The notes under the pieces: model-generated
What the model was told of the DNA's origin: nothing
Database searches by the model: none
The model's input: the letters and a program-made list of their open reading frames with translations, nothing else
NCBI GenBank assembly: GCA_016839585.1
Contig: JAEOTZ010000015.1
Span: 1,000-64,999, forward strand
Direction: 5' to 3'
DNA: 64,000 bases
Source: Promethearchaeota archaeon
GTDB taxonomy: Archaea; Asgardarchaeota; Lokiarchaeia; Sigyniarchaeales; SOKP01
In this document: positions 1 through 64,000 of the stretch, piece after piece
Layout of the letters: each line of letters starts with the position of its first letter
Numbering within the stretch: the stretch's first letter is position 1
Made by a program: the position numbers and the translations under genes

Positions 1-2303
1 TTTGGGAATCTCCAGAAAAGGCAGCTTCAGTTTTAGCAATTCATTTAATTAGGGGATATAGCTCTTTGGTTTATTTAAATACTTTATTAGAAGGTGGAAA
101 GTATAAAAAGGCTCTGGAAAAGATAAATAATGTAGTTATGGATATAGAAAAGTACACTGCAACACCAATCGTATTACTTAATAATGGTTCAGATCATCGA
201 GAGGCATACCCAGAAATTCCTGAAATAGTTAAACAATGGAATGAGTTAAATCCTGATGTATTGTTAGAGCAAAATGACTTTGAGTATTACATTGATAAAG
301 TTCTTTCTGTAAAGCCAAAATTAAGATCCTTTCAAGGTGAACTCAGAGGTAGTAAATACTCACCTATTCTATCTGGAGTATTGTCTGCTAGAATGTGGAT
401 AAAACAAAGAAATACAAAAATAGAATATTTATTTGAAAAATATGCTGAGCCAATTTCAGCCATCACAATGGTTCTTGATAAATATCAAAAATTTGCTTAC
501 CCAGACTCCTATATTCGCAGCGGGTTAAAATGGTTAATTAAAAATCATCCTCATGATTCGATCTGTGGATGTAGTATTGATCAAGTTCACAATGAAATGG
601 AAACAAGATTTGATTGGGCTGAGCAAATAGGAATTGAAGTATTTAATCTCTCATTTATGCGTCTTTCTAATTTAATTAATTTTAAACCTCAAGAAAATAA
701 TAGAATTGTTTTAATAATCTTTAATCCCTTACCATGGAAACGTAAAGATATTGTAATTTTCAATGGAATTTCAAAAGTAAGCAATCTACAAAAAAAGTTT
801 CCAAAAGATTTTAAGTTAATAGATTCAGATCACAATGAAATTGAATATCAAGGTTATTTTCTGCCAGGAGAACCTAGATTTTCTAGAGAAAATGATATAA
901 ATTATCAATTCTCATTTTTAGCGGATGTTCCTGCATGTGGTTATAAAGTGTATTATGTAATTCTCGAAGAAGCAGCTAAAAAAATTAGTATTAATGAAAC
1001 TGATTTTATTCTGGGTGAAAATTCAATTGAGAATGAATTTTATAAGGTTGAGGTAAAAAATACTGGACAAATCAATATCCTTGATAAAAATAGAATGATA
1101 CAGTTTGAAAATGTATGTAAATTTGAGGATGTAGCTGACTGGGGAGATGAATATGACTACTCAGGACCGACACGTAAACAAGTAGATAAAAAATATACAA
1201 CCAAGAATGCTGAAATTGTAGAATTTATGCCTTTCCTAAATGGTTCTTCTCAAAAATCAATAAAAATCAAAATGATCCTGAAATTACCAGTGTCATTATC
1301 ACCAGATCGTTCGCAAAGAGAAAATAATCTTATTGAAAATGTCATTAATCTGTATATTTCATTATATAAAGGGATTAATCGCATAGATTTTAAAATAGAT
1401 TTGGAAAATAAGAGTAAAGATCACCGGATTAGAGTACTGTTCCCCTCAAACATTATATCAGATACAGTATTGTGTGATGGTCATTTTTTTATTGTCCCTA
1501 GAGATGTTATTTTACCAAATGGTAAGCATTGGGCACAAAAACCTTCAAGAACAAACCATCAAAAGGATTTTATAGCATTAAATGATGAATCAAAATGTTT
1601 TGCTATTCTAAATCGAGGATTACCAGAATATGAAGCAATAAAGAACCATGATGGTGCAATTACGATAGCCTTAACTCTTTTACGTAGTATTGGTTGGCTT
1701 TCAAGACCTAATTTAGATTCAAGAAGAAATGATGCTGGTCCAAGTCTTAAAACTCCTGATGCCCAATGTATTGGGAACTATACTTTTGAACTATCATTAG
1801 TTATAGAAGATTACCAGAAATATTGGCTTGATTCAAAAGTCCATATTAAGGGAAAGGAATTTAATTGTCCTTTAAAACCTATATTTCCGTTAATGTTAAC
1901 ATCAACTTTAAAGAGAACAGATTTACTAATGTTATCGCGAATGGGTTTATTATCTGATTCAAAAAAATTTCCAGATAAAAACATAGCCCCTTACTTATCG
2001 AGTGAATTAAGCTTTCTTGAAATAGATAATGATAATATCATTCTAAGCGCTTTAAAAAAATCAGAAAAAGGAGATTATTTAATTCTTCGAGTTTATAATA
2101 TCTCTCCTTCCTTACAAAAGGCGAGATTGAATTTTTTTAAGGACATTTCGATAAAGAATGCTGAAATTGTAAATTTCTTAGAAGAAAAACCAAAAAACGA
2201 GATCAAGGCAAAAATTGATAGATTTTACCAAAATGAACTTACAATTACAATGGAACCACATGTTATTGCTACAATTAAGTTTGAGTTTAATTCCTTAGAG
2301 TGA
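1..2303 (+). CDS. GH38-family alpha-mannosidase, 5' end outside window
   Basis: The frame is open from nt 3 with no stop before the tracked TTG at 66, so the window edge cuts the gene. The signature NHPHDSICGCSIDQVHNEMETRF and the long beta-rich C-terminal region (HRIRVLFP, GLPEYEA) match glycoside hydrolase family 38 mannosidases. Confidence 0.8.
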   Translation, partial: WESPEKAASVLAIHLIRGYSSLVYLNTLLEGGKYKKALEKINNVVMDIEKYTATPIVLLNNGSDHREAYPEIPEIVKQWNELNPDVLLEQNDFEYYIDKVLSVKPKLRSFQGELRGSKYSPILSGVLSARMWIKQRNTKIEYLFEKYAEPISAITMVLDKYQKFAYPDSYIRSGLKWLIKNHPHDSICGCSIDQVHNEMETRFDWAEQIGIEVFNLSFMRLSNLINFKPQENNRIVLIIFNPLPWKRKDIVIFNGISKVSNLQKKFPKDFKLIDSDHNEIEYQGYFLPGEPRFSRENDINYQFSFLADVPACGYKVYYVILEEAAKKISINETDFILGENSIENEFYKVEVKNTGQINILDKNRMIQFENVCKFEDVADWGDEYDYSGPTRKQVDKKYTTKNAEIVEFMPFLNGSSQKSIKIKMILKLPVSLSPDRSQRENNLIENVINLYISLYKGINRIDFKIDLENKSKDHRIRVLFPSNIISDTVLCDGHFFIVPRDVILPNGKHWAQKPSRTNHQKDFIALNDESKCFAILNRGLPEYEAIKNHDGAITIALTLLRSIGWLSRPNLDSRRNDAGPSLKTPDAQCIGNYTFELSLVIEDYQKYWLDSKVHIKGKEFNCPLKPIFPLMLTSTLKRTDLLMLSRMGLLSDSKKFPDKNIAPYLSSELSFLEIDNDNIILSALKKSEKGDYLILRVYNISPSLQKARLNFFKDISIKNAEIVNFLEEKPKNEIKAKIDRFYQNELTITMEPHVIATIKFEFNSLE

Positions 2304-2411
2304 TTACAAAATATATTGATAATTATATGAGAATTATTTTCTAATAGTTAAGAATATTGAACATCTGAATTTACTTTTATTTTAAAAAAAATTTAAATAT
2401 TATACAATTAA

Positions 2412-3494
2412 GTGAAGTGCTTTTTAATGAAATTTACTGAATATGCTAAGAATTATATCCCTAAGATTAACGATGCAATTAAGTTAATTTATGATAAGAA
2501 ATTAAATAGTATGGAAAATTCTTTTCTAAAAGATTATTATTCTGAATTGAAGGACTACTTTTTATCAGGAGGTAAAAGAATTCGTCCTTTATTATGCATA
2601 GCTACGTTTAACGCTTTTACAACTAATGTTGATAATAAGATTATATTTCCAAGTGTTGGAACAGAATTTCTTCATAATGCATCGTTAATTCATGATGATA
2701 TTATTGATAAAGATGATTTTCGAAGAGGAAAACCAGCTTTTCATTTCAGATTTCGAAAATATCATCAAAAATACAATTTAAAAAAGATGAATGCGCTAGA
2801 TTTTGGTAATTCTATTGGGATAATTGGGGGTGATTCTGCCTTTTTCTTGGGGCTGGAAGCTTATTTATTCAACGAATTTGAGCGAGATATAAACTTAAAA
2901 GCGATCCAATATTATGAGCAAGCATTTATAGAAGTAGCTAATGGAGTGTTGATTGAAACAGATATGGTAAACAAGAAAAATCTTACAATCTCAGATTATA
3001 TAAATATGATTTCACTTAAGACGGGAGCGTTAATTGAAAAATCAATATTGATAGGCGCTAATTACGCAAGAATAGATGATGAATACCTTTCATATCTTTC
3101 TACCTATGGTATTAATCTAGGAATTATCTTCCAAATAATTGATGATATATTAGGAACTTTTGGAGATGAAAAAGTCACTGGAAAACCAACAGATGGAGAT
3201 ATTAGGGAAGGAAAGAAGACATGCTTATTAATAGAAGCCCTTAATAAATTAGGAGATGATAAAAAGAAGATACTTGAAGATATTATTGAAAAATCAGAAA
3301 TGGAAGATGAAGATGTTCAGGAAGTAAAAAACTTATTTCTTGAAGCAAATGTAGTTGATTCATCTAAAAATTTGGCGATTTCCTATTTCAATGAAGCTAA
3401 AAGCGCATTAAATAAATTAACTCCGATAATCAACAAATCCGAATCAGAGTTTTTTGAAGATCTATTGAACTTTGTAATAAATAGGAGTTTTTGA
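2412..3494 (+). CDS. idsA: Short-chain trans-prenyl diphosphate synthase (geranylgeranyl diphosphate synthase type)
   Basis: GGKRIRP, first Asp-rich motif LIHDDIIDKDDFRRGKP, second Asp-rich motif FQIIDDILGTFGD, and GKPTDGDIREGKKT. The start may be GTG 2412 or ATG 2427. Product chain length cannot be decided by eye. Confidence 0.85.
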   Translation: MKCFLMKFTEYAKNYIPKINDAIKLIYDKKLNSMENSFLKDYYSELKDYFLSGGKRIRPLLCIATFNAFTTNVDNKIIFPSVGTEFLHNASLIHDDIIDKDDFRRGKPAFHFRFRKYHQKYNLKKMNALDFGNSIGIIGGDSAFFLGLEAYLFNEFERDINLKAIQYYEQAFIEVANGVLIETDMVNKKNLTISDYINMISLKTGALIEKSILIGANYARIDDEYLSYLSTYGINLGIIFQIIDDILGTFGDEKVTGKPTDGDIREGKKTCLLIEALNKLGDDKKKILEDIIEKSEMEDEDVQEVKNLFLEANVVDSSKNLAISYFNEAKSALNKLTPIINKSESEFFEDLLNFVINRSF

Positions 3495-3586
3495 AAAACA
3501 AATTAATTAAAAAAATTAATATAGGAAAAATATAAGAATTTGAAAAATAAAACAAAAAATATAAGAAAAAAAAGTGATATAGTTAA

Positions 3587-4135
3587 GTGTTAATTGCAAT
3601 TACTGGTGCTTCTGGCGTCCAAATAGCCATTAAATTACTAGAAAATCTAAATAAGAAGAAGGTGATGACTGAACTGATAATTTCAAAAATCGCTGAGGAA
3701 ATAATCAATATTGAAACGGATATTAGTATCTCCGATATTCGAAAATTAGCTGATAAAAACTATAATGTTGAAGATTTAACAGCTCCTCCTGCGAGTGGTT
3801 CGTATAAGATAGATACAATGGTTATTGTTCCATGTTCGATGAAAACATTGGCGGCTATTGCTAACGGATACGCAGATAACCTGATAACTAGAGCTGCTGA
3901 TGTGATGATAAAAGAAAAAAGAAAACTTATCCTTGTAGTGAGGGAAAGTCCTCTAAGTGCAATTCATCTTGAGAATATGCTTAAATTAGCAAAACTTGGA
4001 GTTGTAATAGCACCACCAGTTCCTTCCTATTACATCAAACCTAAAAGTGTGGATGATTTAATTGAATATACTGTTGGAAGGTTATTAGATCAGATGGGTA
4101 TAGAAAGTGATATAAAACGATGGGGAAATGAGTAA
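3587..4135 (+). CDS. ubiX: Flavin prenyltransferase UbiX (prenylated-FMN synthase)
   Basis: IAITGASG N-terminus, VIVPCSMKTLAAIANGYADNLITRAADV and LILVVRESPLS. At 182 aa it has typical UbiX size. It presumably supplies prFMN to the UbiD-type decarboxylase at 9984-11294. Confidence 0.9.
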   Translation: MLIAITGASGVQIAIKLLENLNKKKVMTELIISKIAEEIINIETDISISDIRKLADKNYNVEDLTAPPASGSYKIDTMVIVPCSMKTLAAIANGYADNLITRAADVMIKEKRKLILVVRESPLSAIHLENMLKLAKLGVVIAPPVPSYYIKPKSVDDLIEYTVGRLLDQMGIESDIKRWGNE

Positions 4136-4349
4136 GTTGTATATACCAATTCAAGAAGATATTGCACTCCAAATCTGTGAAGAAATTAGAGAAAAAAACA
4201 AGAAAAAAAAATTTAGCTTCGCAAAAGGGCAATGTTGGGGATGTATGAAATATTCTAATAAAAAAGGTGATATCAAACATCGATGTATATTTGTAAAAGA
4301 GGACAATAGAGGTTGCCATTTAGTTAATAAAGTTTTTGATACTAAATAG
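4128..4349 (+). CDS. Small Cys/His-rich protein, unknown function
   Basis: The ATG overlaps the ubiX stop (ATGAGTAA), which suggests translational coupling. A Lys-rich stretch is followed by CWGC, HRC and GCH, which are possible metal ligands. No family recognised; it could be spurious. Confidence 0.35.
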   Translation: MSKLYIPIQEDIALQICEEIREKNKKKKFSFAKGQCWGCMKYSNKKGDIKHRCIFVKEDNRGCHLVNKVFDTK

Positions 4350-4371
4350 TAAAAAGGATAATTCTATAAAC

Positions 4372-6264
4372 CTATTGATTTATCCACTGAGAAAGTTTTC
4401 CAGTAATTACTCTTTTATTTTTGTTCCCCTTTAAAGCATTAATGTCTTTTAGGTTTAAGAGCCAGAGACAAGATTTTAACTCATTTTTGAGAGTCTTTAT
4501 TTCTTTTATAGTATTAGAAATGGATCCTTGTTGTTGATCAATCAATGAAGATTTTAAAAATTTAAATGCAAATCCTCCGATATCAGCACCCAATACAATA
4601 CTTTTTGCAATATCTACTCCAGTTCTTAACCCTCCTGTAGCAATTATTAGTTTTTTAGATACATTTCTAACATTTAGCACACTAACAGGTGTAGGGATAC
4701 CCCATTCTCTAAAAACATCTGATAATTTACGATTAAATATATTACTGCCATTTTTATTACGATAGGATTCAATGGCTGCAAAACTAGTACCTCCTGCACC
4801 TCCAACATCAAATCCATCAAAACCAAGGTCATCTAGTGATTTAGCAAGTTCCTTGTTGAATCCTGATCCCACTTCTTTTGCTACTATTGGAACATTAGTA
4901 GATTCACGAATTTTTTTAAAATTTTCTTTAAATAGTCTAAAAGATATATCTCCTTTATCCTGAACCAATTCATGTAAAGCATTAAAATGAATTGCCATAG
5001 CATCAGCATTTATCATATCAATACATCCTGTGAAATCCTCTAGTTTAAAATCTGAACTTCCAACTTGCCCAATGCCAATATTTCCAATAATAGGGATATT
5101 AGGAGCTACTTTTCTTACAATTTGAAATGATTCTTGATTCTCAGGATTAATTAGTCCAGCACGTTGACTTCCAACACTCATGATTATATTTTCTTTTTCA
5201 GCTGAGGTTGCGAGGATCTCATTCAAATCTTTTGATAAGGGATGTCCTCCTGTTATTGCAGCAATACAAATCGGAGCAGATACAAATTTATTAAAAAAGT
5301 TCACAGATAGGTCAATTTCATTAAGATCAACTTCAGGTAAGGAATGATGAATTAACTCTATATATCTAAAATAATTTTTGAAATGTTGAACATTATATTT
5401 GATGGGTATTTTGAGATGTTCTATCTTTCTATTACTAATAATTTGATTTTCATCATGTTTTGATGGTTTAATTTCTGTGCATTTAATTTTCTGGCCTTTT
5501 AAGGCTTTATATATATTTTGATTTTCTAATCCATTAATAATTTGAACAGGAATATTATCTTTGCATATTTCTTTTATAGTGTTTATTTTTCCTCTAATAC
5601 CTCCAGTAACATCAATTTTTTGTCCCAGAGCTGCTAATTCTAAACTTTCTAATTCGTTGGAATTGCATTCTGTAACCAATTTACTTTTTTCATTATTATC
5701 TTGAATATATAACCCATCAGTTTCCATCGTAAATATGACTTTTGAAACGCTGTACTTATTTAAATTTTCACATAATTCAAAAATTATCCTATCTCCAGAA
5801 ATTATTGAAAACGAGCCTGGCTTCTCAAGAATAATATCACCATATAGAATAGGTAATATATTAAGATCCAAGGCAGTTTCAATAATATCAATAGAATATG
5901 TTGAGATAATTTGAGAATCTTTGATAAAAATACTGGAAGTTTGAACAGATAAGGCAGGATATTTATGTTCTAAAAATAAATTAATTATATAAGAATTAAA
6001 TTTATTCATTGATTGGTGAGTTTCTGAAAGTCCAAGAATTTGATTTGAGATAGATGAATCAATTCCTGTAGAAATATTATATTTTTTAGCAAGTGGATGA
6101 CCAAATGATCCTCCTCCATGAATCAATATTATTTTTTTATTAGCATCAATTATTTGCTGAACTACGCTTCTTACAACATTTTCTCTAATAGAAAAAGGTT
6201 TATTTTTATCAGTTAATATACTTCCACCTAATTTTAAGAGAATTATTTCATTACTATTTTTCAA
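4372..6264 (-). CDS. Fusion: isopentenyl phosphate kinase (N-terminal) + type 2 FMN-dependent isopentenyl-diphosphate isomerase (C-terminal)
   Basis: The N-terminal ~260 aa form an amino-acid-kinase fold with ILLKLGGSILTDK and IHGGGSFGH (IPK hallmarks). The C-terminal ~350 aa carry ITGG, SVGSQR, AIHFNALHELVQ, VAKEVGSGF, GGAGGTSFAAIE and ATGGLRTGVDIAKSIVLGAD (IDI-2 hallmarks). It is one uninterrupted 630-codon frame. Confidence 0.85.
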   Translation of the reverse strand: MKNSNEIILLKLGGSILTDKNKPFSIRENVVRSVVQQIIDANKKIILIHGGGSFGHPLAKKYNISTGIDSSISNQILGLSETHQSMNKFNSYIINLFLEHKYPALSVQTSSIFIKDSQIISTYSIDIIETALDLNILPILYGDIILEKPGSFSIISGDRIIFELCENLNKYSVSKVIFTMETDGLYIQDNNEKSKLVTECNSNELESLELAALGQKIDVTGGIRGKINTIKEICKDNIPVQIINGLENQNIYKALKGQKIKCTEIKPSKHDENQIISNRKIEHLKIPIKYNVQHFKNYFRYIELIHHSLPEVDLNEIDLSVNFFNKFVSAPICIAAITGGHPLSKDLNEILATSAEKENIIMSVGSQRAGLINPENQESFQIVRKVAPNIPIIGNIGIGQVGSSDFKLEDFTGCIDMINADAMAIHFNALHELVQDKGDISFRLFKENFKKIRESTNVPIVAKEVGSGFNKELAKSLDDLGFDGFDVGGAGGTSFAAIESYRNKNGSNIFNRKLSDVFREWGIPTPVSVLNVRNVSKKLIIATGGLRTGVDIAKSIVLGADIGGFAFKFLKSSLIDQQQGSISNTIKEIKTLKNELKSCLWLLNLKDINALKGNKNKRVITGKLSQWINQ

Positions 6265-6277
6265 TTTTCTATCCCTC

Positions 6278-7225
6278 TCATCCGATCATTGTTCTCCAGG
6301 CATCAAATCCTTCTTTTTCAATAGCCTTTGCTATTTTTTCTTGAATTTCTTCATTTTCAGCTAAAGCAATAACTAAGCCACCTCGTCCAGTTCCAGTCAT
6401 TTTAGCTCCAATTGCCCCGTTTTTAAGAGCTATCTTAACTAATTTATCATTTAACTCCCCAGAAACCGTGATCTCTTGTAGTAATTTGTGATTTTGATCC
6501 ATTAAATTGCCAATAGCTACTATATCTCCGTCAAGCAACGATTTTTTTGCTTTCTCTGCTAAATTTTTATATTTACTAAATATTTTATCAAACTTTTTTG
6601 GATTTTCTTCTTTTAATCTTCGAACATCAGCAACAACTTCTGTTGTAGAAGCTGTTATTCCTGAATTTATTATTACTAAAGGCATTTTCTTTGGTGATTG
6701 TAGAAGTTTCATCGTATTTTCCCCCCCTCTCAAGTTTTTAACAAACCAAATTAGACCACCATAAGTAGAGGCTGTATTATCAATACCTGAAGGAGTACCA
6801 TGATAGGCTTTCTCTCCTTCATATGCTGCTTTATTTATCTCTTTTTCAGTTAATTTGAGATTAAATGTGTCACTTATAGCTCGAGAAAGTGATGTACATT
6901 GAGCAGCTGAAGCACCTACTCCGCTCGCGGCAATCAGATCCCCAGCAAATGTTATTTCAAGTTTTTGTTTCTCGATATCTACTCTCAAATACTCAATTAT
7001 ATTTGTAATTGATTTTACTGCCTCATTAAATTTTTTCTTTTTATATCCCGGTGTGGCTAATCTTTTATCATCAACTATAAAGCCTTTGCCCTCAACTACT
7101 TTAACTTCTGCAATCGTAGAAGATCCTAACGCTGATGCAATTGCTGGAAGACCATACACAACAAAATGTTTGCGTTTATTTCTGAAATAAGAAATAAATT
7201 TCGCCAAAAAGTATGGTCTTTCCAT
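6278..7225 (-). CDS. mvk: Mevalonate kinase (GHMP kinase)
   Basis: HFVVYGLPAIASAL, the GHMP motif ASGVGASAA, HGTPSGIDNTASTYGG (catalytic Asp region) and KMTGTGRGG. The N-terminal PGK..GEH motif looks divergent (AKFISYFRNKRKH). Confidence 0.8.
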   Translation of the reverse strand: MERPYFLAKFISYFRNKRKHFVVYGLPAIASALGSSTIAEVKVVEGKGFIVDDKRLATPGYKKKKFNEAVKSITNIIEYLRVDIEKQKLEITFAGDLIAASGVGASAAQCTSLSRAISDTFNLKLTEKEINKAAYEGEKAYHGTPSGIDNTASTYGGLIWFVKNLRGGENTMKLLQSPKKMPLVIINSGITASTTEVVADVRRLKEENPKKFDKIFSKYKNLAEKAKKSLLDGDIVAIGNLMDQNHKLLQEITVSGELNDKLVKIALKNGAIGAKMTGTGRGGLVIALAENEEIQEKIAKAIEKEGFDAWRTMIG

Positions 7226-7357
7226 ATCCTTTTCCAGTTCCCAAATTTTTCACCAATTATACTCGTATAATATGATAAAGTTTGAAAATATACAAATTTT
7301 TATTAATATCTCAATCTTTGACTTAGTTAAATAATTTTTAACTTTATTTAAGTTGTA

Positions 7358-8377
7358 TTAAAATAAATGTTCATTAGTTGTATAAGAATCGTTAGCAGGC
7401 CTTACAAGAATGGTTTTTTCGATACCTTCAATATTTTCCAAGATATTTTGAACATATTCAATGATTTCTGGTCGGCATAAACAGTGTACATTTGGTCCTG
7501 CATCGATGGTAAAGAAGCAATCTAAATTTTCAGATTTTCGTAAATATAATACTTTCTTTATTACTTTTAAAGTAATTGGACTCCAATAAAATAATGCTGG
7601 TTCGGATGTCATCATTACTGAATGCATAAACATACAATTTTTTTCAGCAATCATTCCGACCTTCTTAAAATCATCATTTAGAATAGCAGCTTTGATTTCA
7701 ACAGCTTGTTCATGGGATTTTTTAATTCTTATTGGATTAAAAATACTAGTTTTTGCCAATTCGTGACCTAAATCAGAGGTAACATCCTTTTTTCCTTCAT
7801 CTATTATGGCAATAATAGCATTTATGTCGAAATCATATGAACCGCATATCTTTTCTGCATAAGAGGTTTCATGGGAGATGCCCTGATACCAATATACAAA
7901 TCCACCATGAATTGAACGTGCTGCAGAACCAGAACCTAATCTCGCATATGTGGACAATTCCTCTTGTGTTAAATCCAAACTTAATGCTTTTGCTGCGGCA
8001 ATAGTAAGTGCAGCAAAACCAGCAGCGGAAGAAGCTAAGCCTGCTTGGGTAGGAAAATCATTAAAACTCATCATTTTGAATTTATAATCAATCTTTTTTA
8101 AGTTTCTTAATGGATTAATAATTTTTAGAATTCTTTCCATATCTCTTCCTTTTAAGGGATTATTATTTAATATTGCCTCGTTTTCCTTAAAATCTTCTGA
8201 AAATTCTATTGTTGTATGAGTTTGTAAGTGAATACTTTCCGAAAATCCATATTTCGTCATGCTTACACTATCATTTAAAGGTATATTTAACTTTGGGGAC
8301 ACTTTATCCCAATTACCCCAATATTTTATCAGTGCTATATTTGAATGAGCAATTGCAGAAGATTTCATAAACACCAA
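7358..8377 (-). CDS. Diphosphomevalonate decarboxylase-family enzyme; substrate (mevalonate 5-phosphate, 5-diphosphate or 3,5-bisphosphate) not decidable by eye
   Basis: NIALIKYWGN, GLASSAAGFAAL, RLGSGSAARSIHGGFV and FFTIDAGPNVH, with the catalytic Asp position retained. These are MDD/PMD family hallmarks. Confidence 0.8.
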   Translation of the reverse strand: MVFMKSSAIAHSNIALIKYWGNWDKVSPKLNIPLNDSVSMTKYGFSESIHLQTHTTIEFSEDFKENEAILNNNPLKGRDMERILKIINPLRNLKKIDYKFKMMSFNDFPTQAGLASSAAGFAALTIAAAKALSLDLTQEELSTYARLGSGSAARSIHGGFVYWYQGISHETSYAEKICGSYDFDINAIIAIIDEGKKDVTSDLGHELAKTSIFNPIRIKKSHEQAVEIKAAILNDDFKKVGMIAEKNCMFMHSVMMTSEPALFYWSPITLKVIKKVLYLRKSENLDCFFTIDAGPNVHCLCRPEIIEYVQNILENIEGIEKTILVRPANDSYTTNEHLF

Positions 8378-8382
8378 AAAAA

Positions 8383-8775
8383 CTAATCTATTATTTCGAT
8401 AGTTCCTTCTGAACCATTAACAATGAGTCTTTGCCCCGTTTTTATGTTAGTAGTATCAATTTTATCCACACAAGGAATTTCACTGATTATACACCCTACT
8501 GCAACAATTGTATCAATTTGCTTATTAACAATTGCTGCTGGAGCCATGTTATTTTTCTTCATTCTATACATTGTGTATGATCCAACTGTTGAACCTTTAC
8601 CAGTTGGAAATACTAGAACTTTTCCAGTTATAGATTCACCTTCAAGTTCATGTCCAACCTCAACAACTTTGCCAGTATCAGGATCAACACCCCCATAAAA
8701 CGAAATAGCATCTTTGGTTACAATAGCTTCTGCTTCAGCAGTTCCTTTATATATTTTTCTCCCTTCTAACTTCAT
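8383..8775 (-). CDS. Phosphomevalonate dehydratase small subunit (aconitase X swivel domain)
   Basis: 130 aa with GTAEAEAIVTKDAISFYGGVDPDTGKV and VLVFPTGKGSTVGSY. Its start overlaps the stop of the large-subunit gene by 4 nt. Confidence 0.8.
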   Translation of the reverse strand: MKLEGRKIYKGTAEAEAIVTKDAISFYGGVDPDTGKVVEVGHELEGESITGKVLVFPTGKGSTVGSYTMYRMKKNNMAPAAIVNKQIDTIVAVGCIISEIPCVDKIDTTNIKTGQRLIVNGSEGTIEIID

Positions 8776-9980
8776 TTTATCGCCTCTTCAACACATGCTT
8801 CAATTGATCCAATTTTTACTTTAAATTTATTCTTTGCACGTCCATAATAACATGCCTTTGCAGAATCCACCATTATTCCCTTGAAGCGTTCCTTAATTGG
8901 GGCTACAACACAGCAAGTATCTGCTGCAAACTTTGCTCCAGCATCTTCAATAATTTTAGAATAACCAACTTCATCTGCAATTTTTTTTGTAGGTCGAGCA
9001 GTTGTTATCCAAAATTCTTTTTTTACTGTTTTTCCTCTTAATAAATTCGCTATTTTCGCAATTTCGTGAATTGAAGCGTGAGGACAACCAATACTTACAA
9101 AATCTATTTCAATATCGTCATCAGTTAGTTCAGCACGAGTTTTATCTAAGTCATCTTGATTAATTTCAAACACAATATTGCTAGGTTTAGGGTATTTATT
9201 GTACTCTGGAGTTATTTCTTCCATATGGAATAATGCTGTTCCACCATAAGTAGCAACGGAAGCACAAAATGACTTAAGTTCTTCAACAGTAGCGGAAGGA
9301 ATTCCCGTGATATAAGGTATTTTTTTTCCTAATTTGACCAATTTATCGCCAATTATTTTTCCCAATACGCCAAATTCGTCAGTACCTTTAACTGGTGCAT
9401 TTATCTTAAAGAGAACTTGAGCATGACGATTTTCATCCAAATGATAACCGTATTTAGGAGTTTTTCCAATTAGAGCCGCTGCTAATGCGCTTGGTCCCCC
9501 CTCACGATTCGTTCGAGCTCCAATAACTGAGTTAGAATAGCAAACAGCACTGCTTTCAGCCCAAGCAATATGTTGTCCATAATGAGGTGCATTTCCAATT
9601 AAATATGGTGTACAAGAACACGTTGTAATTATACCCATTTTAGCAAAGGCATCTATTGCACGATTCTGATTTTTAGCAAACTCTCTATCAATTCCTAATG
9701 CTTGCCAATTTTCGCGATCCATTCCAGCGGGATTTAAAGTAGTTAATACTCTAACCCTTCCATCTTCTGACATTTCGCTTAGAAAATCCAGTCCCGCTTC
9801 ACCAAGATTATCGTAAGAAACTCCAGCTATCTGAACGCCATGAACATCAACCATGCATTCAGCATCAAATATTTCGCCTAATGTAGTTAAGATTTCCATA
9901 GATTTTTTGGTGGCTTTTCCATACCTGCCATCCAGCATATCTTGCTCTTCTTGAGTTAATTTCATTTTCATCAACTTCAA
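8772..9980 (-). CDS. Phosphomevalonate dehydratase large subunit (aconitase X catalytic domain, DUF521-type)
   Basis: N-terminus LTQEEQDMLDGRYGKATKKSM, HGVQIAGVSY, and Cys-containing segments TTCSCTP and SIGCPHAS typical of AcnX Fe-S proteins. It is tightly packed between the UbiD-like gene and the small-subunit gene. Confidence 0.8.
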   Translation of the reverse strand: MKLMKMKLTQEEQDMLDGRYGKATKKSMEILTTLGEIFDAECMVDVHGVQIAGVSYDNLGEAGLDFLSEMSEDGRVRVLTTLNPAGMDRENWQALGIDREFAKNQNRAIDAFAKMGIITTCSCTPYLIGNAPHYGQHIAWAESSAVCYSNSVIGARTNREGGPSALAAALIGKTPKYGYHLDENRHAQVLFKINAPVKGTDEFGVLGKIIGDKLVKLGKKIPYITGIPSATVEELKSFCASVATYGGTALFHMEEITPEYNKYPKPSNIVFEINQDDLDKTRAELTDDDIEIDFVSIGCPHASIHEIAKIANLLRGKTVKKEFWITTARPTKKIADEVGYSKIIEDAGAKFAADTCCVVAPIKERFKGIMVDSAKACYYGRAKNKFKVKIGSIEACVEEAIK

Positions 9981-9983
9981 ACA

Positions 9984-11294
9984 TTAAAAATATTTGTTAA
10001 TATCCACTTTTGGAAATTCTGCTATATCAAAACTCTTCCCTTTGGCTACGAGTGGTTTAGTCAAATCAAAACCAATTTTTGTCGTCATTTTTGTACCAGG
10101 TTCAGCACTTGGATCTAAACTACTTCCAGGTTCTTTATCTTTAATGACCATTCTAAAATCTCCTTGAAAGCGAGTTGCCATTGCCCATTCTACCGAAAGA
10201 GGATCATAAATATTTATGTCTTTATCTACAATAAATACATGTTTACAACTTGTATGGCCCGTAAAAGCACCTTCTATTGCCTTTTTGCCATCATCTTCAG
10301 ATTTTTTATCAATTTGGATAATTGCATGTAACCAAGAACATCCACCAGGATTAACATTCACATCTAAGCACTTAACACCTGCCTTATTTACCTCATTAAA
10401 AATGGTAGGCTCACGAGGCATTCCCATTAATATTTTATGTTCAAGTGCCCCTGGTAATAAGGCTTGCCAAATTGCATCCTTTCTATGCGTAATTTTCTTC
10501 ACTTCAAAAATAGGTTCTTCTCTAACTATGTCATATGTCTCAGTAAGATCAACAAAAGGACCTTCAGAATGTTTTTCTTCCAAGTAAACACGTCCTTCTA
10601 AGACAAATTCAGCTTCTGCGGGAATTAAAAGATCAACTGAATTCGCTTTTACAATATTGATAGGTTCTAATGCATTAGCAATATATAATTCATCAACTCC
10701 AATGTCTACAGAGGTGGCCCCTGCAATCAGAATGTTAGGAGTATTACCAATACAAAAGGCAACCTCTAATTCACCATTTTTTTCTAGAAATGTATGAAAA
10801 TGTCGACCTCTAACTATACGAGTGGAAAATTTATCTTTAAAAAACTGCATTGCTCTATGAAAATCCATATTTTGTCCATAATCAGGGTCTCTTGTTATAA
10901 CAACTGCAGAACTAATGTAATTTCCTCCGTCTTTTTCACAATGGAACAAAATTGGCAATTTATCTAAATCTACATTTGATTCGATTACTTCTTGACAAGG
11001 AGCTTTTGATACAACCTCTGGTTCCGAGTATTCGGATATTGCTTTAGAAAGCATTGGTATGAGATCAGCAGGAGAAACACCAAAGTATGACGCAATTACA
11101 TTCTTAGTACAGATCATATTGCCAACAACCCGAAATTCAGATTCTTTAACATTATTGAACATTACTGGAGTTGGCTCTATCTCTTTTAGAATTCCAGAAA
11201 TCTCCAATTTCTTCGAAACTTCAACATCTACTTTTCGTAGATGTCCCTCTTCATCAATTTTTTTTAAATATTCTCTAAATCCCATAAAATTCAT
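9984..11294 (-). CDS. UbiD-family prFMN-dependent decarboxylase, probable trans-anhydromevalonate 5-phosphate decarboxylase
   Basis: UbiD-like N-terminus (FREYLKKIDEEGHLRKVDVEVSKKLEISGI, PVMFNNVKESEFRVVGNM) and 436 aa length. Substrate is inferred from its position 3 nt from the AcnX genes and from ubiX in the same cluster. Confidence 0.75.
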   Translation of the reverse strand: MNFMGFREYLKKIDEEGHLRKVDVEVSKKLEISGILKEIEPTPVMFNNVKESEFRVVGNMICTKNVIASYFGVSPADLIPMLSKAISEYSEPEVVSKAPCQEVIESNVDLDKLPILFHCEKDGGNYISSAVVITRDPDYGQNMDFHRAMQFFKDKFSTRIVRGRHFHTFLEKNGELEVAFCIGNTPNILIAGATSVDIGVDELYIANALEPINIVKANSVDLLIPAEAEFVLEGRVYLEEKHSEGPFVDLTETYDIVREEPIFEVKKITHRKDAIWQALLPGALEHKILMGMPREPTIFNEVNKAGVKCLDVNVNPGGCSWLHAIIQIDKKSEDDGKKAIEGAFTGHTSCKHVFIVDKDINIYDPLSVEWAMATRFQGDFRMVIKDKEPGSSLDPSAEPGTKMTTKIGFDLTKPLVAKGKSFDIAEFPKVDINKYF

Positions 11295-11375
11295 CTTTTA
11301 AACTTTTTTATCATAATAAAATTATCAACATCAGTGATTTCCCTTAGAAGAGTTATAGAAACACATTTTATAAAT

Positions 11376-12662
11376 CTAAAGGTTTTCACCATCTTCTATT
11401 TTTTTTAAAATTTCTTTAGCATAATCTACTCTAATTTTTTTATCTTCTACTAATATTCTGGCAACTTTTTCAATTAAATCGTCCGGGATGCCAGCAATTT
11501 TAGCAATATTTCGAGAATGTAGAGCCATATGACCTTCTTGAATACCTTCAGAAGCTAAGGCCCTTAAAGCAGCAACATTCTGGGCAAGTCCTAAAGCAGC
11601 TGCGATTTGTGAAAGTTCTTCAGCACTCTTAACATTTAAGATTTTTAAAGCTATTCGAGCCATTGGATGGATTTTCGTCATACCACCAATAATTCCTAGA
11701 GCTAAAGGTATTTCTATTTCTCCCACTAAATTTCCTCCTGAATCGACTTTAAATTTTGTTAATGGAGAATATCTTCCTTTTAAAGAAGCATAAGCATGAG
11801 CCCCTGCCTCAACTGCTCGTGTATCATTCCCAGTTGCTAAACTTAATGCGACGATACCATTCATTATACCTTTATTATGCGTAGTTGCTCTATAAGGATC
11901 TGCTAGAGCGAATTCGTATGCATTTAAAATCCCTTCAACTATTTCTTTTCCACCTAGCAGTTCTTTATCAAAAGTGGCTTTACTTCTAGCCAAGCGATGA
12001 GTAGCTAAATTGGATACAATTCGGAGATAAATCTTTCCTCCACAGATCTCTTCTATATAAGGACTAATAGATTCAGCCATAGTATTTACTACATTTGCAC
12101 CCATTGCATCTAGAACATTTACTAATAAATGAAGAATAATCATCTTCCCCTTATTAGTATTAATTTCTCTTATCTCTATGTCCTGAGCTCCCCCACCTAA
12201 CTTATTTAATACAGGATCCTGCTCATTAGCTATCTTTATTAGGCTTTTTTTATTCTTTTTTAGAGCTTTTTTAGCTATTTCAATATCATTTAATTTTGTT
12301 AATTGAATCTGAGAAATCATAATTGATTTTACTTCTTCTGAGTGAAATCCACCATGTTTTCGGGCCATCTTCGCTGCATTTGAGGCAGCTGCAACCACAG
12401 AAGGCTCTTCTATAACCATAGGGATAATATAATCTCTATCATTTATTTTAAAATTAAAAGCAAGACCAAATGGTAATTGATAACTTCCTATCACATTTTC
12501 AATTAAAGAATCAATCTGAGTAGGAGTGAAATAGCCTAAATCCTTTAATATTTTTACTTCCTCTGGATTTAAATTAACTAAATTAGATAATAATTTTATA
12601 CGCTCATCCATTGATAACTTGTAAAACCCAGAAATATCTGAACGAAATTCCTTCATTACCAT
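11376..12662 (-). CDS. hmgA: HMG-CoA reductase, class II type (soluble, 428 aa)
   Basis: IENVIGSYQLP, PMVIEEPSVVAAASNAAKMAR (class II form, where class I has TTEGCLVAS), VLDAMGANVVN and GHMALHSRNIA. There is no membrane domain. Confidence 0.85.
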   Translation of the reverse strand: MVMKEFRSDISGFYKLSMDERIKLLSNLVNLNPEEVKILKDLGYFTPTQIDSLIENVIGSYQLPFGLAFNFKINDRDYIIPMVIEEPSVVAAASNAAKMARKHGGFHSEEVKSIMISQIQLTKLNDIEIAKKALKKNKKSLIKIANEQDPVLNKLGGGAQDIEIREINTNKGKMIILHLLVNVLDAMGANVVNTMAESISPYIEEICGGKIYLRIVSNLATHRLARSKATFDKELLGGKEIVEGILNAYEFALADPYRATTHNKGIMNGIVALSLATGNDTRAVEAGAHAYASLKGRYSPLTKFKVDSGGNLVGEIEIPLALGIIGGMTKIHPMARIALKILNVKSAEELSQIAAALGLAQNVAALRALASEGIQEGHMALHSRNIAKIAGIPDDLIEKVARILVEDKKIRVDYAKEILKKIEDGENL

Positions 12663-12769
12663 TTCACTAATTCAAAAACTAATAAATTTTACTAAATCTT
12701 TTCGCAATTTTTTTGCAAAGGGAGATTTATGATTATCAAGGTAATAATTAATCAATATAGGAATTTGAG

Positions 12770-14404
12770 TTAATATATGTGGTGAACAGGAATAGGTATA
12801 TAAACGGGAATCCAGTTCAATAACCCTTTTGCGTTTATGTTTTCTTCATATTCACTTTTGACCCTTCTGACTTCGTATTCTAAGGAATTACCCTTGTTAA
12901 CATGACCAGCTACTCTTACATATCCTTTATTTAAATAACTAAAATCATTAAATTCATGATGACCAACTAGTTCAGATGCCAATACAGCAAATAGAGGAAA
13001 AAATCTTTTATGTAATCCTGAGTGTCCCTTAGGACAGTGATCTAATCCCTCAATATTTGGGATAATACATCCCTCATCACAAAAATGAAGTGTAAAACCT
13101 CTATTTTTGTTTTGTTTGTGTTCAGTAATTCGCCCTAATAAAACGATTGGTTTAACGTCACCATTTTTTATTAGTTCATATTCTAAAACACTTCTCTTTT
13201 TCTTTAAGTGAATATAATCATTTATTTTTGGTCCCTTTTGAACAATTTCTTTAAACCTATCCTTAACTTTTAAAAGACCAGAAATACATGTAGCTCCTGA
13301 ACCATATGAACCAAAATAAATTATATCATTAACGTGAGCATGATTTTCGAGAAGGAAAACGATCTGAGCCCAAACACTAGCATTGTACATATTTCCAAAA
13401 TGCATAGGAACTCGTAGTTGCGGTAATACTCTCGCTTTCACATTTGTGTTCAACCAATTTGAAAGTCTTTCTAAAGTTGCCGAAGAAAATCCTTTTTCAT
13501 TAAGTTTTAAATAAATATATTCTGGAAGGACGATAACATCATGTAAGAATGAATCAATTTTTCTCAAAATTGATGACGTAAAGCTGTTTCGTTCAAATCT
13601 CGTTAAATCACTTATATGTTTTATCCAACGTTTTAATATGATTTGTTGCATACATTTCAAGGGTAATTTAGAATATGGAGCGTGAAACGAGTAAAAATCG
13701 GCATGAAAATCTCCAATATTGCTAATTAAGTTATCGTAAGCTTTTAATTGAAAGTCAAGATATGTATCTTGAGAATATTTACCAAAAGCGCTCGCATTTT
13801 TGTCATTTGCAGGTCTGAAAAAGTCATTTACATTTCCAGAGACTTTTCCGAACCGTTTAGAAAATGTTGCAATCCGCGGATTCTTGGAAATTACAAGTCC
13901 AATTGCTCCTGAACCCTGTGTTGGTTCGCCGGGGGAGCCTAGATGATATGAAGAAATATCACTACTGATTACTAGGGCTTTATTTATGATTTCTTTTTCA
14001 ATCATTGCGATAGCATTAAGAATTGCTAGCGTACCGCCAGCACAGGCATTGTAAACATCCATTGTAAGCGCATTGGGCGAAATGGACAACATTTCAGCGA
14101 AAATATTCGATATGCTCTTCGCTGCATATACTTCGGTTTCCGTTCCTACGAATAATGCGTCAATACTCTTAGGAACAATTTTCCCCCTCTGTAAAGCATT
14201 ATACCCTGCTTTTAATCCGAGAGAGATAATATCTTCATCCACTTCAGGGATTCGTATTTCTTTAGATAGAAGCCCTTTACTATATTTAGCTGGATCTACA
14301 TTTCTTTTCAGCGCTAGTTCTGCTAATTTCAAATAAGATCTTGGAGCTGCGAAAGAAGCACTATCAATCCCTATGTCTCCAAATAAATAATCATTGCTTA
14401 TCAT
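12770..14404 (-). CDS. HMG-CoA synthase (MvaS-like) with ~150 aa Cys/His-containing C-terminal extension
   Basis: GIDSASFAAPRSYLKLAELALKRNVDPAKY, VGTETEVYAAKS (Glu), VYNACAGGT (catalytic Cys), FHAPYSKL (His) and GNMYNASVW. At 544 aa it is longer than the ~350-390 aa typical for the enzyme. The tail carries HFCDEGC and HCPKGH followed by beta-rich sequence. Confidence 0.8.
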   Translation of the reverse strand: MISNDYLFGDIGIDSASFAAPRSYLKLAELALKRNVDPAKYSKGLLSKEIRIPEVDEDIISLGLKAGYNALQRGKIVPKSIDALFVGTETEVYAAKSISNIFAEMLSISPNALTMDVYNACAGGTLAILNAIAMIEKEIINKALVISSDISSYHLGSPGEPTQGSGAIGLVISKNPRIATFSKRFGKVSGNVNDFFRPANDKNASAFGKYSQDTYLDFQLKAYDNLISNIGDFHADFYSFHAPYSKLPLKCMQQIILKRWIKHISDLTRFERNSFTSSILRKIDSFLHDVIVLPEYIYLKLNEKGFSSATLERLSNWLNTNVKARVLPQLRVPMHFGNMYNASVWAQIVFLLENHAHVNDIIYFGSYGSGATCISGLLKVKDRFKEIVQKGPKINDYIHLKKKRSVLEYELIKNGDVKPIVLLGRITEHKQNKNRGFTLHFCDEGCIIPNIEGLDHCPKGHSGLHKRFFPLFAVLASELVGHHEFNDFSYLNKGYVRVAGHVNKGNSLEYEVRRVKSEYEENINAKGLLNWIPVYIPIPVHHIY

Positions 14405-14736
14405 TACCGTTATTGCTCGTTTTTATGTACAATGCTTTTAAATTTTAAATAAAGTCAAAATTTTTGGTTTTGATTAAATAAATTTCTAATAAATTAAATA
14501 AAATTCTATTAAAAGTTTTAAAGAACCTACCGTTAAATATCTTTTCTTTTTATTCTCAGACTCTTAAGAATATCAACAGTTCATATTATTATATATAGTG
14601 AATCCAAAATTTTAACAAAAGTGCTTGGTCAAAATCATAGAATTGAAGATCACCATAGATGATTAGTATATCATAAAATTATATATGAATTATTCATATT
14701 CTTATTTGTAGTAAATTGCAATTTTAGGTAAAAATT

Positions 14737-15462
14737 TTGGAAGAATTCAAGAACGTAGATAGGGATAAATTACCTAAACATATTGGTTTGATCCTCGATG
14801 GGAATCGCCGTTGGGCAAGAGAAAATAACATGGCTACTCATTTAGGTCATTTAGTAGGATATAGAACATTAAGGGAGAGATTATTTGATTTTTTTGATGC
14901 TGGGATTCGATATCTAACAATATATGCCCTCTCACTTGAAAATGCTAGAAAGAGGAGCCCTAAAGAATTAAAGTATATCTATAAAATTATATTAAAAGCT
15001 GTTGATACTGTTATAAAAGAATCAATAATAAGAGAAGAGAAAATAAAAATAAATGTTATTGGAAGATTATCTGTATTACCCAACAATGTTCAGGAAAAAA
15101 TTAAAAAGTTAAATGAATTTACTAAGGACCATGACCATGCATTTTTGAATGTATGTATTATGTATGACGGACAAGAAGAAATCGTAGATGCTGTAAAAAA
15201 GATTATTAAGGATAATATTAATGAGGACGATATTAATCGAGAATTAATTAAAAACTATCTCTATACTAATAATTTTCCAGAATTAGATTATTTAATCCGA
15301 ACTGGGATGGAAGACGGTGCTAGAATTTCAGGATTTTTATTGTGGGATGCTTCCTATGCGGAATTTAAATTTCGATCTGATTATTGGCCGGATTATAGTA
15401 GAGAAATGCTTATTGAAGATCTAAAAGACTATATTAAAAGAGTTAGGCGAAAGGGAGAATAA
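14737..15462 (+). CDS. uppS: cis-Prenyltransferase (undecaprenyl/dolichyl-type polyprenyl diphosphate synthase)
   Basis: HIGLILDGNRRWA, YLTIYALSLEN and DYLIRTGMEDGARISGFLLWDASYAEFKF. TTG start. Transcribed divergently from the mevalonate operon. Confidence 0.9.
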   Translation: MEEFKNVDRDKLPKHIGLILDGNRRWARENNMATHLGHLVGYRTLRERLFDFFDAGIRYLTIYALSLENARKRSPKELKYIYKIILKAVDTVIKESIIREEKIKINVIGRLSVLPNNVQEKIKKLNEFTKDHDHAFLNVCIMYDGQEEIVDAVKKIIKDNINEDDINRELIKNYLYTNNFPELDYLIRTGMEDGARISGFLLWDASYAEFKFRSDYWPDYSREMLIEDLKDYIKRVRRKGE

Positions 15463-15627
15463 AATCTTTTTATTATATAATAAGGATATTGAGTTCTTGT
15501 TTTAAACTACTTTTTTGAAACTACTCAAGCTCACTGAAATGTCATGGTAATAATACTTAAACCTAAAAAAGTATGCGATATTTTCGATTAATATAGTAAA
15601 AAAGAATAAAAAAATAAATCGTTAAAT

Positions 15628-17355
15628 ATGTCAAATGCTAGTAACGTTATTTCTTTGAATATTACACAGTTTCCTCAAAATCTTATAATTCCTAATGTAG
15701 CCAATGTTGTTTCAATACAAGCAATAAACAATTCAAGTAAAAGTGAAAATTATCAGTTTACTTTTGAGGGAGAAAATTTAAGTATTAATGTTAAACCAGA
15801 CGAATTAAATGGACAAGTTGAATTTGGACCTGGAGAAACTAAAAATATAGAATTGAGATTAACTCCTACTGCTGATGGTTTTGGAAAATTAACTATTAAT
15901 GCTAATTGGTTAAAGATCGTTCAATACACGGTTAAAGTACAAAGAGTAAGAGATACTGCATCTACAAATAAAATAAACCAGATTTTAGGAAAAAAAGAAT
16001 ATAATCTCTCCAAGAAAATTGATAAATTGAATCCAAATGAATACATTATTTCGATAGATAAAAATGAGTTAAAACAATTAGAAAGACAATATAACTCAAT
16101 GAAAAAAAGTCCAGAGAGTTCTATTCAAGAAATAGAAAGTATGATTAAGCAATTAGCAAAAGGATATCTAGCAGATAACAATCCCCAGAAAGCATTAGAG
16201 TTCGCTCTGCAAATATCAGACGATACCGAAAAAATGAACTTCTATTATAACTTAATTAGAGCATATGCATCAATTAATTTTGACTATACTTTTCAAATGG
16301 TTCAAAGTATAACTGATATAAGTCTTAAGCAAACATTGCTTCATTACCTTGCATTTGATCAAATAGGCATAGATATTTCACAAGCCACCAGTATTTCTAA
16401 TCTCATTGGCGATGAGATATTAAGAGCTAAATTACTTTTTTACATCTCTAAAAAATTCTATGAAATAAATAATAATTTAGAAATTGTTAACAATTTAAAC
16501 CAAATTATCTCTATCGTTGCGAAATCTATAGTACTTAATTCTGATAGCAAAAAAATAAAGAATAAATCTTATGATTTTCTTAAGGATGCTATTTGGATTT
16601 TAGCAGAAATCAATAGTCCTCAAACTGCAGATGCTATTATTGAAGCAATACCATCACAAGAACTAAAAGAAAAAGTTGCTATGGATTTATTTAATGTTAT
16701 TTATGAGATGGTGGATGAGATTAAAACTAAAGTAGAATCTACGCTCGTTTCTTCTCAATATTTTATGCTAAATACTTATGTATCGACAGCTAATGGAAAT
16801 CTGAAAAACTTTTCCCTCATTGGTGGAAACGTGAGTAATAATATTTTAGTAAAGGACTTCAAGTTTAACGTCGCATTACTTTCTTTATTTAGCTTTGATT
16901 TTAGTATTTTTCCTATTTTAGATAGAGTGTATAATGACTTACGATATAGCTTAAATAAATCAATTGCATATTATATCCTCCCTTCAAAAGAGAATTACAA
17001 CGAAAGTGAATTAGGAGTCTTAAATTATACTTTAAAACTGTTTTTTAACAATTTAACAAGGAGCTCGAGTCAAATATTTGTATATAATTTGGACTTTATT
17101 CCCTATTTAGGAAAACCAACTATAATTGTATCATCTGAACAAGATATATTTGATAATATCAAATCTAAACTAAAAAAACTTGGAGATTCTGTTAATCTGA
17201 TAATAGATGATTCATTATTTAAGGGAGGTAAGATTGTTGAGAACTTAAATCAGGTGTTACCTCCTAATAAATGCAGAGTTATTAATTTAGTTTTATCTTA
17301 TGAATTCATTAATGATTATAATACATTTAAAGCCTTTATTCAATCACTAATTTAG
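15628..17355 (+). CDS. Hypothetical protein (N-terminal beta-sandwich-like ~110 aa, then helical region)
   Basis: Long clean ORF of 575 aa. The N-terminus alternates short beta-like segments (ISLNITQFPQNLIIP, VSIQAINN, YQFTFEG, NIELRLTP, KLTINANW). The rest is helix-rich. No family recognised. Confidence 0.55.
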   Translation: MSNASNVISLNITQFPQNLIIPNVANVVSIQAINNSSKSENYQFTFEGENLSINVKPDELNGQVEFGPGETKNIELRLTPTADGFGKLTINANWLKIVQYTVKVQRVRDTASTNKINQILGKKEYNLSKKIDKLNPNEYIISIDKNELKQLERQYNSMKKSPESSIQEIESMIKQLAKGYLADNNPQKALEFALQISDDTEKMNFYYNLIRAYASINFDYTFQMVQSITDISLKQTLLHYLAFDQIGIDISQATSISNLIGDEILRAKLLFYISKKFYEINNNLEIVNNLNQIISIVAKSIVLNSDSKKIKNKSYDFLKDAIWILAEINSPQTADAIIEAIPSQELKEKVAMDLFNVIYEMVDEIKTKVESTLVSSQYFMLNTYVSTANGNLKNFSLIGGNVSNNILVKDFKFNVALLSLFSFDFSIFPILDRVYNDLRYSLNKSIAYYILPSKENYNESELGVLNYTLKLFFNNLTRSSSQIFVYNLDFIPYLGKPTIIVSSEQDIFDNIKSKLKKLGDSVNLIIDDSLFKGGKIVENLNQVLPPNKCRVINLVLSYEFINDYNTFKAFIQSLI

Positions 17356-17465
17356 CAAATAATTTATTGAACAAAAGTATTTATTAAAATTCTATTATAT
17401 ATATTGTAAAATTTTGACAATAAAAAATATAAATAAAAGAAGTACAAAATAAAGGGCACCCCTCT

Positions 17466-19130
17466 ATGGCAAAAGATAAGAAAAAGAAGCAGAAAAAAGA
17501 AAAGAAAAAGAAAAGTAAAGGTAGTGGCGATATATTTGCACATACAAAGGCTCAAAAAGGTAAAGCCGCAGCTGGAGCATGGTATACGCTCGGCAATCCT
17601 ATTGATAAATCTCATGATAAATTGTTTCTAGGTACAGATTATAGAGAAGTGTATATTAATGAGCGTCCATGGTCAGAAATGCTTGCTGATGTGCAGTACT
17701 GGACACCCCTACCTTTTACACATGGAATTGAAATGGAACTGATTATAGCGGATGATAATGGAAATTACCCCCCTGGAGATGAAATGGTTTTTCGGATGAA
17801 AGAAATTGTTAAAGATGCCATCAAGATAATGGATCAAATTCTCTATGAAGGGAGATCTGATTTTCTTCCGGTTCCAGAGTATATCCATCAAAAAGTTCTA
17901 GCTAGACCTTGGGGACGAGATGATATTGAAAAGGGATATGCCATGAATATACGCTACGCTCTAGGAGGTTCTTCTGTAGATATTGATACTTTTGCTCGAG
18001 ATGGGAATGTAACTGCAATCACTTATATATTAGAGCTTGTTACACCTCCATGTGAATATGTAGAAGAACTTGCCTATTGGGCATCCACATTATTTCTTTT
18101 AGCTAAAGCTACATTACCAAAAGATCTGCATATTATAGCTTCTGCTATAAATCCTGCGACTCGTGAGTATATGCGAGGAGTCTCCCAGGCCGACCATAGT
18201 CATCTGGGCACTTTTCAATCTGAGACAGAGAAAATTCAAGCATATTGCATGATAAGGAATTTTATACCCCATATTATCGCTCTCACTTGCAATTCTCCCA
18301 TTCTAAATAACAAACCCACAGATGTTGTTAAAGTGATTAATGGAAGGATCACTGCACCAAACTGCGTACGTTCTTTAAGGCTAAAAAATAACACTACGAT
18401 GTTAAGTAATAACGATCCAAATCACTTTATCCCTTATTTAACATCAACGGATCAAAATTCGATGAATTATTTCCTCCAAGTTGTTCAAAAAGCTAGCTTA
18501 GAAGACGGGCGCTTCCAAGACGTCTTTCCTTTTACAGATTGGGGGACCATTGAAGTACGGATTAGTGATGCTCAAATTTCAATCTGTCGAAGGATAGGAA
18601 TAGGCTTGTTGCTTCAAGCTATGTGCTATAAAGCAAGAAAGTTGTTAGCAAAAGAGGTGTGGGTTCCTGATGCGGGAAGTGCTACAATAGCATATAATAG
18701 AAAAGGGGCCATAGAAAGGGGTTTAATTGCACTCTTTAGACCACAAAATCTTACACGAGAACATCTTGCTAAATATGATCGCGAGTTTGCAGAGCAATAT
18801 CTAGGTCCAGCAAATCAACCTATAAGATATTTAGCTCAGGCAGTGCAACGAATGTTCTTTTATCTAAAAGAAGAACTTAAAGAGTTAGGCTTCCTATACA
18901 GCCCATTTATGAAACCATTGTTGCAATCTGTTTTTGGAAGTGTAAGCTATGCTGAACCACCTATAACCGAAGCAGAATATCAGCTAAGTTTATATAAATA
19001 CAAATTAGATAATGGTGAAAATCCAAATATCTTATATGATTTGATCTATTTTACTATTCAGTATTGTCAAGATCCTTTAAATAATCCGCTTACGGGGGTT
19101 TTGACTCTTCCAAAAGAAATGCGAGATTAA
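17466..19130 (+). CDS. YbdK/GCS2-family carboxylate-amine ligase with poly-Lys N-terminal tail
   Basis: FTHGIEMELIIADDNG, NFIPHIIALTCNSPIL and WGTIEVRISDAQ align to the E. coli YbdK motifs as I recall them (GIELEM, FVPHFIALSASSPY, GTVEVRVMD). The N-terminus is AKDKKKKQKKEKKKKSKGS. Confidence 0.75.
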   Translation: MAKDKKKKQKKEKKKKSKGSGDIFAHTKAQKGKAAAGAWYTLGNPIDKSHDKLFLGTDYREVYINERPWSEMLADVQYWTPLPFTHGIEMELIIADDNGNYPPGDEMVFRMKEIVKDAIKIMDQILYEGRSDFLPVPEYIHQKVLARPWGRDDIEKGYAMNIRYALGGSSVDIDTFARDGNVTAITYILELVTPPCEYVEELAYWASTLFLLAKATLPKDLHIIASAINPATREYMRGVSQADHSHLGTFQSETEKIQAYCMIRNFIPHIIALTCNSPILNNKPTDVVKVINGRITAPNCVRSLRLKNNTTMLSNNDPNHFIPYLTSTDQNSMNYFLQVVQKASLEDGRFQDVFPFTDWGTIEVRISDAQISICRRIGIGLLLQAMCYKARKLLAKEVWVPDAGSATIAYNRKGAIERGLIALFRPQNLTREHLAKYDREFAEQYLGPANQPIRYLAQAVQRMFFYLKEELKELGFLYSPFMKPLLQSVFGSVSYAEPPITEAEYQLSLYKYKLDNGENPNILYDLIYFTIQYCQDPLNNPLTGVLTLPKEMRD

Positions 19131-19160
19131 AATAAATAAAAAAGTTTTTGAGTCAAAGCA

Positions 19161-20708
19161 ATGCTTACAGCAACAATAGAACAAGATGGGAAAAAAAGAG
19201 TAGAGCATGTATTTGTAGTTGACGCCCATTCACATTTAGGTCAAGATGTAGATGGTGCTACGATGATGAACCCTTTGGCACCTGGAAGTGGTACATTTGA
19301 CTTCTGGGGTAATGTTCAAGGAAAAATTAAAGCAGATTGGAAAAAAACTGGGGAGCAAGCATTTACTACAACGATAAATGGTAAGTTTACAAAAATATCT
19401 TGGTCATTTACACCATATCCTTTTACAGATCATTTATATATTGCTCTACAAAAAATTGGAAAAAGACATTCTGATTTGAAAGAAAAATCAAAATTTTATT
19501 CCTTTATTGATCAAGGTGTTGTTTTTCCTTTCCAAGACGTTTTTCGAGCTAAACATCCAGAAGCGTTATATCGAGCAAGTAATATAAATGTTTCACGTTT
19601 TACAACCCGTTTTCCTTTCTCAATGAAATTGATTGGGTATGGTCGTTGTGATCCAATGGAAGGAGAAAAAGCGGTAAATGAAGTAAAATATGCACGGGAG
19701 GTTTTGGGACTTCGAGGTTTAAAATTGCATCCCCGCTCAGAAGGATATATTGATAAGATGACTTCTGAAAAAGTAATTAATGTTCTTATTGAGGCGGCAT
19801 CATACTCTATGCCAGTTATTTTTGATACAAGAGGTAGAGGCTCAATTTTGGAAATTGGAAAATTGATAAGATCTGCAAGAAATGTTATTCAATCGAGTTA
19901 TCCTGATTTATTACCTCATTTTAAAGTTATTATTGCTCATTTTGCTCAAGGGAATATTGATGATTATGAAGTATATAATACCATAGTTCAGCCAAATACA
20001 TATGGAGATCTTTCAATGTTGCATGGAGCTGGTGCTGGCAATTTTTTTGAGAGCTTTCGAAGATGGTTTCAATCAAATCGTAAAGAAAGTGTAGATAATC
20101 GTATTTGGTCTGAATATCTCCTTTATGCTTCTGATTATCCTTATTTTGGAGATGTTCATGCCGAAAAACTTATAATATACGTTATTAATAAACAATTCTT
20201 TGACACTGGTGGAACTCTTCAAGATGTTAGAAATATTCTTGGATTAAACCAGTTAAGAGTTTTACCTGAATATAACCTCCCTCAACTTTCAAAGGATTCT
20301 AAAACCCCACCAAGCTTAATGGTCTCTAATCCCTTATTTCAACAAAATAATATGAGTACCTATGATATATCAATTAGAGCTCTGGCTAAATTAATTGTGG
20401 ATAACAAGATTGATATTAAAAAATTCTGTTTGCAATTTAAAGATTCTTGGGATGCCCTAAGTGAGGATATTTTAATGACTACAATATCTAATAGTAAAAA
20501 ACAAGAAATCAATATCTTATTCATGAATTTAGTGAGAGATAAAATATCTTTATTTGCTCCTTTACAGCCTAAGATAGCTTGGAAAAAATTCGGTTACAAA
20601 TATTTTAATCCCGAAGATCGAGCTTTCTTTGCATCAGTATTTAAACAAAATTATTTATCAATGGATCTTGATAAAACATCAGAAATGTTAGCACAGATTT
20701 ATACATAA
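19161..20708 (+). CDS. Metal-dependent amidohydrolase-fold (TIM barrel) protein
   Basis: FVVDAHSHLGQD, LRGLKLHPRSEG, IIAHFAQG and YASDYPYFGD are typical of amidohydrolase_2-type hydrolases. It starts 30 nt downstream of the GCS2-like gene. Confidence 0.7.
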   Translation: MLTATIEQDGKKRVEHVFVVDAHSHLGQDVDGATMMNPLAPGSGTFDFWGNVQGKIKADWKKTGEQAFTTTINGKFTKISWSFTPYPFTDHLYIALQKIGKRHSDLKEKSKFYSFIDQGVVFPFQDVFRAKHPEALYRASNINVSRFTTRFPFSMKLIGYGRCDPMEGEKAVNEVKYAREVLGLRGLKLHPRSEGYIDKMTSEKVINVLIEAASYSMPVIFDTRGRGSILEIGKLIRSARNVIQSSYPDLLPHFKVIIAHFAQGNIDDYEVYNTIVQPNTYGDLSMLHGAGAGNFFESFRRWFQSNRKESVDNRIWSEYLLYASDYPYFGDVHAEKLIIYVINKQFFDTGGTLQDVRNILGLNQLRVLPEYNLPQLSKDSKTPPSLMVSNPLFQQNNMSTYDISIRALAKLIVDNKIDIKKFCLQFKDSWDALSEDILMTTISNSKKQEINILFMNLVRDKISLFAPLQPKIAWKKFGYKYFNPEDRAFFASVFKQNYLSMDLDKTSEMLAQIYT

Positions 20709-21016
20709 CATCTCTTCTTATTTAAACTTAAATTTCATTAAAATTTTATTATACTTTAGTAATTTCATTCTTTAATTCTACTTATTAAAAAATAATAAAA
20801 GAATAATTTAGGAAGTAAAAGTCTTCCTCAAAATCATTATTTAGTACGTACTAAACGTCAAATACAACAATATAAATATATCTACTTTTTTTAAATAGTT
20901 ACTTAAATTATAATTTTTTACCAAAAGGGTTAGGTTGAAAAAAGGATTAAATTAAAGTAATTAATGAGAAAATTAATTTAGATTAATTAGATTTTCCAGA
21001 GGAGACGATTAATTAA

Positions 21017-23443
21017 TTGGAACAACTAGATAATAATTCAAATAGTGTTGGAAATGTGTCACAAGATCTTTTTGAAGAAAACCCTATATCACTTTGGGAA
21101 GAAGACATTTCTGAAATTAAAAAATTTATTGATCAGTTAAAAAATTCAGGAGTGAATGACTTTCGCGCCTATTTTGAACAAAATCCAGATGTAATTAATA
21201 AATTACTCTCAATGGTAAAAATAGTTAAAGTTAATAAAAAAACGATTCAAATTTACGAAGTTTCTAAAAAAGAGAAGTTAATCAATAATTTAAAACGAAC
21301 TCTTACTAATGAATCATTAGAAGCATTTAGAGAAGAAATTATTGCATTTTCAGAAGGTAAAAATACTTTTGAATCCGAAACAAATACTAAGACATTAAAA
21401 AATAAAGAGAAAAATATATATATGAAAGTATCTATTGTTCCGGGTTATGAAAATACATGGTCAAGGGTAATAGTTTATATTATTGATAATTCTAAATTGA
21501 AGGAATTAGAAAATAAGCTTCAAGATACCGAAGAAAGGCTTAAAGAGATAACATCATCTATTCCAGAAATTCGTTTTTGGCATTTATTCAACCCAAAAGA
21601 GTATGAAGTAGCATTGCGAAAATCATATGAGATAATACAGATTGTTATGAACAATATTCCACAATATATATATTGGAAAGATACTAATTCTGCGTATTTA
21701 GGGTGTAATCGTAATTATGCTAAATTTTTAGGTCTTGAAAACACAAAAGATATAATAGGTAAAAAAGATGGTGATCTTATAATTAATGAAGAAAGAGTGA
21801 AACAACTTAAAGAACGTGAATCCAATGTAATAATAAAAAGAAAGCCTGAATATAACATAACTGAAAAGCAGATTTTAGAAAATGGGAATATTATTTGGTT
21901 AAACACATGTAGGATACCCCTTTTTGACTCAAAAAAAAATGTTGTTGGAATTCTTGTTGCTTCTGAAGATATTACTGAAAAACGATTGGTAATACAAAAA
22001 TTAAAAGAATCCGAAGAGAAATATCGAACCGTAGTGGAAAAATCACTTCAGGGAATTGGTATACTTCAAGATGTTAAAATTGTATTTGCTAATAATGCAT
22101 TAGCTGAAATCTTGGGATATACAGTTAAAGAATTATATTCTTTGTCGGCTGAAGAAGTAGTGAATCTTATTTACATTGAGGATAGAGATTTAGTGTTGAA
22201 ACGTCATAAAGAGCGTTTAAATGGTAAAAAAGTTCCATCACATTATACCTTTCGAGTCATTCGAAAAAATAATCAAATTAGATGGGTAGATATGTATGCT
22301 AGTCTCATTGAATATGGTGGAAAGCCTACTGTGCAGGAAGTCTTTATCGATATCACTGATAAGAAAAATGCAGAACGAAAATTGAAAGAATCAGAATCAA
22401 AATATCGTGATTTAGTTGAATCTTCTTCAATGGGTCTTTTAGAGATTGATGTAATAAATAATAGGGTTGCCTATATTAATCCAAAATTATTGGAAATAAT
22501 CGGTTACTCTAGAGATGAATTAAATGATGAAAATATATTTCCTAAGATAATACACCACGAAGATTTCAAAGATATATTTCAAAATCGTGAAGAAGGAGTT
22601 CTAGAATTTAGAATTATTACAAAAGATAGAAAATTAAAATGGTTAGCAGGCGATAGGAAACACCATTATGATGTGAAAGGTGAATTAGCTAACTTAAGAT
22701 TATGGTTACGAGATATTACAAAGGAAAAAGAGTTAGAAGAAATTAAATCTAATTTAATTACTCGATTTTCACATGAATTTAAGACACCACTTATCTCTAT
22801 TAAGGGATTCACACAATTTTTATTAACAGAATATAGACAAAATCTAGATGATGGAATGATTTCATTTCTGAGTAAAATCATGGATGGTAGCGAAAAGTTG
22901 AAAACACTTATAGATTCTTTCATCGAAAGTTCCCAATTAAATGAAGATGTTGTAAAGGTAACCATTAAACAAGAAAATCTTTCTGATGTGATTAAAATGG
23001 GTTTAGAAGAAATGGAGGGTATGATTAAAATAAGAAACCACAAAATAAATTTAAATATTAAAGAGAACCTAATTGTTAATTTTAATAGAGAAAAGATATA
23101 TATCGTCTTCACAAATCTATTGCTAAATTCAATTAAATATACACCTAAAGGAGGAAAAATTTCAATTCAATCACATATCACAGATAACTTTATAACTATT
23201 ACTTTAAAAGATAATGGCGTTGGTCTAAATGAAGAGGAAAAACTAAAATTATTTAAACCCTTTGGAAAAATTGAAAGATATGGTCAAGGATGGGATGTGA
23301 TTACAGATGGAATGGGGATGGGATTATATATTTCAAAGGAAATAATAGATTTACATGGAGGTAAAATTTGGGTGGAATCTGAGGGAAGAAACAGAGGAAG
23401 CATTTTCAATTTTTCACTCCCTGCTAGTAAAAATCAGAGTTGA
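21017..23443 (+). CDS. Multi-PAS sensor histidine kinase
   Basis: Repeated PAS-like blocks each end in ITEKR or ITDKK type linkers. H-box FSHEFKTPLISIKGF, N-box LLLNSIKYT, DNGVGL, and G2 GMGMGLYISKEIIDLHGGKIWVES. Confidence 0.9.
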   Translation: MEQLDNNSNSVGNVSQDLFEENPISLWEEDISEIKKFIDQLKNSGVNDFRAYFEQNPDVINKLLSMVKIVKVNKKTIQIYEVSKKEKLINNLKRTLTNESLEAFREEIIAFSEGKNTFESETNTKTLKNKEKNIYMKVSIVPGYENTWSRVIVYIIDNSKLKELENKLQDTEERLKEITSSIPEIRFWHLFNPKEYEVALRKSYEIIQIVMNNIPQYIYWKDTNSAYLGCNRNYAKFLGLENTKDIIGKKDGDLIINEERVKQLKERESNVIIKRKPEYNITEKQILENGNIIWLNTCRIPLFDSKKNVVGILVASEDITEKRLVIQKLKESEEKYRTVVEKSLQGIGILQDVKIVFANNALAEILGYTVKELYSLSAEEVVNLIYIEDRDLVLKRHKERLNGKKVPSHYTFRVIRKNNQIRWVDMYASLIEYGGKPTVQEVFIDITDKKNAERKLKESESKYRDLVESSSMGLLEIDVINNRVAYINPKLLEIIGYSRDELNDENIFPKIIHHEDFKDIFQNREEGVLEFRIITKDRKLKWLAGDRKHHYDVKGELANLRLWLRDITKEKELEEIKSNLITRFSHEFKTPLISIKGFTQFLLTEYRQNLDDGMISFLSKIMDGSEKLKTLIDSFIESSQLNEDVVKVTIKQENLSDVIKMGLEEMEGMIKIRNHKINLNIKENLIVNFNREKIYIVFTNLLLNSIKYTPKGGKISIQSHITDNFITITLKDNGVGLNEEEKLKLFKPFGKIERYGQGWDVITDGMGMGLYISKEIIDLHGGKIWVESEGRNRGSIFNFSLPASKNQS

Positions 23444-23490
23444 AAGATAATAAAAAGCTTGTTATAAAAATGAAATTTTTATTTAACTCC

Positions 23491-24336
23491 TTATGATAAA
23501 TAATTATATAAAAAGTCGAAATCAGTGAGATCAAAAGGTTTTAATATATAACCATCTGCTTTTGTTTCTTCCATATGCTTCTCAACATCAGAAACCGTCA
23601 CTGCTGTTATATAAATGATGGGTATATTTTTAAACCTTTCATTGGATTTAACTTCTTTACAAATTTCATAACCACTAATATCAGGTAAAATTATATCTAA
23701 TAAAATTAGTTTTGGTGCATTAAAATTCAATTCCTCAATTGCTTTTAATCCTGTCATCACTCCCTTACAAGAATAACCCTTTACCTCAAAATAGTTGGAA
23801 ATTAGATTTACAGTTGATAAATCATCTTCTACTAAAAGGATATCATACTTAGCAGTCTTAATTTTGGGCTTCTCTAATTTCTTTATTAGACTCTCTTCTA
23901 AACTTTTACTTTCATTCAATACATTATCAATAATTGAAATTATTTCGTCATTTAGGTTAGCACCATACTTTTCAAGAACTAATTGTAAATAACCTTTTAT
24001 AGTTGTTAATCGTTGCTTTAAATTGTGAGAGAAACTTGCTACATCTCCGCTCATAAAGGTAGATTTTTCTTCAATGAAATAGTCTACACTGTTTCTAATT
24101 AGTTTAGAAATTGATGAAATATTACTTTTTTGAATGAAATCCAACCATTCTTTTTCTGTTTCATTACTAACGTATACTGAAATTCTCTTCTTACCGGCGT
24201 AATAATCTTTTTTACCATTTTTCCAATCTTCAAACCCTTTAGTTATCTTCCCATGCCAAATTGCTTTTTTTCCTGTCTCTTGTTCATATTGCTCCATTTC
24301 CTTGGATTTTTGTTTATTATTAGATATGAAAATCAC
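23491..24336 (-). CDS. Response regulator with N-terminal RHH-like segment and DHp (HisKA-like) helix
   Basis: C-terminal receiver: ILLVEDD, LILLDIILPDISGYE, IIYITAV, YILKPF. Middle H-box-like FSHNLKQRLTTIKGYLQLV with no ATPase domain following. N-terminal RISVYVSNETEKEWLDFIQKSNISSISKLIRNSVDYFI resembles a ribbon-helix-helix. Confidence 0.8.
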   Translation of the reverse strand: MIFISNNKQKSKEMEQYEQETGKKAIWHGKITKGFEDWKNGKKDYYAGKKRISVYVSNETEKEWLDFIQKSNISSISKLIRNSVDYFIEEKSTFMSGDVASFSHNLKQRLTTIKGYLQLVLEKYGANLNDEIISIIDNVLNESKSLEESLIKKLEKPKIKTAKYDILLVEDDLSTVNLISNYFEVKGYSCKGVMTGLKAIEELNFNAPKLILLDIILPDISGYEICKEVKSNERFKNIPIIYITAVTVSDVEKHMEETKADGYILKPFDLTDFDFLYNYLS

Positions 24337-24550
24337 CTAAAAGTCCTTTTTTACTAAAATTTCATGAATCATTACTATTACTTATATTGAATATTACCTA
24401 AACTAATATTTATATGTGATTAAATTTAGTAGATAAATACAAGTAGTCAAACCGAAATATCTACTATATGAAAAATCCTTTTTTGCCTTTCATCCTTATT
24501 CCGTATCAATTATTTGAGTTTTCTAAAAAATTTAACAAAATATTAAAAAC

Positions 24551-26023
24551 TTAACGTGTAACTAATCCACGTTTCTTAAACATTTCTTTTAATTCTGAAA
24601 TTATCTCTCGCCTTCCAGCTCCAGGACCAATTTCTACTTCAGGTAAGACCTTTTGCGGAGGAGGTGGAGGTTTAAGGGATTCTTTGTTAATAACATTTGG
24701 AGCAGATGGTGGAGTTGTTGAATCTGATATTGGTGGTGAATCTTTGGGGGATTGTTGTTTCAGAGATTTTTTAACTTTTTGAATTTTTTCTTTAGTTAAT
24801 TTTCCTTTTTCTTTTAGTTCTCTTGAATCTTCTTTTAAAGCAGGATGAGCAGACAATCGCTTTGGCGGACCAACAACTTTCGATTTTTTCTTTACTTTAG
24901 ATTCATCTTCTTTACACTTCTTTTTTTTTCTCTCTTTCATCTCTTGAATAGAAGAAATATAATCAATGGGAACTTTTTCAAAGGGAACAGAGAATAGAGA
25001 TTGTGAGATGTCCGAAGGTGATAATCTATACAATACCCTTTTAACTTCTGATAACTCTGATACAACTTTATCTAATAAATTTAAGTTGATGTCCAGTATT
25101 TTTTGAAGTTTTTTCTCAATATCAGGAATCATTAAATCTTTCTCTGGTTTTTCTTGAGATTTAGAAAAAATACTTTTAATACTTTTTACAATCTCCGGTT
25201 CATTAAGATAAAAATTGTAAATACTTGTCGGTATCATTTCAAAATTCCAAGGATTATTGGTATTACTAAAAACTTCTGATATTTTCCCTGTCAAATATTC
25301 AGCTTTAATCTGATAATCAGGATCCTTCACCATGTCAAAATCTGCTTTATTTAGCAATATTACAATATAAGGATTCTCATTTAGAAATTCAAGAATATTA
25401 ATTAAATCATTTAAGTATTTAACTGCTTCATCATATCTAGCATTATCTTGGGTATCAAATACAAATATAAGAACGTCTATTTGAATAAAGAATCTTTCAG
25501 GAGATTCAAGATACTCATTAATATTATCTTTTTGACCCCCTAAATCCCATAGAATTAAATCTAACTTATCTGATTGATATTCTTCTACATTAGCACCGAT
25601 TGTAGGTTCTAAATTAATCATATCATTATAATTATAGTCATTTAATAATCGGTTAATAAGAGATGTTTTTCCTGCATAATCTAAACCTGCAATTACAACC
25701 TTGAGTTTAGGTTTTTTTAGATAAAGATTTCTCTTATTCCATGCATTATTTATTAAGTTGAAAGCTATTAAAGCATTATTCAAACTAATTTCACTAATTT
25801 TTGTCTCTTTAGGGAGATTCTCATAATCAAAATTCTCTAATTTTGAGAGATCTCTTATGGTCAATATTTCAAACTCCTTAAATTTTTTTAAATCATCCTT
25901 ATTTATATTTTTTAGATTACTTAGCTGCAGATCTAATATGTCTTTTAAAGTCTCCGGGTAATAATCCAAATCTAAAAATCGATCACTGAAATACCTTATT
26001 ATAGTTCTAGCTGATTCTGACAT
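24551..26023 (-). CDS. Arf-family-like small GTPase with N- and C-terminal extensions
   Basis: G1 IAGLDYAGKTSL, switch I LEPTIGANVEE (Arf PTIGFNVE-like), G3 LWDLGGQ and G4 LLNKAD. A ~105 aa N-terminal extension precedes the core. A ~200 aa Lys/Pro-rich tail ends PPPPPQKV...REIISELKEMFKKRGLVTR. Confidence 0.8.
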   Translation of the reverse strand: MSESARTIIRYFSDRFLDLDYYPETLKDILDLQLSNLKNINKDDLKKFKEFEILTIRDLSKLENFDYENLPKETKISEISLNNALIAFNLINNAWNKRNLYLKKPKLKVVIAGLDYAGKTSLINRLLNDYNYNDMINLEPTIGANVEEYQSDKLDLILWDLGGQKDNINEYLESPERFFIQIDVLIFVFDTQDNARYDEAVKYLNDLINILEFLNENPYIVILLNKADFDMVKDPDYQIKAEYLTGKISEVFSNTNNPWNFEMIPTSIYNFYLNEPEIVKSIKSIFSKSQEKPEKDLMIPDIEKKLQKILDINLNLLDKVVSELSEVKRVLYRLSPSDISQSLFSVPFEKVPIDYISSIQEMKERKKKKCKEDESKVKKKSKVVGPPKRLSAHPALKEDSRELKEKGKLTKEKIQKVKKSLKQQSPKDSPPISDSTTPPSAPNVINKESLKPPPPPQKVLPEVEIGPGAGRREIISELKEMFKKRGLVTR

Positions 26024-26276
26024 ACCATAATAATGTACTTGATCTTTTTAAATTTTTACTAAACGATAGACTTTCTTTTATTTTTTGTACTAATGATACA
26101 TATATTATACAATTACAAAAGATTAAAAGTGAATACTCTTATTATTTTTTTAAAAAAATCCCTATAAAATCTATTTATTATCAAAAAATAATATCAGTGT
26201 TATGAAATAGCACAAGATAAAATAATAATTTTTCAAAATGAAATAAGCAGAAATAGAATAAAGATGAGAAAAAAAA

Positions 26277-26957
26277 ATGATTCAGAATAACAAATTTAAT
26301 GAAGAAACTGATGAAGAGGCAATGAATCTTTATAAGAATTTTAAAGAAGCATTAGAGAGATACCCATTTATCTTAATTATTGGAAAATATGATCATGTTT
26401 TAGGACCAAGAGCATTATATTCATCAGTTCATCTTAAAGGAGAAGCATTTATTAGAAATCTTCTCAGAGACGCTTTGAATACCAAAAATAAATTTGTTAT
26501 TTTAGATTTTAATCAATTTTATTCTCAGATTTACAAGATTGAAATTGAAGACACTTCTGCCCGAGGACGAAAACAAATATATGCTATTATTTTACTTCGA
26601 GATGTGGCATATCCGATAATACCAATTCTTCATTTTAAAAGAATAGGAATGATCTTTCATAGAATTGAGCATAAAAAGATTTTAGCTGATGATGCGATAG
26701 CATTTGAGAGTTTCTTTAAAGAAGTTAGAGATATTTATATGAATAAAGATGAGATTTTACCTCTTGAATCCATTAATATGCAGATAAGAAGTGGAATTAA
26801 TACCATACAAGGTTTCTGTGAATTAATTTTAGAACAAATCAGGAAGAATGTACAAGTTCCAAAACAAGATATAAGTAGTTTTATTGAAATGATGTTAGAT
26901 TCCTGTAAAGATATTATGGATGCTTTAGAAAAACCATTTTCAACAGCAAGTAAATAA
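26277..26957 (+). CDS. Hypothetical protein with C-terminal degenerate DHp-like helix lacking the phospho-acceptor His
   Basis: NMQIRSGINTIQGFCELILEQ aligns to the H-box MSHELRTPLNAIIGFAELL of the neighbouring kinase, with Gln in place of His. The N-terminal ~130 aa alpha/beta domain is unassigned. Confidence 0.6.
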   Translation: MIQNNKFNEETDEEAMNLYKNFKEALERYPFILIIGKYDHVLGPRALYSSVHLKGEAFIRNLLRDALNTKNKFVILDFNQFYSQIYKIEIEDTSARGRKQIYAIILLRDVAYPIIPILHFKRIGMIFHRIEHKKILADDAIAFESFFKEVRDIYMNKDEILPLESINMQIRSGINTIQGFCELILEQIRKNVQVPKQDISSFIEMMLDSCKDIMDALEKPFSTASK

Positions 26958-26984
26958 TCATAACAAAATAGAGAGATAAAATAA

Positions 26985-27866
26985 ATGAATCAAAACAAAA
27001 AAATTGTTCTCATAGGCCCTCCCAATGCTGGAAAATCTACAATTAAAAAAGTATTTTTCGAAAAAGAAAACCCAATTTCTCTTTTAAATAAACCACTATT
27101 GCCTTCAAGAGGAATTGGTTCAAATATTTATTCTATTTTCAAATCTAAATTAGGTGTTTTTGATTTAGCAGGACAAGAAAATCATTTTTGGTTTTCTAAT
27201 AAAGCTAATGAGATTTTTAGAGAATCTAATATTATTATTTGCATTTTTGATATAACAAATCATTTGGAATCAATTATCAGTTTCTTAGTAAATATATATA
27301 AAATAAAAAAAGAACTAAATTTATACAATTGCCAAATATCAGCCTTTTTGCATAAAATTGATCTAGTTAATACTTCTTACGTTAATCAAAAATTCAAAAT
27401 AGTAAAAGATTTTATTACATACCAACATCCAAAAGGAAGAGATTTTAAAATATATACAACCTCTATAACTAAAGATTTCTTTTTTGACACGTATTATATT
27501 TTTACAAAAATTTTGAACTCATTGTGTCAAAAAAACCTAATTCAAATTAGTATTAATGAATTAGAGAAATTAAAAACTGAAATACTTATCCTTCTAAAGA
27601 ATGAGGTTTTCGTTAAATATCATAAAAATAAATTGATACATCAGTTTGATCTTAGTTCAAATGAAGCAGAAAACCACTTAAAAAGATTGCAAAAATTAGG
27701 TTTTATAAAAACTTATGAGAATTTTAACTATTTCCTACTAAACGAAAGAGCTAAAATTCTTAAAAGTAGTATAAATAAAGAATTGAATAAAATTAATTAT
27801 GTCGGAATTAAAGAAGGTGTTGAATTGTTTCATACATTTCTTGACTTAACTAAAATGAATGTATGA
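26985..27866 (+). CDS. Rag/Gtr1-like small GTPase with C-terminal winged-helix-like domain
   Basis: G1 GPPNAGKST, G3 VFDLAGQE, and G4 FLHKIDL (HKxD as in Rag/Gtr GTPases rather than NKxD). The C-terminus NEAENHLKRLQKLGFIKTYENFNYFLLNERAKIL is wHTH-like. Confidence 0.75.
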   Translation: MNQNKKIVLIGPPNAGKSTIKKVFFEKENPISLLNKPLLPSRGIGSNIYSIFKSKLGVFDLAGQENHFWFSNKANEIFRESNIIICIFDITNHLESIISFLVNIYKIKKELNLYNCQISAFLHKIDLVNTSYVNQKFKIVKDFITYQHPKGRDFKIYTTSITKDFFFDTYYIFTKILNSLCQKNLIQISINELEKLKTEILILLKNEVFVKYHKNKLIHQFDLSSNEAENHLKRLQKLGFIKTYENFNYFLLNERAKILKSSINKELNKINYVGIKEGVELFHTFLDLTKMNV

Positions 27867-27914
27867 CTTTATTTTTTAATTAGAAATTAAATACTATATA
27901 TTATAGAAATAAAC

Positions 27915-28455
27915 ATGACTTCTACGTTTAAGGATTATAAGATTTCAAATTATAAAGAATTATTTCTTGTTTTGTTTGAACAGATAATATCTACAATGAA
28001 ACCTTTACTTGATTCAAAACCTATCAATTTTAACCTAAAAGGTCTAAAAAAACAAAAATTACTTCAAGCTAATCGAAATAAATTTAAGCAAATAGTATAT
28101 AATCTATTAAATAATGCTATAAAATTTACTGAAAATGGGAGTGTTACTCTAGAATTAATAGAAAAAAAAGAACAGTGGGAATTTTCTGTTTCAGATACTG
28201 GGATAGGTATTTAAAAAAAAAGACTTTAATATAATATTTAGCGATTTTAAAAGAGTCAAATCAGATTATGTGGCTTCTAAACCTGGTAATGGACTTGGAC
28301 TTGCTCTCACAAAAAGGATTGTTGAATTACATGGGGGAAAAATTTGGTTTAAAAGTAAAATTGGAAAAGGGTCAACTTTTGTTTTCACTATTCCAAAAGA
28401 TTTTACCTCAAATAAATTTGGAATGAGTACAGAATATTTTTTAAAACTATTATAA
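27915..28455 (+). pseudogene. Histidine-kinase ATPase (CA) domain fragment interrupted by a +1 frameshift at an A9 run
   Basis: Frame A gives LLNNAIKFTENGSVTL...VSDTGIGI and then TAA at 28212-28214. Reading from 28213 in the +1 frame gives [46 protein letters not shown]. This is colinear with TGIGIARKDFPLIFKEFKRV...GTGLGLSLTKRLIELHGG of the kinase at 28487. No DHp domain lies upstream. Confidence 0.65.
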
Positions 28456-28486
28456 AATTTTCAATTATGAGGAAAAGTTATGAAAT

Positions 28487-30634
28487 ATGGTTTACATCGA
28501 AAATAAAAAATCAAGAGAAAATGAAAACTTGTTAAAAAAACAAGATATCACTTTAACCAATTGGTTAGATTTAGAAACTCTAATTCTATCTATAGCATCT
28601 CGTTTCTTAGGAGATTTAGATCTTAATGAAGCTATTAATGGGTCTTTAAGAGATATAGGAATTATAAGTGAAGTTAGTCATTCATTTATATTTCTATTCA
28701 ATAAAGATAAATCTCAAATAAAAAATACACATGAATGGTGTAATGAAGGATGTGATTCCCAAATTAAGGCTCTCAGGAAATTAAAATCTAAAGACTTCCC
28801 ATGGTTAATCGAGCAACTTATAAGTGGAAAATCGATTCAGATAGATAATGTATTGAACTTACCTTATGAAGCTAGTAGTATAAAAGAGTTATTTGAAATT
28901 CTAAAAATAAAATCAATATTAATATTTCCCTTTTATGCAAAAAAGGAATTAAGTGGATTTATCGGTTTTGATGTAGTAGATAAAGCAAGGGTTTGGAGGT
29001 ATTTGGACTTTTCTATTTTGCGACTGTCCTCACAAATCATTGGAAACGCCTTAGAACGATTAAAAATTGAACAACTCTTAGAGGAATCAAAAGATAAATA
29101 CCGATTGATTATAGAAAACATTGACAACATAATATTTATCCTAGATTTAAGACTGAAATTTGAATATATAAATCAAAATACAGTTTTTAAATTATTAGGA
29201 TATAAAGAAAAAGAAATTTTAAGAAATTTTATTTTAAGTTTTGTCCATTCAAATGATTGTGATTTAATAGTAGAAAAATTAAGTCAAAAATCCCAGAATA
29301 ATAAATCCAATTTAGAAATTAGGCTTAGACATAAGAATGGAAAATTTATATGGTTTGAATGTGAAAGTCAGTCTTTCATTGATAATAATAAAAAATCTAA
29401 ATGGTTACTACTTCTAAGAGATATTTCAGATCGAAAAATTGCTGAAGAAAAATATAAAAGTTTATTTGAGAATTCTCCAAATGCTATATTATTAATTGAT
29501 TTTAAAGGTATTATCGTAGATTGCAATTCTACAGCAAAATATTTATTTAATCGTGATAAACAATATTTCATTAATAAATCAATTAATCAATTAAATGACA
29601 TATTTTCTTTAGATCTAAAAAAATATTTTAAAGATATTTTCCAAGCTTCTTTTAAGAATGATTTTCCTAAACCTCTTGAAGTTAAAATTAAAGAACAGGG
29701 AAATAATCTAGTTTGGTTCGAAGTCCAGGCTTCTTCAGTAAAACAAGCCCATAAAACACTAATTCAACTAATCTTTCAAGACATAAGTCAAAAGAAAAGA
29801 GCTGAAATTTTAGAAAAGAAATTCACAGAAGAATTAGAGAAAAAAGTAGACGAAAGAACACAGGAATTATATGATGCACTCGAAAAGCAGAATTTATACT
29901 TAGATCAAATCCTTAAATCTTCTCAATTTAAAACAGAATTTATGGCTACAATGTCACATGAATTACGAACCCCGTTAAATGCTATTATTGGTTTTGCAGA
30001 ACTACTTGTGGAAGGTTTTTATGGACAATTAAATGAAGAACAAAAAGAATTCATAATTGATATTAAGAGTTCGGCTGAACATCAATTTGAGATGATCAAG
30101 CACATTTTAGATATATCTAAAATTGAATCTGGGCAAATAACATTAAATGTCCAGCAATTTTCTTTAAATGCAATGCTAGAACAATTAAAATCAAGTTTAA
30201 GACCTTTATATAGTAAAAAAGGCTTAAAATTTAAGGTTAAAGGATTAGATACTGAAAAATATATTAATGCAGATCCTATAAGATTTAGAGAGATCTTATT
30301 AAATCTTTTAAGCAATGCGATAAAGTTTACGATGGATGGGAAGGTAACATTAAAAGTTGATGAAAAATATAATTATTGGCTATTTAAAGTAACAGATACA
30401 GGAATTGGAATTGCTCGAAAAGATTTTCCTTTAATTTTTAAGGAATTTAAAAGAGTTAATTCTCCTTATGTGCGTTCTGTTCCTGGAACGGGACTGGGCC
30501 TCTCATTGACAAAACGACTTATCGAATTACATGGAGGAGAAATCAGTTTTACAAGTCTTTTAGGAGCAGGTTCAACTTTTACATTTTCTATTTCCAAAAA
30601 ATTAGAAGAAAAATATCATAAATTAAAAGATTAA
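28487..30634 (+). CDS. GAF/PAS sensor histidine kinase
   Basis: N-terminal GAF-like region and two PAS-like blocks. H-box MSHELRTPLNAIIGFAELL, N-box LLSNAIKFT, VTDTGIGI, and G2 GTGLGLSLTKRLIELHGG. Confidence 0.9.
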   Translation: MVYIENKKSRENENLLKKQDITLTNWLDLETLILSIASRFLGDLDLNEAINGSLRDIGIISEVSHSFIFLFNKDKSQIKNTHEWCNEGCDSQIKALRKLKSKDFPWLIEQLISGKSIQIDNVLNLPYEASSIKELFEILKIKSILIFPFYAKKELSGFIGFDVVDKARVWRYLDFSILRLSSQIIGNALERLKIEQLLEESKDKYRLIIENIDNIIFILDLRLKFEYINQNTVFKLLGYKEKEILRNFILSFVHSNDCDLIVEKLSQKSQNNKSNLEIRLRHKNGKFIWFECESQSFIDNNKKSKWLLLLRDISDRKIAEEKYKSLFENSPNAILLIDFKGIIVDCNSTAKYLFNRDKQYFINKSINQLNDIFSLDLKKYFKDIFQASFKNDFPKPLEVKIKEQGNNLVWFEVQASSVKQAHKTLIQLIFQDISQKKRAEILEKKFTEELEKKVDERTQELYDALEKQNLYLDQILKSSQFKTEFMATMSHELRTPLNAIIGFAELLVEGFYGQLNEEQKEFIIDIKSSAEHQFEMIKHILDISKIESGQITLNVQQFSLNAMLEQLKSSLRPLYSKKGLKFKVKGLDTEKYINADPIRFREILLNLLSNAIKFTMDGKVTLKVDEKYNYWLFKVTDTGIGIARKDFPLIFKEFKRVNSPYVRSVPGTGLGLSLTKRLIELHGGEISFTSLLGAGSTFTFSISKKLEEKYHKLKD

Positions 30635-32169
30635 GTTGAATATTTTGTTCTTATTTCTTCAGCAATTTTAGCAATTTTCTTAAGTTCTTCGAAGTTATTT
30701 TCTAAAATTGATTTCATTACACTAACTTTCAATTTTTTAATTTTTTCGAGAGTAATAGAAAATTGTTTACTGATTTCATTATAAAGTCCATCAATCTTAC
30801 TGTAAAGATCTTTAGCCTGTTTATTATCAAAAATCTCTGAATTAATAACCTTGCTTTGATAAGAATCATTCAGCTCACTTAACCATTTTCTACCTTCCTT
30901 CATTGCTGGGTAAAGGTTGTCAATTTGTCCTGTTATAACACTTTTTTCAAATTCAGTCTTATATTTATCAAATAGATTCTTAAAACAGTTGTTAATCTTA
31001 TTTTCTATAGCTTTAATATTAACATCTGGATTCATAAAGATAGTAACTGTATAATCTTCAAACCCAAAAACATGCATTTTTAAGTTTGTTCCCTTTAAAC
31101 TAAATCCAGTTAAATCTTGAATATTTAACTCTAAAGAAAATTTTTCTAATGCACTAATGAACATTGGAATAAGATCTAGTTCAACTGGAACAATACTACC
31201 ATCTGTTGGAACATTATTAGAAATGAATTCCTCAAGTGCATTTTCAAATAATTCTAATTTTGATAAATTTTTTCCATCCTTATCTGCTATAAACGCACCT
31301 ATAAATGGAGGTAATTTTCGATCAAGAGATGATTCTGAAATTATAGATTCTTCTCCAACGTTTGTTAAAATACTTGAAGAAAATTTTTGAAAAATGTCTT
31401 TATAAATATTTTTACCCTTCTCTGTTAAACTAAGTAATTCTTTTCCTTCTACATTAGAAACTTCAATATGTTTTTTTCTAACTAGACTTTCTATTAAGTA
31501 ATTAATCAATTTTTTAGGGCGATTCAACTTCTCACTAAGATTTTCTTTTGGAAGAACTACCTCTTTATCAATTTGATGTATTAACTTTAAAGATTCATCA
31601 ATTATATTGAAAAGTAATCCCTCATCACTAATCAGATCATGAAGACAAATTTTCATTATATCAATAAAATAGGAAAATGTTTTTGTAAAGTATTTTTTTT
31701 TTAAACTAGTAAATAAGAAACTTAATAATTTTTCTTTTAAGAACTCACTTTTAATGATTGATTTATAATCCCTAATTCGCTTTTGACTCACTAAATCGAT
31801 CTTATGTAAAAATACATAGATGATTGTAGAGGGAGTTAAATTATTTCTTATTTCTATTACTTTTTTGATAAATGCTGTGATATCATCGAAATTTGTTGTA
31901 ATGTCAATAACGATTAAAATTAATTTACTATCGTAAAAAATAGCTTTCTCATCTGTGTCTAACCATCTTTCATTCTCTTGACCTGCTAAATCAAATATTC
32001 CAACATCTTGATTTATACCTGGTAATCTTAGTATCAGCGATTCTTCGCCATATGTGGGCTCTAAAGTATACTCTAACAATTTATTTGAATTTTCCCCTTC
32101 AAAAAAGATTTTACGTAATGTAGTTTTTCCTGCACCAGAGGGTCCAATGAAAATTATTTTTTTACTCAT
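30631..32169 (-). CDS. Rag/Gtr1-like GTPase + winged-helix + roadblock/longin-like module + coiled coil
   Basis: G1 GPSGAGKTT, G3 IFDLAGQE and G4 FLHKIDL. Mid-region LINYLIESLVRKKHIEVSNVEGKELLSLTEKGKNIY is wHTH-like. FIGAFIADKDGKNL, IPMFISALEKFSLEL and YTVTIFMNPD form an alpha/beta module. The C-terminus is heptad-rich. Its ATG overlaps the stop of the upstream gene by 8 nt. Confidence 0.75.
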   Translation of the reverse strand: MSKKIIFIGPSGAGKTTLRKIFFEGENSNKLLEYTLEPTYGEESLILRLPGINQDVGIFDLAGQENERWLDTDEKAIFYDSKLILIVIDITTNFDDITAFIKKVIEIRNNLTPSTIIYVFLHKIDLVSQKRIRDYKSIIKSEFLKEKLLSFLFTSLKKKYFTKTFSYFIDIMKICLHDLISDEGLLFNIIDESLKLIHQIDKEVVLPKENLSEKLNRPKKLINYLIESLVRKKHIEVSNVEGKELLSLTEKGKNIYKDIFQKFSSSILTNVGEESIISESSLDRKLPPFIGAFIADKDGKNLSKLELFENALEEFISNNVPTDGSIVPVELDLIPMFISALEKFSLELNIQDLTGFSLKGTNLKMHVFGFEDYTVTIFMNPDVNIKAIENKINNCFKNLFDKYKTEFEKSVITGQIDNLYPAMKEGRKWLSELNDSYQSKVINSEIFDNKQAKDLYSKIDGLYNEISKQFSITLEKIKKLKVSVMKSILENNFEELKKIAKIAEEIRTKYST

Positions 32170-33490
32170 TTTTTTCGATTTTTTTTGAGTTTAAATAATA
32201 CAATTTTGTCAAATTCATTCTAATTTGACCAACAAGTCCAATTAACTTATTACTACTAAGGGATTCAGATATACATATTAAATTCTTAAGATTAAATCTT
32301 GGCAGGTTTAAATAATTCATAATTATATTAAGATTCATTGAACCTGAAATAATGAAATGTTCAATATTATCATTTAAAGACATTTCTTCAAAAGTTTGAT
32401 TTAATTGTGCAACAAGTTTATGAGAATGGTTTATGATTGTGGTATTGAAATCTTTAGACATAGCTTGAGCTATTATATTATCATTTTCGTTAGTTATAAA
32501 AAACATCGTTTTAGGTATATCAGTTATCAAATCATTCAATATTTCTTTTAAATAAATCGTCTCCCTTGAAAAGCTACTTAATATATCGTAGAATGCGTTA
32601 TATAAGCTATAAATTAAATTTGGATATATGCTAGTATAGAAAATTGGATATTTAAATTGATTTTTAATCAATTGAGTTATTTCAGAAAATTCATTTTTTC
32701 TATCTTCTTTCCTAATTAAATCGATTTTATGTATAAACAGCTTTATATTTATATCAAATGATTTTTCTTTAATAATATCAGAAATTCTCTTGATATCGTG
32801 AATAATCTCCTGTTGATTTGAAATCCATGTCGGATAATCAAAAAGATAAATAACTACATCAGTTCCCTCAAATGCCAAGATATGATCGTTATCATTCTCA
32901 TTCTCTAATAAATAGTTTAATTCCTGCCCAGAGGTATCGAATAAACCTAAAGTTAAATCTAACCATGAATACACTGAAGGAGATATTCCACGAGTAGGTT
33001 CAAGGGGATTATAGATTAAATCTTTGGGATTAAATCCTTCAAAAATGATTTTTTTAATACTTGTTTTTCCAGTTCCAGCTCTGCCTAATAATAAGATCTT
33101 CTTTGAAGTTGTTTTCTTAAAAAATTTGTCAATATTTCCTTGAAAAAAATCCTTTCTCTTATCTTTTTTTTTTTTTATAATATCTTTAGAAAATTCTAAG
33201 AATTGTTTCTTGATGTTAAATAGATTAAGTCTTTCTTTCTCTTCAATAATAAGCGTAATTATTTCATATCCAACTTCAGGAACACGGGATTTATCACAGT
33301 ATGATAAAATTGTTTGATTATCATAGTTAATCTCAATTAATTCTTCTTTATTAAAATCTTCATCATAAGCATGAGTCATATATATTTTATTAATCAGATG
33401 ATCTGAAAGTTTCAGGTTCTCGGGATATTTAAAATCTAAGATAGACCCGATTTTTTGATCCCAACTAAAAACTGCTAATCCTAAAATCAT
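32162..33490 (-). CDS. Longin-like N-domain + Rag/Gtr1-like GTPase + C-terminal Roadblock-like domain
   Basis: The N-terminus MILGLAVFSWDQKIGSILDFKYPENL is shared with ORFs 34297 and 44432. G1 GRAGTGKTS, G3 LFDTSGQE and G4 FIHKIDL. The C-terminus TMFFITNENDNIIAQAM, IEHFIISGSMNLNIIMNYL and NLICISESLSSNKLIGLVGQI is Roadblock-like. Confidence 0.75.
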   Translation of the reverse strand: MILGLAVFSWDQKIGSILDFKYPENLKLSDHLINKIYMTHAYDEDFNKEELIEINYDNQTILSYCDKSRVPEVGYEIITLIIEEKERLNLFNIKKQFLEFSKDIIKKKKDKRKDFFQGNIDKFFKKTTSKKILLLGRAGTGKTSIKKIIFEGFNPKDLIYNPLEPTRGISPSVYSWLDLTLGLFDTSGQELNYLLENENDNDHILAFEGTDVVIYLFDYPTWISNQQEIIHDIKRISDIIKEKSFDINIKLFIHKIDLIRKEDRKNEFSEITQLIKNQFKYPIFYTSIYPNLIYSLYNAFYDILSSFSRETIYLKEILNDLITDIPKTMFFITNENDNIIAQAMSKDFNTTIINHSHKLVAQLNQTFEEMSLNDNIEHFIISGSMNLNIIMNYLNLPRFNLKNLICISESLSSNKLIGLVGQIRMNLTKLYYLNSKKIEKNE

Positions 33491-33682
33491 AATACTGTGC
33501 CGAAATTATAATAAATTGAATTCTTCTTATCAGAAAACATAAATATAAATAATTATAATAGAATTTATATTTAAACATATCTAAAATAGCAATTTTTGTA
33601 TTCCGATTACAGTTAATATATACACAGATTTTTAAAATAAATTGAAACTAATATAAATCAGATTAAAATTAACGGTCTAATA

Positions 33683-34057
33683 TTGGTATATATGACAAAA
33701 AATGTGTATGTTATTGAGGATAATGAAAAAAATATGAAATTATTCAGAGCGATTTTAAAATTAATACCCGATTTAGAAATTTTTGAAGAAACCCGTGGAG
33801 ATCTAGGATTAGAATTAATAAAATCTGGAGAACCAGATTTGATTATCTTGGATATACAACTTCCTGAAATGAGTGGTATTGAAATTTGTGAAGAACTTAG
33901 GAAAATTGAGAAATTTAAAAGCACACCAATTATTGCAGTTACTTCCTTTGCTATGAAAGGAGATAAAGAAAGGATATTATCAGCAGGTTTTAATGAATAT
34001 ATATCAAAACCCATAAAAGTAAAAGAATTTAGAGAATTGGTAAACAGTTATATCTAG
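33683..34057 (+). CDS. Single-domain CheY-like response regulator
   Basis: VYVIEDNEKN, DLIILDIQLPEMSGIE, IIAVTSFAMKGD and YISKPI. At 124 aa it is a receiver domain only. Confidence 0.9.
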   Translation: MVYMTKNVYVIEDNEKNMKLFRAILKLIPDLEIFEETRGDLGLELIKSGEPDLIILDIQLPEMSGIEICEELRKIEKFKSTPIIAVTSFAMKGDKERILSAGFNEYISKPIKVKEFRELVNSYI

Positions 34058-34296
34058 TATATTCATTAAATATCAATAATTTCACTCTCTTTTAAAAGTA
34101 AACCTTCAAACGGATTAAATTTTTTAGTTAAATTTAATTTTGATTGAAAACCTCCTTAATTATATGAGTTTAATAAAAACTTAAAATAAAATCTAGATAT
34201 TAAAAGGTTCAATGAATTATATGTAATTAATGTTTTAATGATGATTTAATATAAAAACTAGAAATCTTTAAACCAAAAACCTCAAGTGTTTAAAAT

Positions 34297-35355
34297 TTGA
34301 AAGGAATTGTGATTTTAAATCTAGATAAAAAATCAGAACCGACCATAAATGCTCAATATCCACAAAATATTAGTGACGAATTAGGGGTTACAGATTCAAT
34401 GCTGGCAACTGTCTTCGATGAACATAAAAGTGTAAGGACAGGTCCTAATTATCTTGAAATGCAAATAAAACGGGATCTTAGTGTAGCAAGTTTCTTTACT
34501 GGTCATTCCTCAAAACACTTTATAGGGAAAGGAGATCATGTTATTACCATCTTTCTTTCTGACGAGGATATCATCCCTAGAAATTTTGAAGGCCAAGTTA
34601 GAAGAATCGCTTTTGAATTATTGCCTAAAAGAAAGGAAAAAGACTTTAAAAATCTATTAGCAAAATACTATGAATTATTAAATAAAGGAGAATTAGATGC
34701 ATATTGGCAGGAACGACAGGAATTGGAGCAAGATATAGTTGGAAAAAAAGAAAGAATAGATGATCTTGCTCAAAAAGTCTCTATGTTAGTATCTGATAGA
34801 TCAGAACATCTTAGAAACGTTCAAGCATTAAAAAATGAAGTAACTGAGTTATATAATAAATTAGAAAATTGGAGTTTACAAATGGCAGAACTTAATGAAT
34901 ATAATGCAAATTTAACAGCAAAAACAAGAGAATTAACTAAATTAACAAATAGTCAAAAACAGGAATTAGAACAAAAGGATGATCAGATCATAAAATTAAG
35001 AAAAATCTTAAGAGATAAAGATGAAATTGAGGAAGGAGCCGAAAAATTACTTGAACAAATTAAAAGATTTAAAGCTGAAAATGAAAATCTTAAAAACGAG
35101 ATAGAGAAAATGAATAAAACAAATAAAGATTTAAAATTTCAAGTTTTAAAATCAAATCGAGAGAGAGATTCCCATTTAGATACAATTACAGATCTAAAAT
35201 TAGATATGAGAAATCTAAAAGGACAAATATCATCTGAAGGGACTTTAAAAAATAAATTGAATGAAGAAATTGTTAATTTGAAAAAAGATTTAAAGGTTAT
35301 AAGGAGAGAAAGAGACCATTATCAAAAATTAGTGAAAAAACATAACCTCCTTTAA
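34297..35355 (+). CDS. Longin-like N-domain protein with ~210 aa C-terminal coiled coil
   Basis: N-terminal IVILNLDKKSEPTINAQYPQNI and LSVASFFTGHSSKH are homologous to ORF 44432 (GFIITEWTEDRGLAVTLNYPESL, SNVASFFTGMESERP). The C-terminal half is heptad-rich (LKNEVTELYNKLENW, KRFKAENENLKNEIEKMNK). No TM segment. Confidence 0.7.
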   Translation: MKGIVILNLDKKSEPTINAQYPQNISDELGVTDSMLATVFDEHKSVRTGPNYLEMQIKRDLSVASFFTGHSSKHFIGKGDHVITIFLSDEDIIPRNFEGQVRRIAFELLPKRKEKDFKNLLAKYYELLNKGELDAYWQERQELEQDIVGKKERIDDLAQKVSMLVSDRSEHLRNVQALKNEVTELYNKLENWSLQMAELNEYNANLTAKTRELTKLTNSQKQELEQKDDQIIKLRKILRDKDEIEEGAEKLLEQIKRFKAENENLKNEIEKMNKTNKDLKFQVLKSNRERDSHLDTITDLKLDMRNLKGQISSEGTLKNKLNEEIVNLKKDLKVIRRERDHYQKLVKKHNLL

Positions 35356-35562
35356 ATTATTAAAAAGCTTTTACAAAAAAGTTTGATTTTCATTAGATTA
35401 TGAAAAAATTTCCTATTTTCCTATTTTTCCTATGCCTTACTTGATGAATTTAAGTGAGAAAAAGTCAGTATTAATAAAACATAATTTTTTATACTTCGAG
35501 TTTTTATTATTATAATAATTATAAGTTTAAATTGGATAATATCATATTAAATATCAAAATAA

Positions 35563-36033
35563 GATTGGTGTATTAAAATTTCAATTGATACCAAAAGTTT
35601 TGATAATATTCTCAGTAAGATTATAAAGAGTGAGAGCGGAATTAAAAAGGTTATTTTAGTTGATAGAACTGGATTAACGATAGCAAGTGTCTCAAAATTT
35701 TCCTATTTCCCTGCTGATGTAGATGGTATCGGTGCAATAGCATCTGCAGTATTCTGTGCTTCAGAAGAACAAGGAAAAAATCTAGAACTCGGCGAATTAG
35801 ATATAGTAACCTCAGAATTTAGTGGAGGCAAGATATTTGCGGCCAGTTGTGGCCCAAAAGGTGTATTGACCTTAATTAGTGATCCAGACATCAATATAGG
35901 GTTAATTAGACTTATCTTAAAGAGATCAGGTGATGAATTAAAGGAAATTCTGGATGAATTTCTCGCAGAAATTCCAGAAACACTTGATTCTGGATTAGAT
36001 TTGAGTGATTTAGACGAATTAACTCCAGATTAA
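35563..36033 (+). CDS. Roadblock/LC7 (MglB-like) domain protein; no canonical start codon; missing from the ORF track
   Basis: The open frame after TAA 35560-35562 translates as DWCIKISIDTKSFDNILSKIIKSESGIKKVILVDRTGLTIASVSKFSYFPADVDGIGAIASAVFCASEEQGKNLELGELDIVTSEFSGGKIFAASCGPKGVLTLISDPDINIGLIRLILKRSGDE..., a textbook Roadblock pattern. The first in-frame ATG/GTG/TTG is TTG at about 35866, far too late. In-frame ATT codons lie at 35572, 35578 and 35584. Confidence 0.7.
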   Translation, partial: DWCIKISIDTKSFDNILSKIIKSESGIKKVILVDRTGLTIASVSKFSYFPADVDGIGAIASAVFCASEEQGKNLELGELDIVTSEFSGGKIFAASCGPKGVLTLISDPDINIGLIRLILKRSGDELKEILDEFLAEIPETLDSGLDLSDLDELTPD

Positions 36034-36245
36034 TTTATTTTAATCTACTTCAATCAAATTTGTACAAATTTCTTGAAAATAGTTTTTACCTAATTTTAGA
36101 TTTCTTATCTTATAAAGAAGATTTTTAGAAATTTTTCTCTTTCTTTTGATTTATAAAACCAATCTTGCTATTGCTATTAATTTAAATGTGATGCTAAAAT
36201 TATTTTAAATTAAATAATTCATGTAAAGGTTCATAGAAAATAAAT

Positions 36246-37049
36246 ATGAAATTAGGATTAGAAAATAAAGTTGCTTTAATCTTAGCGTCGAGTAAGGGAT
36301 TGGGATTTGCTTGTGCTCAGGGTCTTTATACAGAGGGTGCTAATGTAGTTATTTGTAGTCGTTCAATGGAAAATTTAGAAATGGCTAAGAAAGAAATGGA
36401 GAAAACAAAGTCTTTTAATTCAGATAACAGGGTTTATCCTATTGTTGCGGATTTGATGTATGAAGATCAAATTGAAAGCCTAGTAAATAAGACTCTTAGC
36501 AAATTTGGAAAGATAGATATTTTGGTTCATAATGCAGGGGGTCCTCCATCAGGACCAATCTATAAAATAACAAAAGAAGATTGGGCGAATTCAATTAACT
36601 TAAATCTACTATCTTTCATTAGAATTACAAATTTAGTAATCCCAATTATGGAAAAGCAAAAAAATGGTAGAATTATAGCAATAACATCGGTTTCAGTAAA
36701 ACAACCTTTAAATAATCTTGTATTATCTAATACTACTCGACTAGGGGTTGTAGGATATGCCAAGACTTTAGCAAATGAATACGGGAAAGATAATATTTTA
36801 GTTAATGTTGTATGTCCTGGTCCAACTCTAACAGATCGAATGAAAGAATTAATCAGTAAAACTTCTCAAGAAACCGGTAAATCTGAAAAGGAAATTACAA
36901 AATCTTGGATAGAACCGATCCCTTTAGGACGGTTAGGAAAACCAGAAGAATTAGCTAATTTAGTTGTCTTTCTTGCCTCAGAAAAAGCCAGTTACATTAC
37001 TGGAACAGTTATTCAAGTAGATGGAGGATTTGTAAAAAGTCCCTTTTGA
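36246..37049 (+). CDS. Short-chain dehydrogenase/reductase family oxidoreductase (atypical active-site variant)
   Basis: Rossmann N-terminus VALILASSKGLGFACA, HNAGGPP and VNVVCPGPTLTDRM. The usual YxxxK region reads SNTTRLGVVGYAKTLANE (S/R variant). Confidence 0.8.
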   Translation: MKLGLENKVALILASSKGLGFACAQGLYTEGANVVICSRSMENLEMAKKEMEKTKSFNSDNRVYPIVADLMYEDQIESLVNKTLSKFGKIDILVHNAGGPPSGPIYKITKEDWANSINLNLLSFIRITNLVIPIMEKQKNGRIIAITSVSVKQPLNNLVLSNTTRLGVVGYAKTLANEYGKDNILVNVVCPGPTLTDRMKELISKTSQETGKSEKEITKSWIEPIPLGRLGKPEELANLVVFLASEKASYITGTVIQVDGGFVKSPF

Positions 37050-37249
37050 ATTTCCTCTTAAAAAAGTATTAAGTAAATATCATATTAATGTTAAGAAGAT
37101 TTTTATATTCCATAATTATACTAATTATCTATATAGATAATTGAATAATACTATTTACACAATTAGGAAATTAATAGTAAATTTGAATATTCATAAAGTA
37201 TAAAATTTTGAATTACATCAATCGTATAACCAGATAGTGAATCACAAAT

Positions 37250-38827
37250 TTGCCACGTAAAAAAATTATAATTGTGTGCTTAATAGGATTAATTGCAGTT
37301 GGTTCATTAGCATATGTATCATTTCTCTTTCTTTCACCCACACCAACACCTTCTAAACAATGGCTCGAAAATCCTAATTTTGATTCACCAATAGAACCGG
37401 TTTGGTTTTGGACTAATGGTACCCTAGGGGATAATTCAGATATAGACGCAACAACAAGCCCCGGTCAAATCAATCTTAGAGTTTTAGGAGAAAAGCAAAC
37501 GGTTACATTAATTTCAGGAACTCCAAATATGTCAAGATCACCAGGTTGGAAAAAAGTTCAAAATGGAATATATCAATATCCTGATACTGCTATCATCAAT
37601 TCTCAAGGATGTTATGTATCGCATGATTGGGCAGAAGATACAAACCAATTCCCAAGTGTTCACTTTAGAACTAACGTTAGTACAAATGTAGATATGTCAG
37701 ATTATCAAATTACTTCTGTAATGCTTAATGTTGAATTTAATGCTTCTATTGATGTTAATGTTGATACTCCAAATGATAATGGAGCAGGTTCAGATTTTTG
37801 GGAATATTTTGGAACAGGAGATTATATTGAATTTTATACTGAGATTTCTGATATTAATTACATTGAATCCTATGTTGTAGCATATAATAGAACAAGATAT
37901 TTAGGACAGAATAGCCCTCAATATACAATAATTAATAACAGTTATCTTTTTACTTATAATCAAAGTATTTTAATTGATGCTTTAAACACAGCACTCAAAA
38001 AAGATCCTAACTATTCTAATTTTACAATAATATTAGGAATAAATATATATTCGGAAGATAATATACAGGGTACTGATCCAGATGATTATGATGATTTGTA
38101 TATAAAAACTTGTAATTTAACAATAACTTACAAGAAAATTGTTAATGAATTTACCACTATCTCTTGGAATCAGATTAGTGATCCAATTGAAGGTAAAAAC
38201 CTTAGAATAAGTAAAGCTAATTTTAATTTTAAATATATGATTAATAAACTTTGGCCTGATCAAGCTCCACTTTCAGAATTAAGATTTTATATTAACAATA
38301 AATTGTACAGTGAAGAAACAATTAAATTAATTTCTGCTAATATGTCTTTTAAAGAAGTAAAAGATGGCGGATTTGATGTAACCACTTATCTGGAGAAAGA
38401 TATTGATATTTTGATTTCAATTGAACTGTTTTTGAAAGAGACTTTTGAATTAGAAGAAATATTTACTATATCATTTGATGATGTGTATCTTTATATAAAA
38501 ATAGTTGAAATTGAGGCAGAAATGAGTCCAATAGTTTACCTTTTGGGAGGTGCAATTGTTGGGCTTTTGGTAGCTTTTGGATTGTATTTTAAAATTTTTC
38601 AATATCCCCCATTAGTAAGAAAGATTAGGAAAATAAATTCAAAAATTAGAAAAGGAAGAAAAACAAAGCCTTTATTAATTGCTCAACGGCAAACTATTGT
38701 AGAGAATAATTTCCAAGAAACAATAAAAGCCCTAAATATAGCAACCATTGAAGATAAAAAGCTTAATAATTCTGATAAAAAAGAACAAGATAAAATAATT
38801 AAAAAGGAGGGAGAAATTTCTCTCTAA
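37250..38827 (+). CDS. Bitopic sequon-rich surface protein, paralog 1, with conserved basic cytoplasmic tail
   Basis: N-terminal hydrophobic segment IIIVCLIGLIAVGSLAYVSFLF and many N-x-S/T sequons. The ectodomain ends ISFDDVYLYIKIV. C-terminal TM PIVYLLGGAIVGLLVAFGLYF is followed by the tail YPPLVRKIRKINSKIRKGRKTKPLLIAQRQTIVENNFQETIKALNI. Confidence 0.75.
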   Translation: MPRKKIIIVCLIGLIAVGSLAYVSFLFLSPTPTPSKQWLENPNFDSPIEPVWFWTNGTLGDNSDIDATTSPGQINLRVLGEKQTVTLISGTPNMSRSPGWKKVQNGIYQYPDTAIINSQGCYVSHDWAEDTNQFPSVHFRTNVSTNVDMSDYQITSVMLNVEFNASIDVNVDTPNDNGAGSDFWEYFGTGDYIEFYTEISDINYIESYVVAYNRTRYLGQNSPQYTIINNSYLFTYNQSILIDALNTALKKDPNYSNFTIILGINIYSEDNIQGTDPDDYDDLYIKTCNLTITYKKIVNEFTTISWNQISDPIEGKNLRISKANFNFKYMINKLWPDQAPLSELRFYINNKLYSEETIKLISANMSFKEVKDGGFDVTTYLEKDIDILISIELFLKETFELEEIFTISFDDVYLYIKIVEIEAEMSPIVYLLGGAIVGLLVAFGLYFKIFQYPPLVRKIRKINSKIRKGRKTKPLLIAQRQTIVENNFQETIKALNIATIEDKKLNNSDKKEQDKIIKKEGEISL

Positions 38828-38851
38828 ATAATATTAATTGAGTGAGTTAAA

Positions 38852-40423
38852 TTGAATCAAAAAATAAGCAAAATTTTTAGCATTATGATCTTATTTGTTC
38901 TTATTACAATCACTTTTCAATATCGTAATTTTTATCAGAATAAAGGGAATTTAGATAATGTAAATTTAGAAAAGGAAATTAATATTTCAGCAGGAGGAGA
39001 GTGGTTAAAAAATAACGATTTTTCTTCTGATGAATATTGGAATTTTATTGAAGGTGAGAAAGGAGATTGTTCCGCAATTAATTCAAGTACAATTGGAGGT
39101 ACAGCAAATATTGAGATCTTAGGAGAAATGAAAAATATAACATTAATTTCAGAAACACCAAATAAATCTAGTTCTCCTGCTTGGGATATATTTACAAATA
39201 AGAATTTTTTATTACCTAAGACAAGAGAGATTAATGATGATGGATGTTATGTATCACATTTTTTGGATGAAAATATTGGTGGCGATCAAATAAATAACTA
39301 TCCCAGTATTCATTTTAAAAAGAACATCAGTTTAACTGACGATATGTCAAAATATGTAATAACTTCAGTTTCGCTGAATGTTATTGTAAATGCAAGTGTA
39401 GATGCGGATGTAGATACTCCAAATGATGATTATTCTGGTCCAGATCCTGATCAAAAAGCAATTCTAGGTGATTCCATTACCTTTTATGTTGAGATTACTG
39501 ATTTAGAAAATAGCTATACCTTTCGTTTAGCAGAAAATAAAACCACATATTTGGGACAACAAAGAACTGGTTACCCAACAATTTTAAACATAACAGACAG
39601 TCCGTTAGATAATAAAGATCAGCAATTTTTAATATCTGCTTTAACTTCAGTTTTTGAATCAGATAACCACAATTTTACTATCATATTAGGAATGGATATT
39701 TATTGTGAAGATAATGATACAGGAGGAGATCAAGATACATGGAACTATTTAATTATTAAAAGTTGTGATTTAATTATTACCTATGAAAGAAAAATTGAAA
39801 AATTCACTTCTATATCATTAAATCAAATAGGCAATAAAATAATTGGAACTAATATCCAAATTAAAGCAGGATCATTTAATTTTAAATATAAAATAGATCA
39901 GTCTTGGCCAAGCGATTTATCTCCATTCTCAGAAGTCAGAACCCTACTTAATAATAATCCATATGTAGAGACCATCAAATTATCTTCTGCTAATGGTTCC
40001 TTTCAAGATGCTAAAGCAGGTGGATATGATGTTAAATCCCTAATTTTAAAAGATGTTAATATATCCGTTTCAATTGAATTCTATATAGCAAATACATTCG
40101 CTCTTAATAGAACAATAACTATTTCAATTGATGATGTTTCCCTTGTTATTTCTTATGTTTCTATTAAACCTGGGATTGATATGACTCCATATATTATTGG
40201 ATTAACTTCTGGAATTATTGGACTTGTTACTGCTTTTAGCTTATATCAATTTCATTTCAAATATCCTCCATTTGTAAGAAAAATAAGAAAATTAAAAAAA
40301 AAAGTTGGAAAGGCAAAAAAACTAAAACCAATTATTGTTAGTGCACATAATGAGATTATTAAAAATAATTTTCAAGATCAAATTAAAATTTTAAATATAG
40401 AATTACCTCAACTGAAAAAATAA
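38852..40423 (+). CDS. Bitopic sequon-rich surface protein, paralog 2, with conserved basic cytoplasmic tail
   Basis: Colinear with paralog 1: GCYVSH, YPSIHF, NASVDADVDTPNDD, NFTIILGMDIY and ISIDDVSLVISYV. C-terminal TM, then the tail YPPFVRKIRKLKKKVGKAKKLKPIIVSAHNEIIKNNFQDQIKILNI. Confidence 0.75.
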   Translation: MNQKISKIFSIMILFVLITITFQYRNFYQNKGNLDNVNLEKEINISAGGEWLKNNDFSSDEYWNFIEGEKGDCSAINSSTIGGTANIEILGEMKNITLISETPNKSSSPAWDIFTNKNFLLPKTREINDDGCYVSHFLDENIGGDQINNYPSIHFKKNISLTDDMSKYVITSVSLNVIVNASVDADVDTPNDDYSGPDPDQKAILGDSITFYVEITDLENSYTFRLAENKTTYLGQQRTGYPTILNITDSPLDNKDQQFLISALTSVFESDNHNFTIILGMDIYCEDNDTGGDQDTWNYLIIKSCDLIITYERKIEKFTSISLNQIGNKIIGTNIQIKAGSFNFKYKIDQSWPSDLSPFSEVRTLLNNNPYVETIKLSSANGSFQDAKAGGYDVKSLILKDVNISVSIEFYIANTFALNRTITISIDDVSLVISYVSIKPGIDMTPYIIGLTSGIIGLVTAFSLYQFHFKYPPFVRKIRKLKKKVGKAKKLKPIIVSAHNEIIKNNFQDQIKILNIELPQLKK

Positions 40424-40693
40424 AAATTAAAAAGATAAAAAATCATAAAACCAGAATAAATGAAATTTAATAAATTAATATAGATAAAAATTAACGAGAG
40501 AGCAAAAACAATATTAGTGAGATTTATTTGAACATTATTTTTTGGTTAAATACATATAAAAAGATTTTTATATACCATAATTTATTTTTTATTCGTTATT
40601 TAAAAGTTTTATATAAAATAAAAATCAATATATCAATATTTAAAAAATAAATAATAAAAAATGTCGATATTTTGTATTTCTTGAGGGATTTAA

Positions 40694-43600
40694 ATGAAGA
40701 AGAATAATATTAGGGTTAAAGGTCTGATAATATTACTTTGCATAGTTTTATCTTCGTTTCCACTTTCTTATTTGCTTCCAATAAGTACTTCAAATGATTC
40801 GAATGATGTTGAAGGGATTCCCCCTTCTGAAGAAATACCCAATATTTTTACTTCTGATACTTTAGCTACTGATAATTCTTTCACAGGTATAGGTGCTCCT
40901 TGGAACGTAACTCATTATGCTAATTATACAAAATCAAATTTAGGAGTTAGTTTTTATAATAATTCTTATGATGATACTCATGCAAAAGTAGAATTATATG
41001 GATGGAATGGATACCAATTAAATTCTACAATAAAGAATTTATACGATACACGAAATTGGATTAATGGGACTTTTCATTGTGGTTCCTATGGAGGATCACC
41101 ATCTGGATCTGATGATAGTGAATATGTTGCTAATTGGACATTCCATGATGGAGATATTGATGACCCTAATCCTACAAGTGGAAATTATTTTGATGGTTCA
41201 ACTTCTATATCTGATTATGAAGATAGCTTGGAATTAAGGGTTGATGAATATGGTAGTGGTAATTATGATGTTGGGGATAAATGTTGGTGGGAAACTAGTA
41301 TTCAAATAGATAGAGGGGATGTAGATGAAGCATGGTTAAATTTTGCAGTATATCCAAAATATAGTGATGGTTATAATAACCACTGGGTACTACAAATTAT
41401 TATCAATGGTAAAATCATTTGGGGTACTGGTCTTCAATCAATGATAGATGCATCTGGTAATTCTAATGGTCAATGGTATAATCCATATCCTATCTACTTA
41501 GATGGTAATGATGAACAATTATTTCCTGAAGGAGTTAAAAATCTCAATGTTACTTTCGAATTTAAAAGAGTTAGTGGAACTGCTCCGGGTGCTTATTGGG
41601 ATTACTATACTGTACTCTTTGATAATGTTTCGTTAATTGTAAAATCTAAAGCAAAACCATCTCAACTAGAATTGCAATTAAACAATGAAGATGTAAAAGA
41701 TAATGTTAATTATGGTGAAGGTAATCTTGGTATTACAGGTAATTGGAATGGAAGTATCCAATCATCAGTAGTTGCTAATTTTAGTAGTGATCTGAATTGG
41801 CCTTTAACTTATGAAGAAGACGGGAGTTGGATAAGTTATAAAATAGAACTTGAGACAGATTTGAATTTGTTTACAAATAAATTTAGCCCTGAAACCTATT
41901 ATACAGCTGATCCAGATCTAAATTATCAAGGCTCAGCTTTTATTGTATCTAATAATAGCAATGTGAATTGGACAACGTATGCACATATGGAGATTCCAGC
42001 AGGATATGAAGAAACAAATATGACTGTTGAATACTCTTCAGATTACAATTTAATAGGCGTATTCTTCTCTCAAAATCCTAATTCTATTTCTCAAACTACT
42101 ATAACAGAATATGGAAACAAAAAGATTTTAAATATTCCAGTAAGTTCCATAACAAGTAATACAAATGGATTTTGGAAGTTAACAGCAGTATCACCTAATT
42201 ATTGTTCAGAGTTAAATATGTATGCCGGTCCTACTGCTACTGGACCGTGGGTGCTTAATAATAAATTCCTAAGTGGAGAATATATTAACATTACTGGAGA
42301 CATTTATAATTCCGCTTTGGTTTCTGGATATATTCAACAAACCAAGGCCCAGCTTCAAATACGATTTCCAAATGGTTCGATATGGACATCAAGAACTCAA
42401 ACAAAACTAGTTGATAATACCGGAACGGTCTATTTTGATCCTATTATGATCCCTGATAATGTTCCAAATTATAAAGCAGGAGAATATGATGCGGTTATCA
42501 CTTGGAATAACTCATATTCATCCTTTGGTTCAAATGAAACAGGGATTATTTATAAAAAGTTTACAGTAATCCATGATTCTCTTCTTTATCCTGATGAAGG
42601 TGTATATTTCATTGAAAATGTAATTGACGATAGAATAATTAATATTAAAGTATCATTTAGAGATTTAATAGATGGTACAGCTATTGCAAATGCATATGTA
42701 TATACAGATTTTACAGGAGTCGATGAATCATTAATCCAAACTAGTCCAGGATTTTATTTATATGAATTTAATGCTTCTAAAGCTGAGGCAGGAAACAATA
42801 CTGTAACGATTTATGCTAATTCAAGCTATTATTTGAATAAAACCATAAATATTACAATTGATGTAATTAAAGAGACAATTTTGACGGTTGAAACTGATTT
42901 TTTCACTACTCCTTGGAAACAAAATTTTACTGTGCGATTTAATTATACAGAAAAAAATAATCCTCTAAATTGGATTGATACAACAGACATTACTATTGAT
43001 GAATGGCTTGGTGATTATCATTTAACACAACCTAGCGTTGGGCATTATGAATTAGAATGTAATACATCTGCTTATGCTGCACTCACACTTCAATCCTTCA
43101 TTATTTCAATAGATCCGTACAAATATGAACCCCAATCTGTTCTAATTAGAGTCCAAATTACTGAATTATCGTCTTCTTTAAAATTATTATTAAATGGTAA
43201 TGAAACATCTAATAATGGTAAAATTACAGTTGAACTTGATGCCGTCATAAATGTGTCTATAACTTTCAGTGATCAGTTAACAGGTAAACATCTACCAAAT
43301 GCAACAGTTAGTTTAATAGGAATAGGACCAAATAGATATTTTGATGAAAAAAATAACTATTACAATTATAGTATAAAAGCTACTGATTTAGGTGAAGGAA
43401 TTACTGTATTAACTGTATTTGCAGAAGTCCTTAATTATCAGCCTCAAACCATACAATTTTGGATTGAAGTGGGTAAAAGATCCTCGCAATTACAATTATT
43501 TTTAGACGGTGATCTTAAAACAGATGATCTAGTCATCTATGAAATTACAATAAAAGAATTCTTAAATATAACTGTGAAATACATGGATAATGGATCACAA

Positions 43601-44431
43601 CATATTACCAATGCAACAGTACAATTGACAGTACAATTGATAGGAGGGAAATTAAATTTCAATTTAACAGAACATACTGGCTTAGGGCAATATTATATCC
43701 CAGGCGGTCTTGATACAACTATTTTAGGTACTGGAGCATATGAATTTTCAATTATCGCTTATGCACCCAATTATATACCTAAGACTACAGGAGGAGTAAT
43801 TACTATCACTAAAATAGTTGGAACTATTAGCCGAGAAGATGGAGGTGCTCAAATAGAAGTTGATGTCGGAGAAGATGTATTATTAAAAATTGTCTTAAAA
43901 GATCCTTCAAATAATACTATAAAGGGTGCCACTGTAACATATAGTTGGGCTTTTGGACAGGGAGAACTTGATGATCCTGATAATGATGGGATTTACAATG
44001 TAACTATATTTGATGTTCCAGAAGGAGTTCGTGACATAACAATAAATGCTATTATCGGAGATGATTATGCTTTTCAAGAGTATAAAATAACATTGATAGT
44101 AAGTAGACCATCAGTATCTCCTGGACCTAATTTAGGTTGGCTTATTTCTTTATTAGTTTATGGATTTATTGGTGTAATAGTAGTTGTTGGTACGATTTTT
44201 ACCCTATATATTAAACGTTGGCGATTCCCGCCTTTAGTTAGGAAGATAAGAGCTCTAAGGAAAAAGGTTAGTAAAGCAAAAAAGACAAAACCAGTTATGA
44301 TAAATAAGCGAGAAGAGATTATAAAAAATAATCTGCAAGATAGTGTGAAAATTTTAAGTTTAGAATTAATACAACCTGAGAAAATTGATAAAATTGAAAA
44401 TTTTAATATAAAAAAAGAGGAAGTGAATTAA
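40694..44431 (+). CDS. Large (1245 aa) bitopic sequon-rich surface protein, paralog 3, with the same cytoplasmic tail
   Basis: Signal/anchor LIILLCIVLSSFPLSYLL. An N-terminal jelly-roll-like module ends VLFDNVSLIVKS. Long beta-rich (Ig-like repeat-like) region with dense N-x-S/T sequons. TM LISLLVYGFIGVIVVVGTIFTLY is followed by the tail FPPLVRKIRALRKKVSKAKKTKPVMINKREEIIKNNLQDSVKILSL. Confidence 0.75.
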   Translation: MKKNNIRVKGLIILLCIVLSSFPLSYLLPISTSNDSNDVEGIPPSEEIPNIFTSDTLATDNSFTGIGAPWNVTHYANYTKSNLGVSFYNNSYDDTHAKVELYGWNGYQLNSTIKNLYDTRNWINGTFHCGSYGGSPSGSDDSEYVANWTFHDGDIDDPNPTSGNYFDGSTSISDYEDSLELRVDEYGSGNYDVGDKCWWETSIQIDRGDVDEAWLNFAVYPKYSDGYNNHWVLQIIINGKIIWGTGLQSMIDASGNSNGQWYNPYPIYLDGNDEQLFPEGVKNLNVTFEFKRVSGTAPGAYWDYYTVLFDNVSLIVKSKAKPSQLELQLNNEDVKDNVNYGEGNLGITGNWNGSIQSSVVANFSSDLNWPLTYEEDGSWISYKIELETDLNLFTNKFSPETYYTADPDLNYQGSAFIVSNNSNVNWTTYAHMEIPAGYEETNMTVEYSSDYNLIGVFFSQNPNSISQTTITEYGNKKILNIPVSSITSNTNGFWKLTAVSPNYCSELNMYAGPTATGPWVLNNKFLSGEYINITGDIYNSALVSGYIQQTKAQLQIRFPNGSIWTSRTQTKLVDNTGTVYFDPIMIPDNVPNYKAGEYDAVITWNNSYSSFGSNETGIIYKKFTVIHDSLLYPDEGVYFIENVIDDRIINIKVSFRDLIDGTAIANAYVYTDFTGVDESLIQTSPGFYLYEFNASKAEAGNNTVTIYANSSYYLNKTINITIDVIKETILTVETDFFTTPWKQNFTVRFNYTEKNNPLNWIDTTDITIDEWLGDYHLTQPSVGHYELECNTSAYAALTLQSFIISIDPYKYEPQSVLIRVQITELSSSLKLLLNGNETSNNGKITVELDAVINVSITFSDQLTGKHLPNATVSLIGIGPNRYFDEKNNYYNYSIKATDLGEGITVLTVFAEVLNYQPQTIQFWIEVGKRSSQLQLFLDGDLKTDDLVIYEITIKEFLNITVKYMDNGSQHITNATVQLTVQLIGGKLNFNLTEHTGLGQYYIPGGLDTTILGTGAYEFSIIAYAPNYIPKTTGGVITITKIVGTISREDGGAQIEVDVGEDVLLKIVLKDPSNNTIKGATVTYSWAFGQGELDDPDNDGIYNVTIFDVPEGVRDITINAIIGDDYAFQEYKITLIVSRPSVSPGPNLGWLISLLVYGFIGVIVVVGTIFTLYIKRWRFPPLVRKIRALRKKVSKAKKTKPVMINKREEIIKNNLQDSVKILSLELIQPEKIDKIENFNIKKEEVN

Positions 44432-45559
44432 ATGCCAAGAGGATTTATAATAACTGAATGGACTGAAGATCGAGGTTTAGCTGTTACGCTAAATTATCCT
44501 GAAAGCTTGGATATTGATTTAGATGATATGATGCGTATTTTCTATGCCCATATAACGGGGGCAGGAGAAGCTGGAAATGTCTTAGTGAGATTAGAAAAAG
44601 CACGTTCTAATGTGGCGAGTTTTTTTACCGGAATGGAATCTGAAAGGCCTATAATGGTAAATTTAATGTTAGAGTTAGGAGAAGACCCTGACATGTTTGG
44701 TGAAGCAGTAATTCGAGAAATTAATGAAACAACATTAACTTATCTCCGACAAATGGGAACAAGTGTTTCCCAAACTTATGACATTGTAAACGAATTAAAA
44801 AACTATCTAAAAAACGCATTATTTCTTTTAGAGAGGTTGAAAAATTTAACAAAGGAACAAAGATTAGCACAAATTTATACTAGTGAAAAGGGTAGAAAAA
44901 TTTTAGAGGTTTTACAAGATAGACCATTATCCAGGAAAGAATTACAAGCTATTCTAGAAGAAAAATTGAGCAAAATAATATCGAATATTGAAGTTACATT
45001 AGATCCTTTTGTAAAAACGGGAATTATCAAACAAGATTGGATTGAGGGTGATTCAGATATTTCATTATTTTTACTTTCTGATTTTACTATTTTCAGAGCA
45101 CCTGTAGCTAAACTAGTTGAGGACGCGAGAAAAAAGCTTCCTAATCCCGAATTAGCTACAATATATCTCGAAGAGGTTAATAATTTCTTTAAAACCTACA
45201 AACCCAGCTTAGAGGATAATCTAAAGATAGCTAAAAATATGATAAATCCTGACAAATATGATTTTATTACGCTTTTTAGAGAACGAGCGTATCCCATAAA
45301 TAAAATTCCTAAAGGACCTGGTGAAAGCGTTGAGCAAATTGGGGAATTTTTAAAGAGTATGGAGCAAGATCAAATTATAAAACTAATAAGGGATAGCAAA
45401 GGTACTTTATGGGTATTCTTATTTACTGATGTTGTAATTCCAACATTTTATCCTGAATATATCATTGAGAAAATTCGACAGCATCGCGTGGACGGGGCAC
45501 TTAAAAAAGAATATGCAATTAAACATTTAGAATTACTCGAAGAAGCATATAAGAAATAA
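44432..45559 (+). CDS. Cytoplasmic longin-like N-domain + winged-helix-like protein
   Basis: The ATG directly abuts the stop of the 1245-aa gene. The N-terminus is homologous to ORFs 34297 and 32162-33490. Mid-region GRKILEVLQDRPLSRKELQAILEEKLSKIISNIEVTLDPFVKTGIIKQ is wHTH-like. Confidence 0.65.
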   Translation: MPRGFIITEWTEDRGLAVTLNYPESLDIDLDDMMRIFYAHITGAGEAGNVLVRLEKARSNVASFFTGMESERPIMVNLMLELGEDPDMFGEAVIREINETTLTYLRQMGTSVSQTYDIVNELKNYLKNALFLLERLKNLTKEQRLAQIYTSEKGRKILEVLQDRPLSRKELQAILEEKLSKIISNIEVTLDPFVKTGIIKQDWIEGDSDISLFLLSDFTIFRAPVAKLVEDARKKLPNPELATIYLEEVNNFFKTYKPSLEDNLKIAKNMINPDKYDFITLFRERAYPINKIPKGPGESVEQIGEFLKSMEQDQIIKLIRDSKGTLWVFLFTDVVIPTFYPEYIIEKIRQHRVDGALKKEYAIKHLELLEEAYKK

Positions 45560-45577
45560 TCAGGTGGTATATTAAAG

Positions 45578-47497
45578 GTGTCGCATGAAGTAGTATCAGC
45601 AACAAAACATGTTTTAGAACTTATTGGATTAGCGCATGATGAAGTTGAGACTTATTTTAAAATAACGGGAAGAGGTCCCGTAATGACTGGTGAAATTGCA
45701 TTACTAGCTGATGTTGATGAAGAAAGAGCAGTACAAATAGCAAATAATTTATTTGAAAAGGGTTTAGTTAGAGAAATTCCCGGAAAAACACCATTTTATA
45801 TGGCTTTACCTCCATATGCCGCGCTTTTAAATCAAATTCACTATTTCAAAGATACAATTAAAACATTTCAGCAAGTTTCTCCTATAAATTTGCAAGCACG
45901 ATTCGATTCCATGGAAGAACACTCAGCAAAATTGAAAAAATTGGATGATTATAAAACTTATATTCAGGTTATGAAAACTAAGCTTCCTGCTCAAATTAAA
46001 ACTCAGTTTGATAGATTTGAGAGTGAACTTGAACAAGTAAAGAGATTCCATGATGTTAAAAGATTTATTTTAAACTTAAAAGAGATTGTACCAGCAGATA
46101 TTGAGAAAGAATTTGGAATAATGGAAACCAAATTAGAAACAATTAAATCCGAGATTTCAAATAAGTTTGAAACTCAATTTCGAATTGGAGCATTAAAAGC
46201 CATGGCTGAAAAAATTGTTTCTCGTGTTGTTTCTGAACAATTTAGTGAATTAACAGATTATTTTAAAACCAAATTCGTCGGAACGACACAAAATATGCTT
46301 GATCAAGTTATTAATCAATTGGGGAGTCTTTCTGATACTGCTGGTGAAATAAGCATAGATTTAGGTACTGTATTTATAGATATAGAATCTGGATTAAAAA
46401 ATACTTTAGAAGATCTAGAAAGCAGAGTTACTGGTGTATATGATGACATTATAGCAGGTATTGCTGAATTAAAGAATTTATTCCAGAAAGAAATTTTTGA
46501 AACTCTTCAAACCGATATAATAAATAATATCATTACTCAACTAGATGGCGCTGAAGCAACAATGCAAGAATTCTGGGATCGTTCTAAGGAAGCTTCAATG
46601 TTAAGTTTTAAAGATGTATGGTTTGTAAGGAGTATCGAGGGAATGAGAGCACAAATTAATGAAGCAATCCCTCGGGTTAAAATGAGAATTTATATTATTG
46701 CACCAAAACTAGAAGATGTTGACTTCATTGCTCTTTCTAAGGTAAAAAAACATGTAAACGTGAGGATTTCAACTAATTTTGATTTAAGTAATGCTGATGA
46801 TGTTAATATCTTAAATCAAATCAGCCAATTTCCTAATTTTGATGTAAGATATTATCCAAGAGAAAATATATGGTCAATAAATAGAGATTTTGAAGAAGTA
46901 ATAGTTTGTGTAATTTCTAAAGATATAGACCTTGGAACTATGCAAGTAGCAGGTATGGGTTCTGTGCTTGATGAGCATATTAAACTATTTGCTGGCTTAC
47001 TTGAAGATGTGTGGATGCAAAGTAAAAAAATGGATCAGATTGGATTTGTACCTCAACAATATCAACAACCCATAAAGCCAGAGATATCAAAAGAACCAGA
47101 GCGAAGGGTTTCAATACCAAAAGAAAAACCTGAAGTCAAAGCAGAAGAGATTATTAAACCAGAACCCGTTAAACCTATCGAAATACCCTTGGAAAAAATA
47201 GAAGTTAAGTCCCAGACAGAGACTTATACCGGTACTATTAGTCCAGCTGAAGCTACTCTTTCATATCAATTCGATAGTATAATAAAAAATCTAGAAACAC
47301 TACCTGGATATGAATTAGCTGCAGGTTTACACAATCTACAAGACGAAATTCTCGAAAAAAAAGGTTTTAGTGCTATTCTACGACAAATAAGAATAGAGGT
47401 CACTGCTCTCAAATCTATACCTAAGATATTAGACCTTTCCGAGAAAGATATGTTATTAAAAAAAATTACATTTTGGAGAAGTAAATTACAAATATAA
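45578..47497 (+). CDS. TrmB-like HTH protein with long coiled-coil insertion, TrmB-C-like domain, and Pro/Glu/Lys-rich linker
   Basis: N-terminus LIGLAHDEVETYFKITGRGPVMTGEIALLADVDEERAVQIANNLFEKGLVREIPGKTPFYMALPP matches the TrmB-type wHTH pattern. About 250 aa of heptad-rich sequence follow. RIYIIAPKLEDVDFIALSKVKKHVNVRIST resembles the TrmB C-domain. The linker reads KPEISKEPERRVSIPKEKPEVKAEEIIKPEPVKPIEIP. GTG start. Confidence 0.7.
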   Translation: MSHEVVSATKHVLELIGLAHDEVETYFKITGRGPVMTGEIALLADVDEERAVQIANNLFEKGLVREIPGKTPFYMALPPYAALLNQIHYFKDTIKTFQQVSPINLQARFDSMEEHSAKLKKLDDYKTYIQVMKTKLPAQIKTQFDRFESELEQVKRFHDVKRFILNLKEIVPADIEKEFGIMETKLETIKSEISNKFETQFRIGALKAMAEKIVSRVVSEQFSELTDYFKTKFVGTTQNMLDQVINQLGSLSDTAGEISIDLGTVFIDIESGLKNTLEDLESRVTGVYDDIIAGIAELKNLFQKEIFETLQTDIINNIITQLDGAEATMQEFWDRSKEASMLSFKDVWFVRSIEGMRAQINEAIPRVKMRIYIIAPKLEDVDFIALSKVKKHVNVRISTNFDLSNADDVNILNQISQFPNFDVRYYPRENIWSINRDFEEVIVCVISKDIDLGTMQVAGMGSVLDEHIKLFAGLLEDVWMQSKKMDQIGFVPQQYQQPIKPEISKEPERRVSIPKEKPEVKAEEIIKPEPVKPIEIPLEKIEVKSQTETYTGTISPAEATLSYQFDSIIKNLETLPGYELAAGLHNLQDEILEKKGFSAILRQIRIEVTALKSIPKILDLSEKDMLLKKITFWRSKLQI

Positions 47498-47536
47498 AAC
47501 TTATTTTTCTCTTATTTCCTTCTTTAATACTCCAAA

Positions 47537-48604
47537 TTAAAACAAGAAAGGATTATCTATCCCCAGATATTTTTCTATAACGTCTAGAATCTCTTCTTTT
47601 TTGCCAATATAACCAATTAATTGATGTGTTGCTTTACCATGAGAAGCATTATCAATTGTTTTAAATGGACTTAACTGAAGCTCAATTTCTCCATAATTTA
47701 AGAAAAATTTATCTGGAGATTCAGAATTATATGATTGGATAACCCCTATCTCAGAATCGGGATGATCTCTTGCAACATCAAAACACTCATCTTGACTTCT
47801 TGGAATATCGTCAGATATTTTAACCAAAAATCCATAATCTTCTGAATCTGGAATTTTAATTATATATCCAATCTTTGCTTTTTTTTCATAATCAATATCT
47901 TCAGGTCGAATTGCCAATTTGTAGATATCGTCCACATCGATTTTGTATGCTACATAATTTTCTCCAATTTTTAAACGAGTTGAAGGAATATTTCGAAAAT
48001 ATGATAAAGGATTTGGATTTGGATTAGTTGTTATGAGAACAGTGCCAGGATTATTAGAACCACCACTAATAATACATGCTAAAGACCAGCCATTCATTTT
48101 TAAATTTGGTTTATAAAAAACACAGTCATCTAAAAACTCTATACCACAATATTCAACACCAGTCCTAATAGGTTCCTCTATAAGTTTGAATTGGCGAGTG
48201 ATTTCCCCATTATATAATTCTTTAGTTCTCTGATTTAGAACTGAGATGGGACTTGAAACAGTACATGAATTAGAATTACTTGCTAAAATCTCATAATGTG
48301 CAGGATCTAACGAAGACTGGCAGAACCAATCTCTAAAATTCTCAGGATCTTTATAAAAGAAGTCACGTTCAGGGCTTATCCAATACCTGTCTCCTCCAAT
48401 TACTCTATTTCGTGTTTTGATGGCTTTTTTAATTTCAGAGTTTATCCACAATAAACTATAGCAATCTTCTCGTGGAAATAATCCTAAAGGACGCCCACCA
48501 TATTCAGATATAATAAATGAGCTTTTATTTTTATGTTTTAATTCAATAAGATTGGTAACATTCCCAACAGAGGAGAATAGAGCATCTTTAGTATAATAAT
48601 TCAT
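47537..48604 (-). CDS. Hypothetical protein (possibly galactose-mutarotase-like, DUF4380-like)
   Basis: Clean 355-aa ORF. GGRPLGLF and IGGDRYWISPE weakly recall the GGxRxWxxPE motif of DUF4380-type proteins. This is a weak assignment. Confidence 0.5.
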   Translation of the reverse strand: MNYYTKDALFSSVGNVTNLIELKHKNKSSFIISEYGGRPLGLFPREDCYSLLWINSEIKKAIKTRNRVIGGDRYWISPERDFFYKDPENFRDWFCQSSLDPAHYEILASNSNSCTVSSPISVLNQRTKELYNGEITRQFKLIEEPIRTGVEYCGIEFLDDCVFYKPNLKMNGWSLACIISGGSNNPGTVLITTNPNPNPLSYFRNIPSTRLKIGENYVAYKIDVDDIYKLAIRPEDIDYEKKAKIGYIIKIPDSEDYGFLVKISDDIPRSQDECFDVARDHPDSEIGVIQSYNSESPDKFFLNYGEIELQLSPFKTIDNASHGKATHQLIGYIGKKEEILDVIEKYLGIDNPFLF

Positions 48605-48701
48605 AATTAAAATTTGTAATTGAGGAATTTAAGGTTTTTTATTTTTTTGAAATCACTTCAATATCGTAATTTTTTTAAAACGCCAAAATAATTTTCTACT
48701 A

Positions 48702-49091
48702 TTGAAAATTGAGGTGATTAAAATCCCAAAAGTAGATCATTTTGAAATCAATGCTGATGACCCTTTAAGGGCAAAAAACTTTTATGAGAGTGTTTTCAAT
48801 TGGAAAATAGAAAAATGGGAAGGTCCTATTGAATACTGGGTAATTGAAGCAGGAGAGGAAAGTGAAGAAGGAATAAATGGTGGTTTACAAAAAAGAGAGG
48901 AACCAGAAGATCAGATTTTTAACTATGTTAAAGTTTCTTCGGTTGATGAAGTAAGTAAATTAATAGAAGATAATGGGGGTACTGTTATTTCACCAAAAAT
49001 TGCAGTACCAGGAGTCGGGTACTTTTATATGTTTAAAGATACTGAAGGAAACAAACTTGGCATAATGGAAGAAGATGAATCAGCAAAATAA
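48702..49091 (+). CDS. VOC/glyoxalase-bleomycin-resistance family protein
   Basis: VDHFEINADDPLRAKNFYESVFNWKIEKW and GVGYFYMFKDTEGNKLGIME. At 129 aa it is typical of a single VOC module pair. Confidence 0.8.
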   Translation: MKIEVIKIPKVDHFEINADDPLRAKNFYESVFNWKIEKWEGPIEYWVIEAGEESEEGINGGLQKREEPEDQIFNYVKVSSVDEVSKLIEDNGGTVISPKIAVPGVGYFYMFKDTEGNKLGIMEEDESAK

Positions 49092-49113
49092 TTTTAAAAA
49101 ATTATTTTTTTTA

Positions 49114-49896
49114 TTATTTCTCATACCCTACTTTTACTATCATTGATAATGTTTCATCAAAAGCGTGGCCCTCAACTGCGCATTTAAAAGACATTTCTTC
49201 TGAGTGAAATAATTCTGTGAAATAGCCTAACCAATATGAACTATATCGTTTATTTTGCCTATGTCGAAATAATAGATGATACTCATCTTCTTTTTCTTTT
49301 GTATACTCAATTGTATGAAAATAATTTGCGACAACCCAAATTTTCTTAATTGCTTGTATAATTTCTTCAATTGCGAGACTCCTAAGGGGTCTACCTGTAT
49401 ACCATAATATTATATCAATAGCTACATTTTTGTGCCAAGGCTTTGCTAAACTTTCTTCTGGAGCTCCAGCAGCAGCTATAAGCTGATTGAAAGTAGTTTT
49501 ACCTATAAGCATCATTTTCATCTCATCTCTAGCTCGAACCCATAGATCTCTATCAAGGTTTTTTTGCTCTCCATAATATTTAACTGCACGTTCTATAAAT
49601 GAAATATTAGACTCATCTTCTTCTATATATTTTTCGATAATAGCATGTATTTCAGGCGAAATTGAATTAAAATCATCATAACATTTAATTGCATTTTTTA
49701 TCAAGTCTGAGATAGTAGTACCTTGTTCCTTATATTTATCAATTAAATCCCTTGTTTCATCACTTACTTTTACATATATAGGTTTATCTTTAGACTCAGG
49801 CTCTTTAGTTTCGTCTTTTTGCGTATCATTACTTTTATCATCAGAAGTTTCGTTTTCTTTTGTGATAGAATCAACTCCTAAAATATTTTTTACCAA
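49114..49896 (-). CDS. Hypothetical protein; possible RHH-like segment and C-terminal V4R (Bet3/TRAPP-related)-like domain
   Basis: IYVKVSDETRDLIDKYKEQGTTISDLIKNAIKCY is RHH-like. The C-terminus SSYWLGYFTELFHSEEMSFKCAVEGHAFDETLSMIVKV resembles the terminal V4R motif (GYLxG ... E.xC ... G). Low-confidence pattern match. Confidence 0.5.
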   Translation of the reverse strand: MVKNILGVDSITKENETSDDKSNDTQKDETKEPESKDKPIYVKVSDETRDLIDKYKEQGTTISDLIKNAIKCYDDFNSISPEIHAIIEKYIEEDESNISFIERAVKYYGEQKNLDRDLWVRARDEMKMMLIGKTTFNQLIAAAGAPEESLAKPWHKNVAIDIILWYTGRPLRSLAIEEIIQAIKKIWVVANYFHTIEYTKEKEDEYHLLFRHRQNKRYSSYWLGYFTELFHSEEMSFKCAVEGHAFDETLSMIVKVGYEK

Positions 49897-50400
49897 TGTC
49901 TCAATTTGAATATATATTTTTATATTTAAATACTTTAATCTTAATATATAAAGGAAATGATGGGATTAAAAAATGTTTTTTTTTATATATAAAGTTATAT
50001 ATGATCATTCTTCTATTTATTTTTACTTCAATTAATTTTATTTCAAATCATTTAATTTTGTCATTAATTGGATTATGTAAAAATTTGGTCCTTATGGATT
50101 TATATGGAATATAATTTTATTTTTCTCTAATACAAAATCAATTGAGTCTAATAGAGAACGAAATCCAATGTTAGACTCAGATTATCTTTTTTTCTCTTTT
50201 AAAGCATTTTTATAAAGTATTTCTCTCTGAATCAAATTATTCATATAGTAATTATATATAAATATATATATCTAAATACTCAATTTAGATAGTTAGAGCT
50301 CTTATTTTTTCAAAGTCATGAATTGATCATAACATTTAAATATATGGTTATATAAATATATATATGGGATAATTTAAAATATAAAAAGATATAAAAATAT

Positions 50401-50895
50401 ATGAGAAAAAAAATGGCATGGATGATACCAATTATAGATAATAGGCGAAATCGAAGTGCTCACCATAAAATTGGTGGATTAATCTCCCTTATCTTGCTAT
50501 TTCTGGGACTTGGCATTTTCTTTTTTAGTTTTCTTAGTTATTCCAAATTCGATGGCTTTGCGATTCATTCAATATGGATTATTGGAGGTATAGTCTTTTT
50601 ATTATCGATTTTTGTTATTATCGGTATTATCGCTGCAGTAGCGAGTGTGAATTCTAAAACAGCGAATATCAATGGATATAAGCAAAATCCATACCGATCT
50701 AAAAACGAAAGTCTTAAAAAAAATCCTTACATACTTCGAAGCCCCGTACAAGTTAACCAGGAAGCACTTTTATTTGATAAACCTGAAAGCACTATTCCTG
50801 TCCATCAAGAAATTCAATATTGCAGATATTGCGGGGAGAAACTAGAGAAAGATGCAAAATTTTGTCATCAATGTGGAATTAAAATTGAGAAGTAA
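50401..50895 (+). CDS. Membrane protein with C-terminal zinc-ribbon
   Basis: Two hydrophobic segments (LISLILLFLGLGIFFFSFL, IWIIGGIVFLLSIFVIIGIIAAVA) and a C-terminal YCRYCGEKLEKDAKFCHQCG zinc-ribbon pattern. Confidence 0.7.
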   Translation: MRKKMAWMIPIIDNRRNRSAHHKIGGLISLILLFLGLGIFFFSFLSYSKFDGFAIHSIWIIGGIVFLLSIFVIIGIIAAVASVNSKTANINGYKQNPYRSKNESLKKNPYILRSPVQVNQEALLFDKPESTIPVHQEIQYCRYCGEKLEKDAKFCHQCGIKIEK

Positions 50896-50938
50896 TAGTA
50901 TTTTTTTGAAATTCTTTTAATATAATTAAATTTGTCAA

Positions 50939-51907
50939 ATGATTAGAAAATCCACGATAAATAGATTTAGGAATATACGTTGGAAGAGAAAAGATACATT
51001 TGCGATAGTTTCAATTTTCTTTATTGGAACAATCATGACTTCAGTGAGTTTTTCTTTTAACCAACTTTATGATATTTTTTTTAGCATTTGTTTAGGTTTA
51101 TTTATCGGGGGGATTCTATTGTCTATTATATCAATATATTTAGCTCAAATGGAATCTAGTCTTTCAGGAGAAGGTGAATTGGATGTTGAGATGGATGTAG
51201 ATGCTGATATTGATGTAGATGTTGATGCAGATATTGACGTAGATGTTGATGCTGATATTGATGTGGATATTGATGTCGATGTTGATGCAGATATCGACGT
51301 GGATATTGATGCTGACGTCGATGTTGATATTGATTATGATATGGGGGTGGAAATAGAATTTGATGCGGTTGAAATTGATGCGGATGTTGACGTGGATGCG
51401 GGGGTAGAAGTGGATTCGGATATGGATATTGATATGGAAGTTGAGACTGAAATTGATACTAGCTTATCCGATATTACCCCCGCACCAATAATGCTCTTAT
51501 TATCCACAGCATTTTTAGTTTTTGGTATTTCTGGTATAATATTGTATTATTCTGTCAACGAAACAGTAAAATTTGTGATACTTTTTATAACACCCCTATT
51601 AGCATATATATTTCTAAAGTGTGTTAATTATGGGTGGAAAAAACTAGCAAAGTCGAGATACTATAGCATATTATCAACCCTGAACTTAATTGGAAGAAAG
51701 GGAGAGATTATTTTACCGGTTGATGAGAGGGGAGGAGTCATAAAAGTTCTCTCCAATACACCTATGAAATATGAAAGGTTACATGTTAAACCGTTAATTG
51801 AGGGATCTGAATTTGAAAGAGGGGATACTGTTTATATTTGTGATACAAAAAATGGTTATTTGTTAGTTGATAATAATAAAAAATTAATTAAAAATAGGAG
51901 GTGGTAA
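50939..51907 (+). CDS. NfeD/YqiJ-like membrane protein with long alternating Asp-hydrophobic repeat
   Basis: N-terminal TM segments, then ~95 aa of (D/E)-(V/I/A/M) dipeptides. More TM segments follow, then a C-terminal OB-like NfeD domain (GRKGEIILPVDERGGVIKV, GDTVYICDTKNGYLLV). It lies upstream of an SPFH gene, the classical NfeD-SPFH pairing. Confidence 0.7.
   Translation: MIRKSTINRFRNIRWKRKDTFAIVSIFFIGTIMTSVSFSFNQLYDIFFSICLGLFIGGILLSIISIYLAQMESSLSGEGELDVEMDVDADIDVDVDADIDVDVDADIDVDIDVDVDADIDVDIDADVDVDIDYDMGVEIEFDAVEIDADVDVDAGVEVDSDMDIDMEVETEIDTSLSDITPAPIMLLLSTAFLVFGISGIILYYSVNETVKFVILFITPLLAYIFLKCVNYGWKKLAKSRYYSILSTLNLIGRKGEIILPVDERGGVIKVLSNTPMKYERLHVKPLIEGSEFERGDTVYICDTKNGYLLVDNNKKLIKNRRW
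51176..51462 (+). repeat. Coding tandem repeat, 6-nt period (GAT-NTN) with a ~24-36 nt higher-order unit
   Basis: gatgtagatgttgatgcagatattgac-type units recur across this span. They translate to DVDADIDVDVDADIDVDVDADIDVDIDVDVDADIDVDIDADVDVDIDYD and degenerate toward the 3' end (EIEFDAVEIDADVDVDAGVEVDSDMDIDMEVETEID). Confidence 0.9.
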
Positions 51908-51911
51908 AGAA

Positions 51912-52145
51912 ATGAGTGTTAAAGAAGAAATATTGGATAAGATAATAATTATTGAAAATTTGAATGAAAAAAATGAAGAATCCTTGAAGGATCATAGGAG
52001 AAAAGTTAGAAAACAGCAAATTTTTAGAGGTCATAGATTAAAACCTAAATTCGTTTTTACTTTTGTAATGTACATTTTATTGATATTAACGTTTATGATT
52101 GTCCCTTTGATGATAACATTATTAATTACCGAATTTGGAGGATAA
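51912..52145 (+). CDS. Small membrane protein (operon partner of NfeD/SPFH)
   Basis: Starts 4 nt after the NfeD-like stop. It has one strong hydrophobic segment, FVFTFVMYILLILTFMIVPLMITLLI. No family recognised. Confidence 0.5.
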   Translation: MSVKEEILDKIIIIENLNEKNEESLKDHRRKVRKQQIFRGHRLKPKFVFTFVMYILLILTFMIVPLMITLLITEFGG

Positions 52146-52241
52146 GTCCAATCTTTTAAATGGATTAATAATGAAATCTGATAAAAAAAGTATAAAAAAA
52201 TTTTATGAAAATTAAAAAAAAGGAGGTTTGAAAAGAAAAAG

Positions 52242-53411
52242 TTGTTATTTGTAGAATTAAATCCATGGTTTGTAGGTTTAGGAGTTGCAATTCCCATAAT
52301 CCTCTTCTTGTTTATAATATTCTTTGCCGCAAGATACAGGAAGTTCAAAACGAATCAATTTGTTATCCATTTACGAAATGGTAAAGTAAAAAGTGCTGGC
52401 TTAGGAGGTAGTTTAATATTATTGCCATTAATCGATGAGTATATAGTCATTCCAACTACAAGTATCCAGACTATCCTTGAGGCTCATGATCAAGTAGTTT
52501 CAAAAGAATACCAGAACATAGAAGTCGTAGGAATGATTATCTGGAAAGTTATTGATCCTGAGAAAGCGTTTAGTGCGGTTTCATGGATACCTAGAGATGA
52601 AAACTATGTGGAAAAAATATTAAAAGGTGCTGCTGAGGCAATTATACGTACCACGTGTGCGAATATGCCACTTGAACTAATTATTAGAGAAAGAAGAGAA
52701 ATAATTGATCATGTTTCAAAAGATTTACACGAATTAACTGCTGATTGGGGTGTAATAATAGAGACCTTTGAGATATTAGAAGTTATTATTCAAGAGCCAG
52801 AATTAAAGAAAAACATGGAAGCGACTAAACAAGCTATTGAATATAGAAAAGCTCGTATTGGTAGAGCTGAAGCTGAAAGGGAATCAAAAATAAGAGAGTT
52901 AGAAGTAAAAAATGATATTGGAATTCAAGAACAACTTGTTGAAAGAGAAATTGAGTTGCGAAGAAAAGAAAAAGAAATTGCTATTGCTGAGCAGGAAAGA
53001 GAACGCAAAAAAATTGAAGCTGATGGTGAAAGGCAGAAGAAAGTTATTGAAGCTGACGCAGATGCACAACAAATAAAAAGAAAGTTAATTGCTCAGGCTG
53101 AAGGTGAAGCTGAAAACATAAAACAACAGATGCTTGCCCAAGCTGAAGGTTTTCTAAAACAAGTAGAAGCGATGAGTAGTGCTGATGAGCGATTTTTAGC
53201 AGTACAATTAACAAATATTTTACCAGAAATTTTCAAGAATTTAAGTCCTGATAAAATGTTTATAATGGGGGAAGGAAATGAGGCATTTACATCACTTTCA
53301 AGAGCAATTATGCCATTTTTACAACTTTTACCGGAATATTCTGATAAAATTAAGGATTTCTTTAATAATGGGGGCACAAAAAAACTTAAAGAAATTCTTG
53401 TTAAGAAATAA
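52242..53411 (+). CDS. SPFH/band-7 protein, flotillin (YqiK)-like
   Basis: N-terminal TM, then an SPFH core (VIHLRNGKV, VVGMIIWKVIDPEKAF, DWGVIIETFEILEV). An Ala/Glu-rich flotillin-type coiled coil follows (RIGRAEAERESKIRELE, AQAEGEAENIKQQMLAQAEGF). Confidence 0.85.
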   Translation: MLFVELNPWFVGLGVAIPIILFLFIIFFAARYRKFKTNQFVIHLRNGKVKSAGLGGSLILLPLIDEYIVIPTTSIQTILEAHDQVVSKEYQNIEVVGMIIWKVIDPEKAFSAVSWIPRDENYVEKILKGAAEAIIRTTCANMPLELIIRERREIIDHVSKDLHELTADWGVIIETFEILEVIIQEPELKKNMEATKQAIEYRKARIGRAEAERESKIRELEVKNDIGIQEQLVEREIELRRKEKEIAIAEQERERKKIEADGERQKKVIEADADAQQIKRKLIAQAEGEAENIKQQMLAQAEGFLKQVEAMSSADERFLAVQLTNILPEIFKNLSPDKMFIMGEGNEAFTSLSRAIMPFLQLLPEYSDKIKDFFNNGGTKKLKEILVKK

Positions 53412-53738
53412 ATTCTGTAAATCAAAAACTAAATAAGGATTTTTAATGAAATTCAGTGATCTATGGGTAAATAAATAAAAAATAATCTTTTTTTTTTTAA
53501 TTTTTAATAAATTAGAATTTTAAATTAATGATAAAATTAGAATATATAATCGCTATTATGCTTATTGGAGGGGTTGTTTTAAAATCAATAATTTTTTGTT
53601 AATTTTCTTAATAAGATTAAAAGAATAAGAATGGGTCTAAAGGAAGCTATGAGAATATGTAATTTTTAATAAAAAATTATTTAAACCTTTAATTCTTAGT
53701 GGATAATTACTAAAAAACACTTTTTAGATGGAAAAAAT

Positions 53739-54398
53739 ATGAGTCTATACCTCTTTATGGTTTGTGTTTTCATTTTTGCAGCCTTAGAAATTTATGGTGA
53801 GTATAAAGATAATGATACATTAATCACAGGCTTTAAGCCGCTCGTATTGCCTTTTATTATTCTGTTTTATATATTTGGAGCTCATGCTAACATTGATTGG
53901 CTAATAGTGGTTGCTCTACTATGTGGATGGGCTGGGGATTTTTTCTTGATGTTAAAGAATGAAAAATGGTTTTTATATGGTATGGTGGCATTTTTATTAA
54001 ACCAAATATTCTTTATAATTTCATTTATCATATCCATAAGTGATATCTCTGATTTTAATATTTGGGGGCTATTCTTGCTTGGGCCTGTAATTTTGATTAT
54101 GTTATTTACAGTTCCAAGATTTATCAATAAAACTGGAGATTTAAAGATTCCCGTATTAGTCTACATGGCTGCTCTACTGATAATGCATATTACCGCGGTT
54201 TTACGGTTAGCTGAATTTGTAGGATTAGAATTTATTTTTATTTACGTTGGCTCTATATTTTTTATCTTTTCTGATGCTTTCCTTGCTTTAAATAAATGGG
54301 ATGAAGCAGCCAAGCAAAAAAGAATAATTAATATGGTAACATATTTTCTAGCGCAATTCTACATCGGTTTAGGTGCTATATTTACCAGTTTAGTGTAA
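53739..54398 (+). CDS. YhhN-family (lysoplasmalogenase/TMEM86-like) membrane protein
   Basis: Polytopic membrane protein, 219 aa, with the motifs LLCGWAGDFFLM and IFFIFSDAFLALNKW, characteristic of the YhhN family. Confidence 0.75.
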   Translation: MSLYLFMVCVFIFAALEIYGEYKDNDTLITGFKPLVLPFIILFYIFGAHANIDWLIVVALLCGWAGDFFLMLKNEKWFLYGMVAFLLNQIFFIISFIISISDISDFNIWGLFLLGPVILIMLFTVPRFINKTGDLKIPVLVYMAALLIMHITAVLRLAEFVGLEFIFIYVGSIFFIFSDAFLALNKWDEAAKQKRIINMVTYFLAQFYIGLGAIFTSLV

Positions 54399-54417
54399 TC
54401 AATTTTCTTTTTTTTTA

Positions 54418-54810
54418 TTATTTTTCAATAAACTTTGTTAATATTTTTTTGAATCTTTTAAATATTGAAGTATCACCATCAAAAGCTATTAAATTCATTC
54501 TAAATTCTTCTATGAATAATTCTTCTAATTTTTTTAGATAACCATTAATATCTTTTTCTTTATCTCTATTAGCGGATTTTAATACAAAGTATATATCATA
54601 AAGTTGATTGCAGAGAAAGTTATAATTAATATCTCCTATTCTAATAATACTACGATATTTTTCCTTATTCTTATCAACAAAGGTTTTGGCAAATGATTGA
54701 ATTGCTGAAAAAAACCCACTTTTTATCTCCGCATTCAATTCTTCATCAGGAGAGAACTTGAAAAGAGTTAATCCCTCTGAATTAATTATTAAAAACTCAC
54801 TAATATACAT
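54418..54810 (-). CDS. Small longin/roadblock-like alpha-beta domain protein
   Basis: 130 aa. ISEFLIINSEGLTLFKF (beta hairpin), IKSGFFSAIQSFAKTF (helix), IIRIGDINYNFLCNQLYDIYFVLKS (beta strands) and a terminal helix. The same pattern occurs in the C-terminal module of ORF 30631-32169. Confidence 0.55.
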   Translation of the reverse strand: MYISEFLIINSEGLTLFKFSPDEELNAEIKSGFFSAIQSFAKTFVDKNKEKYRSIIRIGDINYNFLCNQLYDIYFVLKSANRDKEKDINGYLKKLEELFIEEFRMNLIAFDGDTSIFKRFKKILTKFIEK

Positions 54811-55063
54811 TTTCTAATTCAAATTTCTCCTTTACTCTTGCAATGAATTATATCATTAATTAATTGTAAATTACTCAAATAGCCTCCATTCTTATATTTA
54901 AACTTTTTTTATTAAACATTTATTTCAATTAAAAGAACGAACATAGATTACCAAATATTATTTTGAAAAAATTACATATTGAGCCCTTTTTAAAAGAATT
55001 AGCAATTGCTCTGAATTATTTAAAATTGAGAGAACATTAAAAAAATTTTTAATTTAGGAAAAA

Positions 55064-55077
55064 TTAAGATATTTAAC
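55064..55077 (+). promoter_or_regulatory. Possible TATA-like box upstream of the tRNA pair
   Basis: ttaagatatttaac is centred about 20 nt upstream of tRNA position 1. The background is AT-rich, so specificity is low. Confidence 0.2.
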
Positions 55078-55090
55078 AACGATATTTGAA

Positions 55091-55193
55091 GCCTCTGTTG
55101 CTTAGCCGGTAGAGCGTTGCCTTGGTAAGGCAAAAGATCGGAGCACATCACTTCGAACTGCTAGGGTCGCGGGTTCAATTCCCGCCGGGGGCT
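55091..55193 (+). tRNA. tRNA-Thr (anticodon GGU) with a ~30-nt intron at a non-canonical position (variable-loop region)
   Basis: Acceptor GCCTCTG/CGGGGGC. D-arm GCTT-AGCCGGTA-GAGC. Anticodon arm TTGCC-TTGGTAA-GGCAA with GGT at 55124-55126. T-arm GCGGG-TTCAATT-CCCGC. Discriminator T at 55193. There are 35 nt (55134-55168) between the anticodon stem and the T-stem, where 5 are expected. Confidence 0.85.
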
Positions 55194-55209
55194 TAAAATT
55201 CATTGGATT

Positions 55210-55343
55210 GCCGGTGTGGCTTAGCTGGTTATAAAGCCTTGGTGATTATGCTTGATCACAGCGCCAGACTCATAATCCTTCTGAAAAATTGGGTCAGACT
55301 GGATGTACTCTGGAGGTCGTGGGCTCGAATCCCACCACCGGCA
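55210..55343 (+). tRNA. tRNA with CAU anticodon (elongator Met or Ile2) carrying two introns (~27 nt in D-arm/position 26 region, ~33 nt in the anticodon loop)
   Basis: Acceptor GCCGGTG/CACCGGC. D-stem GCTT with loop AGCTGGTTA. Anticodon stem CCAGA (55264-55268) pairs with TCTGG (55309-55313). Loop CTCATA with CAT at 55271-55273. Variable AGGTC. T-arm GTGGG-CTCGAAT-CCCAC. Discriminator A at 55343. The gene is 134 nt against ~74 expected. The G1:C72 pair argues against an initiator. Confidence 0.8.
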
Positions 55344-55349
55344 TTTTTA
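55344..55349 (+). terminator. Oligo-T tract immediately after the second tRNA
   Basis: TTTTT begins directly after the discriminator base. Archaeal RNA polymerase terminates at oligo-T runs, but such runs are common in this AT-rich DNA. Confidence 0.3.
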
Positions 55350-55413
55350 TTCTTTATTTTTATCTAAACCCTCTAGGGATTGAAACTAAAAAAAATGAAT
55401 TAGAATAACTGAG

Positions 55414-56226
55414 CTATTTTTCTTTAACGAGAGTACTTCCCGCTCGATTTTCTGCTCTTTTTTTAAAGGAAGCTTGGAATCCTGGTTTATAATTCATATA
55501 TTTAGGAATAGGATATCTCAACCCTGCTTTATGAGTTGCTTCTAAACCATCAATCATCATTTCCAATTTACTTTTAGGAATAGAGAACATCACTTCATAA
55601 TCTTCTGCGCCTCCCCATACTCTATCTCCATTTCCTAAAATTATTAGTTGAGGTTTATCAGTTTGATAGGTTTTAATCACGCCAAGGTGGCAAGATCCAA
55701 ACCGACCTGCATCAGTAAACTCTAGTACTCCACCTTCCATATAAAGATATGCTTGGGTTAATCGCATTGCTTGAGCAGGTAGACAGTAGATTTGAACAAC
55801 ATCTGGTTCTACTTTAGTTCTCGTTAAGGGTGAAATTACAAGCCCCATAAATTCATTATTTAGGAAGTATAGATGATTTTGAATTTTTGCGGATGTTGCT
55901 AAATCTTTTGCGTATAGACCTATATTGAATTTTTGACCCCATTCAGCCATCTCTTCTGTAAATAAATCCCAGCCATAAACGGCTCTAGCTAACTTGCAGA
56001 TGCAATCTTTTTCTGTGACTACCATTGTCCAACCGTAAGTACGTACAATTTTAAAATTTTGACAGAGAAAATTTTGCAATTTCAATGTTGAACTAGGTTG
56101 TTTACAATCTGGTGGAATTTCTTCTTCGCTTTTAATCAATTTGATAGCAATTGGAAATGTAAGAGGTCTTAAATATTCTTCAAAATTTTTTCCAAAGTCG
56201 TGATATAATTTCAAATTCTCACTCAT
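55414..56226 (-). CDS. DUF169-like protein (uncharacterised conserved archaeal/bacterial family)
   Basis: 270 aa. The N-terminal LRPLTFPIAIKLIKSEEEIP pattern and conserved Cys-containing core (CICKLARA, GSCHLG) resemble DUF169/COG2043 proteins. Recalled from memory, not verified. Confidence 0.5.
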   Translation of the reverse strand: MSENLKLYHDFGKNFEEYLRPLTFPIAIKLIKSEEEIPPDCKQPSSTLKLQNFLCQNFKIVRTYGWTMVVTEKDCICKLARAVYGWDLFTEEMAEWGQKFNIGLYAKDLATSAKIQNHLYFLNNEFMGLVISPLTRTKVEPDVVQIYCLPAQAMRLTQAYLYMEGGVLEFTDAGRFGSCHLGVIKTYQTDKPQLIILGNGDRVWGGAEDYEVMFSIPKSKLEMMIDGLEATHKAGLRYPIPKYMNYKPGFQASFKKRAENRAGSTLVKEK

Positions 56227-56356
56227 TTTTTAAACCAGTTGACTAAATTATTATTATTTATTATTATTAAGAAATGAATAATGATCACTTATTTTTAATT
56301 AATATTTAGTTTTAACCTAAAAGGTTTTTTATTTCAAAATCTTAAATTAAATTGTT

Positions 56357-57928
56357 ATGAAACCATTTAATTCTAAAAAAATCACTTCTGAAGAGATGGC
56401 AATTTTAGATAATAACTCGGAATGGTTGGGCATTCCAAAAAGTTATTTAATGGAATGTGCAGGCTATTCTTTCGCAAGTGAAGTTATTAATCGAGGTTAC
56501 TTAGAAACTAGTTCGAAAGTAGCTATTTTTTGCGGAACTGGTAATAATGGAGGGGATGGTTTTGTTATAGCAAGGCATTTATCTTCCTATGGAGTTAGAT
56601 CTATAGTTATTTTAATAGGAGCTCCTGATAACATTAGGACTAATGAGGCACAATTGAATTGGAGTATAATTTTTAATAGTCTTAATTATTCAATAGATAT
56701 AGAAATTATTAGGGATTTAAAAGATTTAAGCCATATTAATAATATTATTAAAAAAGATAAAGAATATCAAATAATTGTAGATGGAATATTAGGAACAGGG
56801 ATTAAGGGTAATATTAGGGAACCAATAGCTTCTACGATAGATCTAATTAATGATCTTAAAAAAGCAGAACCGGAAAGATTTAAAGTTGTTTCGATCGATG
56901 TTCCTTCTGGCTTAGATCCAAATACCGGAAAAGTTACCGATAAAGCAGTAAAATCAGATTTAGTTATAACATTTCATAGGGCTAAAATCGGAATGTCTAG
57001 AACTAATGAATACATGAAAGAAATATTAGAAAAATCAATAGGCATTCCACAAGAAGCTAGGTTATTTGTTGGAAGAGGTGATCTAATCCCTACATTAAAA
57101 GTAAGAAAGGTTGATGCTTATAAAGGCCAATTTGGAAAAACTCTAATAATAGGTGGTTCAAAAAAATATTCTGGAGCACCTGCTTATGCTTCTCTAACAG
57201 GAATTCATTTTGGATGTGATTTAGTAATAACCTATGTACCAGAAGTTATCGGTAATGTTATTAGAAGTTATTCACCGAATATGATCGTTAGAACTAATCC
57301 AGGAAATTGGTTAAACATAAAAGCCTTAGAAGAAATAAAAGAGTTGATAGATTGGTCTAATGCAATAGTAATTGGTCCAGGTTTAGGTATAGAAAAAGAA
57401 ACAGAAGAATTAATAGTAAAACTTCTAGGATATTTAAAAGAGAAAAGGAAATCCTATGTTCTTGATGCCGATGCATTAAAATTAGTCAAGAATCATCTTG
57501 ATTTAATTAAAGGTGAGAGAGCTATCTTAACACCTCATCAAGGGGAATTAAAAATAATGGCTAATTTAGATTTACCTTCTTATGATAAAATAGAAGAAAG
57601 AGCAAATATGATTTTTGATCTGGCAAAAAAGCTTAATACTACTTTTTTAGTAAAAGGTCCATATGATTATATTACAAATGGTAAAAAACTAAAAATTAAT
57701 AGAACAGGTTGCCCTGAAATGTCAATTGGAGGAACTGGCGATGTTTTAGCAGGATTATGTGCCTCTTTTCTAGCAACAAATAACGATCCTTTTGAATCTG
57801 CGTGTTCAGCAGCATTTCTTAATGGTTATATAGGAGAATATTGCAAAAAAAATTTAGGAGAACGCTTTACAACAACAGATATGATAGCTAATATTAATGA
57901 TGCAATTGATAGCATAATCAGTTCTTAA
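56357..57928 (+). CDS. nnr: Bifunctional NAD(P)H-hydrate repair enzyme (epimerase + ADP-dependent dehydratase)
   Basis: YjeF-N part: MECAGYSFA, IFCGTGNNGGDGFVIARHL. C-terminal carbohydrate-kinase part: KGQFGKTLIIGGSKKYSGAPAYA, IGPGLG, LTPHQGE, GGTGDVLAGL. Confidence 0.9.
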   Translation: MKPFNSKKITSEEMAILDNNSEWLGIPKSYLMECAGYSFASEVINRGYLETSSKVAIFCGTGNNGGDGFVIARHLSSYGVRSIVILIGAPDNIRTNEAQLNWSIIFNSLNYSIDIEIIRDLKDLSHINNIIKKDKEYQIIVDGILGTGIKGNIREPIASTIDLINDLKKAEPERFKVVSIDVPSGLDPNTGKVTDKAVKSDLVITFHRAKIGMSRTNEYMKEILEKSIGIPQEARLFVGRGDLIPTLKVRKVDAYKGQFGKTLIIGGSKKYSGAPAYASLTGIHFGCDLVITYVPEVIGNVIRSYSPNMIVRTNPGNWLNIKALEEIKELIDWSNAIVIGPGLGIEKETEELIVKLLGYLKEKRKSYVLDADALKLVKNHLDLIKGERAILTPHQGELKIMANLDLPSYDKIEERANMIFDLAKKLNTTFLVKGPYDYITNGKKLKINRTGCPEMSIGGTGDVLAGLCASFLATNNDPFESACSAAFLNGYIGEYCKKNLGERFTTTDMIANINDAIDSIISS

Positions 57929-58066
57929 CATTTTTGAAAAAAATTAAAAGTAATTAAAAAAATATAAGATTGTTAGGGAGTGAATTTTTGTTAAAATAAA
58001 AGTTTATTAACTCCTAATATTATTATATACTTAATTAATTATAATGAATCTTTGAGTTGAGGTAAA

Positions 58067-58912
58067 GTGGTTGGACTTCAAGTTTTCAAAATTCTTCCCG
58101 ATGGTACGACTACTGAAATTATTACCGATAGACCGATAAAAGACGTTTTAGAAACTAGTGAGTGCTACGTTATTGTTGCTGATGAAGTTAGAAAAGTATA
58201 TCTCTGGAAAGGAATCACAAGTAGCGTTAGATCCAAATTCATTGGAGCTAAACGAAGCCAAGAAATCAGAGGACAAGTTGGTTTACATTATGCTGTACTT
58301 CCACTTGATGAGGGTGAAGAAGAACCAGAATTTATACGGTTGATTGGCGGAAAGACAGAAGCAGGTCATGCAAAAGAGATTAAAGCTGAACCAGGTACTC
58401 AAGCATCAGCTCCAGCGGTGCATCCTTTAAGGGAAAAAAATATTTTTGGTACTCCAAGACCAGCTGAAGGGATGAATATAGCAGGAAGCAAAGAACGTGC
58501 TGCTTTAAATAGAGGACCTTTATATACTGGAGAAGGTTCCATGGCAGCTCTTATGCGAGATGAAAGCCAAGTAGATTTTCAAGGTGTTATGAAAAAATTA
58601 GAAGAAATTCAGATACCTGCTGGTTTTGAAAGAGAACTTATCATTATTGGAAATCAAGCATATTCTGTTGTTGAAAAGGTTCAGCAATTTTTAGGTAAAA
58701 AAGAAGTTACAAAAGAGATATCAAAAGTAGGGTCCATTCCAGAAGGCATCTTTTTTGCTGAGGACTACTCACCTCGCATTTTGTCAGAAAACGGAAAAAT
58801 AATTGCTATTGAATTTTTAAAACGCGCTGGCGCACTAATAAAACCAGTACAACCAAAGGATAAAAGAGAACTTTTAAAAGAACAAATTAAAGAACAACTT
58901 GGTGGAAATTAG
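58067..58912 (+). CDS. Gelsolin-domain protein (one gelsolin-like domain plus an uncharacterised C-terminal domain)
   Basis: N-terminal ~95 aa: ETSECYVIVADEVRKVYLWKGITSSVRSKFIGAKRSQEIRGQVG, EPEFIRLIGG. This follows the gelsolin-repeat pattern (cYil...iyvWqG..ss..ek..a). The rest is unassigned. GTG start. Confidence 0.7.
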   Translation: MVGLQVFKILPDGTTTEIITDRPIKDVLETSECYVIVADEVRKVYLWKGITSSVRSKFIGAKRSQEIRGQVGLHYAVLPLDEGEEEPEFIRLIGGKTEAGHAKEIKAEPGTQASAPAVHPLREKNIFGTPRPAEGMNIAGSKERAALNRGPLYTGEGSMAALMRDESQVDFQGVMKKLEEIQIPAGFERELIIIGNQAYSVVEKVQQFLGKKEVTKEISKVGSIPEGIFFAEDYSPRILSENGKIIAIEFLKRAGALIKPVQPKDKRELLKEQIKEQLGGN

Positions 58913-59137
58913 AAATAATATTCCTTCCAGCTTCTAATTTCTTATTAAATAATTCTAAAATAAATGATTATTAAAAACTAATTCTTAAACTTATTTTCTC
59001 TTAATTGATTTGATTAAAATCTTCAATTAGATTAAGAAAACTATAACTAAACTTTTAAGTATAACTAGGATTTAAAATTTGAGATATAAATTTTTAAACC
59101 CAAAACACTTTATAATTATTAATTGAATTAAAAATAA

Positions 59138-59542
59138 TTGTTGCAACCAAAATTGTCCGATTTATCACCACAAGAAGCTCAAAGTTTAAGTAAGTTTTTA
59201 GGTAGTATAACTGAATACACAGAGTTAGAAGCCCTAGCTTTGGTGACTCGTGAAGGCTTACGCTTAGCATTTTCATGTGTTCCGGGGTATAACATTGATC
59301 CTGATTTATTTTCAAGCCTTAGTGCTGTAGTTATGCAATCTGGCTATGATGCAGTTAATTCTCTTGGATATACTCATATGCTTGAAGTAGTATTGAGAGG
59401 AGAAAATGGATTTATAATTCTCTCAGCAGCCGGAAGTTTCTTTCTCATGGGTGCATCAAGACAATCTGCAGATTTGGGTAAAGTAGTCACAGTATTCAGA
59501 TATTACGCAGGAGAGATCGCTAAACGATACCCAATGTCATAA
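59138..59542 (+). CDS. Roadblock/LC7 (MglB-like) domain protein
   Basis: LEALALVTREGLRLAFS, PDLFSSLSAVVMQSGYDAVNSLG, MLEVVLRGENGFIILSAAGSFFLMGASRQSADLGKV. This is the canonical Roadblock topology. TTG start. Confidence 0.8.
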   Translation: MLQPKLSDLSPQEAQSLSKFLGSITEYTELEALALVTREGLRLAFSCVPGYNIDPDLFSSLSAVVMQSGYDAVNSLGYTHMLEVVLRGENGFIILSAAGSFFLMGASRQSADLGKVVTVFRYYAGEIAKRYPMS

Positions 59543-59732
59543 TTTTTTAACCTTTGTTAAAAAAATCATTAAAAAAAATTTTAGTAGAATATCTGTTAGG
59601 AATTAAAATTTTAGTATCAATTATGATTTTCAAGCTAAATCCCCATTATTGTGTTATTATAAAAACACTTATTTTAAAAAAGATAAATATATTAATTTAT
59701 AGATAGTATAAAAATAAATTTGAGATTTTATC

Positions 59733-61901
59733 ATGCTAGAAATTAAAATTTTTGTCGATGTGAATGAAGAAATTACAAATAAAGTTGTAATCTGTCAATC
59801 AAATGCCGATAAATTAGGAGTTAAAAATGGGGGGTCAATAGAAGTTGTAAATCCTGATAATAACTTAAAGAAAACTGCAACTTTGGAGATATCTGATATG
59901 GTTTTAGATTTTGCAGGGCAAGTTGCCAAAAATGTACTTGAGGATTTACAATTTAGCGGAGTTGAATTAGCTATTCGCCCAGTAAGTGCAGCAGCATCCC
60001 TTACACCTATGTTAAAAATTCCAAAAGTTCCAGCACCAAAATCAACTCCAACACCTCAACCAACCCAACCATCTACATTATCTCCATTACCTACACCACC
60101 ACCTAGTGTAGCTCCATCCCTTCAACCTACACATGAACCAACTCTTACACCCGCTCCTGTCCCCCAACCCATACCAACTCCACAACCGGCACCAGTACCT
60201 CAGTTCAAGCCACCTCCCCAACCCACACCCACCCCTCAACCATCATTATCCCCTTTGCCTACTCCCCCTCCTCAGCCAACTCCTGCCCAATTCACTCAAC
60301 CATCTATGGGACAGCCTTCAATAGAACCCGGAGCTCCAGCAGAACCATATCCAAATAGAATAGATATAAATATGTTACAAAGTCAGAAAAATGGAATAAT
60401 TTTAACACCAGTTATTGATAATTCTATAGAAGGAGGGCGAATACAACTGAGTAATTCCATTATTCAACGATTAGGTCTAGGACGAGGAATGCTTATAGCC
60501 TGGGAAGATCCATTAACACGAGCTATGGGCTCAGCAAGAATAGATGCCGCAAACATTTTAGATACTCAAATTAAAATGAGTTATGATACTAAAGAAGATA
60601 CAAACATTCACTCACAACAAATTATTGTTTACTCCACAGAACCTCCAATACAAAAAGCTTCGGAAATAATGCTAGAGGTTCAATCACAACCTAATTTGAT
60701 GGGACATGCCTTAGTTAGCCCAAGAACTCAATATACACTTTCAATAATGCAAGATGATATACTTGCATTTGAAGATGAATTAACAGGAGCGATTGGAGCT
60801 GGTAAAGTTGAAATCTTAGAATCAGTACCAGATAATACAATTATTATCGACAGTGAAATTCTTGAAGCCTCAGGTATCGGGAGCTTTGAGGTTAAAATTT
60901 CAAAAAATCAAAGAGCTATTATCCCTCTACAAAATATTTCGCTAGGAATTTCCCCTATTTCGGGTGAAAATATGTGGGAAATTATAAGTACTGCTCGACA
61001 AAATGTAGCATCCTTAAAAGGCTGGATCTCGAATTATATTATTTTCAAAGGTATTAAACTTAGATGGTCTGCAGTGAATATTGCTTGTTCAATACTAAAT
61101 ACTGTTCCTGATCTAACTGGAGATATATTTGCTAAGGTAACAGAAAATACAGCATTAAGTTTAAGTCCAACAGGGTTGGTCCCTTTTAATGCTATTTTGA
61201 TAATTGATATCAGTCGGTCAATGATGGCAAGGGATGTCTTTGTTACCAATATTGCTCCTGCAATAGAAGGAATTAAAGCCGCTATGGAATCTAGAGAAAT
61301 TCAAGAATTTTTAAAGCACTTCAAAGATGGCATATACATACCCCGTAGAATATCAGCAGCATTTGCAGCGGTCCTTTTCTTAAGTGAAAAGGTTGGAAGA
61401 GGCTTTGGAGAAAAAGTCTCTGTAATACGCTTCGCCGATGAAGCACAAATACTCCCTTTCGGAGATTCCTTCTATATGGATTCTGCAAGTGGTAAAAAAG
61501 GTGTTCTTGAAGATGCAGCAAGGTTAATTGTTGATAGGATTGGTAATTCATATGGGCAAGCTACTAATATGGGCCCTGCATTGCTTTCAGCACAGCAGGT
61601 ATTAGCTGAATTTGATAGATTAAGTCCAGATCAACCAACGATGATAGTCTTCCTTACAGACGGCGTTCCAACAGACGGAGACGCTTTTTTCAATGAAATT
61701 AAGAAATTGGCAGATAACCCGAATATTGTTGTATATCTTGTTGGAATGGGAAATCCAGATGATGAATTGATGACTAGAGCTGCAGCCTTATGTGGTGGTG
61801 AATACTTCAAACCGGAAGATGCTGGAGAACTGTTAATCTGGTATTCAAAGCGAGCAAGAGATCTAACAGTTAAACTTAAAGCTCATAAAGGAGGGTTATA
61901 A
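59733..61901 (+). CDS. Multidomain protein: three small beta-barrel (CDC48-N/AbrB-like) repeats, Pro/Thr-rich linker, C-terminal von Willebrand A domain
   Basis: vWA with an intact MIDAS: ILIIDISRSMM (DxSxS), QATNMGPAL, VFLTDGVPTDGD. The repeat pattern VVICQSNADKLGVKNGGSIEVVNP / RIQLSNSIIQRLGLGRGMLIAWEDP / ALVSPRTQYTLSIMQDDILAFEDE resembles swapped-hairpin or double-psi barrels. The linker spans aa ~97-205. Confidence 0.75.
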   Translation: MLEIKIFVDVNEEITNKVVICQSNADKLGVKNGGSIEVVNPDNNLKKTATLEISDMVLDFAGQVAKNVLEDLQFSGVELAIRPVSAAASLTPMLKIPKVPAPKSTPTPQPTQPSTLSPLPTPPPSVAPSLQPTHEPTLTPAPVPQPIPTPQPAPVPQFKPPPQPTPTPQPSLSPLPTPPPQPTPAQFTQPSMGQPSIEPGAPAEPYPNRIDINMLQSQKNGIILTPVIDNSIEGGRIQLSNSIIQRLGLGRGMLIAWEDPLTRAMGSARIDAANILDTQIKMSYDTKEDTNIHSQQIIVYSTEPPIQKASEIMLEVQSQPNLMGHALVSPRTQYTLSIMQDDILAFEDELTGAIGAGKVEILESVPDNTIIIDSEILEASGIGSFEVKISKNQRAIIPLQNISLGISPISGENMWEIISTARQNVASLKGWISNYIIFKGIKLRWSAVNIACSILNTVPDLTGDIFAKVTENTALSLSPTGLVPFNAILIIDISRSMMARDVFVTNIAPAIEGIKAAMESREIQEFLKHFKDGIYIPRRISAAFAAVLFLSEKVGRGFGEKVSVIRFADEAQILPFGDSFYMDSASGKKGVLEDAARLIVDRIGNSYGQATNMGPALLSAQQVLAEFDRLSPDQPTMIVFLTDGVPTDGDAFFNEIKKLADNPNIVVYLVGMGNPDDELMTRAAALCGGEYFKPEDAGELLIWYSKRARDLTVKLKAHKGGL
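60021..60350 (+). repeat. Pro/Thr/Gln-rich low-complexity coding segment with an internal duplication (local GC-rich patch)
   Basis: The translation contains TPTPQPTQPSTLSPLPTPPPSVAP and later TPTPQPSLSPLPTPPPQPTPA. The C-rich DNA stands out from the AT-rich surroundings and produces a spurious alternate-frame ORF (60133-60324). Confidence 0.8.
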
Positions 61902-61968
61902 GTTTTCTGGGATTTTTTTTAATTTTAAATATTGTAATAAGAGTTATAAATTCAAATTTTAGGTTATT

Positions 61969-62607
61969 TTGAGTTTTTACTTATTAATTGATTTCTCGCA
62001 AATAAATAATATAATCAAAAAATTAGAGGTAACGGTAAAGAAAAAACATTATTCTGAACTCTCTGCTTTATATCAAAGTATTTGGGATCAAGTACGATTA
62101 TCTCATAAAAAAGCTGAAAAATTAGTTCCTGTAGTCCTGTATATATTCTTTAAAATAAAATGTATCAAAATTAGCTCAAAAAAAATTATTGAGGCTTCAA
62201 ATCTTCCAGAGAAAAAATTTAGAAATTATTTGTTAGAAGCTGTAAGATATTGTCCCGAATATCTATCTCGGGATCGTACCAAGGTTGTTCAGAAACTTTT
62301 ACTTTATGTAATAAACCACTTCCACTTTGATCATGACTTTGTACAAGTATCCAATTCTCTTTTAAGGAAATTTTGGAATAGACTTACCAATACAACGGAT
62401 AGTAATATTGCGGGAGTCATTTGTATACTAACCATGATAAAATTAGATGTAAATTCAGTTAGCTACAATGCGATCTGTAGAAAATTAGGAATTCGAATGA
62501 GTAGTGTGTTTTATCAAGTAAAACATCGTATCTTAAGAAGTGAAACTGCTGAAAAGTTCACAGGATTTAAACGAAGCAGAAATTTATTGAAACCACTATT
62601 AACATAA
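61969..62607 (+). CDS. Possible TFB/TFIIB-core-like (cyclin-fold) protein lacking Zn-ribbon
   Basis: Two helical repeats each end in an HTH-like segment (KISSKKIIEASNLPEKKFRNYLLEAVRY and NIAGVICILTMIKLDVNSVSYNAICRKLGIRMSSVFYQVKHRI), reminiscent of TFIIB core cyclin repeats. Weak, by-eye assignment. TTG start. Confidence 0.4.
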   Translation: MSFYLLIDFSQINNIIKKLEVTVKKKHYSELSALYQSIWDQVRLSHKKAEKLVPVVLYIFFKIKCIKISSKKIIEASNLPEKKFRNYLLEAVRYCPEYLSRDRTKVVQKLLLYVINHFHFDHDFVQVSNSLLRKFWNRLTNTTDSNIAGVICILTMIKLDVNSVSYNAICRKLGIRMSSVFYQVKHRILRSETAEKFTGFKRSRNLLKPLLT

Positions 62608-62676
62608 TTAGAGTCTCTTTAATATAACAATATAGACATACTTCAAGTAATTTTTCTTTAAATAACTAGAAAAACA

Positions 62677-63423
62677 ATGTATATAAACCCAACTTTTGTG
62701 ATAATAAAAATGGCAGATAGTCATAATAAGAGCTTCTTTGGACAGAAAAATGCCCTGATACTAGATAGTCCCTCGAAGAACACTTCCTTCATTTTTTTTA
62801 CTTGTATTAAAAAGAAGGAAAATGGAACATGGGAAAAAATCTCTAAAAATGAAGGCAAGAAGGTAAAATGTGAATTAGAAGACATGGTAATGATATTAGA
62901 AGTCTTATCTCAAAAAAGTGATGCATGGAGCACCGTTCACACCTTTAACGAAGAAAAAACAACAATTTCGTTCAAATGGGATAAAGAAAAGAATCATACT
63001 TTATGGCTAAATATTGGGAATTATTCCAAGATGCTAAACTTTACTCAAGTTAAGATATTTAAATTATTATTAAAACATATTTTAAAAGAGAAAATTGCGT
63101 TTGCTACCGTTCCTAAAAATCTAAAACCTTTTGAAAAGACAAATAATAATAAACAAATTCCAGTAAAACCCCAAGATTTTTTTGAAGATAAGAAAAATAA
63201 CGATTTAATTGTGGTCGAGCAAGTAGACGTAGAAAATGAAACCAGCAATGTGAAGGCTATAATTACAGGTGAGACTCAAAAAGCACTTCTTCTTTTATAT
63301 AATGGAGCAGAAGAAGTGTGGACTCCTAAGTCCATAATACACTCTAAATATGAATCAACAAAAGGAGTAACGCAAACCTTTTCAATTGAGAACTGGTTTC
63401 TAAAGAAAAATAATATTAAATAG
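62677..63423 (+). CDS. Hypothetical protein
   Basis: Clean 248-aa ORF with coding-like composition. No motif recognised. Confidence 0.5.
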   Translation: MYINPTFVIIKMADSHNKSFFGQKNALILDSPSKNTSFIFFTCIKKKENGTWEKISKNEGKKVKCELEDMVMILEVLSQKSDAWSTVHTFNEEKTTISFKWDKEKNHTLWLNIGNYSKMLNFTQVKIFKLLLKHILKEKIAFATVPKNLKPFEKTNNNKQIPVKPQDFFEDKKNNDLIVVEQVDVENETSNVKAIITGETQKALLLLYNGAEEVWTPKSIIHSKYESTKGVTQTFSIENWFLKKNNIK

Positions 63424-63435
63424 AGAGGTAAAAAA

Positions 63436-63702
63436 ATGATAATAATTAAAGGGGAAAAAACGCTTTTCGGTAAAGAAATAAAGACACCAGAAGAATTTAT
63501 TGAGGACTTGTGCGAACGAATTACTCGTATTTATAACTTAGCAATGGAAGAAAATTTAGTGAGTAAAGATAAGAAAGTTAAAATCGTAATATATCAAGGT
63601 CACATACACATAATAAACTTTAACGACGATATAAAAGATAAAAAGCAAAATCTGATTGAAAGAAATACTGAGAATAGTGGGGAAGGTTGTTCAATTCAAT
63701 AA
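63436..63702 (+). CDS. Hypothetical small protein
   Basis: 88-aa ORF starting 12 nt after the previous gene, preceded by a purine-rich stretch (agagaggtaaaaaa). No motif recognised. Confidence 0.4.
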   Translation: MIIIKGEKTLFGKEIKTPEEFIEDLCERITRIYNLAMEENLVSKDKKVKIVIYQGHIHIINFNDDIKDKKQNLIERNTENSGEGCSIQ

Positions 63703-64000
63703 TTCTTCAATATCCTTAATTCTTTCTAACATCCACTTTTTAAATTTTGAAAAATCATGAATAGAGGGTAATTCAATAGTCTCCTTGGGTAAATTACTTT
63801 TATCTCCTCTTTGATCTTTGACTATAGTTTTGCCAAATAAATTAGTAATAATCCCAATTGGTAACTTTAACTTCTGAAATATAACTTGAAAATCATTTAA
63901 GTCATTTTCAGATAAAGTATATTTGGAAATCCTCATCTGTACCCATTCCTGTAAAAACTCTTCGGCAATGCCATCTTTCCAGTGGTGATTTCGTAAATAG
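63691..64000 (-). CDS. Hypothetical protein, N-terminus outside window
   Basis: The minus-strand frame stays open upstream of the tracked ATG (63936) to the window edge (...YLRNHHWKDGIAEEFLQEWVQMRISKY...). The real start is probably beyond nt 64000. Confidence 0.45.
   Translation of the reverse strand, partial: YLRNHHWKDGIAEEFLQEWVQMRISKYTLSENDLNDFQVIFQKLKLPIGIITNLFGKTIVKDQRGDKSNLPKETIELPSIHDFSKFKKWMLERIKDIEELLN

Follow-up and report, generated by a model that had tools for sequence, protein, structure and literature searches.

Tail-bearing surface proteins and their neighbours

Why do three genes for surface proteins that end in a similar cytoplasmic tail stand directly before two genes for cytoplasmic proteins, and does the tail connect the two sets? 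The genes lie in a 64,000-nt stretch (the window) of a Promethearchaeota archaeon contig (JAEOTZ010000015.1). As an earlier note on this DNA had claimed, there are five ORFs, here called A to E, all on the plus strand. The features discussed below are, in window coordinates:

G3, 32162..33490, minus strand: D-type longin (FSWDQKIGS...YPE) fused to a Gtr1/RagA-type GTPase
U, 34297..35355, plus strand: D-type longin domain, lacking the W/G motif, with a coiled coil of ~230 aa
Promoter-like element 1, 37096..37117, plus strand: BRE/TATA-like, AAGATTTTTATATTCCATAATT, 133 nt upstream of the start of A
Gene A, 37250..38827, plus strand: 525-aa bitopic surface protein with an N-terminal signal or anchor, sequon-rich ectodomain, one transmembrane (TM) segment and basic tail
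Tail of A, 38603..38740, plus strand: YPPLVRKIRKINSKIRKGRKTKP and a distal helix-like half; net charge +10 over the first 24 aa
Gene B, 38852..40423, plus strand: 523-aa paralog of A with the same topology and tail
Tail of B, 40262..40399, plus strand
Promoter-like element 2, 40561..40582, plus strand: AAGATTTTTATATACCATAATT, 112 nt upstream of the ATG of C
Gene C, 40694..44431, plus strand: 1245-aa bitopic surface protein, TM segment and tail as in A and B
Tail of C, 44225..44362, plus strand: FPPLVRKIRALRKKVSKAKKTKP and a distal half
Gene D, 44432..45559, plus strand: 375-aa cytoplasmic protein with longin and winged-helix-like units
Gene E, 45578..47497, plus strand: 639-aa acidic protein with an N-terminal TrmB winged helix-turn-helix (wHTH)

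The ATG of D directly abuts the TAA of C, and 18 nt separate D from E, which starts with GTG, both spacings being as first described. The 24-nt spacer between A and B contains an SD-like GAGTGAG, and GAGGA lies upstream of the ATG of D; a stop that touches the next start, together with SD-like motifs, is a sign of coupled translation. The proposal of a single five-gene operon fared less well, as B and C are separated by 270 nt of AT-rich sequence and the same 22-nt element (AAGATTTTTATAT..CATATT in short) stands upstream of both A and C, with two copies in the window against 0.02 expected. This arrangement favours two units, A-B and C-D-E, which are probably co-regulated, each from behind its own copy of the element. 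In 1.5 Mb of related loci, the element has 49 matches with no more than 4 mismatches, 41 of which precede ORFs for tail-bearing proteins (tail genes) by 60-210 nt on the same strand, and locus L002 has an identical element ~113 nt upstream of its C ortholog.

The predicted topology, an N-terminal anchor or signal and one C-terminal TM segment, holds for A, B and C, each of which has exactly two hydrophobic segments, at the N-terminus and near the C-terminus; none is present in D or E. Their ectodomains are indeed dense in N-x-S/T sequons, at about twice the expectation from composition-matched shuffles (z = 2.7, 2.8 and 5.2 for A, B and C), an enrichment that the same comparison did not find in D, E or U, and the three are probably N-glycosylated type-I surface proteins. 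They had been taken for three paralogs, which is correct for A and B over their full length (45.5% identity over ~480 aa), whereas C shares only the TM segment and tail with them (42-46% over ~96 aa). Iterated profile searches yielded an A/B ectodomain family (135 targets in related loci) and a C N-terminal module family (19 targets) without overlap and without detectable homology of the C module to A/B, so that the jelly-roll module ascribed to all three shrinks to the 6-residue motif [FI]D[DN]V[SY]L, present once per protein. C has a sub-threshold Ig-like match near the membrane, and A has no match in Pfam, NCBIfam, PADLOC or PHROG.

The tail had been described as nearly invariant over ~45 aa. 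Its quoted sequences are exact, but strong conservation is confined to a polybasic motif of ~24 aa, KYPPxVRKIRKLRKKxxKxKKxKP, or LYQxHFKYPPxVRKIRKLRKKxxKxKKxKP with the preceding residues of the portable element. In an all-against-all comparison, identity is ~68-70% within the basic half but falls to ~25% in the distal one, and the first 24 residues of 102 tails from other genomes show a median identity of 62.5% to those of C. The tails of A and B are 52% identical over 46 aa by manual residue count, barely above the identity of their ectodomains. Translated in all six frames, the window contains the motif just three times, and the tail behaves as a portable tag on non-homologous ectodomains: those of the A/B family, those of the C N-terminal family and that of a giant FG-GAP protein in locus L126. 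A charge of +10 to +11 over 24 aa stands against a pI of ~5.2 for D and E, an apparent complementarity of basic tail and acidic D/E that speaks for docking, although anionic lipids could be all that such a basic stretch next to the membrane binds. Tails within a genome are not significantly more alike than those between genomes (p ~ 0.07), and hence give no signal of co-evolution.

D resembles longin GTPase regulators and E is a TrmB-type protein

The reading of D as a longin-like plus wHTH protein is borne out by a confident AF2 model (pLDDT 88.8, pTM 0.80) and a fold search. A longin domain (aa ~1-110) is followed by a connecting helix, a winged-helix-like unit (aa ~141-214), a helical region, a second winged-helix-like unit (aa ~300-335) and C-terminal helices. 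The best PDB matches of the model in Foldseek were FLCN (E = 5e-4) and NPRL2 (7e-4, over ~370 columns), the latter aligning over the entire length of D (probability 0.99); further matches were Npr2, the Lst4 longin domain (TM 0.57 normalised to the target) and the Loki longin 8yqg. The longin signature of D is W10-T-E-D-R-G15...Y22-P-E, whose beta1-loop-beta2 pattern, [FW]-x4-G-x7-P-E, is spaced as in NPRL2, and its W-D-x3-G spacing is that of W33-D34...G38 in C9orf72, which are essential there (PMC12290439). At the sequence level the link between D and NPRL2 is not significant (hhalign P = 0.067), and D has no Pfam NPR2 or Folliculin match. The 'GP' motif of D lacks the proline, and no arginine is conserved across the D family (309 representatives) at the position aligned with NPRL2 Arg78, which makes a catalytic GAP activity doubtful.

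E was rightly described as a TrmB-type HTH protein split by a long helical region of ~250 aa, as Pfam and PDB profiles attest. The wHTH (aa 14-79; 33.3 bits against a Pfam cut-off of 25.6) aligns to solved TrmB (3qph, E = 1e-6) and, within the TrmBL1/2 group, to TrmBL2, with a weak in-register match at the start of the TrmB effector domain. Beyond TrmB, E has the ~250-aa amphipathic helical insert, with sub-threshold apolipoprotein-like matches, a conserved alpha/beta domain (aa ~340-485), a low-complexity P/E/K-rich linker and a conserved C-terminal domain of ~70 aa, whereas Pfam did not detect the sugar-binding domain of TrmB. A distant E homolog has a weak D-type longin match at its N-terminus.

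Tail genes, D and E travel together

The earlier note had proposed tabulating the neighbours of tail hits, and co-occurrence proved strongly positive whether the search started from D or from the tail. Among 75 species-level loci anchored on D, one to three tail genes stand directly upstream of D in all 72 that are informative (>130 nt upstream of D), usually with the tail-gene stop abutting the ATG of D, and E directly follows D in 53/53 loci that have 5 kb or more of downstream sequence. Clusters differ in how many tail genes they contain, D and E being single in each. Starting from the tail in 41 metagenome loci, we found D directly after the last tail gene in 31; five have only 0-96 nt of contig left after the tail gene, one runs into another paralog that continues off the contig, and two are real exceptions without D (two or three if L098 is counted, where an SDR fragment and a new signal-peptide ORF follow the tail gene, then the contig ends, and D was undetected). 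The 75 loci are fairly closely related, however, and neighbouring enzymes are as conserved as D and nearly as syntenic (SDR in 35/40 loci and DUF6786 in 28/53; median identity 77% for SDR and 69% for D). Synteny alone is thus weak evidence, and the argument rests on distant loci and fusions.

Tail protein and D remain paired even where the identity of D drops to 30-42%, where gene order and orientation have changed, and across different classes of Asgard archaea. L124 has the order tail gene-D-E (D 41.6% identical); L122 combines a tail protein (HMM 32.6 bits), a GTPase, a D-like gene (33.5%) and a convergent E-like gene (E = 3e-26); and L126 a GTPase, a D-like gene (30%) and the tail protein with faint FG-GAP (integrin-alpha-type) repeats. 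In a paralog family of fusions, an ectodomain, a TM segment, a K[IL]PxFVKKVRxxKK tail, a linker of ~85 aa and a full D-like module form one polypeptide, as seen in six representatives inspected at 50% clustering (P0215, P0241, P0246, P0261, P0234 and P0240), of which P0241 shares its contig with a canonical cluster; in the match table, P0265 and P0270 are two further long hits, with the D module at the C-terminus. Read from sequence, these fusions are Rosetta-stone evidence for coupling, and by joining a D-like module to giant surface proteins, after their TM segment and tail, they put D at the membrane. Co-occurrence, distant loci and fusions together support the earlier suggestion that the tails share a cytosolic partner, for which D and E are the candidates.

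A connection to small GTPases, unforeseen by the earlier note, is probably the key to the mechanism. D shares its longin subtype (W-D-x3-G...Y-P-E) with G3, 11 kb upstream, in which a D-type longin (D-longin HMM E = 8e-14, aa 1-108) is fused to a GTPase (Pfam Gtr1_RagA 1.1e-27, aa 131-347), and this fusion ties the subtype to GTPases. Between G3 and the next Rag-like GTPase gene (30631-32169) there is an 8-nt overlap. The Rag-like GTPases of the window lie 11-17 kb from the cluster and are not conserved neighbours, G3 included (10-kb flanks of other loci), and the operon of the canonical Loki cluster lacks a GTPase gene. Of seven distinct contexts of D-like genes, four have a small-GTPase gene no more than one or two genes away; given the wealth of GTPases in Asgard genomes, chance can produce such neighbours.

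A proposed docking module and its alternatives

With a probability of roughly 55%, the cluster is a conserved Asgard module in which the tail of a surface protein docks a cytoplasmic D/E complex, probably working with small GTPases. One to three type-I surface proteins with fast-evolving or non-homologous ectodomains would share a portable TM segment and a polybasic juxtamembrane tail, and this tail would be the membrane docking site for D and E. Like longins in eukaryotes, that of D would most likely serve a small Rag/Arf/Ras-like GTPase as platform or regulator, and may pair with another longin, for example one fused to a Rag-like GTPase as in G3; E would act as scaffold and/or transcriptional output. 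The binding of the tail by D/E, the GTPase coupling and the direction of signalling are what we infer here, and the module would tie receptors or adhesins at the surface to responses inside the cell that GTPases control. Such a link from the cell surface to GTPase-type regulators would be one undescribed before in Asgard archaea, the prokaryotes most closely related to eukaryotes.

There is perhaps one chance in several that D and E are instead ordinary DNA-binding regulators of the adjacent surface genes, possibly acting through the promoter-like element, with E as a TrmB-family factor, D as a one-component regulator that joins a sensor domain to a wHTH, and the tail kept for topogenesis, lipid binding or membrane retention. 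Regulators commonly adjoin the genes they control, and a highly conserved 22-nt element precedes each unit. The TrmB HTH, with its matches to solved TrmB and TrmBL2, is above the Pfam cut-off in 24/24 E family members, and the C-terminal units of D resemble ArsR/HlyU/Phr/CodY-type wHTH regulators in Foldseek, its relatives being annotated by pipelines as ArsR-family or wHTH proteins. A D-like module fused behind a TM segment and tail is nevertheless at the membrane, the best fold matches of D are GTPase-regulator longins and not transcription-factor sensor domains, and its longin subtype is fused to a Rag-like GTPase. The PPxVRKIRK tail, moreover, has a specificity far beyond that of a generic positive-inside signal and is all but confined to this cluster, and the 250-aa amphipathic insert and extra domains of E are atypical for TrmB regulators.

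Somewhat less probable still is a role of D/E as biogenesis, sorting or positioning machinery that reads the tail as a cargo signal and relays nothing, directing the insertion, clustering, delivery to protrusions or turnover of tail-tagged proteins by analogy with longin-containing cargo adaptors or the SRX domain of the SRP receptor. Co-occurrence and fusions fit this as they fit docking with GTPase coupling, and a portable tag carried by one to three proteins per single D and E is in keeping with it, as are the protrusions of Lokiarchaea, which bear many complex surface proteins and no S-layer (PMC9834061). Homology to known insertion or sorting factors was not found, however, the permanent fusion of a D module is hard to square with an adaptor that recycles, and the HTH of E has no obvious sorting role. 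Mere inherited synteny among close kin, the tail being a relic of 3'-end duplication of an ancestral gene, would suit the recent paralogy of A and B and the equally conserved, syntenic SDR and DUF6786 genes, but is very improbable and largely refuted by the distant, rearranged loci and the independent fusions, besides the translational coupling and the persistence of the tail on non-homologous ectodomains as these diverge.

Comparison with known systems

NPRL2 and NPRL3 combine a longin domain with a C-terminal domain containing a winged helix. These proteins (GATOR1/SEACIT), FLCN-FNIP (Lst7-Lst4) and C9orf72-SMCR8 have the longin fold in common with the predicted N-terminal domain of D, to which NPRL2 and C9orf72 (the latter in PMC12290439) add the shared beta1-loop-beta2 spacing, and a further likeness to eukaryotic longin GTPase regulators is that related D-type longins occur beside Rag/Arf-like GTPases or in fusion with them. 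D nevertheless differs from the NPRL2/FLCN class in having no significant sequence homology to it and a global TM-score of only ~0.25, and from NPRL2 in lacking the 'GP' proline and a family-wide arginine finger; the eukaryotic NPRL2, FLCN and C9orf72 complexes are neither encoded with, nor known to be docked on, a conserved type-I glycoprotein tail. Closer at hand, the Asgard 'NPRL2-like longin' ESPs and longin-Rag fusions, of which G3 is one, come from the same organisms and domain class as D, which probably belongs to one of the Asgard NPRL2-like longin asCOG groups. In the Asgard longin literature compared (Liu et al., bioRxiv 10.1101/2020.10.19.343400; Tran et al. 2024, PMC10933270; Traffic 2025, PMC12290439), longins occur alone, with the NPRL2 C-terminal domain or fused to two-component domains, and Tran et al. 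state that the GTPase genes of MK-D1 generally do not share an operon with longin genes. The searchable literature mentions neither a cluster of tail-tagged surface protein, longin and TrmB-like genes nor ectodomain-TM-tail-longin fusions.

Cargo tails are read by longin subunits of AP complexes, and integrin tails are bound by talin and kindlin under Rap1 control. The resemblance would be one of function only: a conserved short tail, diverse ectodomains, a cytosolic partner and small GTPases, together with the faint FG-GAP repeats of one tail-bearing relative on the integrin side. The analogy is conceptual, with no homology of the tail, D or E to AP-complex, talin or kindlin adaptors detected. 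Related to D by its domain (D-longin HMM E = 1e-11), U may be counted as a candidate member of the module only; of the 40 loci whose upstream flank reaches 9 kb or more, 21 have it upstream.

Organization of the gene cluster

The cluster comprises five genes on the forward strand and two near-identical copies of a short promoter-like element, set in AT-rich DNA (~30% GC across the window):

37096-37117: 22-nt BRE/TATA-like element, preceding the A-B unit
37250-38827, +: gene A, predicted bitopic surface protein, 525 aa
38852-40423, +: gene B, predicted bitopic surface protein, 523 aa
40561-40582: second copy of the 22-nt element, preceding the C-D-E unit
40694-44431, +: gene C, predicted bitopic surface protein, 1245 aa
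44432-45559, +: gene D, longin/winged-helix protein, 375 aa
45578-47497, +: gene E, TrmB-like protein, 639 aa

The ATG of D directly abuts the TAA of C, with GAGGA just upstream of the D start; the spacer between D and E is 18 nt long and contains AGGTGG, and that between A and B is 24 nt. The gap between B and C is 270 nt, which, together with the 22-nt element before both A (133 nt 5′) and C (112 nt 5′), makes two co-regulated units, A-B and C-D-E, more likely than the single five-gene operon initially proposed. The element reads AAGATTTTTATAT(T/A)CCATAATT and is also referred to by AAGATTTTTATATWCCATAATT; its two copies in the window compare with 0.02 expected, and 41 of the 49 fuzzy matches in 1.5 Mb of related loci lie 60-210 nt 5′ of tail genes, that is, genes encoding the polybasic cytoplasmic tail that A, B and C have in common. 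Related elements are kept 5′ of tail genes in many genomes. The distance of more than 100 nt to the start codon implies either long 5′ UTRs or an operator function, and we regard the element as a candidate operator or promoter.

Surface proteins and their common tail

By a Kyte-Doolittle scan, A, B and C each have two hydrophobic segments, the first N-terminal and the second C-proximal, and their ectodomains contain about twice as many N-x-S/T sequons as composition-preserving shuffles (z = 2.7, 2.8 and 5.2, respectively); the same analyses found neither hydrophobic segments nor sequon enrichment in D, E or U, a longin and coiled-coil protein encoded upstream of the cluster. With an N-terminal signal or anchor, a C-proximal TM and a large, sequon-rich ectodomain, A, B and C are predicted to be type-I bitopic surface proteins and glycoproteins. 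The earlier note described the three as paralogs, which is correct for A and B (45.5% identity over ~480 aa), but the similarity of C to them is confined to the TM and tail (42-46% over ~96 aa). Homology of the N-terminal module of C to the A/B ectodomain was rejected, jackhmmer having found nothing in either direction, and iterated profile searches of the fetched loci returned non-overlapping families of 135 targets for the A/B ectodomain and 19 for the C module. Because the two families do not reach each other, support for a jelly-roll module common to all three proteins is reduced to a six-residue motif. A common TM and tail on ectodomains without detectable homology, in turn, strengthens the idea of a portable tag. 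No family match was found in Pfam or NCBIfam for A, B or D, and C yielded Ig-like matches near the membrane that were sub-threshold only. A defence-system or viral origin was rejected, as PADLOC and PHROG models gave no match to A, C, D or E. PGF-CTERM/archaeosortase processing was likewise rejected on sequence, since no PGF motif precedes the TM and 50-90 residues extend beyond the tail motif.

The tail peptide starts LYQTHFKYPPLVRKIRKLRKKVRKGKKTKP. A six-frame translation of the window contains the motif just three times. Over 111 tail-bearing ORFs, the core reads ...F(T/S)LYQxHFKYPPxVRKIRKLRKKxxKxKKxKP. The tail sequences quoted in the earlier note proved exact, but their description as nearly invariant over 45 aa was overstated: all-against-all comparison gave ~68-70% identity for the 24-residue basic half and ~25% for the distal half (43-48% among A, B and C of the window genome, by manual count); against the C tail, the first 24 residues have a median identity of 62.5%. 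Concerted evolution of tails within genomes was not significant (p ~ 0.07) and was dropped as a signal of co-evolution. The tail carries a charge of +10 to +11, and the pI of D and E is ~5.2.

The interpretation we favour, with a probability of roughly 0.55, is that the tail docks an acidic D/E complex. The polybasic PPxVRKIRK motif would be a docking tag tethering this complex under diverse surface glycoproteins, a small GTPase or a partner longin would use the longin domain of D as its platform, and E would act as a scaffold and/or transcriptional output.

Domains of E, a TrmB-like protein

The TrmB-type HTH reported for E is well supported: it scores 33.3 bits against PF01978 (cut-off 25.6 bits), is present in 24/24 members of the E family (best E = 3.6e-11) and matches PDB entry 3qph with E = 1e-6. 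The ~250-aa insert produces sub-threshold matches to apolipoprotein/apolipophorin-like amphipathic helices. Beyond it, conservation is good in an alpha/beta domain (aa ~340-485), drops in a P/E/K linker and returns in the C-terminal ~70 aa. No Pfam match to the TrmB sugar-binding (effector) domain was obtained for aa 325-500 at E <= 10, the score against the NCBIfam TrmB equivalog is 22.7 bits (cut-off 600), and an in-register stretch against residues 114-156 of 3qph is non-significant. A distant E homolog has a weak N-terminal match to the D-type longin (E = 3e-5). The HTH and the candidate operator would both suit D and E as ordinary regulators of the adjacent genes; we consider this unlikely, the fusion proteins described below placing D next to the membrane.

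Association of the tail with D and E

About 400 close relatives of D, nearly all of 374-378 aa, were found in Asgard MAGs. A scan of species-representative genomes for D yielded 75 loci, in which tail genes were called by locus-based HMM scans. One to three tail-HMM-positive ORFs lie directly 5′ of D in 72/72 loci with >130 nt upstream, the last of them mostly ending at -4 with its stop abutting the ATG of D, and an E homolog comes after D in 67 loci, including 53/53 of those with at least 5 kb downstream. Conversely, a metagenome scan with the tail alone yielded 41 loci, with D immediately after the last tail gene in 31. In five of the 41, the contig has 0-96 nt remaining; in L105, the last tail gene is followed by another paralog running off the contig; and in L098, a tail gene is followed by an SDR fragment and a new signal-peptide ORF, mirroring the SDR-then-A order of the window, with D undetected before the contig end. 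The real exceptions are two loci, L080 and L104. As D comes next wherever the contig allows, bar these few exceptions, the tail is essentially specific to this cluster, the opposite of a tail widespread on unrelated proteins without conserved neighbours, which the earlier note had named as the finding that would speak against its proposal.

In one of the exceptions, the tail gene (L104:6000-6503) has a truncated tail (KYPRIVRKVRKLRKNIRKGKKTKQLLMIKCHKMLL, then stop) and is followed by a LysM 'tail protein X'-like (phage-like) ORF instead of D; this locus is either a chimeric contig or a cluster-disrupting insertion. Two canonical clusters, L040 and L054, occur in one MAG (DZ1M.51), with D orthologs 65% and 60% identical to that of the window, indicating that the whole module can be duplicated. 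In L036 and L038, an additional tail gene (~1350 aa) lies between D and E, so that gene order in the module is not rigid.

Across loci, median identity is 77% for the SDR, 70% for DUF6786, 69% for D and 61% for E. The possibility that D is exceptionally conserved was rejected, its ~69% being that of the neighbouring enzymes. Given that the loci are fairly close relatives and that the flanking enzymes, largely syntenic, are as conserved as D, synteny of the 75 loci alone is weak evidence.

Distant relatives and natural fusions

An exhaustive profile search extended the D family to 309 representatives at 50% clustering, hosted by Loki-, Hel-, Sigyn-, Odin-, Njord- and Jord-archaeal MAGs. Gene contexts of divergent members are listed below.

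Table. Loci of divergent D-family members, with the identity of D
L124, 41.6%: 616-aa tail protein (HMM 40.6 bits), D, E-like protein (42.5%)
L122/L123, 33.5%: 1779-aa protein with ...YFSIPPLVRKINALLSAIRKNKRLP (32.6 bits), 261-aa small GTPase, D-like protein
L126, 30%: 411-aa GTPase, D-like protein, 2395-aa protein (overlapping by 4 nt)
L120/L121, 31%: D-like protein, convergent 190-aa GTPase, 921-aa E homolog (E = 1.6e-63)
L125 (Ca. Odinarchaeum LCB_4): D-like protein, 136-aa protein, 1552-aa bitopic protein

The D-like gene of L122/L123 starts 12 nt after the GTPase gene, and a convergent gene encodes a 445-aa E homolog (E = 3e-26). The 2395-aa protein of L126 (10125-17312) is tail-bearing, with ...KIPPLVRKIDSTIKGIK after the TM, and has faint matches to FG-GAP (integrin-alpha-type beta-propeller) and CarboxypepD_reg. 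In L120/L121, no tail gene is present within ~7 kb; the basic juxtamembrane stretch of the 1552-aa protein of L125 is not recognised by the tail HMM.

Six inspected representatives (P0215, P0241, P0246, P0261, P0234 and P0240) are single-polypeptide fusions in which a giant ectodomain and a TM are followed by a K[IL]PxFVKKVRxxKK motif, a linker of ~85 aa and a complete D-like module; for P0265 and P0270, the D module is placed at the C-terminus by the profile-search table only. P0241 shares its contig with a canonical cluster, and therefore represents a paralogous system; three small-GTPase genes flank it. The case for D acting on the cytoplasmic side of the tail proteins is made most strongly by these fusions and by the pairings that persist despite rearrangement. 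We consider it rather improbable that D and E, instead of having the docking function that we favour, form a machinery for sorting or biogenesis to which the tail is a cargo signal. Clustering as a mere product of inherited synteny, with which the 75 canonical loci would agree, is largely refuted by the fusions and rearranged loci and is very improbable.

Two adjacent genes on a 247-kb contig of a Helarchaeota MAG (P0253 and P0296) combine a complete D-like module with SIR2_2 and TPR repeats, and this fusion is the only PADLOC-positive protein (SIR2/TPR defence models), which suggests that the D module can be employed in another, possibly defence-related, setting as a sensor or adaptor. P0190 and P0195 have N-terminal helix-hairpin-helix repeats and the C-terminal winged-helix half of D but no longin, showing that the halves of D can occur separately.

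Fold and longin class of D

An alignment of 19 sequences gave an unusable AlphaFold2 model of D (pLDDT 52.7), and 130 sequences were used instead (pLDDT 88.8, pTM 0.80). In the model, a long helix leads from the longin to the first of two winged-helix-like units, which are separated by a helical segment, and the chain ends in further helices. DSSP assigns E4-11, E15-22, H30-41, E49-54, E59-65, E74-81 and H91-108 to the N-terminus (pLDDT ~72-92), a beta-beta-alpha-beta-beta-beta-alpha topology that, with the similarity to solved longins, identifies a predicted longin. Foldseek against the PDB matched D to FLCN (6ulg_N, E = 5e-4) and to NPRL2 in GATOR1 (E = 7e-4, probability 0.99, ~370 columns, TM only ~0.25), with TM-scores of 0.57 (target-normalised) for the Lst4 longin 4zy8 and 0.50 for the Lokiarchaeal longin 8yqg; other high-ranking matches were Npr2 in SEAC, Fuzzy of Fuzzy-Inturned (CPLANE), DENND10 and SMCR8. 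Judged by the model, D is a longin of the FLCN/NPRL2/C9orf72 structural class. Where annotated, its relatives in databases are labelled 'wHTH domain-containing' or 'ArsR family'.

The signature of 119 diverse members is G4, W10-[D/T]-[E/D]-x-x-G15, Y22-P23-E24, N60 and S63-Y-[Y/F]-T-G67, with W10 in 96/119, D11 in 57/119 (T in the window D) and G15, at +5, in 100/119. GAP-type longins (FLCN/NPRL2/SMCR8/C9orf72) carry a 'GP' motif where the beta1-beta2 loop ends or beta2 starts (PMC12290439); the proline is missing across the 119 D-family members, in which the residue after G15 is L, A or T. The non-catalytic partners NPRL3 and FNIP2 also lack GP (PMC12290439). In human NPRL2, the [F/W]-x4-G-x7-P-E spacing is the same as in D (F15...G20...P28-E29, sequence verified), and the W-D-x3-G of D matches, minus the proline, the essential W33-D34...G38-P39 of C9orf72 (PMC12290439). 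In sequence, the D family has the W-D dipeptide of the C9orf72 subtype at a distance of five residues from the glycine of the loop. At the position that aligns with NPRL2 Arg78, an arginine (R58) is present in only 29/119 members, with no conservation across the family; R53 is present in 50/119 and at least 90% conserved in close D orthologs.

Pfam NPR2/NPR3 did not match D at E <= 1, nor its sub-regions at E <= 10, and a PDB profile search with D did not find NPRL2. Significant sequence homology between the D longin and NPRL2 was not reached (hhalign against the human/yeast NPRL2 longin, P = 0.067), the relationship being significant by the structure match only (Foldseek E = 7e-4). With this P-value, no GP proline and no family-wide arginine at the Arg78-aligned position, membership of D in the catalytic GAP subclass is not established, and D may be a non-catalytic platform subunit.

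GTPases and signalling genes upstream of the cluster

Two further window proteins were matched by the D-longin HMM:

32162-33490, -: G3, Gtr1/RagA GTPase (Pfam 1.1e-27) with a fused N-terminal region of ~108 residues (MILGLAVFSWDQKIGSILDFKYPENL...) that has the D signature
34297-35355, +: U, D-type longin (D-longin HMM E = 1e-11, without the W/G signature) and a coiled coil of ~230 aa

G3 reads FSWDQKIGS at the W-D...G signature, and U lies upstream of the cluster in 21/40 loci with enough flank. G3 overlaps by 8 nt with G2, which encodes a Rag-like GTPase with a long C-terminal region (30631-33490, -, for both), reminiscent of the Rag-like GTPase pair in an MK-D1 operon (PMC10933270); a third Gtr1/RagA-type GTPase is encoded 5 kb further upstream (26985-27866, +). 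Small-GTPase genes are found within one or two genes of a D-like gene in 4/7 distinct context types, and the canonical Loki cluster has no GTPase gene in its operon. The three Rag-like GTPases of the window, 11-17 kb upstream, were rejected as conserved cluster neighbours for 10-kb flanks. Since Asgard genomes are GTPase-rich (Liu et al., 10.1101/2020.10.19.343400), the D-GTPase link, drawn from gene content and profile matches, is suggestive rather than proven.

Interleaved with the Rag-like GTPases and longins are a PAS-PAS histidine kinase (28487-30634, +) and a stand-alone response-regulator receiver (33683-34057, +), which fits the remark of Liu et al. that NPRL2-like longins associate with two-component signalling (10.1101/2020.10.19.343400).

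Implications for Asgard longins

Asgard archaea possess many eukaryote-like longin, roadblock and small-GTPase proteins, of whose targets, to our knowledge, almost nothing is known. NPRL2-like longin families and longin-Rag fusions (Liu et al., 10.1101/2020.10.19.343400) and GP/Arg-finger longins of Heimdallarchaeia (Traffic 2025, PMC12290439) have been described, and gene order in Asgard archaea is rarely informative, MK-D1 longin and GTPase genes lying generally outside common operons (Tran et al. 2024, PMC10933270). The present module is an exception, tying one longin subtype to identifiable membrane proteins by a 24-residue tail, with support from natural fusion proteins and with the longin-Rag GTPase fusion pointing to the likely class of partner. 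Neither the tail motif nor the tail-protein/D/E cluster nor the ectodomain-TM-tail-longin fusions are mentioned in searchable literature texts; the domains are of known kinds, and the module linking a tail-tagged surface-protein family to an ESP-type longin protein appears undescribed. It is of high interest in giving the search for the targets of Asgard longins a concrete, testable starting point, turning the question of what they do into binding, localisation and GTPase assays with the tail peptide, D, E and the co-encoded GTPases. A, B and C also nominate genes for the 'complex surface proteins' that cryo-tomography revealed on S-layer-less Lokiarchaea (Rodrigues-Oliveira et al., PMC9834061).

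More tentatively, the module could be a prokaryotic forerunner of eukaryotic membrane-anchored longin-GTPase platforms, although we doubt this more than we credit it. Asgard surface receptors or adhesins would recruit an NPRL2/C9orf72-like longin protein via a dedicated cytoplasmic tail, the longin protein would have longin-Rag or Arf-like GTPases and a TrmB-derived scaffold/output protein as its partners, and extracellular contact or nutrient cues would be converted into intracellular responses, a direct ancestor or analogue of the receptor-tail/adaptor/GTPase logic seen, for example, in cargo-tail recognition or in GATOR1 and FLCN at lysosomal membranes. Should the coupling be real, longin-adaptor recognition of receptor tails would be older than eukaryotes.

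Elsewhere in the window, an SPFH/Band-7 gene (52242-53411, +) comes after the gene of a membrane protein (50939-51907, +) with an unusual insertion, a long acidic (D-V/D-I)n repeat (DVDADIDVDVDADIDV...); by eye, the C-terminus of this membrane protein looks like the NfeD type.

Follow-up and report, generated by a model that had tools for sequence, protein, structure and literature searches.

The window (the whole 64-kb stretch of DNA analysed here) carries four listed open reading frames on the + strand, namely G1 (GelX, of the "1DGelX" type; 58067..58912), G2 (a Roadblock/LC7 protein; 59153..59542), G3 (a multidomain vWA protein; 59733..61901) and G4 (a 212-aa ORF; 61969..62607). The preliminary description had placed these four same-strand ORFs in one cluster, and an ORF check of the window finds all of them in that orientation, separated by intergenic gaps of 225-240 nt (G1-G2), 190 nt (G2-G3) and 67 nt (G3-G4). 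The conserved upstream neighbour of the G1-G2-G3 trio, also on the + strand, is NNR (56357..57928), an NAD(P)HX repair enzyme containing YjeF_N (2e-39) and Carb_kinase (2e-48) domains. The neighbourhood that G1-G3 form around a known type of actin regulator is real and conserved, and it has apparently not been described before.

G1 (281 aa, GTG start) has 513 homologues and 400 representative clusters, and its architecture is retained in homologues down to about 22% identity. The N-terminal domain (residues 1-100; 58067..58366), earlier claimed to be a gelsolin repeat, is a gelsolin-fold domain as judged from its matches and its model. In a phmmer search of PDB, residues ~7-96 match the Loki 2DGel structure 7whg (1.6e-7), and the domain also matches Thor ProGel 7c2f (2e-4) and adseverin (0.018). 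The AF2 model of the domain (pLDDT 67-83) superposes on chain 7c2f_B of Thor ProGel as the best Foldseek match (TM 0.84, rmsd 2.4 Å), followed by domains of villin, gelsolin and adseverin, which bears out the claim. The window G1 alone gives no Pfam match, and PF00626 is matched by 22 of the 35 family members, with a best value of 4e-6 and some members above the cut-off. DUF7904 matches within the family sit on the gelsolin domain, outside domain X.

The following linker (residues 101-162; 58367..58552) is predicted to be disordered (pLDDT 25-31) and contains two short motifs, HPLREKNxFGxPxPAEGMNIAGS and GPLY[TKR]G, the motif columns being invariant across Loki orthologues, while GPLYxG is retained in homologues down to 31% identity. 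Domain X (residues 163-262; 58553..58852), delimited by family alignments, comprises about 100 amino acids, looks mixed alpha/beta in an AF2 model whose confidence is too low for interpretation, and has the consensus P.G..RE..IIG...Y...E....F.GK...PEG.FFAE.Y.PRV...NG.V.AIEFLK. The additional C-terminal domain that had been claimed for G1 is real and conserved, and it has no counterpart in Pfam or PDB: the Pfam search yields no family, and the sole PDB match of the family profile (5ejw, E 1.2) is a His-tag/thrombin-site artefact. A "helix, PxG, strand" pattern had prompted a comparison with Roadblock proteins, but a Roadblock-like domain pairing with G2 finds no support in the sequence, as hhalign against the Roadblock alignment gives 1.3% probability; a degenerate second gelsolin repeat was rejected (hhalign against the gelsolin domain, 0.2%). 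The AF2 models of the whole proteins are poor (pLDDT 50.6 for G1 and 47.9 for G3) because the alignments took in close homologues only, and only confident domains were used.

G2 was first listed as an ORF at 59138-59542, but translation probably begins at the TTG at 59153, as orthologues open with MSDLTPEEA and an independent gene call also begins at this position, giving a protein of 129 aa. It contains the Robl_LC7 domain (PF03259; 27.4 bits, above the cut-off of 23), which confirms the claimed Roadblock/LC7 identity, and it matches the Asgard Roadblock structure 7f8m in PDB (2e-4). Within Loki its identity is 73-81%, and the GelX-adjoining Roadblock of Odinarchaeum and of loci L087 and L089 is 43-48% identical to it.

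G3 (722 aa, 414 homologues) has the domain order barrel, proline-rich linker, two barrels, helical region and vWA. Barrel 1 (residues 1-88; 59733..59996) is a putative Cdc48/p97 N-domain-like beta-barrel in AF2 and Foldseek analyses, with pLDDT 85-93 and the order beta-beta-alpha-beta-beta-beta-alpha-beta. The G3 model matches p97 N-domain chains in Foldseek with rmsd 1.7-1.9 Å over 81-83 columns (probability 1.00), a match assigned to barrel 1 because this barrel is the most confident, the output itself naming no barrel; no CDC48_N Pfam match occurs in the G3 sequence. Barrels 2 and 3 (residues ~207-304 and 305-400; 60351..60932) were delimited by AF2 and hhalign. Barrel 2 (pLDDT 72-87) has the same secondary-structure order as barrel 1 and is related to barrel 3 (hhalign 80%, E 1.4e-5), so that barrel 3, which is also present in a Jord-like G3 homologue, is tied to the Cdc48-N-like barrels via barrel 2 only. 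This N-terminal architecture, in which a proline-rich spacer divides three Cdc48-N-like barrels, is covered by no Pfam family, and we are aware of no earlier description of it. The middle region (residues ~401-485; 60933..61187) has highly conserved columns, is mostly helical in a low-pLDDT model and aligns with the homologue of locus L090.

The vWA domain of G3 (61188..61877) is supported by Pfam, Foldseek and the orthologue alignment, with matches to VWA (PF00092; 34.2 bits, cut-off 23.8, 3.8e-8) and VWA_2 (PF13519; 31.8 bits, cut-off 27, 2.4e-7). Its closest Foldseek matches (probability 1.00) are the vWA domains of ITIH1, TRAP, TFIIH p44/p34 and ANTXR. The metal-site residues D492-x-S494-x-S496, T611 and D643 show no variation among 19 G3 orthologues, in agreement with the earlier claim of a complete MIDAS; DxSxS also occurs in the homologues of L098, L104 and L090, and that of L111 has DLTRS instead.

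The proline-rich linker of G3 (residues 88-206; 59997..60350) is 119 aa long, contains 37% Pro and carries two LSPLPTPP motifs. Such a linker had been placed between the three barrels and the vWA domain; it is present, but it separates barrel 1 from barrels 2-3. Orthologues have linkers of between 65 and 154 aa, an E/K-rich (L111) or acidic (L090) segment takes the place of the linker in homologues, and polyproline is reportedly not bound by Loki profilins (PMC8410842). The argument that the tract is a profilin or SH3 ligand is weak for these three reasons, and this role was rejected, as the linker behaves as a variable, replaceable spacer.

The order G1-G2-G3 is conserved across about 100 related Asgard archaeal loci, nearly all with the three genes on the same strand. 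Of 80 species-level Promethearchaeota genomes, which form one phylum-level group with GelX identity of at least 63%, 72-76 have the order NNR-G1-G2-G3 (NNR 76, GelX 80, Robl 74, vWA 72), and the absences fall at contig ends. The gene for G3 lies directly 3' of that for the Roadblock protein (Robl) in 72/80 loci and also in L098, L104, L106 and L107. A check of synteny in related genomes had been proposed for the whole cluster, and it holds for G1, G2 and G3, including distant lineages, but not for G4, which is syntenic nowhere. The median gaps within the trio in Lokiarchaeia are 165 and 222 nt, and separate transcription is therefore possible; gaps above 600 nt inside the trio are rare (1/75 and 4/73). 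NNR adjoins the 5' side of GelX in 76/80 loci and also lies upstream of it in Odinarchaeum, L089, L088 and several metagenome loci. Further out, DUF169 (28/80) and YhhN (23/80) flank the block at variable distances, and the conserved clusters upstream of the Lokiarchaeial trio encode MarR, PNPOx-like, DUF3795, flavin reductase, carbonic anhydrase and dehydrogenase proteins.

The GelX-Robl pair is older than the trio. It occurs in Odinarchaeum LCB_4, where the gap is 2 nt, in L089, L087 and L088, and in 14 of the 16 metagenome loci with room downstream; the gap is 2-31 nt in Odinarchaeum, L087, L088 and L111. The GelX-adjoining Roadblock is the same orthologue throughout (43-76% identity), and the pair is held in a different class at 28-34% GelX identity. 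The vWA gene is absent from Odinarchaeum, L087 and L088. In L098 Robl is inverted, yet remains between GelX and vWA, and in L094 and L099 it is inverted beside GelX on contigs that end before any vWA gene. GelX subfamilies with no neighbouring Roadblock occur in L086, L090, L108 and L110. In L084, L086 and L090, a GelX paralogue that lacks Robl has a G3 homologue in divergent orientation three genes away (33% identity over 424 aa, E 3e-64). G3 homologues are co-located with GelX in three different arrangements.

Downstream of the trio, a tight ACT-c5-actin-like-CHAT operon is found in 50 of the 54 loci with room for it, and in L088 it follows straight after Robl with no intervening vWA gene; a tblastn search gives no match to this operon elsewhere in the 64-kb window. 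Its actin-like protein contains the Actin domain (PF00022, 1e-48) and is equally distant from all solved actins (~1e-36), which indicates that it is not Lokiactin. The vWA/ACT junction carries insertions in 16/56 loci, which suggests two separate units.

These arrangements point, on the evidence of gene order and domain content, to an undescribed cytoskeleton module, and we infer that G1-G3 may form a physical complex with a cytoskeletal role. The reading that we prefer, to which we give about an even chance, is that the trio encodes proteins acting together on actin-family filaments in a conserved 1DGelX-type neighbourhood. The gelsolin domain of G1 would bind actin, by analogy with the biochemistry of Thor 1DGelX (PMC7444086) and the actin co-crystals of ProGel and 2DGel. 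Domain X and/or the conserved linker motifs may recruit G2, as the persistent GelX-Roadblock gene pair suggests, and G2 would serve as a dimeric adaptor or regulatory platform. In Lokiarchaeia, G3 may add a scaffold or tether, a role suggested by its domains and its repeated co-location with GelX: its three Cdc48-N-like barrels, joined to a long flexible spacer, could bind peptides, and its MIDAS vWA domain could use the metal ion to hold a partner's acidic residue. The filament system that is the target or partner probably includes Lokiactin, the divergent actin-like protein of the operon downstream in relatives, or the two together. The cytoskeletal assembly proposed in the preliminary description is accordingly retained in part, with the G1-G3 synteny, the actin-like operon and the gelsolin fold in its favour, but without G4, the proline argument and the G3 domain order given there.

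The gene order may instead be inherited history, G1-G3 being unrelated genes in a slowly rearranging stretch. As housekeeping NNR, with no known cytoskeletal role, is as conserved in place as G2 and G3, genes in this region can evidently stay in order even where no functional link is obvious. The intergenic distances permit independent promoters, the 80 loci come from a single phylum-level group, and most Asgard eukaryote-like genes lie outside conserved neighbourhoods in published work. However, the flanks have decayed on both sides while the block is intact, insertions are frequent at the vWA/ACT junction and rare inside the trio, and the adjacency outlasts the inversion of Robl. The pair with its 2-nt gap in a different class and the separate, divergently oriented arrangement of the vWA family beside GelX also speak against inherited order, which we consider rather unlikely. 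We regard as similarly improbable the proposal that the trio serves not Lokiactin but the divergent actin-like (ARP-like) protein and its CHAT partner, in a second, specialised filament system. The downstream position of the operon, which comes straight after Robl in L088, and the distance of its product from all solved actins agree with this proposal, as does the published finding that L. ossiferum has three such ARP-like genes alongside Lokiactin. Against it, Odinarchaeum, L087 and L089 have GelX-Robl but lack an actin-like gene in its vicinity, L104 keeps the trio without the actin-like and CHAT genes, the often interrupted vWA/ACT junction suggests two units, and the ARP-like genes are expressed several-fold below Lokiactin in culture according to published work.

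Sec23/Sec24 of the COPII coat combine a beta-barrel, a vWA-like trunk and a gelsolin-like domain and work with a small GTPase. The trio could be a small-GTPase or membrane-traffic device, in which the Roadblock protein is the GTPase platform and the domains echo the coat split over several genes. Roadblock dimers are indeed GTPase platforms (PMC10933270), and a Ras/Arf-family GTPase gene lies just upstream of NNR-GelX-Robl in Odinarchaeum and L089, but no GTPase gene is found near the trio in the Lokiarchaeial neighbourhoods examined. The Sec23/24-like reading was rejected, as no Sec23/24 Pfam family is matched and no such chain appears among the best 50 structural matches. Moreover, the domains that combine in one chain of Sec23/Sec24 are carried on separate proteins in G1/G3, with another barrel type, an intact MIDAS and neither the zinc finger nor the helical domain. 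The best structural matches of the G3 vWA domain are ITIH, TRAP, TFIIH and ANTXR, the G3 barrels are Cdc48-N-like, and the nearest matches of the G1 gelsolin domain are Asgard gelsolins that bind actin. We consider the device very improbable.

A more specific form of joint action on actin is unlikely. GelX-Roadblock might be a switchable actin-severing or capping unit, in which X or GPLYxG docks a Roadblock dimer that, like MglB and Ragulator, senses the nucleotide bound by a small GTPase. The MIDAS of the vWA/Cdc48-N-barrel protein would, in Lokiarchaeia, anchor the unit to another structure. If so, it would be an archaeal forerunner of the small-GTPase regulation of the actin cytoskeleton, with filament cutting under GTPase control.

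Thor 1DGelX binds actin in vitro (Kd 7.7 uM) and severs filaments independently of Ca (PMC7444086), and the 1DGelX architecture has been reported in all Asgard phyla (Akil et al. 2020, PNAS, PMC7444086). G1 is likened to Thor 1DGelX by architecture, since in each protein a single gelsolin/cofilin-fold domain at the N-terminus is followed by a linker and then, at the C-terminus, by a domain X that is not a gelsolin domain. However, the X of Thor 1DGelX is predicted to be a coiled coil and the protein was treated as stand-alone (PMC7444086), as Asgard gelsolins are in published work generally, whereas the X of G1 is a conserved domain of ~100 aa and the G1 gene is tied to a dedicated Roadblock gene, plus a vWA gene in Lokiarchaeia. 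No link of GelX to a Roadblock or vWA gene was found in a literature search. G2 resembles the Roadblock/LC7-MglB-LAMTOR platforms in being a single Roadblock domain of ~130 aa that matches solved Asgard Roadblocks. Those platforms partner small GTPases or dynein, in contrast to G2, whose conserved neighbour is a gelsolin-domain protein, with a GTPase gene nearby in Odin-type loci only. G3 shares the vWA fold and a complete DxSxS...T...D MIDAS with integrin I-domains, ITIH, TRAP, Rpn10 and TFIIH p44/p34, but differs from these vWA/MIDAS scaffold proteins in its barrel-bearing N-terminus. The eukaryote-like Asgard neighbourhoods listed by Liu et al. (bioRxiv 10.1101/2020.10.19.343400) include ESCRT-ubiquitin and LAMTOR1-like-Rab-like-DENN, the latter likewise joining a Roadblock-superfamily gene to another eukaryote-signature gene; gelsolin-X/Roadblock/vWA beside an actin-like operon has other membership and lies outside that listing.

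The partners of Roadblock proteins or GTPases are seldom evident from genome layout in published work. As the GelX-Roadblock pair is kept from Lokiarchaeia to Odinarchaeia, the two proteins are concrete candidate partners, and further candidates come from the vWA scaffold that accompanies them and from the neighbouring actin-like operon. Should the proteins interact, actin regulators and Roadblock platforms, two eukaryote-signature classes studied separately, would become linked.

G4 (TTG start), taken as the fourth cluster gene in the preliminary description, is unrelated to the trio and belongs to an inserted mobile-type island, of which it is the first gene. Its cluster membership was rejected, as it has no homologue among the 80 related loci and identity to a 96%-identical relative (L082) stops at 62004. 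The strain-specific island (left edge 62005..64000, more than 11 kb in all) sits where relatives have the ACT-c5-actin-like-CHAT operon. The preliminary description had also called G4 cyclin-fold-like and TFB-core-like, a call that the searches do not verify: those of PDB (E up to 10), NCBIfam and PHROGs give no match for G4, and its only Pfam matches, DUF7647 (0.0017) and the cyclin-like ORC6_2nd (0.012), are sub-threshold. Locus L119 is 100% identical to the window at 62493-64000 and extends the island past the window end, where it encodes Arf-like GTPase, RPA-like, XPG/FEN1-like and RadA-like genes. The C-terminus of G5 matches phrog_8389 (1.6e-7).

The deep core of this neighbourhood is the pair of G1, which encodes a GelX (1DGelX-type gelsolin) protein, and G2, which encodes a Roadblock/LC7 protein; G3, encoding a barrel-vWA protein, is the recurrent third member in Lokiarchaeia-related lineages, and an actin-like operon is a frequent neighbour. 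The four ORFs that the preliminary description had grouped into a putative cytoskeletal cluster are all present on the + strand (G1, 58067–58912; G2, 59138–59542; G3, 59733–61901; G4, 61969–62607), in a window of low GC content (~30%) where the nearest relatives of each gene examined are Asgard archaea, with Promethearchaeota, Lokiarchaeota or Lokiarchaeia as their labels. The NCBI class labels of JBHL* assemblies (Hodarchaeota, Hermodarchaeota, Thorarchaeota and Odinarchaeota) misfit the sequence relationships, and the lineage names used here should be taken accordingly. Four different class labels occur among loci with 75–80% identical GelX, and locus L089 is labelled Hodarchaeota, yet has the gene order of Odinarchaeum LCB_4; locus L087 and several of the records L001–L080 are also affected.

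G1 has the architecture of the '1DGelX' of Akil et al. 2020. Its residues ~7–96 are matched by solved Asgard gelsolins (Loki 2DGel 7whg, 1.6e-7; Thor ProGel 7c2f, 2e-4), and in the AF2 model, poor overall (pLDDT 50.6) and usable in the gelsolin-fold domain (67–83), this domain has actin-bound Thor ProGel as its top structural match (TM 0.84, rmsd 2.4 A), followed by villin, gelsolin and adseverin domains. Pfam Gelsolin is not matched by the window's own G1 and is matched by 22 of 35 diverse members of the GelX family, which at a threshold of E 1e-3 is broad enough to fill 400 representative clusters and includes an Odinarchaeum LCB_4 protein that is gelsolin-like by its UniRef name. The gelsolin domain is followed by a linker (residues 101–162; window 58367–58552, + strand), predicted to be disordered and carrying strongly conserved, near-invariant short motifs, which look like docking motifs for some partner, and then by a conserved domain X of ~100 residues and a short C-terminal helix. 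Domain X has no match among Pfam families or PDB sequence profiles and no detectable relationship with either the gelsolin domain or Roadblock. The linker motif HPLREKNxFGxPxPAEGMNIAGS is present in Loki-type GelX also having the vWA gene and missing from the vWA-less locus L088, while GPLY[TKR]G is retained in GelX homologues down to 31% identity. Thor 1DGelX binds rabbit actin with a Kd of 7.7 uM and severs filaments without calcium (Akil et al. 2020, PMC7444086); its likeness to G1 is one of architecture.

G2 scores above the cut-off of Pfam Robl_LC7 and is matched by solved Asgard Roadblock proteins. Its true start is likely the TTG at 59153 (129 aa), as orthologues start MSDLTPEEA and an independent gene call begins there. 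Wherever a Roadblock gene adjoins GelX, it is one and the same orthologue (43–76% identity), more conserved than GelX itself: compared with the window, L088 shares 76% identity in Roadblock and 58% in GelX, and Odinarchaeum, L087 and L089 share 44–48% and 28–34%, respectively. The constraint on this small protein is unusually strong, its conservation also exceeding that of its neighbours.

The C-terminal vWA domain of G3 scores above the cut-off, its five MIDAS residues are all invariant among 19 orthologues, and its Foldseek matches include ITIH1, TRAP, TFIIH p44/p34 and ANTXR. The G3 model is poor overall (pLDDT 47.9) and confident at residues 1–88 (85–93) and 215–300 (72–87), which share the order beta-beta-alpha-beta-beta-beta-alpha-beta; the p97/Cdc48 N-domain matches a G3 barrel in Foldseek (1.7–1.9 A over 81–83 columns), and barrel 3 is related to barrel 2 (hhalign 80%). 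The Pro-rich linker (119 aa, 37% Pro, two LSPLPTPP motifs) separates barrel 1 from barrels 2–3, and the preliminary description, which sets it between three barrels and the vWA domain, errs on this point of domain order. The argument from this tract to profilin is weak, as the spacer is replaceable and varies from 65 to 154 aa among orthologues, and a lack of polyproline binding has been reported for Loki profilins (PMC8410842). The full barrel-spacer-vWA architecture is found in the orthologues of loci L098 and L104, and in a G3 relative at L111 the spacer is E/K-rich and the MIDAS deviates.

The order of G1–G3 is kept in Lokiarchaeia. Among 80 loci, one genome per species (GelX identity 63–94%), the NAD(P)HX repair gene (NNR) directly upstream of GelX is found in 76, Roadblock in 74 and vWA in 72, the missing cases being contig ends; the flank genes DUF169 (28/80) and YhhN (23/80) lie at variable distances. 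A 130-aa protein 3.3 kb upstream (54418–54810, - strand), with a weak longin match (Fuz_longin_1, 0.0045), lies outside the module, its conservation being confined to the nearest relatives (L002 and L003) and, weakly, L060.

Beyond Lokiarchaeia, Odinarchaeum LCB_4 and L089 have a Ras-family GTPase, NNR, GelX and Roadblock (2-nt gap) without vWA, L087 has GelX and Roadblock 30 nt apart in another gene context, and L088 (GelX identity 58%) has NNR, GelX and Roadblock followed at once by the actin-like operon, without vWA. Roadblock adjoins GelX in 14 of the 16 metagenome loci having room. It is inverted, still adjoining GelX, in L098, L094 and L099; a vWA gene follows in L098, and the other two contigs end earlier. 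In L084, L086 and L090, a GelX paralogue without a Roadblock neighbour has a G3 homologue (33% identity over 424 aa, E 3e-64) three genes away and in divergent orientation. The upstream GTPase is a long Ras/Arf-family protein of 557 aa in the Odinarchaeum-type locus L083 (5664–7337) and of 612 aa, fused to a peptidase M20 domain, in L089 (3507–5345), with no equivalent in the lokiarchaeial loci. The housekeeping gene NNR (window 56357–57928) directly precedes the GelX-Roadblock pair not only in Lokiarchaeia but also in L088, in Odinarchaeum and in several metagenome lineages, and no functional reason was found for so deeply conserved an adjacency.

The operon 3' of the vWA gene, present in 50 of 54 loci having room (median gaps 21–50 nt), encodes an AbrB+ACT protein, a lysine-rich/coiled-coil protein of ~250 aa (c5), a divergent ARP-like actin-family protein (PF00022, 1e-48) and a helical protein of ~860 aa that ends in a CHAT (caspase-like) domain; it lies outside the window, at L082 12381–17430, L002 7532–12599 and L088 8447–13488. 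Its actin-family protein is not Lokiactin, as it matches every solved actin at ~1e-36. The operon thus couples an actin paralogue to a CHAT protease-like protein. In 16 of 56 loci the vWA|ACT junction is longer than 600 nt, which makes it an insertion hot spot. L104 (13085–13878) keeps NNR-GelX-Roadblock-vWA-ACT-c5 without the actin-like and CHAT genes, followed by a c9-like protein and a DNA methyltransferase; the actin-like pair can thus be lost independently of the trio.

Genes staying adjacent over such divergence usually encode cooperating proteins, and for this reason a cytoskeleton-associated module is preferred as the best explanation of the folds, motifs and synteny observed in the trio, with belief and doubt about evenly balanced. 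In such a module G1 would bind actin and may contact G2, with G3 as a putative scaffold. That the order is historical, without shared function, is unlikely, NNR being a cautionary example in its favour; a specialisation of the trio for the neighbouring actin-like protein is likewise improbable. A GTPase/trafficking or Sec23/24-like role, which has neither sequence support nor top structural support, is very improbable.

Taken singly, 1DGelX, Roadblock and vWA domains are already known. In the literature searched, no description was found of the GelX-Roadblock pairing, of the barrel-spacer-vWA protein or of a link of either to the actin-like operon; GelX-Roadblock-vWA is not among the conserved Asgard neighbourhoods catalogued in Liu et al. 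(bioRxiv 10.1101/2020.10.19.343400), and according to another published study, Roadblock partners are rarely revealed by genome layout.

G4, previously counted as a cluster member, is instead the leading gene of an island specific to this strain, as the following results indicate. Between 56325 and 62004 the window is paralleled by contig L082 (DNA 96% identical), which diverges beyond; homologues of G4 and the next ORFs, G5–G7, occur at none of the 80 related loci, three of which have 92–94% protein identity over the trio and still lack them; the same-sample contig L119 is identical to window 62493–64000 and extends ~9.4 kb further; and the C-terminus of G5 matches the phage orthologous group phrog_8389 (1.6e-7). 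No significant match to G4 was found in Pfam, PDB, NCBIfam or PHROGs, and its cyclin/TFB-like assignment was not confirmed. The island (>11 kb) covers window 62005–64000 and continues into L119 1–10931, on which neither host genes nor its far boundary are reached; it contains G4–G6, a 376-aa protein and then the L119 genes, which encode an Arf-like GTPase, an RPA-like OB-fold protein, an XPG/FEN1-like nuclease and a RadA/Rad51-like recombinase. Located between the vWA gene and the position of the actin-like operon in relatives, exactly at the vWA|ACT junction, it probably represents an integrated mobile element or a provirus.
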